DNA of 39,706 nucleotides from a virus. Lineage: Duplodnaviria > Heunggongvirae > Uroviricota > Caudoviricetes. The position numbers were made by a program, and so were the translations under genes. The notes under the pieces were generated by a model. It searched no databases, was not told the origin of the DNA, and worked only from the letters and a program-made list of their open reading frames with translations. The stretch is taken from IMG/VR virus record IMGVR_UViG_3300033146_002139, positions 1 through 39,706 of that record; one strand, 5' to 3'. This document shows, piece by piece, positions 1 through 39,706 of this stretch (positions are counted from its first letter, which is position 1; the number at the start of each line of letters is the position of its first letter).

Positions 1-299
1 GCTTTGTAGGTTGCAACGATAAGTTTATCATTATGAGCACTAATATATTTTCTATTTCTCCAATAACTACATTCTATCGTTACCCACGCTGTGCCTTGAG
101 CTATTTCACAAGGAATTATATGTACCCATATGTCTTTTATGCTAGATATCTTCTCCACTACTGGCATTAGCCAATTCCATGAAGAAGTGTATTCACATCT
201 ATTAGGATTACTAAAATTGTTTCCATCGGGAAACCAATACAGTCCATACTTGCCTGACTTAGCACCCATGAATTTTGCTATTAGCATGTTATCTTCCAT
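1..299 (-). CDS. Hypothetical phage protein (LIAxFMG...SWxWLMPV family), runs off window edge
   Basis: Manual translation from ATG at 299 after an AGGAGG RBS: MEDNMLIAKFMG...SSWNWLMPVVEKI, open to position 1; paralogous to 2735..3037. Confidence 0.85.
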   Translation of the reverse strand, partial: MEDNMLIAKFMGAKSGKYGLYWFPDGNNFSNPNRCEYTSSWNWLMPVVEKISSIKDIWVHIIPCEIAQGTAWVTIECSYWRNRKYISAHNDKLIVATYK

Positions 300-307
300 T
301 ATTCCTC

Positions 308-628
308 CTAAAAATTCCAATCTTTTTTTCTGGTTACTATTTTAACCTTATCGCCTAAGTAAAGACACTTTTGGGCAAGAAGTGTGTAAAGGTCGGATTC
401 TATATCATAGATATTTGTATAAGTCTTTGTTTTCATTCTGCCGAAGTTGTAGTGAATAGTCCAATTGCCTGTCGATATTTTACTATCTCTCACTATGTTT
501 ATACCTTCGCAATACACAAAATCAAGAAGGTTTGTATAGTCCTCTTTTACCCAAGTACCCATATTATTCCATTTTACATTTATAACGGCAGACTCTAAAA
601 TTTTAATAATTTTTTTTGTTAATCTCAT
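308..628 (-). CDS. Hypothetical protein
   Basis: ORF with GGAGAGG RBS in the tightly packed minus-strand array. Confidence 0.75.
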   Translation of the reverse strand: MRLTKKIIKILESAVINVKWNNMGTWVKEDYTNLLDFVYCEGINIVRDSKISTGNWTIHYNFGRMKTKTYTNIYDIESDLYTLLAQKCLYLGDKVKIVTRKKDWNF

Positions 629-639
629 TATGACCTCTC

Positions 640-939
640 CTATTTAGACCTTACTGAGTGTATCGCAGATGTTCCCGTATTTATCATACGAAAAACCTCT
701 TCCCAATCTTGCTCAGATGCGACCCATTCAATATCTATTACACTGTGTTTAAATTGCCAGTTATTTAAAGAGAATCTTCTTCCTGACATAGAGTAATCTC
801 CATCGTCATTCTTTCTAAAGATTATACCTCCTTTATTATTACACATACAAGAGATTGTTAAAATTTCAACTACTCTAGGGTCTTTCTTTACTTTTAATAT
901 TGGAGGGTTGTGCCTTAAAAATGCATAGTCTTCTTTCAT
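640..939 (-). CDS. Hypothetical protein
   Basis: ORF with AGGAGG RBS. Confidence 0.8.
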   Translation of the reverse strand: MKEDYAFLRHNPPILKVKKDPRVVEILTISCMCNNKGGIIFRKNDDGDYSMSGRRFSLNNWQFKHSVIDIEWVASEQDWEEVFRMINTGTSAIHSVRSK

Positions 940-950
940 ATAACCTCCTT

Positions 951-1427
951 TTACATAAAATCTTTTTCTTCAAATTCTTTTTCCCACCATATATCTTTTA
1001 CAGCACCATTAGTAACTCTTTCCAATATGCCTCCTATTCGTCTTGATGGTAATTCTCCATTTTCAATTTGAGAAAGTTTTGTTATTGATACTTTTGTAAG
1101 TAATTCTAGTTGCCTAATTGGCATTTTTTGTCTATCTCTCCATAGTCTTAGGATTTCTCCTACAAATAATTCTTCTGAAAGAGAAGGGGTTAGCCAATCG
1201 TTAGCCGCCAAAACCATTCTATACTTTCCTTCAATAGCTAATTCTTTCGATAAAAAGAATAGGATTTTTCTGTGATATGATTTTGGCTTTGTTATTCCTT
1301 GCATCCACATAGATACTGCGTTGTCACTAATACTGCTACCCATAACTTCTACTATATCTTTATATTGAACACCTGTTCTTTTTCTCCAGATTCGAAACTT
1401 TTCACTTGCTGATACTTTATACTGCAT
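951..1427 (-). CDS. XRE-family regulator with two HTH domains
   Basis: Two HTH_3-like repeats: FRIWRKRTGVQY..AVSMWMQGITKP and LRLWRDRQKMPIRQL..KLSQIENGELP. Confidence 0.75.
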   Translation of the reverse strand: MQYKVSASEKFRIWRKRTGVQYKDIVEVMGSSISDNAVSMWMQGITKPKSYHRKILFFLSKELAIEGKYRMVLAANDWLTPSLSEELFVGEILRLWRDRQKMPIRQLELLTKVSITKLSQIENGELPSRRIGGILERVTNGAVKDIWWEKEFEEKDFM

Positions 1428-1470
1428 TTTTACTCCTATTTTGATTTATATTAAATTTGTTTACACTTTC

Positions 1471-1499
1471 AATATAATCAAAAAATATTGTATGGTCAA
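1471..1499 (-). promoter_or_regulatory. Sigma70-type promoter for the HTH gene
   Basis: TTGACC-N17-TATATT on the minus strand in an intergenic gap. Confidence 0.65.
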
Positions 1500-1575
1500 T
1501 ACAAATCTAAGTTTTAGCTTTAAATTCTTACAGTGGTAAGCAGTAATGATATAATTAAAAATATTAGTATTTTTT

Positions 1576-1899
1576 CTATTTGTTCTCCTTGTCAAGATTT
1601 CTGTATACTGTTGCATCAACCTTTTCAAATGCTAATACAGAATCAACTTTAAAACTTCTAAAGCTACCCTTTTCTACATCGTAAGCCATAATTTGGTTAG
1701 GGTCTGTTTTTCTTAGTTTTTTATTGGCTTTCTTTTTCGGAGTTGGTAATCTTTTTTTCAGGTAGTCAGACTTTAATGTTCCTAGCATAATTCTTACACT
1801 GCCTGCTTCATCACCTGTTTGCTTCATAAAAGCTACTTTACAAACACCTTCTCTAAGTGTTTCTTTTAGTGTTATTGCTTTTTCTTCTGAACGTGTCAT
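1576..1899 (-). CDS. WYL_2/DUF2693-like Sm/SH3 beta-barrel protein
   Basis: VAFMKQTG..RIMLGTL...YDVEKGSFRSFKVDSV signature; start moved to the ATG after AAGGAG. Confidence 0.7.
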   Translation of the reverse strand: MTRSEEKAITLKETLREGVCKVAFMKQTGDEAGSVRIMLGTLKSDYLKKRLPTPKKKANKKLRKTDPNQIMAYDVEKGSFRSFKVDSVLAFEKVDATVYRNLDKENK

Positions 1900-1926
1900 A
1901 ATCAATCTCCTTTTAATAATTTAAGT

Positions 1927-2337
1927 TTATAGTATCATTGGTACATCCGGAATGTAAGTTGAGCAAGCGGCTATATTATCATTGCCAATTCCAGTTCCAA
2001 AGATAACATTTTTATAGTTACAACCCGGATAGTCTTTTGTACAACTATTACATAGATTAACTTCATTAGTCATCCCTAGCTCTTGTATTGTTTTTATTGT
2101 GTTTATTTCTTTTATTGTAACAGTTTGTTTGTTGTACTCTTTTATAAATAGTACACAAACATTGTATATTGCAAATATTTTCTCTGTTCCAGCTAAAGTC
2201 CCACAGCCATTGCTAATAATTGATATTTTTTCTGCATTGCTGTCAACATTCCAAAACGACGCAGAATACTTCGTAAGAAACAGGGACACCTCTTTTTTAT
2301 TGTAAAGAGTGTTTTCTATTTTATCTACAACTTCCAT
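1927..2337 (-). CDS. Hypothetical protein with Cys-rich C-terminus
   Basis: ORF; CNSC..YPGC..DNIAAC. Confidence 0.7.
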   Translation of the reverse strand: MEVVDKIENTLYNKKEVSLFLTKYSASFWNVDSNAEKISIISNGCGTLAGTEKIFAIYNVCVLFIKEYNKQTVTIKEINTIKTIQELGMTNEVNLCNSCTKDYPGCNYKNVIFGTGIGNDNIAACSTYIPDVPMIL

Positions 2338-2400
2338 TATGATATCGTAAGCTCTCCATACAGAAAATTATGTATTAGCAAAAAATTCTCGTGTAACTTT

Positions 2401-2733
2401 TTAAGATTCATTATTTATCCTCCACAAAGGGATTATTACAAAGCCACTTACTAACGTTTCTCCGGTGTTGGTAAACCAATCAGTATTGTTTATGATATGA
2501 TTAGCAATACCTTCGTTCTCACTGTAATTTTTAATATAGACCTTTTCATCCCAATCTCTTTCTGTAAGCTTAGAGCCGTAAGGCTGCATATTTACAGACA
2601 AAGAACAGTATTGGTCGCCATCTTCAGCAAGAAGGATAATTGCAGGATTTCCTGTATTGTAGTACATTATATCTACTGTTAGCTTCTCGCCATTAAAGGT
2701 AGTAGTCTTTCCTTTCAAGTCTAATATATTCAT
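2401..2733 (-). CDS. DUF4313-like protein
   Basis: YYNTGNPAIILL.EDGDQYCSLSVN...YIKNYSENEG...TGETLVSGFV. Confidence 0.6.
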   Translation of the reverse strand: MNILDLKGKTTTFNGEKLTVDIMYYNTGNPAIILLAEDGDQYCSLSVNMQPYGSKLTERDWDEKVYIKNYSENEGIANHIINNTDWFTNTGETLVSGFVIIPLWRINNES

Positions 2734-2734
2734 A

Positions 2735-3037
2735 TTATTCCTCATTATTATGGTTAGTGATTATTTCTACTACAACTTCATACAAGCTATCAAGGTTTGT
2801 TTCTAAAAGAGCATCGTTAAGCTTAAAATTTAAGTCGCTTTTCTCGGTTATATCGAAACACTTTACTGCTACCGGCATCAGCCAGTCCCAAGACTCGTGA
2901 AACATTAGATTGTCAAAACAATTTCCGTTTGTTAGATTGTAGATTGTTTGAGATAAAACACCTTCATTATCAAACCACCCTATATTTGTTTTTTGCATGC
3001 CCATAAATTCTGCAATTAAAATATTACTCTTCGTCAT
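2735..3037 (-). CDS. Hypothetical phage protein (LIAEFMG...SWDWLMPV family)
   Basis: Start at MTKSNILIAEFMG after GAGGAG; paralog of 1..299. Confidence 0.8.
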   Translation of the reverse strand: MTKSNILIAEFMGMQKTNIGWFDNEGVLSQTIYNLTNGNCFDNLMFHESWDWLMPVAVKCFDITEKSDLNFKLNDALLETNLDSLYEVVVEIITNHNNEE

Positions 3038-3218
3038 AAATCTCCTCAAGGTCATCTTTTTCAATTCCGTTGATTGCAAAAGAAAACTTATTAAGAGCTT
3101 GTATAAGGCAAATTTTCTGTGATTCTTGACACGAGTTTCCCTTGAAAGGCATTTCGTCTATAACATTCTCAATCTCAGACACAAGACTTTCTAATCGTTC
3201 TTTAAATTTTCTTACCAT
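3024..3218 (-). CDS. Hypothetical protein
   Basis: ORF with AGGAGG RBS. Confidence 0.75.
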   Translation of the reverse strand: MVRKFKERLESLVSEIENVIDEMPFKGNSCQESQKICLIQALNKFSFAINGIEKDDLEEIYDEE

Positions 3219-3230
3219 GACAACCTCCTT

Positions 3231-3611
3231 TTAATATTCGCTTGGCAACATAATTACATAGTATTCTTCAGACGGCATTACAAATAAATGTACATTCTCT
3301 TTTAAATCTGTAAATGGAACATTTTGATGCACTACAACATTATAATCCCCATCGACAAGATAAAAATCAGCTCCACCCTCTTCATTAAGAATACAGTATG
3401 CTGAGTTAAATCTATCGTCAAAACTTTCTTTATAAGAACCTATAATGTCCATAAGCCAGTAAGCACTAAGCTTTTCTGCTGCTATTTTAGCACCATCAGT
3501 AAGCACAATTTTTGAAAATAATACACTAAACCTATGATATTCCATAGTTCCTATTGAAGCTTGGTCTTTAAAAAACTCTAAATCTTTGACAATGTTTTCT
3601 ATGTTCTTCAT
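3231..3611 (-). CDS. DUF6876-like protein
   Basis: GTMEYHRF...VLTDGAK.AAEKLSAYWLMDIIGSY...VPFTD...IMLPSEY. Confidence 0.7.
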   Translation of the reverse strand: MKNIENIVKDLEFFKDQASIGTMEYHRFSVLFSKIVLTDGAKIAAEKLSAYWLMDIIGSYKESFDDRFNSAYCILNEEGGADFYLVDGDYNVVVHQNVPFTDLKENVHLFVMPSEEYYVIMLPSEY

Positions 3612-3792
3612 ATTTTTACTCTCCTAATAGATATTGACTTACTTTTAAAATCAAAACACATTTTTACCTCATCATGCCAGTAATATAAAACGCAATTATA
3701 AGGTGCTTGTTTTTTATTGCGACTACAATCAGTATTTTCACATTTCGGTAAAGGGGATATTTTTTTATATTTTTTAAACTTTGTCATAATAA

Positions 3793-3957
3793 CTACCTTT
3801 TAATATCGTGGATTTCTATTAGTTTTAAATCGCCATACCACTTTCTTATTTCAGCATTCTCTTCTCCAGCGTTAAGAAATAAATTTTCCATTTCCTCTTG
3901 GGAGCCGTTGTATATAGTTCCTTTGTTGTCTATTATTTCCCATTTATTTTCAGTCAT
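3793..3957 (-). CDS. Small hypothetical protein (54 aa)
   Basis: Manual translation MTENKWEIIDNKGTIYNGSQEEM...; GGAGG RBS. Confidence 0.65.
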   Translation of the reverse strand: MTENKWEIIDNKGTIYNGSQEEMENLFLNAGEENAEIRKWYGDLKLIEIHDIKR

Positions 3958-4258
3958 AACTTACCTCCGTATAGTAATCGAAATCTTTTCTTTTTGCCAT
4001 ATAGCAGTAATCTTCTATAAGTCCTATTCTATTTGGCAATAACTGTCTTAAAGCTGCAAGACCTAAATAAGTAAAGTTTGTTGCAAAAATAACTTCGTTG
4101 TGACGAGTATAACACAGCAATTTTTTAACAGCCTGATTTCCATTACGTGGGAAAAATTTAATAATTCTTATTGTTTCTGTTTGAGATAAAACATTTTTCA
4201 TATTTCCAAATGGTATTGTAGTTCTTAGTCTATTCATCAAAAGTTTTTCCTTAATCAT
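3950..4258 (-). CDS. Hypothetical protein
   Basis: ORF with GGAGG RBS and an ATGA overlap with the upstream gene. Confidence 0.7.
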   Translation of the reverse strand: MIKEKLLMNRLRTTIPFGNMKNVLSQTETIRIIKFFPRNGNQAVKKLLCYTRHNEVIFATNFTYLGLAALRQLLPNRIGLIEDYCYMAKRKDFDYYTEVSYD

Positions 4259-4527
4259 GCTACCTCCAGTGCTTTTATAAAATCTTTTTTAGTATATTCA
4301 ACATCGTTCATAATATGACAAGGAATATTTTCTTTATCTTCGGAGGTCATAAAATACCTCAAAAACGATTTCTCACTAAAACCCCAGTCGTCAAAATTCC
4401 CTATATATAATTGATATATAAAAGAATAAAAAGATATTCTTGACAAACCTCTCACTATCGAATCGTCTCTTGAAGGCGAGTTTTTGTACAACTTTACCAT
4501 CTTGTTTATCTGTAAGTAGTTTTTCAT
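4255..4527 (-). CDS. Hypothetical protein
   Basis: Start at MKNYLQ after GGAGG. Confidence 0.7.
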   Translation of the reverse strand: MKNYLQINKMVKLYKNSPSRDDSIVRGLSRISFYSFIYQLYIGNFDDWGFSEKSFLRYFMTSEDKENIPCHIMNDVEYTKKDFIKALEVA

Positions 4528-4538
4528 GTTGCCTCCGT

Positions 4539-4805
4539 TTATTCGCATGTAAATGTTGTAAGAAATTTTTCTAAATCTACTATGCATTTAAACTCTACGG
4601 TGAAGCTGAAGTCAAAGACTCCTAATAATTCTAATAAAAGATTTTCAATTAGTTCTTCATCATTTGGTAAAATAAAATCGCAAATCATCGTGCATTTTTG
4701 AGAGTCGGAATGATAAGCTTCTATCGACAAACCTCCGTTTACTTCTTCTATTTCCAGGTCCATTCCGCTATCAAAAAACATTGTTATTAAATAATCTTCA
4801 TTCAT
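4539..4805 (-). CDS. Hypothetical acidic protein
   Basis: ORF with GGGAG RBS. Confidence 0.7.
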   Translation of the reverse strand: MNEDYLITMFFDSGMDLEIEEVNGGLSIEAYHSDSQKCTMICDFILPNDEELIENLLLELLGVFDFSFTVEFKCIVDLEKFLTTFTCE

Positions 4806-4813
4806 AAAACTCC

Positions 4814-5428
4814 CTAATGCTGTTTAAATAATACCTTATTGTTAGTTTGGCAGTAAGTACAATCTTTATTGCATTTTACAGCACTGTCTGTAGTTGCAGG
4901 GCATAAGAATAGCTCATTGTCCATCGCCTGTAGCTTGTCGATATAATCTAAGCTACCGTAGTTTAAATACTTCTTTTCATCTATAGTGATATAACTATCA
5001 ATAAGGTTGAAATTGTTTAGCTTAGTCAAACCAGAGAAGTCAAATTTATTTAAAACCTTAGTAAAAGCAAAAAACTTAAAGTGACTGAATTTTTTTATTA
5101 TCTCTGACCAAGTATTTATATACAACTGAGAAAAGAAATCTCCAGAGCTATGAAGCCGCACAACCCTAATTTTGTTTTTCTTAAGGTCTATCTCTGAATT
5201 TAATTGCAACCCTATTAGTTTCTTGAATACCTTAGTATCACTAGCGACATCTAGGTTTAGATTCCTCCAATTCACTGTATTGCCGTACATACGTTCCGCT
5301 TTTTTTGCATAACATCCTACACAACTTGTAGAGCAAACCGAAGTAGGGAGGTCGAAAATAAACATATTATATAATTTTGTATTTCCTCTTTTCATTCTGT
5401 TTATATCTTTAAGGTTTAATGCTTCCAC
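4814..5428 (-). CDS. Gp88-family (radical-SAM-like) protein
   Basis: GNTKL..FDLP..CSTSCVGCYAKKAE...RLHSSGDFFSQ.Y...FAFTK...CPAT..CNKDCTYC. Confidence 0.8.
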   Translation of the reverse strand: MEALNLKDINRMKRGNTKLYNMFIFDLPTSVCSTSCVGCYAKKAERMYGNTVNWRNLNLDVASDTKVFKKLIGLQLNSEIDLKKNKIRVVRLHSSGDFFSQLYINTWSEIIKKFSHFKFFAFTKVLNKFDFSGLTKLNNFNLIDSYITIDEKKYLNYGSLDYIDKLQAMDNELFLCPATTDSAVKCNKDCTYCQTNNKVLFKQH

Positions 5429-5711
5429 ATACCCTCCATTTTTTTAAATCTTTATCTTCGTTGTTAATAAACTTACATTTAATCTTAGTGCTAATTGTGT
5501 ACATTCTTTTACTTATTTGATAAATAGCATCTAATATGTCAACGTCTCCATACCTATTCTGAATACTACTACTTATAACGGCAGAAAATTTATTTCCAAT
5601 TCCCTTTATAAGAGTATCGTTTCCTTGTCGAGTTATCAGGAACTTATTTTTTACACATCTTTTTTCAAAAGTAAAGATGATGTTTTCAGGTTTCATTTTT
5701 TCGCGTTTCAT
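5409..5711 (-). CDS. Hypothetical protein
   Basis: ORF with GGAG RBS. Confidence 0.65.
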   Translation of the reverse strand: MKREKMKPENIIFTFEKRCVKNKFLITRQGNDTLIKGIGNKFSAVISSSIQNRYGDVDILDAIYQISKRMYTISTKIKCKFINNEDKDLKKWRVCGSIKP

Positions 5712-5726
5712 ATTAATCTCCGTTAT

Positions 5727-5942
5727 TTAAGTACACGTCCAATTTGGCAAAGAATAAAAAACATCTTCTCCATTTCCTTCTTTGTTGATTTCTGACTTGG
5801 ATAATACCTGAGTCTTTTGTTCGTTACTGCACTCATCTTCCCATTCTACTGTAATCCTAGACCCATTAATTTTTGTGACATACACATCAAATTCCGAGTC
5901 GTTTTTAGTGAAGATTGGCATTCCGATTTTTAATTCTGACAT
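5727..5942 (-). CDS. Hypothetical protein
   Basis: ORF with AGGAG RBS. Confidence 0.7.
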   Translation of the reverse strand: MSELKIGMPIFTKNDSEFDVYVTKINGSRITVEWEDECSNEQKTQVLSKSEINKEGNGEDVFYSLPNWTCT

Positions 5943-6560
5943 TTATTGCTCCTTTTCTTTAGGGTTAAAATACACATCTTTGTAGGGATTTTGAAAATCA
6001 AAAGGCTCTATCCTTTTAACCTCAAGGGAAGAACACACTACAGCTCCAGCTCCATCAACTAGAATATGTATCCATTCTTTATCTAATTCCTCGTCTGTTA
6101 CTTTAATTTGTTGGCCTTCTGACCAAGCATCTCTTTTTCCAGTGCCGTTGTAACAGCTCTCTATTTGAGTAACTCTTCCTCTGTACCCATATTTTCCGGT
6201 TTCAACATAATCTCCGAGAAAAATTTTGTTCTCTTCTTCCTCTTCAAATTTTTCTGTTGTCTCCGATAGCTCGAAGTTGCAGGCACACATATCATCTAAT
6301 ATATCTTGGTCAGACATGTTCATCACATAGTCGTCAAAGCTATCAAATGCAGAAGTCCAAGCAACTAAATCATTTCTTCTATAATACATATAGTCTTCTA
6401 AACAGTCTCTTTTAGAAGTTGAGTTCCTGCCTGTATGAAGATAATCTTTAGCATCAAAGTCAAAGATGTGGTAATATTTAGTTTTTGATAGTTCTTTGTC
6501 TATAAGGTAATCTTTTCTTTTTTCGTACATACAAGTTGTTTTTGGCTCTTCGTTTAACAT
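5943..6560 (-). CDS. Hypothetical protein
   Basis: 205-aa ORF with GAGG RBS. Confidence 0.8.
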   Translation of the reverse strand: MLNEEPKTTCMYEKRKDYLIDKELSKTKYYHIFDFDAKDYLHTGRNSTSKRDCLEDYMYYRRNDLVAWTSAFDSFDDYVMNMSDQDILDDMCACNFELSETTEKFEEEEENKIFLGDYVETGKYGYRGRVTQIESCYNGTGKRDAWSEGQQIKVTDEELDKEWIHILVDGAGAVVCSSLEVKRIEPFDFQNPYKDVYFNPKEKEQ

Positions 6561-6575
6561 ATTTACCTCGATTAT

Positions 6576-7205
6576 TTAATATAGCCCACTCTCTTCTATT
6601 TCAAAAATACACTCAGCCATAATCATACAAGTATCTGTTCCGTATGTTTTTGCCAATTCATCAATATTAGGATTGTAAGCACTTGTACAGTCATCTATTT
6701 GCTTTATAGTATATTCTTCTAGGTTGATTTCAGCTTCAATCCAAAAATCTTTAAATCCAAAAACTCCTTTCTTAAAATCAAAATCATCAACAATTCTGCT
6801 TCCATTAGCGTATTCCTCAAACTCTTTATGGTATGTGCGCCTATCAAACTCTTTGTATAAGAATTTATATGTTGACAATCTTTTACAATATTGCAAATTA
6901 TCTGCATCCGTACAATGCCATACTGGTTCGATATCTTCAAAATCGTACCATAGTTCAGTAATCAATATATTGTTGTCTCTATCTTTTAAATAATACAATG
7001 TAAAATCGCAAAGCATGGTTTCCGTGCTTGCTGTTCCATTTAGTTGAAAATCAGACTTATCGCATTTGTCAAAGTCATCTTTATCATGAACAACCGTATT
7101 GAATAATGATTTGATTTTTGTACTGAAGTAGTCATAAGTAGTTCTAATTCCTACAAGGTTATTGAGTTTATTTACCAAGTTTTGTTGTTCTTTATTTAGT
7201 TTCAT
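6576..7205 (-). CDS. Hypothetical acidic protein
   Basis: 209-aa ORF with GAGGAG RBS. Confidence 0.8.
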   Translation of the reverse strand: MKLNKEQQNLVNKLNNLVGIRTTYDYFSTKIKSLFNTVVHDKDDFDKCDKSDFQLNGTASTETMLCDFTLYYLKDRDNNILITELWYDFEDIEPVWHCTDADNLQYCKRLSTYKFLYKEFDRRTYHKEFEEYANGSRIVDDFDFKKGVFGFKDFWIEAEINLEEYTIKQIDDCTSAYNPNIDELAKTYGTDTCMIMAECIFEIEESGLY

Positions 7206-7584
7206 AATTATTCTCCTCTATTGAAAATCCTGACTCGTCTATTTTAAATTTTCCAAGTTCTAAGGAGTAATCTTCATCATCAAAATCTCCGGTGTTCAGC
7301 ACTCCTTTCCCTTCACAGAGTTCGCAGGTATCTTGAGTTTCTCTGTAGTCAGGTTCTTTTGGGTCTCCATTTGCGTGGCAACCGTACGAACTATGATGCA
7401 AGTATTCTCCATAAACCTGTCCGTCTTCACAGTCTTCATTAGTGCAATCTATTTCTCTATCGTTTGATAATGCTATTGACAGTATTCCTGCTCCTAAATC
7501 GTAAACAGCGAGTTTAACTGGTTCGTTTTCATCGCTTACAGCAAGTAGTTGTTCTTTAAGTTCTTTAATTGTTAGCATCTTCAA
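7192..7584 (-). CDS. Hypothetical protein with DnaJ-like Zn motif
   Basis: CTNEDCEDG...CELCEGKG. Confidence 0.7.
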   Translation of the reverse strand: MKMLTIKELKEQLLAVSDENEPVKLAVYDLGAGILSIALSNDREIDCTNEDCEDGQVYGEYLHHSSYGCHANGDPKEPDYRETQDTCELCEGKGVLNTGDFDDEDYSLELGKFKIDESGFSIEENNYETK

Positions 7585-7750
7585 AATCCTCCAATGTTTG
7601 ATTGGTGTAGTCTAATACTGTGAAATCTATTATATTGATACTCTTACAATTAGGACATTTCGTATCATTATAAAATACTATAGTTTCGCAGTCCATACAA
7701 GCTCTAATATAGGGCATTCCGTTTTCCCAAAATATATTTTGAGTAATCAT
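7565..7750 (-). CDS. Small zinc-ribbon protein
   Basis: CMDC...CPNC; GGAGG RBS. Confidence 0.7.
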   Translation of the reverse strand: MITQNIFWENGMPYIRACMDCETIVFYNDTKCPNCKSINIIDFTVLDYTNQTLEDFEDANN

Positions 7751-7765
7751 AGCAAGCCTCCGTTA

Positions 7766-7945
7766 TTATTCTGAAAATAAGTGAAAGGTTAGTATTTTAA
7801 GTCCAATCAATTCTACGGTCATATTCCATATAAGCTGTATTATTAAACCAACAAAAAATAAAAACATAAAAATTGGTACAAGCAGAAATGTTGATATAAT
7901 ATAAATGAGTATCATTAAAAAAATCAGTGCAACTAATGCGTTCAT
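7766..7945 (-). CDS. Small membrane protein (59 aa)
   Basis: Manual translation MNALVALIFLMILIYIISTFLLVPIFMFLFFVGLIIQLIW...; AGGAG RBS. Confidence 0.65.
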   Translation of the reverse strand: MNALVALIFLMILIYIISTFLLVPIFMFLFFVGLIIQLIWNMTVELIGLKILTFHLFSE

Positions 7946-7953
7946 AATTCTCC

Positions 7954-8262
7954 TTATTTAATATATTTTATCGTTTGTATATTATCAAAATATACTAATG
8001 GACTCTCTATGTTTACTGCATAAGCAAGTAAAACAGTATTGTCTAAAAATGTTATTTTAACTTTTCTTAAGATACCGGAAAAGTTAAACTTATACCCTTT
8101 ATAAGGAACTTGTTTGTCAAATAATGTGTTCTCCTGTAACCCTTTAAATATCAAATCTTTATCCGTTTGAGTTAGAACTTTTTTTTTTACAAGAGTGTAC
8201 CATACGCACTTAGGAATTCTTGGAGGAGCGAATTCTGTAAACTTTATAATATTTTTTGGCAT
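7954..8262 (-). CDS. Hypothetical protein
   Basis: ORF with AGGAG RBS. Confidence 0.75.
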   Translation of the reverse strand: MPKNIIKFTEFAPPRIPKCVWYTLVKKKVLTQTDKDLIFKGLQENTLFDKQVPYKGYKFNFSGILRKVKITFLDNTVLLAYAVNIESPLVYFDNIQTIKYIK

Positions 8263-8292
8263 AATTTCTCCTAACTAATTTACTGGTCGGCA

Positions 8293-8487
8293 TCAAGTAA
8301 TTGGTTTTTTTGTTTCCCTTATCTCCCACCCTTCGTATTTCATAGCCCAATTTGCTGACTGAGATTGGCTTTGTTGCAATTTAAGGCAACACTTGAAGTG
8401 GCTGCCCTCAAAAACAAATCTATCGTTTTGATATAGAAAATAAGTCTGTTCTTGTTCGTTTTCTTTTTTAATAGGTCTGTTTTCCAT
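8293..8487 (-). CDS. Hypothetical protein
   Basis: ORF with GGAG RBS. Confidence 0.7.
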   Translation of the reverse strand: MENRPIKKENEQEQTYFLYQNDRFVFEGSHFKCCLKLQQSQSQSANWAMKYEGWEIRETKKPIT

Positions 8488-9020
8488 TATGCTTCTCCAT
8501 CAATGAATAACTTCGAATTAAAACTTAAAACTTGATAGTGTTTGTCTAATTTTCTCAAAGCTGAAAGTTTTTGAATTATTTGATTTTTAAGCACTAGAGC
8601 TTCATCGTATTTCTCGTTCCATCTCGTGCTTTGTAGTTCTTTATGTACGGTCTCAAGAGTAAATGATTGGTACTCGATATAAGTATGGGTTCTTAATCCG
8701 GAATCTTCCTCTATCTTTTTACCTGTAAACTCAAAATGTTCGTAAGGAATATAAATAACAAATTTTTCTTCTCTTAAATAATCGATTCTTTCTTTGATTA
8801 TAAAAGTTTTCCCATCAAGTTTAACTTTTGTTCTTGATATTATTTTCGGGACTTCTAATGTGTTGTGCTGATTAAAAGCACCACCAAACCACCTTACACT
8901 AAATAGAACATTTTGTTCTTTTTGAGAATAAAGGCTTATGTGATAAATTTCTTTGTCTCCAAAGAAGAATGGATTGTGCGAGTTAACTTTTCTTGCTAAG
9001 ACGGAGTTTTCTTTCTTCAT
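8487..9020 (-). CDS. Hypothetical protein
   Basis: 177-aa ORF with GGAG RBS. Confidence 0.75.
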   Translation of the reverse strand: MKKENSVLARKVNSHNPFFFGDKEIYHISLYSQKEQNVLFSVRWFGGAFNQHNTLEVPKIISRTKVKLDGKTFIIKERIDYLREEKFVIYIPYEHFEFTGKKIEEDSGLRTHTYIEYQSFTLETVHKELQSTRWNEKYDEALVLKNQIIQKLSALRKLDKHYQVLSFNSKLFIDGEA

Positions 9021-9267
9021 CTATTATCTCCAAATATTCTTTAAAGGTTGTTGGCTTATTTGGAACATACGTGTCTTTATCGTAGTTTAATATAAAAACA
9101 CATCCAGAGGTTATTACCTTGTAGTTGCTAGAAGTAGTGTTTATTACACTGTTTAGCCCATTCCAATAACAAGCTACCCTCGAATATTCTCCGTTAGGAT
9201 AATCACCTTTTACTAAGAATAATCCCGAGTCTAAGAATTCCTCTATATTGTCTATTAGTACCTTCAT
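8983..9267 (-). CDS. Hypothetical protein
   Basis: Start MKVLID after GAGGTG. Confidence 0.7.
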   Translation of the reverse strand: MKVLIDNIEEFLDSGLFLVKGDYPNGEYSRVACYWNGLNSVINTTSSNYKVITSGCVFILNYDKDTYVPNKPTTFKEYLEIIDEERKLRLSKKS

Positions 9268-9276
9268 AAACACCTC

Positions 9277-9570
9277 TTAAATTTCAGATTTTTTTACAAA
9301 TTGACCATGCATAAATATATGGCTTTCATCAGGATATCCTTCTTCATCAATGGATAGCCCACAATAGTCTAGTATTTGTTCTTGTTGTGATAATGTCAGT
9401 TCTTTTGGTAGTTTTGTTAATTCAAAAGTCTTAACTACTCTTCCTGCTCCACCACAATCTTCAGACACTGCAATTAAATTCCTTGTTCCGTTAAAATAAA
9501 TATTGTACACTCTTAAGTCTACATCTTCTATTCCTAACTCTATATCTTCTAGTATTATATTGTAGTTCAT
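9277..9570 (-). CDS. Hypothetical protein
   Basis: ORF with GAGG RBS. Confidence 0.75.
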   Translation of the reverse strand: MNYNIILEDIELGIEDVDLRVYNIYFNGTRNLIAVSEDCGGAGRVVKTFELTKLPKELTLSQQEQILDYCGLSIDEEGYPDESHIFMHGQFVKKSEI

Positions 9571-9573
9571 ACA

Positions 9574-9780
9574 TTACCTCTTGTTTAATTGCCATTCATT
9601 ATATCCAACATTAAAAGCTATTGGGTCATGTTTTCTTACAGCTTTACCATATTCTTGTAACCACATAGCTGACATTCTAATAACACCACCTATAATCCAT
9701 TCATCTGAGCCTTGTGGTGGAGATAGCTCGTTAAGAAACTTTTCATATTCTTTTTTAGTGTATTTCAAGATTACCTCCAT
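9574..9780 (-). CDS. Hypothetical phage protein
   Basis: Likely start MEVILK; C-terminal YGKAVRKHDPIAFNVGYNEW. Confidence 0.7.
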   Translation of the reverse strand: MEVILKYTKKEYEKFLNELSPPQGSDEWIIGGVIRMSAMWLQEYGKAVRKHDPIAFNVGYNEWQLNKR

Positions 9781-10246
9781 TTTCTTTTTTCCAAGAGGAG
9801 AACTCTTTATCAAAATCTCTCCCATCTTCTTTAAATATTTTTTTTGTTTGTTCTATTATGTTTTGTTCTTGTTTTTGTTTTGCTATTCTTCGTGTCATTA
9901 GTTCAGGATTTGAAATTTCAGCTCTCATTTGTTCCTCTGAGATTCCTGTCATTTCAAATAATGTTTTCTCTATTGTATTAAGAGTTTTTTGTTTTTTCTC
10001 ACTTTCTAACCTATTAAGCAGTCTTTTAAGTCTCCATACTTCACAAGCTGATACAAGGATTGACCCTTTGCTGTCATTTGCCTTATCATATTCCCCATCA
10101 ATGTAATATGTGTTATTTGCAGTTATTGATGTAAGCATACAATACTTATCTGCTGAAGTCCAATTTAAAGGAGTTTCTAAAAAATAAGTAACATCCTCTT
10201 CTAGGAAGGGTAATATTTTAGCAACTAATTCTTGTTTTTCATTCAT
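9755..10246 (-). CDS. Hypothetical protein
   Basis: 163-aa ORF with GGAG RBS. Confidence 0.75.
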   Translation of the reverse strand: MNEKQELVAKILPFLEEDVTYFLETPLNWTSADKYCMLTSITANNTYYIDGEYDKANDSKGSILVSACEVWRLKRLLNRLESEKKQKTLNTIEKTLFEMTGISEEQMRAEISNPELMTRRIAKQKQEQNIIEQTKKIFKEDGRDFDKEFSSWKKENGGNLEIH

Positions 10247-10655
10247 CTTTATCTCCGATAAGGTCTAATTCAAATTTATTAACATTGTCGTATAAAGAGT
10301 TTCCTTCTTCATCCAACACTTCTATAGTGGGTTGGTTATGATTTTCTGAAGGACTTAATGTTTCTACTGTTTCAAATAGTATCTCAGAGCTGTTTACGGT
10401 TTCACAATCAACAGCAATTAACACTGCTTCTTCGTTTGAGTCGGCTGAAACCCTTACGGTATCTCTTTCCCATATTGTCACTTTTCTATCAACAAAGATG
10501 GTGTGTATTTTTTTCCAAACTGGTTGGAACAAGCTCGGACCGATAATACAAGGAAGCTCTTTGTTGTTTTTGTCGTTAGTAAGACAACCATCTTCAAGAC
10601 TTTTGTTTTTATAGCATTCGTTGCAGTGCCACTTATATCCACTTTGACAACCCAT
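10239..10655 (-). CDS. Hypothetical protein
   Basis: ORF with AGGAG RBS. Confidence 0.75.
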   Translation of the reverse strand: MGCQSGYKWHCNECYKNKSLEDGCLTNDKNNKELPCIIGPSLFQPVWKKIHTIFVDRKVTIWERDTVRVSADSNEEAVLIAVDCETVNSSEILFETVETLSPSENHNQPTIEVLDEEGNSLYDNVNKFELDLIGDKDE

Positions 10656-10665
10656 TTTCTCTCCT

Positions 10666-11193
10666 TTATTTAGGCTCTATGTCTGCTAAATACTCATCTG
10701 TTTCACATATAGGGCATCCATTTCCAAATCCATCTTTATCTTTAAATGGTACCAAATCTTCTTCTTCGCCTCGGAATTCGCAATTACAACATTTAACGGT
10801 GTAATTAACGGTACTACAGTATTCATCAAGATAAAAGTCTATAGTATCCCAGGTAATTCCGTATTCACTATCAGCTTTTCTAATCATCGTATGTAGTGCT
10901 TCTTCAAATTTTGACTCATCGTATACATCTTCCCATAATACTTTTGAACCTGATAACCTGTCTATGGCTCTACTTTTGAAGTCTTCAGTACTCCATCCTA
11001 AATCCATAATTCCATTTCTACGGTCGTCAATAAGTCTAACTTCTTCTTCAGTGAGCGTTAGTTTTGTCAATGCGTCGTACATTCCCCATCCTTGGGCTTG
11101 TTCCTTGCTATTACCACCTTTGATTAGTTCATCAGCACATTCTTTAACATATGCAATCTTTTCGGTTAAACTACTCATTTGCCACCTCGACAT
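10666..11193 (-). CDS. Hypothetical protein with C-terminal zinc ribbon
   Basis: CCNC...CPIC. Confidence 0.75.
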   Translation of the reverse strand: MSRWQMSSLTEKIAYVKECADELIKGGNSKEQAQGWGMYDALTKLTLTEEEVRLIDDRRNGIMDLGWSTEDFKSRAIDRLSGSKVLWEDVYDESKFEEALHTMIRKADSEYGITWDTIDFYLDEYCSTVNYTVKCCNCEFRGEEEDLVPFKDKDGFGNGCPICETDEYLADIEPK

Positions 11194-11204
11194 AATTTAA
11201 TGGT

Positions 11205-11411
11205 TTATTTAATTTCTATTGTATAGCTTGTTATTACGAAGTCTGCATCATCATCTTCGTTGCTATTTTTTAAATCTTCCTCACTTAGCCCATAAAAGAA
11301 AAAATCATCATCGTGATATCCTTCTGGAGTATGGTCATATTCAGCTATGAGCATATCATTAAACTCGAAGCCATCGTCTTTAAAATAACCGTCTACTTTA
11401 AATATTTTCAT
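11205..11411 (-). CDS. Small acidic hypothetical protein
   Basis: ORF with AGGAG RBS; D/E-rich. Confidence 0.75.
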   Translation of the reverse strand: MKIFKVDGYFKDDGFEFNDMLIAEYDHTPEGYHDDDFFFYGLSEEDLKNSNEDDDADFVITSYTIEIK

Positions 11412-11700
11412 TTTGTTCTCCTAAGGCTCTTTCTGCAAAACTCTCTACAATAGGATGTTCTCCATATGTTGACAACGAGTTCATTGCAGTATTAAGTGCT
11501 GCAGTTAATAACAATTCCTTTTTATTGGGATTGTATTCTTTATATTTCCTATGTGTTACTTTCCACATTGCAGGAGCAACATTGTATTGAAACAGCCCTA
11601 TAAGATGTTTTGTTTCTTCGGTGTCTAATAAAGCAAATAATCTTTTTCTTGCTTTTTCTAAAGCATCTATATCATCTTGACTAACAATAACTTCTTTCAT
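11398..11700 (-). CDS. Hypothetical protein
   Basis: ORF with GAGGTG RBS. Confidence 0.75.
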   Translation of the reverse strand: MKEVIVSQDDIDALEKARKRLFALLDTEETKHLIGLFQYNVAPAMWKVTHRKYKEYNPNKKELLLTAALNTAMNSLSTYGEHPIVESFAERALGEQNENI

Positions 11701-11710
11701 AATGCACCTC

Positions 11711-11959
11711 TTAATCTATTTCAATATATTTAGGTTTTTCTTTTCTCCAATTAAGTTTTGGCTCTAAGACTATAACATCTTCAATATTTACCTCAGAGAG
11801 CTTTCTTTCAGTGAATACATCGCTGTTATAGACATACCCATTGTCATCGTCTTCGTAAATACCATCTACAAAAGTATCCATATATGCAGTGTCATCAACA
11901 AGAACTTTATAATTATTGTCGTGATAATCCTCTAATTTTCTAGCTTCATCTTTTGTCAT
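11711..11959 (-). CDS. Hypothetical acidic protein
   Basis: ORF with GGGGG RBS. Confidence 0.75.
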   Translation of the reverse strand: MTKDEARKLEDYHDNNYKVLVDDTAYMDTFVDGIYEDDDNGYVYNSDVFTERKLSEVNIEDVIVLEPKLNWRKEKPKYIEID

Positions 11960-11996
11960 AATACCCCCGTTTAGTGTTGTTTAATATTATTCTAAA

Positions 11997-12069
11997 TCCA
12001 GCAGACAGAATCGAACTGTCGATTGTGTAAAAAATTTAACCTTACACTTCCCACCAGTGGAATACTGGA
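11997..12069 (-). ncRNA. tRNA-like element (non-canonical D and anticodon arms)
   Basis: Minus strand TCCAGTA-TTCCACTGGTGGGAA-GTGTAAGG TTAAATT TTTTACAC-AATC-GACAG TTCGATT CTGTC-TGCTGGA: 7-bp acceptor and perfect T arm. Confidence 0.7.
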
Positions 12070-12075
12070 ACATTA

Positions 12076-12690
12076 TTATTTTTTCATAAAATCTGTAATT
12101 AATTTCAACATTTTTTCTCTATGAAACTTAAACGCATAATACTCATTAATCTTTCCTAACAACTTTCCGAACATAAGTTTATTGTGATTTTCGCAATCAT
12201 TATCCGATTCATGAAGCATTAACACCTCTCTAATAATAACATCGTCTTTCGAATCATAGAGTATTCCTGTAGTAAGGTATCCATCAAACTTAATCCCAAT
12301 ATAAACATTCTTGTACTGCTCAATAGGATAGTCTTGATTAAGCAGTACTTTTACTAGTTCAGTATCCCTTTTATCAATTCTGAGTAATTCTTTAGAATCC
12401 TCTATTGTAGAGGCATTCAGTTTTTTGATATAATCTTTATTCGCCTTTATCTTACTCATCAGCTCTGCACTATTCATATTTCCCTTTGTAAAAGTGATTA
12501 GTGCAGTTTCAGTACTAATCCTTTTAAGGTTAGCCATAGTCTTCTCGAATATTTTAGCCTTAGTTAGTTTTAGTGTTTCTGCCTTTATTGACTTTTCCAA
12601 GGCAATCTTTTTGTTGTTATTTACCACAAACTTTTTCAAAGAGTAAAAGTCTTTTCCAAAGTTTTCTTTCATTTTGTCTTTTAATGACAT
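12076..12690 (-). CDS. Hypothetical protein
   Basis: 204-aa ORF with AGGAG RBS. Confidence 0.8.
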   Translation of the reverse strand: MSLKDKMKENFGKDFYSLKKFVVNNNKKIALEKSIKAETLKLTKAKIFEKTMANLKRISTETALITFTKGNMNSAELMSKIKANKDYIKKLNASTIEDSKELLRIDKRDTELVKVLLNQDYPIEQYKNVYIGIKFDGYLTTGILYDSKDDVIIREVLMLHESDNDCENHNKLMFGKLLGKINEYYAFKFHREKMLKLITDFMKK

Positions 12691-12705
12691 TTGAAGCTCC
12701 TTTTT

Positions 12706-12909
12706 TTAAATTGCAATAAAATGTTTTATATTAGGTTTATCTAGGCTATTCCTTTCCTCTTCAGTAACCTTGCCTATTAACAACCCGCCTACAAATACGA
12801 GAATATCATTTCCCTCGATTTTAGTTTGGTTGTTTTTTTTTGCGAATATAAAATCTCTATACTCACTGCTGTTTACTTCTTTCAATTCTAAAACACTGTT
12901 CGTATTCAT
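12706..12909 (-). CDS. Hypothetical protein
   Basis: ORF with GGGAG RBS. Confidence 0.7.
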   Translation of the reverse strand: MNTNSVLELKEVNSSEYRDFIFAKKNNQTKIEGNDILVFVGGLLIGKVTEEERNSLDKPNIKHFIAI

Positions 12910-12918
12910 AATACTCCC

Positions 12919-13068
12919 TTATTTTAGTTGGTCGGCATAATTTAACAGAGTTATCTGTTCTAATTTTGATGATAATATCCCTCTTATAGAAGCTTTCTCT
13001 ATCCATACATCTTTATGAGGAAGTTTACTATATTCGTAGTATTCGTTTTTCAAATCTTCAATAGACAT
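12919..13068 (-). CDS. Small hypothetical protein
   Basis: Probable start MSIEDLK directly after the upstream stop. Confidence 0.55.
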   Translation of the reverse strand: MSIEDLKNEYYEYSKLPHKDVWIEKASIRGILSSKLEQITLLNYADQLK

Positions 13069-13069
13069 T

Positions 13070-13312
13070 TTAAGCCATTTCGCTATTGGGGCTGGTGCTT
13101 TCATCTGCAACCCCCCTACTGCATATCGCATCAAGAAAACCATGGATTTCTTCGGCAACACTACTGTAAGGTATCCACTTCATAATACTTTCAGGTAAGA
13201 CCTCGACCTTGACGGCTAGCTTCCTACTAAAATCTATTTCCTGTATTTGCAAAACATCTCTACCGTCTCTGATAGAGAAATACTTTATCTCTTTGCTGAT
13301 GTCAACTTCCAT
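13070..13312 (-). CDS. Hypothetical protein
   Basis: Start MEVDISK after GAGGAGAAAGG. Confidence 0.65.
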   Translation of the reverse strand: MEVDISKEIKYFSIRDGRDVLQIQEIDFSRKLAVKVEVLPESIMKWIPYSSVAEEIHGFLDAICSRGVADESTSPNSEMA

Positions 13313-13470
13313 TATCCTTTCTCCTCTAGTTTTACAGGTACTACTGAATACCAAATTATTTCTCCAGGATTTAATTCATCTGCAACACTGAATGTTAATG
13401 TTGTGTCTGCAAACTTAATCTCTAATACTTCGTATCCGAACAATTCTTCTATCATCTTAAAATAAGTCAT
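13312..13470 (-). CDS. Small hypothetical protein (52 aa)
   Basis: Manual translation MTYFKMIEELFGYEVLEIKF...; GGAGG RBS; TAATG coupling to the next gene. Confidence 0.65.
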   Translation of the reverse strand: MTYFKMIEELFGYEVLEIKFADTTLTFSVADELNPGEIIWYSVVPVKLEEKG

Positions 13471-13781
13471 TTAATTCCTCCGGTAAGTTAATCCTATAAC
13501 GGATACCTTTCACTAAAAGATACCCGGTATAACATTCTCTTATATTTTATCTTCTTTATTATATAATTAATTATAGTGGTGTTTCACTTATCTACCAGCT
13601 TAGTGTTACCCACGCATAAGCACCTCAATTTATAACGAACATATTGCTGTTCAATCGGAACATAGTAATTTCTCCTACTACCGCTTAGGAGCGTACTACT
13701 TGCCACGTTCGTTGTTAGTTATTAGTTTGTGTTCTGTTACTGATTTTTTAATATTTCTATCGTTATCATACAGTCCTCTCT

Positions 13782-13919
13782 TTACCAAAATTCAACATTG
13801 TTAGGTAGTCTTTCAACTCCTAACCATTTTCTGACAAAAGCTTTTGCATCTTTCTTGTTCATTTTAACTGGAAGTGACATTGCATATACATCACCTGGAA
13901 GCATAAAGTAACCTATCAT
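13782..13919 (-). CDS. Small hypothetical protein (45 aa)
   Basis: MIGYFMLPGDVYAM...WLGVERLPNNVEFW; GGAGG RBS. Confidence 0.6.
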   Translation of the reverse strand: MIGYFMLPGDVYAMSLPVKMNKKDAKAFVRKWLGVERLPNNVEFW

Positions 13920-14377
13920 TCTAACCTCCTTTTGTCTTCGTAAGAGTAAAAGTCAATCAATTCTTTTGTAAATATTATATGGTCAAGTATTGTGATATTT
14001 AACAGATTCCCTGCTTTGACAAGTATAGAGGTTATATTGTCATCATTAGGAGATGGTGTTGTTTCTCCTCCGGGATGATTGTGGCATATAATTATCCCGG
14101 CTGCTGAATGTATGAAAGCAGGTTTGAATACTTCTCTTGTATGTACTAATGATGCTGTTAAATGACCAATGCTAATTACTTCTGAATGTATTATTTTATT
14201 TTTACTGTTCAGATATAAGCCTATAAAATGTTCTTTGTTATCATCTGTAATTAGATTGTTTGCAGTCTTTACAAATTCTATAACATCCTTTGGTTCTCGA
14301 ATGCTACTTGATTGATTAGCTTCTAATTTATCAATATATTTTAGCAATTCTTTTTTTGTCCAATTTTTCATGACCAC
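13916..14377 (-). CDS. radC: RadC-like JAB-domain protein
   Basis: KEHF...LNSKN...ISIGHL.ASLVHTREVFK.A....AAGIIICHNHPGG...PSPND..IT..L..AG.LL.I.ILDHII. Confidence 0.92.
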   Translation of the reverse strand: MVMKNWTKKELLKYIDKLEANQSSSIREPKDVIEFVKTANNLITDDNKEHFIGLYLNSKNKIIHSEVISIGHLTASLVHTREVFKPAFIHSAAGIIICHNHPGGETTPSPNDDNITSILVKAGNLLNITILDHIIFTKELIDFYSYEDKRRLE

Positions 14378-14437
14378 TCCTATAATTTGATAGAACTTTT
14401 CTCCATCACTTTAGTATTTCTTTGCCCATCCGGGATA

Positions 14438-15352
14438 CTAAGCTCTATCTATTTCAACTAACTCTCCATCTATAATAGAGAAGTTTTCACATAAATCTAA
14501 GAAACTTTCCACAACATCATCGCATAGCTTATCGAAAGATTGCACTAACTCAACTCTTTCTTGTAATTCGTACAATTCCCAACCATCAAAGTAATCTTCA
14601 TCATTATCATCTATAGAAGTCATAGATGTAAAAACTTCTTTAAGTGTGCAGTTTATTCTCTCAGGCTCTCCACAAGCACCACATATATTTCCTGTATCTT
14701 CTACGGTAGTGTAGTTTTTTTGAGAACATTCGGTGCAGTGAGACTTATATTGACTGTTTCTTGAGCCTCCAGAATAAAGAACCATATATCCACCACTTCT
14801 TCCGTTAAACCCTACTTGATAAGTAAAGTCCTGTTCTTCTTCCCACTCTCTAATAATATCTCGAATGTAGTCTCCAGTTAAGTCTTCATATATTAACATA
14901 TATGCCGCATCTGGAACATTTGGTATGTTATGCAACTTCACATTATGAGCATAAGATGTCATTCCGTTCCAACTACTCATAGTATCGTATCTAAAATGAT
15001 TAGCAAGAAACTCTATCATCTTTACCCTACTTCTTTTATCCACTTTCAGATAAAATGGATTGCGAACAACAGTCGGCTTTGGTGGGTCGGCATAAATTAT
15101 TGTATTATCCGGGACTTCTATAACTTTATAATTACTATCAAAGTTATATGGAAGACAATTACTAGTAAAACTTCCACCTGCTAATTTAATTCCTAAAGAG
15201 TTAGCTATAGTTATCGCTTTTCTTTGCGAAGTATCAAAGTCATTTATGTTTTTTATTTTAAACACTGTAAAATATTCCTCATTTAAACCAGACTTCTTGT
15301 TCTTTTTTAATTCTTTGTTATCTGCATATAAATAATCATAATGTATGTTCAT
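14438..15352 (-). CDS. Hypothetical phage protein with Zn-finger insert
   Basis: Start MNIHY after GGAG; HFRYDTMSSWNGMTSYAHNVK, GFNGRSGGY, CTEC..CGAC. Confidence 0.8.
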   Translation of the reverse strand: MNIHYDYLYADNKELKKNKKSGLNEEYFTVFKIKNINDFDTSQRKAITIANSLGIKLAGGSFTSNCLPYNFDSNYKVIEVPDNTIIYADPPKPTVVRNPFYLKVDKRSRVKMIEFLANHFRYDTMSSWNGMTSYAHNVKLHNIPNVPDAAYMLIYEDLTGDYIRDIIREWEEEQDFTYQVGFNGRSGGYMVLYSGGSRNSQYKSHCTECSQKNYTTVEDTGNICGACGEPERINCTLKEVFTSMTSIDDNDEDYFDGWELYELQERVELVQSFDKLCDDVVESFLDLCENFSIIDGELVEIDRA

Positions 15353-15356
15353 ATTC

Positions 15357-15575
15357 TTATACTCCACAACATTTTTTGTATTTCTTGCCACTACTACAAG
15401 GACAAGGTTCATTCCTGCCGATTGCTTTTTCAACAGCTCTAGGAGAAACTTTGCTTCTTATTGGATAGTTATTAGATTTGTACTTCTCAGTATTGTATTC
15501 CCTCACAATATCTTTTAGTAAAATATTTAAAGGAACACTCTCACCAATAACGGCAACTTCTTTAGGTCTTTCCAT
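15357..15575 (-). CDS. SEC-C motif protein
   Basis: C-terminal [20 protein letters not shown]. Confidence 0.9.
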
Positions 15576-15578
15576 TTA

Positions 15579-16001
15579 CTACCTCATTTTTACACAATCT
15601 TTTAAAAAGACTCTCAATTCTCCATACTTGAAATATCTACCAAAGTTATCTGCTGATAGATAAATATCAAGCCAATCGGAAAGAGTATGACCGTCTTTTA
15701 CTTTTATTTGAGTTCCAAGACTATTCATCTGAATGTCTAATTGATTGACAGAGTTTATCGCGTAATAACCTTGGCGTTCAAAACCTTCAAAAGCAACATA
15801 TTCAGAAATACTATCAGCCCAATCAGTAAACTCTTGACCTAATTCGTCAAAAGATTTATTTACTGAAGGAGGGTATTTGCTTTCCAATACTTTGCTTAAT
15901 CCATTTGCGTTATTCCATATGGAAGATATTTTCTCTATTGCAATTTCAATATCTTCTATATGTGCTACGACTTTCATTAGAATCTGTTGTTTATCGTTCA
16001 T
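15579..16001 (-). CDS. Hypothetical protein
   Basis: Start MNDKQ after AAAGGAG. Confidence 0.75.
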   Translation of the reverse strand: MNDKQQILMKVVAHIEDIEIAIEKISSIWNNANGLSKVLESKYPPSVNKSFDELGQEFTDWADSISEYVAFEGFERQGYYAINSVNQLDIQMNSLGTQIKVKDGHTLSDWLDIYLSADNFGRYFKYGELRVFLKDCVKMR

Positions 16002-16003
16002 AA

Positions 16004-16252
16004 TCACAACTCCTTTCTATCATACTTACTAATCCAAAGCTCTGAAGCTGATACTAAATCCTCATCATTCCAGATGCTTTCAAAATGTTTTGTAAGCTCC
16101 GAAAATGTTTCATCCATTGGCTTCTCTACAATATCCATTATCTTTGAAACAACAGGCATAATGAATGCCCATCCTGATTTATTCCTGTCAAAGCCGTAAA
16201 AATCTTCCTCATCTTCTTTTATGACCATAAAATTTTCTATTAAAGCAGACAT
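16004..16252 (-). CDS. Hypothetical protein
   Basis: ORF with AAGGA RBS. Confidence 0.7.
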   Translation of the reverse strand: MSALIENFMVIKEDEEDFYGFDRNKSGWAFIMPVVSKIMDIVEKPMDETFSELTKHFESIWNDEDLVSASELWISKYDRKEL

Positions 16253-16263
16253 AATCAATTCCT

Positions 16264-16641
16264 TTATTTATCAAAGAAACTATTTCTCCAAACTTTTTCT
16301 CCAAGTCTTTTGAAATTTTCTTTATTCAACATTATAAACTCATAAGCCTTCTTTAATGAGTTATATGAATTTTCATTACAATTAAACCCAACGGTATTCA
16401 TTTCTCCATACCATACATCAATAATATTTTCTCTATCAGCACCAAATTCTAATAGTTGCTCCTCAGAAAGTTGAATATCAATATATACGGAATTATGAGG
16501 TTTTTTCATAAAACTATAAGGAACAACCTCAGTTAGATACACAGGTATTCCCTCTATAAAGTAAATTTCTCTATTAGAATTTCTGTTAATAAAGAGATTT
16601 TCTATTGTCTGGGACTCGTGCCATTCTTCAAACTTTAACAT
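16264..16641 (-). CDS. Hypothetical protein
   Basis: ORF with AGGAG RBS. Confidence 0.75.
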   Translation of the reverse strand: MLKFEEWHESQTIENLFINRNSNREIYFIEGIPVYLTEVVPYSFMKKPHNSVYIDIQLSEEQLLEFGADRENIIDVWYGEMNTVGFNCNENSYNSLKKAYEFIMLNKENFKRLGEKVWRNSFFDK

Positions 16642-16643
16642 AG

Positions 16644-16961
16644 CTAACTCCTTATAATTTCTAGGTTTTCAAGTTTCCCTGCTATTGACTTTCTTAGTAA
16701 AGTCTTGTTTGGAGCATACATTTCTTCCCAATGTCCATATAGCCTTCTTACTCTATATAGTTTTAAGAATGGCTTGTAGTTATATTCAAACCCTGCTGCT
16801 TTATACACACCTTGTCTTTTTAAATTCTCTAATCCATACGAGAATTTACTACTGTACTTATCTTTTAAAAAGGCTACAGCTTCTTCCTTAGTCTCGGAAG
16901 TTATTCCTGCATCACCTAAGACATTTTCGTTTATTTTTTTTCTTTCTATTTTAAATTTCAT
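16644..16961 (-). CDS. Hypothetical protein (tandem paralog B)
   Basis: GFEYNYKPFLKLY...WEEMYAPNKTLLR, shared with 16951..17271. Confidence 0.8.
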   Translation of the reverse strand: MKFKIERKKINENVLGDAGITSETKEEAVAFLKDKYSSKFSYGLENLKRQGVYKAAGFEYNYKPFLKLYRVRRLYGHWEEMYAPNKTLLRKSIAGKLENLEIIRS

Positions 16962-17271
16962 AAACATTCTCCAATAGGACAATTCTGTCTATTTTTTCCG
17001 AGCAAGCTGTCCTTAATAATTTTCTACTCGGAGCATACATTTCAGTCCAAGTATCATACGTTTTAACAAGATATAGTTTTAGGAATGGCTTATATATATA
17101 TTCAAAGCCGCTAACACGATATGCACCAAATTGTTTCAAACGGTCTATTCCAAAATTAAAAGGGTCGGCATATTTCTCTGCTAAAAATATTGCTACTGTT
17201 CCAGGTGTATCATCAGTTTTTGAGAATACACTCCCATCAATATTGTTGTTGATTTTTATTCTATCTAGCAT
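16951..17271 (-). CDS. Hypothetical protein (tandem paralog A)
   Basis: GFEYIYKPFLKLY...WTEMYAPSRKLLR. Confidence 0.8.
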   Translation of the reverse strand: MLDRIKINNNIDGSVFSKTDDTPGTVAIFLAEKYADPFNFGIDRLKQFGAYRVSGFEYIYKPFLKLYLVKTYDTWTEMYAPSRKLLRTACSEKIDRIVLLENVYEI

Positions 17272-17282
17272 AACAATTTCTC

Positions 17283-17981
17283 CTATTTAAAATCTTTGCC
17301 CATTGTCTTTCTTGTAGTTTTCATACTTTCTTCTTCGTGTACACTAAATGTATACTCATTCAAAAAAACATATCTTATAGGATGTGCTACAATACTCAAG
17401 AAGTATACCTCTCCACTTATTAGGTCGTTGATAGCTACACTATTCACAGTGTTGGCTTGTGGATTATGTGCATTTCCATACACATAGTTAATTAGTTTTC
17501 TGTTAACAAACTTTTTAGCTTCACTATATGTACTAAAAACTTTTGGGGTGAATTCCAATTCTGTCAATTTCGCTGAAGATAAACTCCAAAGAGTTTCTGA
17601 AGCCCAATTTAAGGCTTGACAATTATCTTCTTTATCAAATCTTTGTATGTAAAAATCATTTGACACAGAAACCGTATATCGGTTTTCTTTCCTGATGTCA
17701 ACCAATTTATTCTCTATAATATATTCATCCTCAAGTCTAGAAAACTCTCCCGTCAACTCTTCGTATCTTGAGTAAGTAACAGCGAAGTCTGTTTTGCCAT
17801 CTTCATTCTCAACAACCAAATCAAAAGCATCATTGAGAAGTTTCCTTACTTGACTTTTTGCTAAACATCCTGAAGCAACTACCATGTTTCCATCCATGGC
17901 AATTACTCCCATTTCATTACTAGCTAATTCATTAAATGCTAAGCTGTAATGATTTCCTGGAGCAAACTTTTTCTTATACAT
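17283..17981 (-). CDS. Hypothetical protein
   Basis: 232-aa ORF overlapping the upstream stop. Confidence 0.8.
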   Translation of the reverse strand: MYKKKFAPGNHYSLAFNELASNEMGVIAMDGNMVVASGCLAKSQVRKLLNDAFDLVVENEDGKTDFAVTYSRYEELTGEFSRLEDEYIIENKLVDIRKENRYTVSVSNDFYIQRFDKEDNCQALNWASETLWSLSSAKLTELEFTPKVFSTYSEAKKFVNRKLINYVYGNAHNPQANTVNSVAINDLISGEVYFLSIVAHPIRYVFLNEYTFSVHEEESMKTTRKTMGKDFK

Positions 17982-18867
17982 TTCCCAATTCCCCTATAAT
18001 TTTATCAGCCTTATCTACAGCAGATATTAAAGTTTCCATTCTCATCCCAAGAGCCTTTCCTCTTGACCAAGATTTAACATATAGCTCAGCATTCGTATCT
18101 AAGCCAATACTTTTCATCATTACAAAAGCAAATGAGTGAGCTTCAGTTTCCTTTAGCTCTGAAGTTAAGTCTTGCCTGTCTTTACCAAAGTGCATAAGGT
18201 AATGACCTAATTCGTGCAATAAGACAGGAATCTTACTCTCTACATTAGCATTCGAGTTAACTACTAACTTTTCTCCATCTGTCCAACCACCTCTTGCTAG
18301 TACATCAGGTTTTTCTTCGACCGTAATGTTTTTAGCTTTTAGAGAAGCTCTTAACTTGGCATAGAGGTCGGCATAATTTATCGTATCTTTACCGAATACC
18401 CTCAGCGTGCCATTTGCAGGTAATTCATCGCCTTCTGTGTTCTGTATATCATACACAGTTACAGCCTTAAAGATAGAATATGTATACTCTTTTTTAAGAG
18501 CATCTAATTCTTCTTTACTCATTGATAAAGTTGTTGCTTTTTTTAGCCCATCCCAATTGATTTTCGTCATTGGAGACAATATCTTCAACCCAACACCTTT
18601 CCCACTAACAAATCTACCAAGTGCTTTCCACTTACTAAATGGTGCGAGTTGCGAAATCTCAACCTTACCCATATTCTGGGTCATAGCTAATAATATATTA
18701 TATAGGGAATAAGAGTGAAAACCTTTCACAATCCCTTTCTTTATCCACATCGCATTTGCAATAGTTTCTGGAGTTACCTTAGCAACTCTTTCTTTTAGTT
18801 CTGCAATTGCTTTTTTCGTTTCTTCGGCATATTGCTTTTTATTAAAATTTTTCTTCTTCCAACCCAT
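17974..18867 (-). CDS. ardC: ArdC-like ssDNA-binding/zincin metallopeptidase anti-restriction protein
   Basis: FHSYSLYNILLA..Q....APFSKWKALGRFV.GKG...I..P; FKAVTVYDIQNTEG; LLHELGH...ETEAHS...YVKSW. Confidence 0.85.
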   Translation of the reverse strand: MGWKKKNFNKKQYAEETKKAIAELKERVAKVTPETIANAMWIKKGIVKGFHSYSLYNILLAMTQNMGKVEISQLAPFSKWKALGRFVSGKGVGLKILSPMTKINWDGLKKATTLSMSKEELDALKKEYTYSIFKAVTVYDIQNTEGDELPANGTLRVFGKDTINYADLYAKLRASLKAKNITVEEKPDVLARGGWTDGEKLVVNSNANVESKIPVLLHELGHYLMHFGKDRQDLTSELKETEAHSFAFVMMKSIGLDTNAELYVKSWSRGKALGMRMETLISAVDKADKIIGELGNV

Positions 18868-18886
18868 TTTTAACCCCCGTTAAAAT

Positions 18887-19123
18887 TTATAATTCGTTTA
18901 AAAAACCAACCTCAATAGCGAACATTGTATCATTTTTCGTCATAGCTTCATTTATTTGTCCATCTGTTTCAATCATACTTTCTGAGCCATCTTCGTGCAA
19001 CTCAAAAAGCTCGAAAAGTTCTTCATCAAAAATAATTTGAGCTTCTCTAGCGGGCACTACTTTCCATATAAATTTATCCGTAATAATAGGTCTTGCTCTT
19101 TCCGTAATAATACCTGAAGACAT
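18887..19123 (-). CDS. Hypothetical acidic protein
   Basis: ORF with GGGAG RBS. Confidence 0.75.
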   Translation of the reverse strand: MSSGIITERARPIITDKFIWKVVPAREAQIIFDEELFELFELHEDGSESMIETDGQINEAMTKNDTMFAIEVGFLNEL

Positions 19124-19138
19124 ATAAATCTCCCTTCT

Positions 19139-19363
19139 TTAATGTTTAAATATTTGTTTAATTTCAGTATCTCCAACTATTAGTTCTCTACCCTTAAAGC
19201 AAGGTTCTTTAATAGCTTTTGATAGCCTCAGTGAAGACATAAGTAGCTTAATTCGGTGTCCAAGCCCCTTCATACCTTGATAAGTAAAGTTTACTTTCTC
19301 TACATATAAAGCGCTAAATTCAACACCTTGTACATTGACCTTACATATTCTCTGTGTAGACAT
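19139..19363 (-). CDS. Hypothetical protein
   Basis: ORF whose GGAG RBS lies inside a hairpin. Confidence 0.7.
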   Translation of the reverse strand: MSTQRICKVNVQGVEFSALYVEKVNFTYQGMKGLGHRIKLLMSSLRLSKAIKEPCFKGRELIVGDTEIKQIFKH

Positions 19364-19409
19364 AAGTCTGCTCCGAATTCCCTTTATAAAATTATCCGGA
19401 GCAGACTTA
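19363..19409 (-). promoter_or_regulatory. RBS-sequestering hairpin
   Basis: Perfect 13-bp IR TAAGTCTGCTCCG (19363-75)/CGGAGCAGACTTA (19397-409) covering GGAG and the A of ATG. Confidence 0.75.
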
Positions 19410-19460
19410 GGGGTTGGAAGTCCACTCCAGTGTGTTCGCCCAAATCACTGAACACAATAG

Positions 19461-19510
19461 CAACCAAGTAAGGATACGAACCTCATAGCTCCAAATTCAG
19501 CTCTTGGTCG
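19461..19510 (-). ncRNA. Mini tRNA-like element lacking an anticodon arm
   Basis: CGACCAAG-AGCT GAATTTGG AGCT-A-TGAGG TTCGTAT CCTTA-CTTGGTTG. Confidence 0.65.
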
Positions 19511-19532
19511 TTGGTCGGCATTAGCTATTATT

Positions 19533-19904
19533 TTATGCAATAATTACTTTTGCATTTTTTATTTTGTTTTTTCTGTGGGTTATAACATTTCTACATCCAA
19601 CATATAACTTAATGAATAAGTCTCCACCTTGTTTAAATCTAAAAGTCTTTCCAATATCTAAAGACTTAAATTCCACAAACTCAGGCTTTGTTGTTTCAGC
19701 CGTAAGAGCTGCAAACATTTTTTCAGCTTGTTCTTTTATGTAAGTTTCATCACACTTAGTAAATGTAAAGCTTTTCACACTCAGGCAGTCAACAATAGAA
19801 GTTGCAACTGTTACATCTTTAAACTGTGAAACAGTTACTTTCTTATTCCCTTTGCTTAGCACTATGTAGTTCGGTCTGATAGACATATATTTTCTCTTCA
19901 ACAT
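19533..19904 (-). CDS. Hypothetical protein
   Basis: ORF with GGGGA RBS. Confidence 0.7.
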   Translation of the reverse strand: MLKRKYMSIRPNYIVLSKGNKKVTVSQFKDVTVATSIVDCLSVKSFTFTKCDETYIKEQAEKMFAALTAETTKPEFVEFKSLDIGKTFRFKQGGDLFIKLYVGCRNVITHRKNKIKNAKVIIA

Positions 19905-20305
19905 GTTAGTTCCCCTATAATATTTATATTTTCTTTTTTTGATTGTTCAGTTTCTTGCAAATCCCTTATCATTGACACTGGGAATACGTAACTCCCTCCA
20001 TTTCCTATTGCTATGATTGGTCGCTTGCAGCTTCGTTCTTTACAACCTGTTATAGTATATTTAATTCCATTCGCCATAAAGGTTTTGTATAAATCATTTA
20101 ACTGCATTCTGTGTTTGTAGTGGTTCTGATACCAAATTACTTTACTTGGGTCTTCAGTCGTTCCTACCATCTTACAACTAAACTTCAACTCATCATATCT
20201 TATAGAAGCGATTGTTAATTTAACCCCTGTTTCTTTTTCAATTTCATCGAACTTGGTATTGATGTAAATTCTGAAGTCTTGCATACCTTTAGCATCGAAT
20301 TTCAT
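19898..20305 (-). CDS. Hypothetical protein
   Basis: Start MKFDAK after GAGGGG. Confidence 0.75.
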   Translation of the reverse strand: MKFDAKGMQDFRIYINTKFDEIEKETGVKLTIASIRYDELKFSCKMVGTTEDPSKVIWYQNHYKHRMQLNDLYKTFMANGIKYTITGCKERSCKRPIIAIGNGGSYVFPVSMIRDLQETEQSKKENINIIGELTC

Positions 20306-20306
20306 C

Positions 20307-20804
20307 TTATTTCCCCTCGTTAAATTTTTTAAGAGAAGCTTTATCATATTCTACTTGGAAGCCATTCTCTAATAAAGTACTATTACTAAAAGTTTCACCA
20401 GCAAAGTCAGCGACGTATTTCATATAATTATTTGTTGATAATATTTTATCGTTCACAAAAGCCCAAGTAAAATAATTTCTCGGACTGTGCGTAATTCTAT
20501 CATCATCATTACCAACAGCAGAAACCTCTAGCATAGAAAGTTTAAATACTATTGCCTCGAAACTGTCAACTGGTATTGCTTTCACTACATCTTTATAATG
20601 TTCCCTACAAACATTATCAATACAGTCAAAACCTTTCACATTAGTAACATCTGAGGAGGTTCCGAATTGACTAGCAGATATATGGTTTTTGTCTTTTCCA
20701 AAAAACAGTGATACTGCATATTCCTGCAACCATCTTTCTACAATCTTTTTTAGCTGAGAAACACTAACCGTGTTCTCATTTATTTCGATATTAAAATTTT
20801 CCAT
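20307..20804 (-). CDS. Hypothetical protein
   Basis: ORF with GAGGG RBS. Confidence 0.8.
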   Translation of the reverse strand: MENFNIEINENTVSVSQLKKIVERWLQEYAVSLFFGKDKNHISASQFGTSSDVTNVKGFDCIDNVCREHYKDVVKAIPVDSFEAIVFKLSMLEVSAVGNDDDRITHSPRNYFTWAFVNDKILSTNNYMKYVADFAGETFSNSTLLENGFQVEYDKASLKKFNEGK

Positions 20805-20816
20805 AAGACCCTCAAT

Positions 20817-20957
20817 TTAAAAATTTTCTCGGATAGATGGGAATGTCTCAAGCATCCACCATAAAGCACTAAGTACAACAGAACTTAATATTACAGTTCC
20901 ACCAACAACTTTCATTATAAAGGAAGCGAACTCCATTGATAATTTTTTAAGTTTCAT
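20817..20957 (-). CDS. Small membrane protein (46 aa)
   Basis: MKLKKLSMEFASFIMKVVGGTVILSSVVLSALWWML...; GAGG RBS. Confidence 0.55.
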   Translation of the reverse strand: MKLKKLSMEFASFIMKVVGGTVILSSVVLSALWWMLETFPSIRENF

Positions 20958-20958
20958 A

Positions 20959-21291
20959 TTATACCTCAATTTCGAAGTTTTCGTCATCTGCCGTTTGAAG
21001 GATATTATCCCTCAAACTACGCAGTTCATTAACAAGTTTGGTTGCATCTGCTTCTAGGTACATGGATATTTCGTACCCCTCCTCTAAGTGTGTAACGTGT
21101 TCATGTGTTACATACCAAGTCTTAGACCCGATTTCGATGGTTATACCAAACAGTTCATTACCATCATCAGAAGTGTCAGCATAAATGCCGACATTTTGTG
21201 TCTTTTCATGAAATACAGTCTTTATTAGTTCAACAACACATCCACTACCATTGAACTTCGTGATGCAATTCTCTCTCTTTATTGTAATCAT
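20959..21291 (-). CDS. Hypothetical protein
   Basis: ORF with GGGG RBS. Confidence 0.75.
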   Translation of the reverse strand: MITIKRENCITKFNGSGCVVELIKTVFHEKTQNVGIYADTSDDGNELFGITIEIGSKTWYVTHEHVTHLEEGYEISMYLEADATKLVNELRSLRDNILQTADDENFEIEV

Positions 21292-21561
21292 TTCTATACC
21301 CCTATAGTTTAATTTAAGTAAATACTTCGGAGTGTATCAGGATAGGTGGACTTAAGCAAGGAAGCTTATTTACCAACGATACACACCGAAAGACTCACTT
21401 AATAGTTCGGATGTAGTAAAAACAAATTGCCATTATAACGGATAGTATAAGAAAAGCCATAAGCACCTTAAAAATAATTATTTGACATACCACTGCTGCG
21501 TCTGTCGGTGTAATTTAATCTCGTAGAGGTTTTTATTCTACCAAAATTTTATGGTAGTTCA

Positions 21562-21858
21562 CTAGATTAGTTTAAATTCTCCATCTGGAAAGGTTGTGAA
21601 TTTATAATGTACTATTTTACAATCTACATCATATCTATGAAGTATCTGCATCAACTTCATATTATTACCAGATGCTTCAGTAAATATACAAGTATTCTCA
21701 CCAACCCACTCTGCGAAAGTTTTAAAATCATATAACAGTTCTTCATTAACTGCTGAATTACTAGTTGGATAATTAGTAACTTCATACTCTCTTATTTCAT
21801 CATCCAGATATTTTTTCATACCTGGAGCTAGTGCTTCATTACATAATACATATAACAT
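21562..21858 (-). CDS. Hypothetical protein
   Basis: ORF with GAGG RBS. Confidence 0.75.
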   Translation of the reverse strand: MLYVLCNEALAPGMKKYLDDEIREYEVTNYPTSNSAVNEELLYDFKTFAEWVGENTCIFTEASGNNMKLMQILHRYDVDCKIVHYKFTTFPDGEFKLI

Positions 21859-21929
21859 ATTCTACCTCATTTTTTTAATAATATAATCTTTACAGAATAC
21901 CTAATTTAGATACTCAATAAAGTTCATAT

Positions 21930-21961
21930 AAAAAGGGCATACTTCTTCAAGCATGCCCTTT
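21930..21961 (-). terminator. Rho-independent terminator
   Basis: GGGCATGCTT-GAAG-AAGTATGCCC followed by TTTTT, downstream of 21994..22641. Confidence 0.7.
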
Positions 21962-21993
21962 GTTTTAATCATTTACTAGATGTTCGGTGTATA

Positions 21994-22641
21994 TTACTTC
22001 GCATCAACCGTTTCAGTAGTTTTAGGTGTTTCAACAACTTCTTCAACAACTACTTCATAGTTAGTTTTTTCTGCCCTTTCTTTAGGTGCAACATATACCA
22101 TGCCTTCAAGTAAGGCTTCATCAATAGCATTACAAACTATAGTCATCAACTTTCGAGAATTCGATTTTGTAACATTTGCGATTTTTACAACTTTAGTTTC
22201 ACCAAGACTTTTTCCTGAAGTATACTTTCTTGTTTCGTTGTAACAAGCGTCATTCTTCAAGCTAAATTGGTCTGTAGTTTTTCCATTATTTACAAGACTC
22301 TTCACAGCATCCATTGAACCAGTTATTAAGAAGTAGTCAATTACACTTTTTAGGGGGCTATAAGTCGAACACCCTGCTACTTCACAAGCCTTCTTAATTA
22401 CATCATTTTCCAACTCGGTTACTAATGTTCCAAAGATATTAGATGGAGTACTTCCGCCACCACCATTTCTTTTACTTGCCACGGCTAGTTGTTCTACTTG
22501 GTTGCCAAGTATCGTTTCAAGTACGGCTTTCGGTAGCAGTAAATAAGTTCCCATCATTGCTTCATTGATGGGATATTTCACGGTATCCAATCCAACTTCT
22601 TTCGCTACTGCCAACACATCTACTTCTGTCATTTTTTTCAT
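21994..22641 (-). CDS. Hypothetical protein (probably highly expressed early)
   Basis: Start MKKMTE after GGAG; followed by a terminator. Confidence 0.8.
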   Translation of the reverse strand: MKKMTEVDVLAVAKEVGLDTVKYPINEAMMGTYLLLPKAVLETILGNQVEQLAVASKRNGGGGSTPSNIFGTLVTELENDVIKKACEVAGCSTYSPLKSVIDYFLITGSMDAVKSLVNNGKTTDQFSLKNDACYNETRKYTSGKSLGETKVVKIANVTKSNSRKLMTIVCNAIDEALLEGMVYVAPKERAEKTNYEVVVEEVVETPKTTETVDAK

Positions 22642-22708
22642 CTTAATTCTCCAATTTTTTCGGTTATTCTCCAACTTACAACCTAGCAAGTCTTCGATAT
22701 AACTATTA

Positions 22709-22945
22709 TTATTTTTTTACTGCATATATAACGCTTTTAAGCGTCAAGTTAAGTCCGTCACGGTTCAAGTATGCAACATCCTTGCCTTCCAGCTCGGATA
22801 GTTTAACGATTGCAAACTTCGCAAGATTGTATTTTTGGATAGTAAATATCAATCTATCTAGAGTGCCGTTCTTCTTATGTTTCAACACTCTAGTTTTAGA
22901 CAAAGTTCTTCTTATAACCTTTATCATCTCTTTTGTAGCTTTCAT
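22709..22945 (-). CDS. Hypothetical basic protein
   Basis: ORF with AAGGGG RBS. Confidence 0.7.
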   Translation of the reverse strand: MKATKEMIKVIRRTLSKTRVLKHKKNGTLDRLIFTIQKYNLAKFAIVKLSELEGKDVAYLNRDGLNLTLKSVIYAVKK

Positions 22946-22956
22946 AGTTCAACCCC

Positions 22957-23052
22957 TTATATTTGGTCGATAAGGTGCTTCAACATCTTAGCAATAGTAA
23001 TAATTCCAACAGTTACAATTATTACATTCGCATTCAGTAAAAAATTCAACAT
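22957..23052 (-). CDS. Small membrane peptide (31 aa)
   Basis: MLNFLLNANVIIVTVGIITIAKMLKHLIDQI; GAGGTG RBS. Confidence 0.5.
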   Translation of the reverse strand: MLNFLLNANVIIVTVGIITIAKMLKHLIDQI

Positions 23053-23183
23053 ATTCCACCTCAATTTTATTTTTATATTGCTTGTTCGGATGGTCGTAAT
23101 GTTCTACAACCACCCTAAAAACAATATATAAATTTGATTCAAGTAATTTCAAGGTTCAGTTGCTTCCAATATAATTATATTGT

Positions 23184-23212
23184 AATATGCAAATTTATAT
23201 ATAAAAAGTCAA
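23184..23212 (-). promoter_or_regulatory. Sigma70-type promoter for early genes
   Basis: TTGACT-N17-CATATT on the minus strand. Confidence 0.55.
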
Positions 23213-23224
23213 ATATACATAAAT

Positions 23225-23846
23225 TTCAAAGTTAACAATACTTTACTTTTACTTTGTTCGCATCCATCCAATTTTTCAGGTGTGGTATGCTTTCAAGACG
23301 GCACTCTTCCAAAACTTCGGTATAGTCCAAAGTTCTTTACATTAACACTTTTAGAGTTTCGCAAGTTCTTAATATGCCAAAGTCATTTCATAAAGACATG
23401 ATTTTAATATAGCTCTTCGGAGGCATAGCTCTGCTCAGTACGCTTAATGTTTTCAAGTTCGTTCTTGATAGGTTAGACCCTTATTTCTGAGACCTCTGGC
23501 TTGTCATCACCGGAGATTTCTCTGGGTTTAATGTTTTTACACATTCCTTTTTCATCGTTCTATGTATGGTATTGTTCTTCAATCCTGCGAATTCTATTTA
23601 TTTTTCAGACTATAAGCTAAGTCCATCTATATATGAAGACCTATAGTTCAGCTTCGTGGAATTCCTCTTGTGGTTACTGGAGTTCATCCTTAATTTAATT
23701 TCTAACTAAGAAGATTTTTGAGCCTTCGTTAGGTAGTAATTCGCAATCTTTCTATTTCAAGTAATATCTTTATATATGGTAGTTCGTATGTAATATATAT
23801 AATGATATTATGTATGTTGTTAGCACATGTTGTTTGCCTGCTGACA
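23225..23846 (-). ncRNA. Candidate large structured ncRNA or leader (~620 nt)
   Basis: No ORF of 60 aa or more; begins at the expected TSS of a perfect promoter; nested long-range helices. Confidence 0.55.
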
Positions 23847-23851
23847 ATTAC

Positions 23852-23880
23852 ATTATAGGTAGATTTTTCTTTAATGTCAA
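23852..23880 (-). promoter_or_regulatory. Perfect consensus sigma70 promoter (major early promoter)
   Basis: TTGACA (23880-75)-N17-TATAAT (23857-52) with an A-rich UP-like region. Confidence 0.9.
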
Positions 23881-23939
23881 GTTTTATTTTTAATTATCTT
23901 TGGTCTTGCCTTGTATCTTGCTATTATTTGGTTATATAC

Positions 23940-24330
23940 AGACTACTAGACTTTAAAAGTATTGTATTATATTGCTATATATCTTGTATCTTACTATTAT
24001 TATATAAGTTAGCTATAATAATCTGGGGTTTAGCTATGGAATGTTGTATATGCTTGTTATTATGATAGTTAGAGTTATAAACTTGTATTTGTTTAGGTTT
24101 ACTTTATACTTTGTGATTTTTTTTTTATTTTTACAAATAGTTTATACTCTAAAGTCTTAATATTTGGTATTTTAAAGCTATATATTAGACTTTAAAATAT
24201 ATTATGATAGTTAGCTTTAGATTGTAGCTATATTGTAGTAAATAGCTTTAAAATAGTGTTTATTTTATAGCTATATTGTAGCTAGAATTTGACCTGGTTT
24301 TTTAACTTAAATTTTAGACTTGTTTTATAT
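23940..24330. repeat. Cluster of short AT-rich direct repeats (possible terminus/pac or ori region)
   Basis: TAGACTTTAAAA x2, TATTATGATAGTTAG x2, TAGCTATATTGTAG x2, many TAGCT. Confidence 0.55.
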
Positions 24331-24654
24331 ATCTATATTCTACCTATATATATAAAGATAGGACGGCTTGGACTGAATGGGACAGGGTAAATTTTACTGT
24401 AATATTTGTAGCTAAATGCGTAATATTACCCTAGTTCGAAAAGCTCATATGAACAAATCCAAGTTAGGCTGTAGTAGAAAGCTAATGAATTATCATTTTC
24501 CCAAAATAGGCAAAAGTTGAATTACCAATATCTGAAATTTAAAAAAAAGAATATTTGACCCTGTTGAACAATATCGACTTTTATCTCTTTAGTTGTTAAT
24601 CAAAGCCAAAAAATAATTGTCTTGTCGTTTGGATATCCATTCGCCCTTTAGCTT

Positions 24655-24682
24655 TTGACTTAAATCCCCTAAGTAGTATAAT
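24655..24682 (+). promoter_or_regulatory. Sigma70-type rightward promoter
   Basis: TTGACT-N16-TATAAT. Confidence 0.5.
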
Positions 24683-25100
24683 GTGATGCCTTGACACAAA
24701 AGTCCTTGTTTACTACCTCTTTACCCCTTTAAAACGGTTTGACCTTAACTATATACTTAAAGATACATATAAATTCATATGCGGATGTGCCCGTGGGTTT
24801 ATGTTTGTGAACTTAAGTTTAAGAAGACCCTTCAGTATCTTAGGTTTAGGAGGTATTTCTATTATTAGTTTGTAATCCCTACTTACATATCGCTTTTAAC
24901 TCTTAGGAACTTTAAATTATAATAATCTTATAGATTTTATAATTAATATTATATATATATATTTATATTATATATTAATACTTAATAAAGATTATTAATA
25001 ACGTGCGACGCGTAGGGGTAGTCTTCTAACATATTTTTGCCGTTATAGAAAATACTTGACTAAACCGGATATTTTTATAATATTGTATTTGGAGGTGTTT

Positions 25101-25634
25101 ATGAAATACGAATTATACATTACCAAGAAGAAAGCATCAATTAAAGAATTAGATTTAGTTGTTACCGGAGAAGATAGAAATAGCAATATCCGGAGAATTA
25201 TTTTACAGGCTTGCAAAAGAAGAGGCAAAAAGATTACAATACTTTCGCCGTTAAAGAGAATCTACTTTAGCCTGATTAAGGATGGAGATACAGTTGAGCT
25301 TCGTAATTTTAAAAAGCTATACAAAGAGAGATTTGAAATAGTTTTCTCAAAAGAGCTTAACGAGAAGTTTTACAACAGCAGCAAGAAAAACAATAGCTTT
25401 AAGAAAGCGATGCAGATTTATTACAAATCGAAACAGTGGAAACTGAAACGGCAAAAAATTTTAAATCGAGATAAAGGAATTTGTCAAGAATGCGGCGAGA
25501 TTGGAAATACCGTCCACCATTTAACCTACAAAAATTTTAAAAAAGAACAGCCAAAAGATTTAGTCTGCTTATGCAAAAAGTGCCACGATAAAATACATCG
25601 GAATAAATTCAACAAAAGAACGGTAAAAAAATAA
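25101..25634 (+). CDS. HNH endonuclease
   Basis: YYKSKQWKLKRQKILNRDKGICQECG...VHHLTY...LVCLCKKCHDKIH; ATG 25101 after GGAGG. Confidence 0.9.
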   Translation: MKYELYITKKKASIKELDLVVTGEDRNSNIRRIILQACKRRGKKITILSPLKRIYFSLIKDGDTVELRNFKKLYKERFEIVFSKELNEKFYNSSKKNNSFKKAMQIYYKSKQWKLKRQKILNRDKGICQECGEIGNTVHHLTYKNFKKEQPKDLVCLCKKCHDKIHRNKFNKRTVKK

Positions 25635-25722
25635 AAGTACCGTAGACTTGTCTAAAAAATTACGATTCCGTAGCTAAGAAACGAAACAAATCAAATTAGA
25701 TGCAAAAAAAGTAATAAAAGTA

Positions 25723-25751
25723 TTGACTAAAACGAAAGTTGGTGTTATCTT
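25723..25751 (+). promoter_or_regulatory. Promoter of the tRNA region
   Basis: TTGACT-N17-TATCTT with extended -10 TG. Confidence 0.6.
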
Positions 25752-25799
25752 TAGAACAGTACGAAACTTGAGGATATAATCGGTTTAGCGATACTAAAT

Positions 25800-25872
25800 G
25801 AAGGTGTAGCTGAATTGGTTCAGCACTGAGCTGTTAACTCAGGGCATGTAGGTTCAAATCCTATCGCCTTCG
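25800..25872 (+). tRNA. tRNA-Asn(GTT)
   Basis: GAAGGTG/CGCCTTC acceptor; CTGAG-CT GTT AA-CTCAG; GTAGG TTCAAAT CCTAT; G73. Confidence 0.93.
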
Positions 25873-25887
25873 CAAATAGGGAGCAAT

Positions 25888-26214
25888 ATGGCAATTAACG
25901 GCAGTTTTACATATAACTTTAATCAGAGCAATATACATGAGCAAATGTTTAATTCCGGTCCGCAAGCAGCTCCACAAGAAGTTCCTGAAGTTCCTAAGAC
26001 TCAACAGAAGTCAGGATTTATTGGTATAGAAAAGCTTAAAGTTTGTGCAAATAATAGCATTGCAAATTCTATGTTTGGCAGAGTTGCCGATGGAAGGAAA
26101 TTTGCCTTTTATTTAGACAAGGAAATACATGCACTTGGAATAAGACCCAAGATTTGCACGATAACACTAAATACTAAAAAGAATGGCTTCCAAATAGATG
26201 GGCAAAAGCTATAA
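25888..26214 (+). CDS. Hypothetical protein
   Basis: ORF with GGGAG RBS. Confidence 0.75.
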   Translation: MAINGSFTYNFNQSNIHEQMFNSGPQAAPQEVPEVPKTQQKSGFIGIEKLKVCANNSIANSMFGRVADGRKFAFYLDKEIHALGIRPKICTITLNTKKNGFQIDGQKL

Positions 26215-26246
26215 CTTATAACGGAAATAAAGTTTCAGGAGGAGTA

Positions 26247-26459
26247 TTGAAAGACGAAAAGCCAGTAAAGGATTCAACTGAAAAAATAAGCTCACCTAAT
26301 TGTCAGTCGTGTGTTTATTTTGTTTCAGGGACATTCGCTAATACAGAGTGTCCATTTACAAGATTTGTTTCAGAGGTCGGAGGATACAGAGTTGTATTTC
26401 CTAGGCTAGATTGGAATAAGTCAAAAGATTTTTGTTCTAAATTTTCTTCAGGGGACTAA
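26247..26459 (+). CDS. Small Cys-rich protein
   Basis: CQSC..CPF..FCSKF; paralog of 27311..27613; strong RBS, TTG start. Confidence 0.7.
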   Translation: MKDEKPVKDSTEKISSPNCQSCVYFVSGTFANTECPFTRFVSEVGGYRVVFPRLDWNKSKDFCSKFSSGD

Positions 26460-26467
26460 AAAAGTAT

Positions 26468-26540
26468 ACATCCGTAGCTCAGTGGTAGAGCAAGACACTT
26501 TAATGTCGAGGTCGATAGTTCAACTCTATCGGGTGTACCA
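26468..26540 (+). tRNA. Atypical tRNA-Lys(TTT)-like gene (6-nt anticodon loop; possibly pseudo)
   Basis: Normal D arm and T arm, encoded CCA; loop CTTTAA; acceptor 3' strand one nt short. Confidence 0.7.
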
Positions 26541-26613
26541 GGGGATGTAACTCAGTTGGTAGAGTACTTGGTTTGCAACCAAGAAGTCAAGGGTTCGAAA
26601 CCCTTCATCTCCA
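26541..26613 (+). tRNA. tRNA-Ala(TGC)
   Basis: GGGGATG/CATCTCC with G3.U70; CTTGG-TT TGC AA-CCAAG; A73. Confidence 0.95.
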
Positions 26614-26625
26614 TAACGAAATTAT

Positions 26626-26697
26626 TGCGGGACATATCGATGGTCGATTGTCGGGCTCATAACCCGAAGGTTGGAGGTTCAATTCCTTCTCCCGCTA
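26626..26697 (+). tRNA. Initiator-type tRNA-fMet(CAT)
   Basis: 1:72 mismatch; TCGGG-CT CAT AA-CCCGA with three G-C pairs; unusual D arm. Confidence 0.88.
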
Positions 26698-26735
26698 CTA
26701 AGAAGTATAACACTTAACAATACAAGGAGAAGTAA

Positions 26736-27170
26736 ATGTTTTTATTTAACTACACTAATAAAAAAGGGGAAGTTTTTAATTACAAACTTTCCAGTACCAA
26801 TCATTTGACCGTAATGGGAAATATGTTAAAATTTCACACTGGTTTTAGTGTGGTGCATATTGACTTCGCTGGAGACTTACATGCTCAAAAAGCATATGAG
26901 ACAATAATGAATAGTAAGAATAAGGTTTCATTTAAAATGCCAGGAGTTTCTGACGCAGACGAAATTGCAAAAGCTAAAAAACTAGCAGAGAGTGCCGCAG
27001 CTAATCTAAAAAAGATTCAAGATGAAGAAACTGTTGCCGAAAAAGCTAAAAAAGATATTGCCGATGCAAAAGCAAAAGCTGAAAAAGAAAAAAAAGAGAA
27101 AGTTGAAGCTGACCTTGAAAAAGTAACAGCAGAAGTTAAAAAGAAACCGTCAAAGAAAAGTAAGAAGTAG
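26736..27170 (+). CDS. Hypothetical protein with Lys/Ala/Glu-rich C-terminus
   Basis: ORF with AGGAG RBS. Confidence 0.8.
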   Translation: MFLFNYTNKKGEVFNYKLSSTNHLTVMGNMLKFHTGFSVVHIDFAGDLHAQKAYETIMNSKNKVSFKMPGVSDADEIAKAKKLAESAAANLKKIQDEETVAEKAKKDIADAKAKAEKEKKEKVEADLEKVTAEVKKKPSKKSKK

Positions 27171-27310
27171 TATAGATTATAAAGCTATTATGTCATGTTT
27201 AACAGGTAAAAAACTTGACACAATAATATAAATTTGGACTCTTAGAGTGATTCTGGTTTGTCCATCCGGAAAATTTCAAATCGCTCTTTGTTTAAATAGA
27301 GAAGGTGGAT

Positions 27311-27613
27311 ATGAGTAAAAAAGTTAAAACATGCGAGAATTGCGACTTGTTTGATGTTCATAATTTTGGCGACAGGGATTGTCCTTTCGTGTCTTTCAAT
27401 GGATTGTCCGGAAGATATGTACAAGTCCTCCCTATCGGAAATAAATGGGATATTAAAAAAGACAACTGTACTAAGTGGAAAAAACTTGAAGATACCAAGA
27501 AAAAAGGTGAAGTTATTGTAAATTCATTTAAAACTGAAATTGTAGCATCAAAGACAACAAAGATGAGAAACACCGATGTTGTTGTTGGAGCTGTAATACA
27601 AAGAGCTAAATAG
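27311..27613 (+). CDS. Small Cys-rich protein
   Basis: CENC..CPF..WDIKKDNCTKW; paralog of 26247..26459. Confidence 0.75.
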   Translation: MSKKVKTCENCDLFDVHNFGDRDCPFVSFNGLSGRYVQVLPIGNKWDIKKDNCTKWKKLEDTKKKGEVIVNSFKTEIVASKTTKMRNTDVVVGAVIQRAK

Positions 27614-27621
27614 GAATATCT

Positions 27622-27954
27622 ATGATAACAGAACATAAACAAAAACCAGGAATTTGTTACGAATGTGACGAGAAGTTTCTGAAAGATGAAAAATTAAAGT
27701 ACAAGTCAAATAAAATCTTTCACGAGAATTGCTATAAAGTATTTGTAAGTAGAACAAACGGAAGACCATTTCCTTGTCCAAAGTGTAATTCTAAGGATAA
27801 GGACAACAATTTAATGTCTCAAATAGGTTCTAAAACTATGGAATGTGATTTGTGTAGTGGATTTGGCTTCGTTAAAGACAAGATGTCAATCATACATAAT
27901 GATGAGGTGCTTTTTTATAAAGGAAAAGAATCTGGAAAAATAGTAAAACTATGA
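27622..27954 (+). CDS. Zinc-finger protein
   Basis: CYEC..HENC, CPKC..CDLCSGFG. Confidence 0.75.
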   Translation: MITEHKQKPGICYECDEKFLKDEKLKYKSNKIFHENCYKVFVSRTNGRPFPCPKCNSKDKDNNLMSQIGSKTMECDLCSGFGFVKDKMSIIHNDEVLFYKGKESGKIVKL

Positions 27955-28154
27955 GCCGAATAAAAAAAGAAGAGCCCATAAAAGAGGGGGCTACCGTTAA
28001 GTGTTCGTCTTGCGAAGCAGTCGGAAGATATGATAACAATGACACTATAACGAATAAATACCCCAATTCTGTATGGTTTGATAAGTTCGAGAATAGGTGG
28101 GTCTGTCATAAATGTTGGCTGTCAGACTATACTTTTATAAAGGTGGCTTTATAA
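27951..28154 (+). CDS. Small zinc-finger protein
   Basis: CSSC...CHKC. Confidence 0.7.
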   Translation: MSRIKKEEPIKEGATVKCSSCEAVGRYDNNDTITNKYPNSVWFDKFENRWVCHKCWLSDYTFIKVAL

Positions 28155-28226
28155 ATCTAAAAAATGAGAAAAAGAGATATTTTCGAAATTTTTTGGGCTA
28201 GCGCCCAACAATACTAGGAGAAGAAG

Positions 28227-28436
28227 ATGAGCGTAATCGGCAAAACAAAAATAAAGGCAAATCCTATGGATGTAACTCCTGCGGAACTAAAAAAAGTTCT
28301 TGATATGAAAAAAGTGGTTGACAGTACCTACACGCTTGCCGATTGTTTTAAAGTTCTTAAGATGAAAAAATTCCATGTAGATGATTCTATAAGACATATC
28401 AAAGGCTTAGAAGGTTCACCTGTTATAGTATGTTAA
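28227..28436 (+). CDS. Small protein resembling the EF-Ts N-terminal (UBA-like) domain
   Basis: MDVTPAELKKV...TLADCFKVLKMKKFHVDDSIRHIK; AGGAG RBS. Confidence 0.5.
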   Translation: MSVIGKTKIKANPMDVTPAELKKVLDMKKVVDSTYTLADCFKVLKMKKFHVDDSIRHIKGLEGSPVIVC

Positions 28437-28445
28437 AGGGAAAAT

Positions 28446-28637
28446 ATGAAACTCATAGGAAGAAAGAGACGAAAAATAAATGATGGCATTAGCTATCCCT
28501 ATATAGAAAAAACTCCTATAGAAATAGATTGCCCATGCTGTAGCATACAAACTACAATAAGAATTAACAAGGATAAGTTAGCTGACTATATCAATTGTCC
28601 TAATTGTGGTGTAAAAATAGACATATCTGAGGAATGA
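28446..28637 (+). CDS. Zinc-ribbon protein
   Basis: CPCC...CPNCG. Confidence 0.7.
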   Translation: MKLIGRKRRKINDGISYPYIEKTPIEIDCPCCSIQTTIRINKDKLADYINCPNCGVKIDISEE

Positions 28638-28727
28638 TAAATAATAGGTCATATATGGTCTATAAAGTCAAATAAGTCAAGATAAGAGGTCAATAGTGAG
28701 CTTTTATTGTATAAAAACATATAAAAT

Positions 28728-28800
28728 GGTCTATTGGTATAGTGGTTATTACGCCCGCCTGTCACGTGGGAAATCGCCAGTTCGAGCCTGGCATAGACCG
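28728..28800 (+). tRNA. tRNA-Asp(GTC)
   Basis: GGTCTAT/ATAGACC; CCCGC-CT GTC AC-GTGGG; GCCAG TTCGAGC CTGGC; G73. Confidence 0.94.
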
Positions 28801-28974
28801 CAGGAGTTTTAATGGAAAGTAAAACTCTAGTATTATCTATATTATCAGTATTGTTTATTGGAACTATACTTAATGTTCTTTATGAACGATGGAAAAATAA
28901 AAATCACCTATAAGGAGAATGTATGGTAAAAATAAAAGGAGGCTTCCGATTGTAAAACTACAACGGAGGTTTAA

Positions 28975-29208
28975 ATGGCATCAAGACGTAAATTCGAGTT
29001 GAATGATAAAATGAAGAGGAGAGACTTCTCTTTATCACTAGGAAGAGGTTTTCGAGGAACTAGCTGTCCAAGGTGGTGGAGAAAGAAGTATAAGAATCAA
29101 GCCAAGACTATTGTACACAGGCATATTATGAATGTATCAAGAGGTCTTGAAGATGATAAGTCGCTTCCAGGAAACCACAGACATGTAGGTAGCTGGGATT
29201 GGTGGTAA
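28975..29208 (+). CDS. Small basic Trp-rich protein
   Basis: GGAGG RBS; CPRWWRKKY...WDWW. Confidence 0.75.
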   Translation: MASRRKFELNDKMKRRDFSLSLGRGFRGTSCPRWWRKKYKNQAKTIVHRHIMNVSRGLEDDKSLPGNHRHVGSWDWW

Positions 29209-29371
29209 ATAAAGTAAAAGTATAGGTAGTTAAAAGTAGCAGTACTTTTAAAAATTGACGGTTACAGTTTAGTACCGCTTTCGATGAGAGCCGAGTGTCC
29301 GAGCCTAAAAACACTCTATGACTTAGGGGCGTGGATAGAAATGCTCAAATATAAACACTATACTTTAATAT

Positions 29372-29442
29372 GCTTCTCTAACTCAACGGTAGAGTATCTC
29401 ACCTGTGATGAGAAGGTTGGGAGTTCAAATCTCTCGGGAGCA
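29372..29442 (+). tRNA. Atypical tRNA-Thr(TGT)
   Basis: ACTC/GAGT D arm; TCTCA-CC TGT GA-TGAGA; GGGAG TTCAAAT CTCTC; C33, G37 and a short acceptor. Confidence 0.75.
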
Positions 29443-29534
29443 CGAAATTATATAGCTATAAAAATAAAAATTATTTTTCTTGAAATAAAGCTTATTATTA
29501 GTTATTTTGTAAAATACAATATCTTGGAGAGTTA

Positions 29535-30278
29535 ATGGAATTAGATAGAGTTTACAACTCAGATTGTTTAGTTGGGATGAAAAAAATAAAAGATAGCAGT
29601 GTTTCGCTTATACTTCAAGACCCTCCGTATAATACGACTTCGTGTGATTGGGAGTGGGATATTATGACCAAAATAGATGAATTTTGGAATGAATGGTGGA
29701 GAATATTAAAAGACGATGGGGTTATTGTAATGACAGCATCTCAACCATTTACAACGGATTTAATAAACAGCCAAAGAAAAAACTTTAAATATGAATGGAT
29801 TTGGGAAAAATCTATGGGCGGTGGGTTTTTACTAGCAAACAAGATACCCTTAAAAAGACATGAAAATATACTTGTTTTTTATAAAAAACCAGGAACATAC
29901 AACCAACAAAAAACAAAGGGTAAGGCCTATTCTGCTACAAATAAAAGCGGTGGTGGAATGATTGGAAAAGATTCTGCTAAAGTCGGTGGTTTTAAAACCG
30001 TAAATAATGGAGACAGATGCCCTACGACAGTACTTCAATATAAAAGCGAAACCGGACTTCATCCAACACAGAAGCCGGTTTCTTTGTTTCGGTATTTAAT
30101 TCAAACATACTCTAATAAAGGGGATATTGTTTTTGACGGATTTATGGGTTCGGGAACCACAGCAGTATCCGCTATAACAGAAGATAGAAGATATATCGGA
30201 TTTGAATTGGGAAGAGAGAATTATGGGATAGTCCAAAAAAGGATTAAGGATGCGAATAAACTAAGAGGAAAGAAATGA
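29535..30278 (+). CDS. DNA methyltransferase (N6A/N4C, beta class)
   Basis: ILQDPPY catalytic motif; HPTQKP; DGFMGSGTT SAM-binding motif. Confidence 0.95.
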   Translation: MELDRVYNSDCLVGMKKIKDSSVSLILQDPPYNTTSCDWEWDIMTKIDEFWNEWWRILKDDGVIVMTASQPFTTDLINSQRKNFKYEWIWEKSMGGGFLLANKIPLKRHENILVFYKKPGTYNQQKTKGKAYSATNKSGGGMIGKDSAKVGGFKTVNNGDRCPTTVLQYKSETGLHPTQKPVSLFRYLIQTYSNKGDIVFDGFMGSGTTAVSAITEDRRYIGFELGRENYGIVQKRIKDANKLRGKK

Positions 30279-31498
30279 GCAATAAAATAGAAATAACTTG
30301 TGATGCAAAAGAATTTTTTGATATAATGGAATTTACAGAGCTTCAAGGGTCGTTAAAAGAATTATCCGATGATTCTTATGAAAGATTAAAAGCTAGTATT
30401 CTTGAGTTTGGATTTGCCTTTCCTGTATTATATTGTAATATAGAAGAAGAGAAGTATATTATGGATGGACATGGTAGAATAGCAACTACGAAAAGAATGA
30501 TGCTAGAGGGCTATGAAATTGGAAACCTACCTGCATCCGAGATATATGCAAAAGATAAAATAGAAGCTAAGAAGAAACTTTTGGCACTAAACTCACGTTA
30601 TGGTGAAATGACAATGCAAGGTTTCGATGATTTTATTAAAGAAGATGGTGCTGAGATTGATATAGAAGAAATAGATTTTTTTCAACCTGGAGATTTCGAG
30701 CTTGAAGATTACCTAGACGACTACTCTATTGAAATCCCAGATATAGAGATAGATGAAGAGGGTAAGGACGAAGAAACTGAAGAGGTAGAAGAGGATAAAG
30801 TAGAGGATGTTGTTATAAAGTATGGTGATTTAATAAAACTAGGTAAACACATGGTTTTATGTGGAAATCCTAAAGAAGCTGATGATGTTGCAAAAGTAAC
30901 AATTAAAGATGTTGATGCTGTAATATCTGAGATTCCTAAGAATTTAAAGTCTGCAAATGCTTATACCGATTATTTGTCTATTATTCCTTTAAAAGAAAAA
31001 AATAACATATATATGTTTATACCTGATTCAGATGTTAAGTTAGTTTTAGAATCTTTCGATACTTGTGAAATAACACTTGACTCATTCTTGGTTTGGGTTA
31101 AGAATAATCACGAAAATAGCAAAAAAGATTATGCTATAAAACATAGTCTTATAGCATACGGATGGAAAGGTGCTCATAAGTTTTACGGTGATTTCGCAAC
31201 AACAGTATTTGAGTTTTCTCAGCCAATTAGAAAAAATGCAGTATCAAAAAAACCTGACGAGTTAATTTGCCAATTAATTATAGATGGAACTCCTGACGGA
31301 GGTGTAGTTTATGACGGTATTGGTGGGGTTGGAGATACATTGATAGCCTGTGAAGAGACTGGTAGAGTGTGTGCTTTAATTGAAAAAGACCAAGCTAATA
31401 TTCAAAAACTTATAAACAGATATGTTGATAAGACAGAAAGTTTTAATATTACCATCAATGGTAAAAAAGTTAATTGGATGGAATTCAAGAAATCTTAA
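30275..31498 (+). CDS. ParB/Srx-like domain fused to a degenerate DNA methyltransferase
   Basis: LKASILEFGFAFP..IMDGHGR; GDLIKLGKHMVLCG; KKPDEL; DGIGGVGDTLIACE; DPPY replaced by SEIP. Confidence 0.85.
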   Translation: MSNKIEITCDAKEFFDIMEFTELQGSLKELSDDSYERLKASILEFGFAFPVLYCNIEEEKYIMDGHGRIATTKRMMLEGYEIGNLPASEIYAKDKIEAKKKLLALNSRYGEMTMQGFDDFIKEDGAEIDIEEIDFFQPGDFELEDYLDDYSIEIPDIEIDEEGKDEETEEVEEDKVEDVVIKYGDLIKLGKHMVLCGNPKEADDVAKVTIKDVDAVISEIPKNLKSANAYTDYLSIIPLKEKNNIYMFIPDSDVKLVLESFDTCEITLDSFLVWVKNNHENSKKDYAIKHSLIAYGWKGAHKFYGDFATTVFEFSQPIRKNAVSKKPDELICQLIIDGTPDGGVVYDGIGGVGDTLIACEETGRVCALIEKDQANIQKLINRYVDKTESFNITINGKKVNWMEFKKS

Positions 31499-31513
31499 TA
31501 GCAGGAATAGTCC

Positions 31514-32176
31514 ATGGCGAAAAACGATAGAAAAAATCAAATGTCAAAATATAAGAATTTAGTAAAACATAAACTAGCAAAATTAAGCGCTGGAGATGTA
31601 GACCCTAAGAAAAAAGATGCAGATGACAATTATATTGAATCTACAGAAGAAAGGTTTGGAAAGGGAAATAGTGTAACCCCAAAGCAAAAAGTAAATAGAA
31701 TAAGATACGTAGAAGAAATGATGATAAAAGCGTTTACTACCAGAGAAATAAATTATCATTGTAAGTATGTTTGGGGTCTATCAACTAACAATGCTAAAGA
31801 AATAGTTAAAGAAGCCAGAGCTAATATGAGGCAGGATTTTAGAGAAAATTTTGAAGACGAAGTAGACTGGCATGTCGAAATAAGAAAAAATTTACTAAGA
31901 AAGCACATAGCTTCAGATGGCGACATTAAAAGTTCGATAGGTGTTCTTGATAGTATTGCTAAAATAGAGGGTGTTTACGATAATAAACCTGCAGTAGAAA
32001 TAACTGGAAGTGAATTTGATGTTGCTGCCGAATCTCTAGGAGAAGAAGAAACTCAAAAAATGATTTCCGATATAAGAGTAGGTGATGAAACTGCACTAGA
32101 AAAAGCAAGAGAAGAGTATTACGAAAAAGACGAAAGAAAGAAAAACATAAGCAGAGATGGGCTCGACAAAGAATAA
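31514..32176 (+). CDS. terS: Putative terminase small subunit
   Basis: Lies immediately upstream of and overlaps TerL; helical, with an HTH-like segment. Confidence 0.55.
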   Translation: MAKNDRKNQMSKYKNLVKHKLAKLSAGDVDPKKKDADDNYIESTEERFGKGNSVTPKQKVNRIRYVEEMMIKAFTTREINYHCKYVWGLSTNNAKEIVKEARANMRQDFRENFEDEVDWHVEIRKNLLRKHIASDGDIKSSIGVLDSIAKIEGVYDNKPAVEITGSEFDVAAESLGEEETQKMISDIRVGDETALEKAREEYYEKDERKKNISRDGLDKE

Positions 32177-33509
32177 TAACAGGATAAAAGATATGCAATG
32201 GAGTCCAAAATCAATAGAGGTAATTGCGAAGTGTGACCTTTCAAGAATAACACTTTTAGAAGGTGTTGTTAGGTCATCTAAATCATATACTGCCGATTTT
32301 ATTGTAATCAAAAAACTGTTACCTACAATGCCACCTTGCAATGTACTCATTTCTGGATACAGCTCAGATTCTGCAAGGCAAAATATAATAGCTGAATGGC
32401 AAAAGAAATTAAAGACAGAATTTAAAGAGCACAGAGATAGTAACGGTACTTATTATACTGTCAACATCAAAGGATTACACAACAAAAGATTTTATATTCG
32501 TGGTGGGGGAAAAAATGGTGATGAAAAAGGTATTAAAGGTATTACATTTGGATTGTGGTACGGGGACGAAATAACAGAACATACTGATGATTTTATCCAG
32601 ATGGCGATGACAAGGATGTCGATGTCTTGGTCTAAGGTTGTTTGGACCACCAATCCTGCTGGACCAACAAACTTTATTAAAGTAAATTTTATAGATAAGG
32701 AAAGCGAGAAAAGGGGGTTTTTTCAATCTTTTAAATTCAAGATATATGACAATCCATCTTTAGACGAAAACTATATCCGAAGTTTATATATGAACTTTCA
32801 TGGAGTTTTTAGAGAAAGAAATATATTCGGTAAGTGGGTGGCTGCTGAAGGACATATCTTCAATATGCTTGACGACGGCAATAAAACCGATTATATTCCT
32901 ACAGACCCAGAAAAAATATACATTGGGGTTGATTATGGAACTTCCAATATGACTGTGTTTTTGAAAGTATATGTTGAAAGAGGAGTATCTTATATTGTAG
33001 ACGAGTACGAACACTCAGGGATGGAATCTGCAAATGTAAAAACACCTGCGGATTATGTTGATGATTTGAAATACTTCATAGGCAAGGACTTTGCAGTAGT
33101 AGATGCTATTTATGCAGACCCTTCGGCAAATTACTTTATAGCTTCTGCAAAAAAAGCCGGAGTAACAAGGTTTAGAAAAGCTAAAAACGATGTGCTAGAA
33201 GGTATTCAGACATTACAAAATGTTTTTGCTAAAAATATAGTAAGATTTAATAGGACAAAAGCGGAGAGTAGTTTTAAACAAATCTCCGGATATAGGTGGG
33301 ACAAAAAAGCTCAAGAACGAGGAGAAGATAAGCCTATAAAAAAAGACGACCACTATGCTGATTGTTTGAGATATATAGTAGAATCTATGGGTAGTAGAGT
33401 TACTATTAAAGCTTTAACTACAGGGCAAAAAAGACAAGCAAATAAACTTACAAAAGAATATAACAAAGAAACTAAAAAAAGAGTTGCTAAACGAATGTCA
33501 CGAGGATAA
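32157..33509 (+). CDS. terL: Terminase large subunit (PBSX-like)
   Basis: Walker A EGVVRSSKS, Walker B WYGDE, TTNP, DNPSL, GVDYG, ADPSA, DDHYADCLRY. Confidence 0.95.
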   Translation: MGSTKNNNRIKDMQWSPKSIEVIAKCDLSRITLLEGVVRSSKSYTADFIVIKKLLPTMPPCNVLISGYSSDSARQNIIAEWQKKLKTEFKEHRDSNGTYYTVNIKGLHNKRFYIRGGGKNGDEKGIKGITFGLWYGDEITEHTDDFIQMAMTRMSMSWSKVVWTTNPAGPTNFIKVNFIDKESEKRGFFQSFKFKIYDNPSLDENYIRSLYMNFHGVFRERNIFGKWVAAEGHIFNMLDDGNKTDYIPTDPEKIYIGVDYGTSNMTVFLKVYVERGVSYIVDEYEHSGMESANVKTPADYVDDLKYFIGKDFAVVDAIYADPSANYFIASAKKAGVTRFRKAKNDVLEGIQTLQNVFAKNIVRFNRTKAESSFKQISGYRWDKKAQERGEDKPIKKDDHYADCLRYIVESMGSRVTIKALTTGQKRQANKLTKEYNKETKKRVAKRMSRG

Positions 33510-33510
33510 A

Positions 33511-34839
33511 ATGAAAAAAAAATATGGCAAATATGTTGTACCTAAAAATAAAACAACAAAGAAAAAGGCAAAAGGAAAATCATTTTCGATAGGAAATTTA
33601 ACATCAAAAATAGTTCCTTCAGTGCCAAGTACCGGCGTCGTCCCAAATCCAGACAAAGTATTAAAAGCTTTACAAGAAAACGGTGTTCAGGCAAATGAGG
33701 TCTATGACGACATACTTAATGATGACCATGTTACATCTGTGATAGATGTTTTAGTGGCAGGAATATTAAGACATCCATGGAAGATACGGTCAAAAAACAA
33801 GAAAAAAGAAAAGTTTGTTACAGAAGCACTGAAGCTTGTAAAAATAAGAGAAGTTGTGTATAGCCTTGTGCTTGGAATGTTGACAGGAATGAAGTCATTT
33901 GAAATAATGTGGAAGATTCAGAATGGCTTTAAGCTTCCAACGGAAATGATAGCTCTCAAAAACTCCGACATAGAGCTAGACGCTAAAAAAGGTTTATTCC
34001 ATAAAGAAGCCGGAATATACTTTAATGACCATCCTATGAAATTTTTAACATATATAAACAAAGAAACAGAAAATCCTTATGGTGTCGCTGAGATTTTAAA
34101 ATGTTACTATCCTTGGCAATTTAAGAAAGCTGGATGGAGATTCTGGTTGACTACAGTAGAAAAATATGGAGTACCAACTCTTGTTGTGGAATACGATTCT
34201 GAGACAGTTGATGATGATGATGAGAAAGTTGATGAATTGGCAGCTGCATTTTATAATACAGAATCAGATTCAGTTATAGTGACAAATAACTTAAAAGATT
34301 TACATATCCTCGAAGCCGGCGGTAGCGCTGGAGATTTTAAAACTTTAATAGACCAAGCGGAACAATCAATATCTAAGGTTATTGTTGGAACTCATGTTAT
34401 AATGGATGGGCAATCTGGAGGCTCAAGAGCTTTAGCAGAAATCCATGCAAATATAAATTTTAGGTTTAAGGTTCAAACAGCTATTTACAATATAGCGGAA
34501 ACTATAAATAAGTTAGTCAATTGGATAGTAGACTTAAATTTTAGCGAAAATGATGGAAGTACAGAATTTGTAATAGAATATGTAAATATACAAGAGTGGG
34601 AAAAAACAAGAGAAGCTATTGGACTTGGGGTTCCTGTGAGCTTGAAGTCTATATACACCCATGTTGCAGAGCCTGAAGATGAATCCGATATTTTTTTAGC
34701 GGACCAATTCTTACTGAACGACCCAAATAATGATGATAAAAGTATTACCAAGGAAGGTAAAGAAGAAGATTCAGGAAGAAAGAAAAAAGAAGATTCTAAA
34801 AAAACAGAAACAAGGGTAGGCACAACAGAAAAAGAATAA
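33511..34839 (+). CDS. Portal protein (DUF935/Mu gp29-like)
   Basis: DDHVTSV, NPYG..EILKCYYPWQFK...WL..VEKYGVP, ISKVIVG, GSRALAEIH. Confidence 0.9.
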   Translation: MKKKYGKYVVPKNKTTKKKAKGKSFSIGNLTSKIVPSVPSTGVVPNPDKVLKALQENGVQANEVYDDILNDDHVTSVIDVLVAGILRHPWKIRSKNKKKEKFVTEALKLVKIREVVYSLVLGMLTGMKSFEIMWKIQNGFKLPTEMIALKNSDIELDAKKGLFHKEAGIYFNDHPMKFLTYINKETENPYGVAEILKCYYPWQFKKAGWRFWLTTVEKYGVPTLVVEYDSETVDDDDEKVDELAAAFYNTESDSVIVTNNLKDLHILEAGGSAGDFKTLIDQAEQSISKVIVGTHVIMDGQSGGSRALAEIHANINFRFKVQTAIYNIAETINKLVNWIVDLNFSENDGSTEFVIEYVNIQEWEKTREAIGLGVPVSLKSIYTHVAEPEDESDIFLADQFLLNDPNNDDKSITKEGKEEDSGRKKKEDSKKTETRVGTTEKE

Positions 34840-34857
34840 AATAAAGAGTTTTTTAAC

Positions 34858-34886
34858 TTGATTTTTATTCGTTTATTATTTATATT
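34858..34886 (+). promoter_or_regulatory. Putative promoter for head genes
   Basis: TTGATT-N17-TATATT in an intergenic gap. Confidence 0.45.
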
Positions 34887-34924
34887 AAAACATAATGAAT
34901 ATTTAAACATCGAAAGGAATAGTT

Positions 34925-36307
34925 ATGATAAAGAAATTAAAGAATTTTAATGCAGAGAGAACTGTGTTTCTTTTTGATATAGTTGACCAAGTGTCTTCTC
35001 AAAAAGTTATAGACGCAATAACGACTATGGCGAGTGAAGGTAAAGAAGATATTTTTCTTTTCATCAACTCTTGGGGCGGGTCTGTATCAGCCTTAAACGC
35101 TATGCTTGATGCAATAACACTCATAAAACCAGTAAATGTAAATACTGTTGTTTTTGGTGAGGCGGATAGTGCTGCGGCAGTCTTAGCTTCTGCAGGTGCA
35201 GCTAGGTATATTGGTGAAAAATCAAAGATAATGATTCACGAAGTTTCTGCAATGACTTGGGGAACTGTAAGTGAAATGAAAAGTCAACTAGAAGAGATAC
35301 AAGAGGTTCACGATGAGCTGATAAAAGTTTTATCCGAAAATACTGGACACAGTGTTAAAGAAATTGACGATATGATAGAAGGGACTGATGTTTGGATGAA
35401 TGCAAAATCTGCTGTAAAATTCGGAATGGTAGACGAGGTGATTTCAAGCGAAAAAGAAGACCTTGAAGAAGCTTTTTTCGACTCTACAATTGCAGCATCA
35501 GGAAAGAAAAGAATGAATATAGGAAATGTAGACATTGATTCTTTTAATGATTTTATAAATAACCTTGAAAAAATAAGAACTTCAAATTTTAAAAAAGAAA
35601 ATATTGTTACTGCGAAAGACGAAGCAACTTTGAATGGGACAACTCAATCAGACCCAACAACCGGAAGTAACGAACCTATAATCACACCTGAAGATGATAA
35701 TGAGCCGTTAGATAATATTATTGACGAAACTTCAGTAAGCAACGAAACAGCACAGGAGCTAGCAGACGTGTTGGCACAAGCAGAACAAACAATAGGTAAA
35801 ACACTTAATATAAAGGAGGCTTCAATGCCAGAAACAAACGAATCTAATCAGGTTACGAATGAGCAATTAAAAACTTTAATGTCTTCAGTTGCAGACTTAA
35901 CTAATAAAGTTAAAGACTTAGAAAAAGACAATTGGAAAAAAGACGACGAATTGTCAAGCGCTAAAACAGATTGGGAAACTAAAGAAGCTCAATTAAAATC
36001 TGAAGTTGAACTAGCGAATAGTGCTAATGAAAAGTACGTTAAAAATGCAAGAAATGGTGCTGTGTCAAACCTTACAAAAGCTATGGAGCTATCAGTTCCT
36101 AAAGAAGCTACTGATAAATTAGTAGAAGTTCTTAAGAACGAAAATGTTAACATGGAAACTATCAACGAACTAACTGAAGTATTCAACAAGGTTAAGCCTT
36201 CAGTCGAAACTGCTAAGCTTGTCGGTAGTGAAAACACTTCGAACAAAGGGATTATTGTAAAAACTTCATCTAAAGAACTTGACATAATGAAGCCAAAAAA
36301 AAGATAA
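34925..36307 (+). CDS. ClpP-family prohead protease with C-terminal scaffold domain
   Basis: INSWGG, ADSAAA (Ser), IMIHE (His), DVWMNAKSAVKFGMVD; acidic linker and coiled-coil tail. Confidence 0.92.
   Translation: MIKKLKNFNAERTVFLFDIVDQVSSQKVIDAITTMASEGKEDIFLFINSWGGSVSALNAMLDAITLIKPVNVNTVVFGEADSAAAVLASAGAARYIGEKSKIMIHEVSAMTWGTVSEMKSQLEEIQEVHDELIKVLSENTGHSVKEIDDMIEGTDVWMNAKSAVKFGMVDEVISSEKEDLEEAFFDSTIAASGKKRMNIGNVDIDSFNDFINNLEKIRTSNFKKENIVTAKDEATLNGTTQSDPTTGSNEPIITPEDDNEPLDNIIDETSVSNETAQELADVLAQAEQTIGKTLNIKEASMPETNESNQVTNEQLKTLMSSVADLTNKVKDLEKDNWKKDDELSSAKTDWETKEAQLKSEVELANSANEKYVKNARNGAVSNLTKAMELSVPKEATDKLVEVLKNENVNMETINELTEVFNKVKPSVETAKLVGSENTSNKGIIVKTSSKELDIMKPKKR
35825..36307 (+). CDS. 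Nested in-frame scaffold protein (internal start)
   Basis: AAGGAGG-CTTCA-ATG inside the protease ORF, preceding the coiled-coil region. Confidence 0.7.
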   Translation: MPETNESNQVTNEQLKTLMSSVADLTNKVKDLEKDNWKKDDELSSAKTDWETKEAQLKSEVELANSANEKYVKNARNGAVSNLTKAMELSVPKEATDKLVEVLKNENVNMETINELTEVFNKVKPSVETAKLVGSENTSNKGIIVKTSSKELDIMKPKKR

Positions 36308-36331
36308 TTATCAAATAGGAAAAAAGTTTAA

Positions 36332-38257
36332 ATGCCTGAAACTAATGAACACATGAAATCTCAGCATACTAAACATATTCCAACAGATATTTATAATTGG
36401 GAAAACATTACAAAGAAGGTCTCTCTATTAACGAGAGACCCTCTTCCTACTGATGATTACACTAAGGGTTATAATATATTTTCGGAAATAGTTAGAATTG
36501 ATTCTACACCAAGGACCGTATGGAAATGTACAGACCCGGCAGAAGGACTAGCTGTGTGGGTATCAGTAGGCGGAGGAAGTGGCTCGGGAACTCCTTTGAC
36601 AGTGCAAGAAATAGATGATAATCCAATCGGATTAAACATAGATAGACTTGTTTTTAATGGAGTTGACGAAATAGTCACTATAGTAGGAACAACAGCCTAT
36701 ATAAATGGAACACCACCACCTGCAAATCTTGGAGGAGCACTTTCAGTAGCAGGTACAACTTTTTATACAGGAAGAACCTCTCAGTCGAATATTAATTACG
36801 AATTACCTATTGGCAGTATTAGAAATGATATTATCATAGATACTACATTTACTTTGTCGAAAAACACTTTTGCAAATGCATCTATTGGCAATTTAGTTTT
36901 AAATATAAATGGCACGGATGTAGCAAACATAGATTTAGCCGCTAACTTTGAAGAAGTAAATAGAAGTGGTTCGCAAATAATGGGAAATTACAATACTACA
37001 GGAACTGGTTCGCCACTTGCAGGAGGCATAGTTAACTTTGCAGGAGGCAATTTAACCTTAAACTCTGTACATTGGACAAATCCTATAGGCTCAGATGTTT
37101 ATCAAGACGGTAGTCTTACAATAAGTATCACAGGAGGAGCTCTACGTCAAGGTTATAATTATATTGATGTATCTCACAACTCTCATTCAACTACAACTTT
37201 TAAGATTTTTAATGATATAGATGCTGGACCTGGAATAGATATAACTATCCCAACTCTAGCTCAAGACACTCCTGTTTTAAATCATATTTCAGGAATAAAT
37301 TATTATGATACGGGTTCAACTTTTGACTTAGATGTTATAGGGGCTTACTTGTTTAATAATGTATACCACATTACAAGTCCTTTGACATATGCTTTTAGTT
37401 GGGCGAACTCAGGAATTTTAGTACACACAGATGCTTCTGTTACAGGGGTTTCTAATCCTCCTGACATTGGGGAAACAATGACAGTCACGGGATTCCCGAT
37501 AACTGTAACTGCTAACGAGCAAGAACCCAATGCAGTTGGAAGTGTAACACCTAGAGACCCATATGGAAGTGGAGTTACCGAGGATACTATAGCTTTAAAT
37601 TTTCAGGTAATGTCTATAGCTGATATGTCAACAAGGACAATAGAGTATTTTGTGGATGAAAATTGGAGATTTCCATTGTCTACTAATGTGGATATTCTCC
37701 CTGCTGCTACCACCGGAAACTGGGATAGCACTGCCTTATTAGGTACTGAAGATTTGCAAGTCTACAATATTGATGTTGCAGAAAAAAGATGTCTTTACCA
37801 TCCTCAAATAGATTATACAGGTAGAATGCCTGCTCAGACTGCTAACTATGTACCCTTACTAACAGAAACAGATTCTCAGTATCTAAGAATTTTTCAAGGA
37901 GCTGTAGTAGACCAGTCAAATGGAATACTATCAGTGCCGGGAATGACGGATGCTGACCTAGGTACGAATATAAAAATAGAACTTAAAGTTCCAACAAAAA
38001 CATCATGGATAGATTTATCTTCAGCTTATAGCTTTGCAACTTTCGATGCTAATGCTGCACTTGGACAACCAGATGGAGAAGGTTGTAGGATAAATGCGTT
38101 ACTACATAGCCCTGATATTGATAATTTATTAGAATTTTCACTTGGAAGTTATGCTTCTGATAATTCAGTAAACTATCTATTATGGATAAAAATTACTTAC
38201 TTAAATAATACAATTCCTAGAAGACTAGAAACTGGAATGGGAATTACAAATTGGTAG
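36332..38257 (+). CDS. Large beta-rich virion structural protein
   Basis: 641 aa, T/G/N/I-rich, in the structural cluster. Confidence 0.7.
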   Translation: MPETNEHMKSQHTKHIPTDIYNWENITKKVSLLTRDPLPTDDYTKGYNIFSEIVRIDSTPRTVWKCTDPAEGLAVWVSVGGGSGSGTPLTVQEIDDNPIGLNIDRLVFNGVDEIVTIVGTTAYINGTPPPANLGGALSVAGTTFYTGRTSQSNINYELPIGSIRNDIIIDTTFTLSKNTFANASIGNLVLNINGTDVANIDLAANFEEVNRSGSQIMGNYNTTGTGSPLAGGIVNFAGGNLTLNSVHWTNPIGSDVYQDGSLTISITGGALRQGYNYIDVSHNSHSTTTFKIFNDIDAGPGIDITIPTLAQDTPVLNHISGINYYDTGSTFDLDVIGAYLFNNVYHITSPLTYAFSWANSGILVHTDASVTGVSNPPDIGETMTVTGFPITVTANEQEPNAVGSVTPRDPYGSGVTEDTIALNFQVMSIADMSTRTIEYFVDENWRFPLSTNVDILPAATTGNWDSTALLGTEDLQVYNIDVAEKRCLYHPQIDYTGRMPAQTANYVPLLTETDSQYLRIFQGAVVDQSNGILSVPGMTDADLGTNIKIELKVPTKTSWIDLSSAYSFATFDANAALGQPDGEGCRINALLHSPDIDNLLEFSLGSYASDNSVNYLLWIKITYLNNTIPRRLETGMGITNW

Positions 38258-38265
38258 TATAAATA

Positions 38266-38583
38266 ATGTTTATTAAATGTTTAGAATTAAAAGAAAATAT
38301 AGGTGTCATATTTAGTGTTGATGGAGAATCAAGCGATATTTTGTATTTATCTATAGAAGATGCTAAAGTATTACGAGATTTATCGGAATTAGCAGTAGAT
38401 AAAAAAAACACAGAAAGTAGTATATTTACGGGAAATGATAAATTTACCTATATAAAACAAGACAATGCTTCATATTTATTATCTATAAAGGTAAATTCCT
38501 TTTTTGCTAAAGGGTATGTACTTGATTACAGACTATTAAGAAGCCTTATTTTTTCTTTAAATAAAACAATAGGGATTAAGTAA
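38266..38583 (+). CDS. Hypothetical protein
   Basis: ORF, TAATG-coupled to the next gene. Confidence 0.6.
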   Translation: MFIKCLELKENIGVIFSVDGESSDILYLSIEDAKVLRDLSELAVDKKNTESSIFTGNDKFTYIKQDNASYLLSIKVNSFFAKGYVLDYRLLRSLIFSLNKTIGIK

Positions 38584-39706
38584 TGGCTAATTTGAATAGC
38601 ACTACAATTCAAGATGTAACAAACAAGATGTCTCTTAGTGTCTTATCTTCAACAAATGATAAAAATTATTTTGAAGAAAGATATTCTTGGAAGCCTCAAC
38701 TTGATGCAAGAGATATATTCTCCGAGGTAATACCTAATGGAACAAGTCCTGCAGTTGCTGATGCTAATGTAGTCGCAAATCCATCCATGTTAGTAAAGCT
38801 AACAGGATATCAATTAGACGAAATACCAGCTTCGAATCAGCAAGGGTATGCATTATTCTCGACACCTGGAGACACAAACAGTCCTAAATTAAACAATTTT
38901 CTTACTCCGCAGAAATACGGCGTTGGATATGCTCTTTCGTTAACACAGCAAAATGATACCGTAATAAATCTTACTGACGGTCAATATCAGTTTGACTATT
39001 CAAATGGAATCTTAAGATTCGACCCTGCATCAACACCCACTGTTTTAGGTTATGCTTTACCGTTAAAAGTAACTATATATCGGTATATTGGAGCAACTCT
39101 TGATGGAGGAACGGTCAGCAGTAGTAACGGAGCATCTTATGTAAAAATAGAAAATGCTAGTGGCTCTAGTTCAGTAGAATATTTTCAACTTAACGGTATT
39201 TATACTTTTGTTTCGGATAGTCCAATAACATACATAAGGACAGAAGCAGTAAGCCAGGACGCTACCAAAAAATTCACTTACTTAACTTACTCTGTAACAA
39301 ATTCAAGATATGAAATATACAATAATTTTGATGAGTTGTTGTATTATACTGATGCAAATGTGTCTACAAATTTAGCAGACCATACAACATGGAATCTTAA
39401 TACCGGAATTAACGGCTCTTTACCTATTGTTAGTTATGTTGATATTACAATAGCAAATGCAATTACTGGTGGAGCTCTCCAAAAGGAAGATAAGATTGCT
39501 TCAGTAAAAGCAGTGCATGAAGGTGTTAGTAAATTTTTAGACCCTTTAATTCCTGTTGTTAATACAGGAGGGTCATCTGGAGGGTTTATATGTTTTGTGT
39601 CAGACAATACGATAACATTAAATTATTCTGGACTAAGCAACATCAATGTCGGAGAATTCGTTTATTTTAGCGAAAGAGTAGGAACTCCTGTTGCAAAACT
39701 AGACCA
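38583..39706 (+). CDS. Virion structural protein, partial
   Basis: Manual translation MANLNSTTIQD...YQFDYSNGILRF...TIYRYIG..., open to the window end. Confidence 0.8.
   Translation, partial: MANLNSTTIQDVTNKMSLSVLSSTNDKNYFEERYSWKPQLDARDIFSEVIPNGTSPAVADANVVANPSMLVKLTGYQLDEIPASNQQGYALFSTPGDTNSPKLNNFLTPQKYGVGYALSLTQQNDTVINLTDGQYQFDYSNGILRFDPASTPTVLGYALPLKVTIYRYIGATLDGGTVSSSNGASYVKIENASGSSSVEYFQLNGIYTFVSDSPITYIRTEAVSQDATKKFTYLTYSVTNSRYEIYNNFDELLYYTDANVSTNLADHTTWNLNTGINGSLPIVSYVDITIANAITGGALQKEDKIASVKAVHEGVSKFLDPLIPVVNTGGSSGGFICFVSDNTITLNYSGLSNINVGEFVYFSERVGTPVAKLD

Follow-up and report, generated by a model that had tools for sequence, protein, structure and literature searches.

A strand-exclusive nine-base word near the probable end of a large phage genome, and its likeness to phage nick sites

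Layout of the phage genome

The stretch of DNA analysed here (39,706 nucleotides, hereafter the window) is the first part of a complete circular phage contig of 167.6 kb with 33% G+C. A leftward arm of small genes, the early arm, begins near 24 kb and also carries RadC/JAB and M78-peptidase genes. The rightward arm contains an HNH gene, tRNAs, methylases, and the terminase, portal and protease genes. Between the two arms lies an AT-rich switch, and we infer that the physical genome end is located near it, at about 24 kb. The landmarks used below are the following:

951..1427, minus strand: HTH_3/HTH_31 protein, a candidate reader of the word if it acts as an operator
23852..23880, minus strand: sigma-70 promoter of perfect sequence (TTGACA-17-TATAAT), directed into the early arm and the sole 12/12 match between 5 and 24.9 kb
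23900..24400, no strand: non-coding, AT-rich switch that separates the arms and contains degenerate short repeats; the physical genome end is probably here
25101..25634, plus strand: HNH endonuclease, encoded by the gene that opens the late arm; by its position a candidate nickase, absent from the sampled relatives
32157..33509, plus strand: terminase large subunit (TerL) of the PBSX/D6E type, used as reference for map orientation

The genome also encodes a Rad52/Sak recombinase, a PD-(D/E)XK exonuclease, DnaG, an intein-bearing DnaB, an ATP-dependent ligase and HNH nucleases, together with a probable initiator accompanied by four iterons at ~130.4 kb. By searching the complete genome, we found no integrase, resolvase, sigma factor, Gam or Mu-Gam, which suggests that the phage is probably lytic.

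Close relatives were found neither among cultured phages (TerL identity at most 36%) nor in pattern scans of IMG/VR and metagenomes. The nearest relatives are partial contigs with TerL identities of 51-66%, the 66% one lying on short contigs. These relatives avoid different restriction sites, and therefore probably infect a different host. As for the host of the phage itself, TnpB matches loosely indicate Bacillota (identity of 58% or less), and Atlas and primase searches were uninformative.

A nine-base word under selection on one strand of the early arm

A preliminary description of the window had pointed to six co-oriented copies of a GC-rich 9-mer in the early arm. We could confirm all six exact copies of ATGCCGACC, each on the minus strand, that is the sense strand of the early genes, and none on the plus strand (6 vs 0). 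From the probable end inwards, they are:

19513..19521, minus strand: copy 1, intergenic, 11 nt past a stop codon
18366..18374, minus strand: copy 2, in-frame Y-A-D in a 297-aa gene, directly before the M78 peptidase domain (residues 171-250)
17163..17171, minus strand: copy 3, in frame as KYADPF; the 106-aa gene it lies in has a tandem paralog reading KYSSKF
15085..15093, minus strand: copy 4, in frame, in a linker ~9 residues ahead of where stand-alone 217-aa homologs start
12930..12938, minus strand: copy 5, final codons of an 80-aa ORF, 21 nt ahead of the next start
8285..8293, minus strand: copy 6, its first A being the last base of a TGA stop; the next start follows 23 nt on

The copies are located 4.3-15.6 kb downstream of the perfect sigma-70 promoter. 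They span 11.2 kb, about 7% of the genome, and occupy 85.8-92.5% of the map oriented on terL. The absence of the word from the right arm, noticed at first in the window, holds for the complete 167.6-kb circle, where the six copies are the total: one strand and one arm. Genome-wide, even the 7-mer GCCGACC occurs at the same six places only and is directly preceded by AT every time, indicating that the whole 9-mer is kept. We observed no polar halo of one-mismatch variants around it, and the flanks of the six copies are not conserved. An AT-rich stretch ahead of each copy had also been described. The tendency is there but weak, since the 10 upstream bases are 77% AT vs 67% in the arm (P ~0.07). 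The gaps reported earlier (1147, 1203, 2078, 2155 and 4645 bp) are correct and become strictly larger away from the probable end, a monotone order with a post-hoc chance of 1/60 to 1/120.

Then, we compared these counts with several null models. First, dinucleotide shuffles predict 0.04 copies where six are seen. Second, by recoding all genes with shuffled synonymous codons, so that the proteins were preserved, we obtained on average 0.061 copies in the arm, and none of 1000 runs gave more than two. Third, in a genome-wide ranking of clustered 9-mers the word came first with a score of -15.3, whereas the best 9-mer of any sequence in 40 recoded genomes, taken as a control for the look-elsewhere effect, reached -10.1. 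For six points placed at random on the circle, the probability of all lying within 11.2 kb is ~8e-6.

The codons themselves tell the same. Four copies read TAT-GCC-GAC-Cnn in frame, as Y-A-D, and the eight other YAD tripeptides of the genome all use different codons, as had been noticed for those of the window. In the region of the word, 5 of 18 Ala-Asp pairs are encoded by GCC-GAC; in the rest of the genome, 0 of 139 are. Moreover, YAD is missing from the homologs and, as first described, from the tandem paralog of the 106-aa gene. As the paralog does without YAD and the copy at 15085 falls within a linker, just ahead of where stand-alone homologs begin, the peptide is not the target. Two copies lie outside coding sequence, including the one at the stop codon at 8285. 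The four said to sit inside genes are rather three and a doubtful one, the 80-aa ORF at 12930 having a GTG start, overlapping a neighbouring ORF and not being a certain gene.

Chance, or a by-product of protein sequence, could draw on the small number of copies, on four of them sharing one common reading frame and on the word being unseen in relatives; against the recoding results, the two non-coding copies and the lack of YAD in homologs and paralog, we find it hardly credible. Together, the codon-aware null, the strand exclusivity and the genome-wide map bear out the polar cis signal proposed in the preliminary description: the word is a real, one-strand DNA signal under selection at the nucleotide level.

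Conservation in related phages, the third check proposed at the outset, could be looked at in distant relatives only. Across their partial arms (TerL 51-62%) the word is absent, and two of these early arms, 17 kb and 8 kb long (both partial; TerL 51% and 61%), contain neither the word nor a comparable polar one, a sample too distant for a fair verdict on conservation. A comparable GC-rich polar word was also missing from other early arms (L097-L099, L014 and L016). The polarity of TGGTGGTG in one relative (L010) turned out to reflect poly-glycine coding.

Other explanations were set aside. Replication iterons do not fit copies that lie 1-5 kb apart, and the true iterons, of other sequence, are those at ~130.4 kb. 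A restriction site would be unusually served by a 9-bp word, and the sole hint of one is a mild depletion of GCCGAC outside the arm (3 seen vs 9.4 expected, P ~0.03). Cassette junctions would suit the copies at 8285, 12930, 15085 and 19513, but not that at 17163, and any model would lead one to expect tolerant positions. A literature search for the word returned unrelated cloning papers only. The word also matches the start of the HDV ribozyme, which we take to be a coincidence.

Likeness to programmed nicks in phage DNA

That phage DNA can contain programmed nicks was recognised 50 years ago, and no function has been assigned to them since (PMC11780129). In phage tf, 14 nicks were mapped at a 9-mer on one strand, and most of its one-mismatch variants are left uncut (PMC3517423). 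Among 61 tf-like phages, the nick motif gathers at the right of terL-oriented maps, within and between genes, and is conserved across distant relatives (PMC11780129). By examining the tf record, we found the nick sites on the sense strand of the early genes, in and between genes, with sigma-70 promoters at the end followed by small early genes, and the terminase across the end. The first ten tf sites are found between 2.1 and 15.7 kb from the end, at gaps that become wider (Spearman 0.78), and the copies of ATGCCGACC lie 4.6-15.8 kb from the presumed end. Scored by one cluster statistic, the true nick word comes first in tf (-12.0), as does ATGCCGACC in the present genome.

Thus, our word has much in common with the sites of tf, Rembedalsseter and ~60 LUZ24-like phages: an exact 9-mer, on one strand, which is the early-gene sense strand; sites concentrated towards the right when the map is oriented on terL, in coding and non-coding DNA alike; and, as in tf, gaps that widen with distance from the end, over a comparable range of kilobases. 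There are also differences. The word is another one than that of the tf/LUZ24 type (TACT/RTGMC, WACTRTGAC; PMC3517423, PMC11780129). It occurs in an unrelated 168-kb phage that shares no protein with tf, its six sites cover 7% of the genome whereas those of tf extend over 4.5-80%, and, unlike the motif of tf-like phages, it was not seen in the arms sampled from distant relatives. With another word and no shared protein, the likeness is one of anatomy and not of membership. Nick sites had not been among the readers first put forward for the word.

No mapped nick motif of another phage is enriched in the genome: WACTRTGAC and TACTRTGMC are present at one copy per strand, a chance level, and GCGCRGG, the T5 nick site, is missing. 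T5 and phiKMV-like phages resemble ours in that their sites lie on one strand, and in T5 an endonuclease gene neighbours the terminase. Their motifs are absent here, however, and neither tblastn nor phmmer detected a homolog of T5.153 or T5.154 in this genome.

Because the anatomy of the word matches the mapped nick sites of tf, we consider as the best reading, though tentatively and somewhat short of an even chance, that ATGCCGACC may be recognised by a strand-specific DNA enzyme, most likely a nickase, which the phage itself encodes. Such an enzyme would cut one strand at the word late in infection, so that the DNA, once packaged, would have six single-strand breaks close to its early-gene end. 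After entry the breaks would be sealed, the phage encoding an ATP-dependent ligase. The most speculative part is that the nicks could serve as swivels or hinges easing packaging or ejection of this end while the host RNA polymerase, starting at the promoter at 23,880, transcribes inward. Judged by its position alone, the product of the HNH gene at 25,101 would be a candidate for the enzyme; this gene is missing in the relatives that also lack the word, a weak co-absence.

Alternative readers and implications

Close behind comes a host Chi-like site, which we regard as a possible though rather doubtful reading. In this case 5'-GGTCGGCAT-3' on the plus strand would be read by RecBCD or AddAB entering near 24 kb, or from a broken rightward fork, and would stop degradation and start recombination there. 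The polarity suits an enzyme moving leftwards from the presumed end near 24 kb, and the G-rich form lies on the leading strand of a fork that would start at the iteron origin (~130.4 kb) and run in the direction of the terminase. The phage also encodes a Rad52/Sak recombinase and a PD-(D/E)XK exonuclease with no Gam or Mu-Gam match, and lambdoid phages having a recombinase but no RecBCD inhibitor gather Chi towards cos (PMC3784561). T5 carries Chi seven times on the plus strand and once on the minus strand, with two copies in the terminal repeat. The word resembles phage Chi (lambdoid Rec+Inh-, T5 and P1; PMC3784561, PMC8022716) in being polar, G-rich on the strand facing the presumed end, and placed between the presumed origin and the terminase; in addition, the phage has a recombinase, and Gam was not detected in it. 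However, it has nine bases, where known Chi and Chi-like words have 5-8 and none resembles GGTCGGCAT (PMC8022716), and the first 4-5 kb from the presumed end are devoid of copies. Among ~470 bacterial genomes from three phyla, a sample that need not include the host, none reached Chi density, the highest being ~67 per Mb vs ~200 per Mb for Chi in E. coli. We saw no host excess or true skew in these genomes either, an apparent replichore skew in one of them (G459) being a listing artefact. A Chi-like site would predict the same place and polarity as a nick site.

A polar operator or roadblock, by which a phage DNA-binding protein would throttle the long early transcript, appears unlikely. The word is asymmetric, exact and co-oriented with transcription within one unit behind one strong promoter, and an HTH protein is encoded further down the early arm. 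The stoperators of cluster A mycobacteriophages (L5, TipsytheTRex; PMC9283540) are likewise asymmetric repeats co-oriented with transcription, and those of the L5 type act in an orientation-dependent manner (PMC9283540). But stoperators belong to temperate phages with an immunity repressor, and the complete genome has no integrase or resolvase. Further, no copy of the word lies at a promoter as an operator would. Three or four of the six copies are within genes, whereas stoperators occupy short intergenic spaces. The word is also a shorter and invariant 9 bp instead of a degenerate 13-mer, with six copies as compared to more than 20.

Even less probable, in our view, is a site at which a protein for DNA entry, packaging or end protection, other than a nuclease, would dock in one direction. 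It would agree with the restriction of the word to the arm that probably enters first, with its RadC/JAB and M78-peptidase genes, and with a density that drops with distance from the end. There is no candidate protein for it, however, and both the end and the direction of entry are at most presumed. Motifs for packaging are usually clustered no further than 1-2 kb from the cut, whereas the copies of ATGCCGACC are 4-16 kb away.

Antitermination reload and RNA-binding or processing sites on the early mRNA were among the readers first put forward. To such RNA-level signals, which are weakly supported, we give little credence. The word is always on the sense strand, three copies are at or near gene ends, and a folded element follows the copy at 19513 (z -2.2). 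Yet the six contexts have no common fold, the word being paired in some and free in others, and no conserved nut/put-type hairpin containing the motif was found across them. Besides, no Rfam family matched, and the word is missing from the other three transcription arms. The copies are tied to neither predicted promoters nor predicted terminators. Together, the lack of a shared fold, of an Rfam match and of any promoter or terminator tie points to a reader that is DNA-level and sequence-exact.

The kind of signal is known; the word is new and the phage lineage is unexplored. We consider it possible, albeit with more doubt than the nick-site reading as such, that the six copies belong to an independently arisen nick-site (or other end-proximal strand-specific) system of large phages whose lineage is unexplored, its new word keeping within 16 kb of one end, or alternatively that the phage reveals the first Chi-like sequence from a lineage of uncultured bacteria. 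The value of the finding is limited in that neither host nor isolate nor close relatives are to hand. A Chi-like word would imply the same motif in the host and thereby offer a way to find that host. If the copies are nick sites, six of them near one end, removable by mostly synonymous changes, would make a clean test case. A large unrelated phage with six end-proximal sites would, if this is true, favour an end-linked role for nicks. A fixed kilobase scale, in a 46-kb and a 168-kb phage alike, would tie their function to the end and not to genome length, and a function tied to the end would mean entry or packaging.

Hexamers inside the 9-mer cluster and word usage in the genome

In addition to its six exact copies of the 9-mer, we found that the cluster (window 8285-19521, minus strand) holds two additional GCCGAC hexamers on the same strand, at window 15072 and 10440, the first of which lies 13 nt after the 9-mer copy at 15085. 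Both hexamers are possibly decayed 9-mer sites.

By counting short words in the whole 167.6-kb phage genome, we observed that GATC is absent (0 copies vs ~740 expected) and that ACGT, GCGC, CGCG, TCTAGA and ATTAAT are depleted as well. Avoidance of ACGT is almost complete in the relatives, some of which also avoid GATC. TATAACGG/CCGTTATA is enriched genome-wide (25 copies vs ~5 expected), with one copy at 25039, directly upstream of the HNH endonuclease gene (window 25101..25634, plus strand) that opens the late arm.

Replication genes, accessory modules and other repeats

Features located in loci of the phage genome:
L005:10399-10480 (genome ~130.4 kb), four iteron-like repeats with a spacing of 18-21 bp
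L003:1045-3705, L007:15084-16283 and further loci, modules for RNA repair and NAD
L006:13358-14452 and L004:14002-15183, inserted TnpB-family genes
Genome 42503-42735 (L001), 12-mer in six copies, within tandem units of 33 bp where a tail-type gene ends

The iteron-like repeats sit within a helix-turn-helix initiator-like gene, after which come DnaG and a DnaB that bears an intein. We detected no DNA polymerase. The RNA repair and NAD modules comprise Ro60/TROVE, RtcB, Thg1, PARP, NAD synthase and NUDIX. Also, we found a gene fusion at window 14438-15352, in which an N-terminal part of ~95 residues precedes a 217-aa phage protein; the latter is widespread and occurs in homologs as a stand-alone protein.

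Repeats and tRNA genes in relatives

In one relative (L014:1067-18812), a word of the CCT(A/G)TAG type occurs ~11 times, as CCTATAGAGGCG and CGCCTGTATAGG and in both orientations; it is a possible operator or hairpin element. Upstream of the terminase genes of a relative (L103:150-3850) there is, as judged by eye, an apparent long array of tRNA genes, which could aid host finding.

Follow-up and report, generated by a model that had tools for sequence, protein, structure and literature searches.

The window analysed here, 39,706 nucleotides in length, is the first 39.7 kb of the complete 167,706-base record of an uncultured phage. The phage has no close relative; its terminase is the sole member of its cluster and is 66% identical to the next match. 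The host is probably an anaerobic Firmicute, a member of the Clostridia, because the closest relatives of the phage TnpB are clostridial (58%). From 23 kb, many small ORFs are encoded leftward and run on past the record end for ~25 kb in total, and the rightward genes from 25 kb encode an HNH nuclease, tRNAs, methylases, terminase, portal and protease. An ORF-free leader is located at the point where the leftward early arm and the rightward genes diverge, and a neighbouring 215-aa protein is a singleton. A preliminary description had proposed that this leader is either a new large phage ncRNA composed of two nested domains or an antiterminator leader for the early operon.

A search with terminase homologs yielded one syntenic homolog, L378 (57% terminase identity), which has the same divergence point and the same layout: a leftward sigma70 (TTGACA) promoter is followed by ~720 ORF-free bases up to the first ribosome-binding site. 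Another relative, L377, shows a divergence gap of only ~370 nt and no such leader, and thus the element does not occur throughout the group. The features of the locus are as follows, with their counterparts in L378 and in the unrelated phage L382.

23852–23880, minus strand: perfect sigma70 promoter TTGACA-17-TATAAT, with a predicted transcription start at ~23846; the equivalent promoter is at L378:1317.
23225–23846, minus strand: ORF-free leader, a candidate large structured RNA (~620 nt), with a syntenic ~720-nt counterpart at L378:1285-570.
23762–23810, minus strand: 5′ AU-rich hairpin (pair probability 0.97), not listed previously.
23585–23746, minus strand: domain 1 as originally proposed, with 23746-23738 and 23593-23585 as its closing strands; the single-sequence ensemble favours it, and it competes with helix X.
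23604–23614, minus strand: 5′ strand of candidate long-range helix Z, 11 bp with 23331-23321; UAUAGU is common to L378.
23584–23591, minus strand: 5′ strand of candidate helix X, UUCGCAGG, pairing with 23365-23358; UUCG/CGAA core in L378 and L382.
23538–23566, minus strand: hairpin with the conserved 13-mer CGAUGAAAAAGGA (23557-23545) in its loop.
23528–23534, minus strand: 5′ strand of candidate helix Y, the ACATTAA/TTAATGT pairing noted before, with 23345-23339; it crosses X to form a pseudoknot.
23453–23468, minus strand: UCAAG/CUUGA hairpin enclosing AGAACGA, co-linear in L378 and L382.
23358–23365, minus strand: 3′ strand of helix X, CUUGCGAA, with AAGAA before it in the window and L378.
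23339–23345, minus strand: 3′ strand of helix Y, followed by AAAGAA.
23311–23336, minus strand: 10-bp hairpin (probability 0.94), whose loop ACUAUA is a possible partner of UAUAGU.
23184–23212, minus strand: weak second promoter TTGACT-17-CATATT, within an AT palindrome (23226-23191).
23056–23146, minus strand: long near-perfect hairpin burying the first ribosome-binding site, a putative RNase III-type processing site.
22957–23052, minus strand: first downstream ORF, a 31-aa hydrophobic peptide behind GAGGTGG, with no PHROG match.

The leader had been described as free of sizeable ORFs, and this was borne out: no ORF on the transcribed strand exceeds 33 aa, and each frame contains 13–24 stops of all three kinds. 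Alternative genetic codes or recoding open no ORF in the leader, and its translation through the stops has no PHROG match. The reported purine richness is real (0.59 in the core) but not distinctive because it equals that of the early arm (0.58). The GC content of the core is 35% versus 27% in the flanking non-coding kilobase, and the corresponding values in L378 are 33% versus 24%. A purine and GC content near that of the early-arm coding strand, as well as one frame mildly positive in codon scores, would fit a decayed protein gene. The number and variety of stops, the read-through without a PHROG match and the non-coding DNA of L378 at the same place largely refute this reading, to which we attach hardly any probability.

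The promoter at 23880-23852 (-) matches the consensus at all 12 of 12 positions, as had been claimed, and the genome (167.7 kb) has only one other perfect sigma70 match. The second promoter reported at 23212 is present but weak (9/12). Upstream of the main promoter, the AT-rich region at 23900-24300 contains short direct and inverted repeats (e.g. 19-23-nt pairs, 73 and 142 nt apart) and is a possible origin or UP-element region. No intrinsic terminator was found at the 3′ end of the leader; on the transcribed strand, five weak terminator-like sites lie in 1-18000 and none in 18000-23900, leader included.

The strongest local structure is the hairpin at 23146-23056 (z -5.6 to -7), which the preliminary description did not list. 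At the matching position, L378 bears 22-bp and 21-bp hairpins (z -11.5). Stems of this type in the T7 and SPO1 early transcripts are RNase III substrates. The locus resembles these RNase III-processed early leaders in its strong host promoter, its non-coding leader and, all along the early arm, the long near-perfect hairpins immediately ahead of ribosome-binding sites; it differs in that the leader is longer and carries a conserved internal motif, and the cleavage proposed here is deduced from the hairpins. Further long near-perfect hairpins precede or bury ribosome-binding sites at 21860-21925, 21300-21405, 19363-19400 and 13916-13960 of the window and near 17300-17390 of L087; they are probable RNase III or translational control sites. 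The 31-aa ORF (22957-23052, -), with its ribosome-binding site hidden in the long hairpin, has a layout that recalls tightly controlled small membrane peptides.

The leader is directly behind the best promoter and heads a ~25-kb co-oriented arm, the position is the same in L378, and a search for a phage sigma factor found none. These features are what a cis-acting antiterminator or processivity leader like HK022 put or Bacillus EAR would show, which would modify the host polymerase for the early arm and possibly be reloaded at the ATGCCGACC sites. Like put and EAR, the leader is a presumptive structured RNA right after an early promoter and before a long operon. The ATGCCGACC 9-mers are also real: six co-oriented copies are found at 8285-19521 (-) of the window (consensus tTATGCCGACC) and none elsewhere in the 167.7 kb (expected 0.02). 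The antiterminator reading nevertheless received little support, as the intrinsic terminator-like sites on the transcribed strand are so few and weak that it appears to lack targets. The suggested action with the ATGCCGACC sites by base pairing was not found either, their complementarity to the leader being no better than in shuffles (76/100 as good). In addition, the second promoter bypasses the leader, L377 does without it, and neither an evident terminator series nor an Rfam match is present. HK022 put is ~70 nt, and the leader is five to nine times longer than the put and EAR elements. We therefore consider antitermination improbable. Three ATGCCGACC copies well inside ORFs share one common reading frame, and the copies could be Chi-like or protein-binding sites (compare PMC12315714).

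We then consider the leader as an RNA fold. All motifs named in the preliminary description were found where it placed them, and forcing the fold into its model costs only 3 kcal/mol. Nearly all of its stems are real; GAACTCC/GGAATTC carries a C-A mismatch. In the ensemble, pair probabilities are high for ACTTTGG/CCGAAGT (0.94), the domain-1 closing stem (0.89) and TCAAG/CTTGA (0.76), and lower for CTAAC/GTTAG (0.49), CTATAGG/CTTATAG (0.47) and the domain-2 closing stems (0.33-0.42). Folding beyond chance was not seen for the leader sequence alone: the MFE z against shuffles is -2.0 (5′ domain, -1.3; 3′ domain, -2.2), the number of stable helices is at shuffle level (51 versus 58+/-8), and the fold scores of 120-nt sliding windows over the leader are unremarkable genome-wide. 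For calibration, the genuine L. salivarius ROOL was folded and reached z -1.1; a weak z is thus expected for this class and neither proves nor refutes an ornate RNA. UGCGAA occurs in three copies (23745, 23363 and 23262) that can all pair with one strand, and alternative conformations are therefore possible.

The leader of L378 folds at z -7.9, a value that stems largely from its 3′ hairpins, as the core alone scores -2.3. The two leaders have CGAUGAAAAAGGA in common at a similar distance from the promoter (p about 0.007), in a hairpin loop in both. The 5′ flank of this 13-mer is also similar (p=0.016-0.03), and short words common to both leaders form a co-linear chain (p=0.02-0.06). Over the whole length, the alignment of the two leaders is no better than that of shuffles (p=0.18 with the motifs masked), and the 3′ half is unaligned.

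The 13-mer contains ATG AAA AAG GA in the window, L378 and L382, and might accordingly mark the start of a short leader peptide (MKKE/MKKD) coupling ribosome loading to leader folding. The respective frames are 24 aa (23555-23481), 16 aa and 35 aa long; the peptides diverge in length and sequence after four residues, and no Shine-Dalgarno sequence lies upstream. Neither the synonymous positions nor the two bases before the ATG vary, an indication of constraint at the RNA level, and we hold the peptide reading to be very unlikely.

Comparison of the loci suggests another architecture. The proposed two-domain nested model was not upheld, as the domain-1 closing stem lacks a counterpart in L378 and the 3′ strand of this stem may instead pair 200 nt downstream. 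The window, L378 and L382 can all form helices X and Y in the same order, in which the 5′ strand of X, the motif hairpin and the 5′ strand of Y follow one another from 5′ to 3′. Between the window and L382, a C-G pair of helix X changes to U-A, and helix Y differs in sequence in all three loci yet pairs. A descriptor combining X, Y and AAGAA is passed only by these three among 45 motif-bearing sites and by 0-0.1% of shuffles, whereas X alone is matched by 11% and Y alone by 26% of shuffles. Significant covariation was not seen among the two to three sequences compared; the window and L378 share 23 helices versus 17.5+/-4 expected (p about 0.15), their consensus fold is no better than the null, and the partner strand of helix Z has no support in L378. 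In L378, CCGGC at +235 was dropped as the partner of X, since the co-linear chain puts the partner at +173. The comparison thus appears to favour the crossing helices X and Y over the domain-1 stem, and we put this fold forward as a hypothesis because the descriptor was drawn after all three sequences had been viewed and the looser tests were not significant.

Helix count and local z at shuffle level, the lack of a covariation signal, the 3′ half that does not align with L378 and the neighbouring 1 kb that is likewise ORF-free are also what would be seen if this were a long 5′ leader or spacer with a loose fold, lying at the divergence point and concerned with the promoter, polymerase loading or processing. 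Only the short motif and the 3′ hairpins would then matter, and the ornate fold would over-read AU-rich sequence. This account is possible but, in our judgement, rather unlikely. It does not sit well with a GC content above that of the neighbouring intergenic DNA in both phages, with the motif and flank common to the window and L378, or with the well-folded L378 leader, and the ROOL control itself reaches no stronger z than the leader.

Homologs beyond L378 were sought widely. No paralog was found within the phage genome. Blastn of all three leaders against GenBank phages gave no match, nor did that of L382 against plasmids; weak short-core matches to non-coding DNA of phiEco32-like phages were rejected as chance resemblances to A-rich terminal DNA. 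A DNA search of ~800 Bacillota genomes returned only two 28-nt matches, both in coding DNA, and a pattern search of 401 Bacillota genomes returned one match, which fails the X+Y+AAGAA descriptor. Viral and metagenome contigs scanned with patterns yielded chance matches, apart from L382 and the identical L385 and L388. The homolog search advised at the outset has thus provided one syntenic relative, one further candidate and nothing in GenBank phages.

L382 emerged from a pattern built from the window and L378 only, which had four distinct viral matches, three coding and one non-coding. The latter, 350 nt of non-coding DNA, lies ~100 nt behind a perfect TTGACA-17-TATAAT promoter. It has no sequence similarity to the leader outside the motifs (it ranks 37th of the 45 sites by masked sequence similarity) and is oriented toward late genes, and for these reasons we put the chance that L382 carries a 350-nt version of the leader RNA at about even. 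At L382:4135-6649, rightward genes read through TGA and the small leftward genes have open frames in the standard code, and this phage probably reads TGA as Gly. Its proteins are filed under a Cloacimonas MAG.

The leader was scanned against Rfam, as had been recommended, and matches no family at the gathering threshold or at E<=10, as expected for a new ncRNA. No family of Rfam 15, OLE, RNase P, group I intron, tmRNA and ribozymes included, has a match in the window, L378 or L382/L388. Resemblances to RNase P, group I intron, hammerhead and SAM-I noticed by eye were rejected for wrong order or core residues along with the lack of an Rfam match. The models of ROOL (RF03087; gathering 99.1 bits) and GOLLD (RF02032, conserved 3′ domain) have no match on the phage genome at E<=10, and the leader is therefore assigned to neither family; as a positive control, the ROOL model detects the L. 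salivarius ROOL on pMP118 at 130 bits. The literature searched, which excludes the catalogue of PMC10690425, contained no description of the leader RNA.

ROOL RNAs are ~580 nt, occur in phages or prophages and lie near tRNA genes (PMC12286853), a size and location that the leader matches. The leader further resembles ROOL (RF03087; PMC12286853) in being phage-borne, ~600 nt long and under its own promoter, with A-rich junctions, a weak MFE z and probable pseudoknots, and in lying within ~2.5 kb of a tRNA cluster. It differs from ROOL in its conserved motifs, in having no covariance-model match and in running into an early operon without a terminator. With GOLLD (RF02032; PMC12286853) it shares being large, non-coding, phage-encoded and near tRNA genes, but it is shorter than the typical GOLLD (>800 nt) and is transcribed away from the tRNAs.

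The leader is a promoter-driven element that codes for no protein, has a homolog by position, contains a conserved loop motif and is absent from Rfam. Judged from two or three sequences, it probably represents a new, uncatalogued kind of large phage RNA. Of the two original proposals, the new large phage ncRNA is the one that gained ground, through the syntenic, promoter-driven, folded and ORF-free leader with its loop motif; the particular fold stays hypothetical.

We suggest that the leader encodes a large immediate-early RNA, structured and probably pseudoknotted, which would form the 5′ end of the early-arm transcript. Host RNA polymerase would make this RNA abundantly at the start of infection, and the RNA would fold round the crossing long-range helices X and Y and display conserved purine-rich loops. 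A cut in the long RNase III-type hairpin ahead of the first gene, rather than an intrinsic terminator, would free it from the early mRNA, and the weaker second promoter could supply the early genes without the leader. Most conjecturally, the freed RNA would act in trans in the manner of ROOL and GOLLD, as a scaffold or decoy whose partner is a host protein or the RNA itself; it would be accessory rather than essential. For this reading as a whole, in which action in trans is the least-supported step, our confidence and our doubt are about equal.

A bolder proposal is that the leader founds an uncatalogued class of large pseudoknotted phage RNAs, with a GAUGAAAAAG loop between crossing helices, common to unrelated phages of anaerobes (one of them TGA-recoded), made first from the strongest host promoter, cut free and acting as RNA. 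We regard this proposal as tentative and somewhat doubtful. ROOL and GOLLD form RNA-only cages, and the classes of large ornate phage RNA are few. If the proposal is true, another large phage RNA class located at the head of the early transcript, not among tRNAs, would provide an independent case and a clue to timing.

Other observations were made elsewhere in the genome. At L089:2045-7824 (genome 81045-86824), a Ro60 (TROVE) gene adjoins a tRNA cluster in which several tRNA-like RNAs are over-long (120-145 nt). Two matches to YrlA at this locus are weak (E 0.002-0.003), and the locus is a probable phage-encoded Ro60/Y-RNA module. The rest of the genome (L089-L093) encodes RNA-repair and NAD functions (RtcB, Thg1, a PARP-like protein, NAD synthase, NAPRTase and a protein kinase), four TnpB genes and one IscB-like gene. 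Within the window, 26247-26459 and 27305-27613 encode paralogous small Cys-rich proteins (CxxC...CPF...W...DxC), and such proteins are found near the tRNA cluster in most of the relatives examined.
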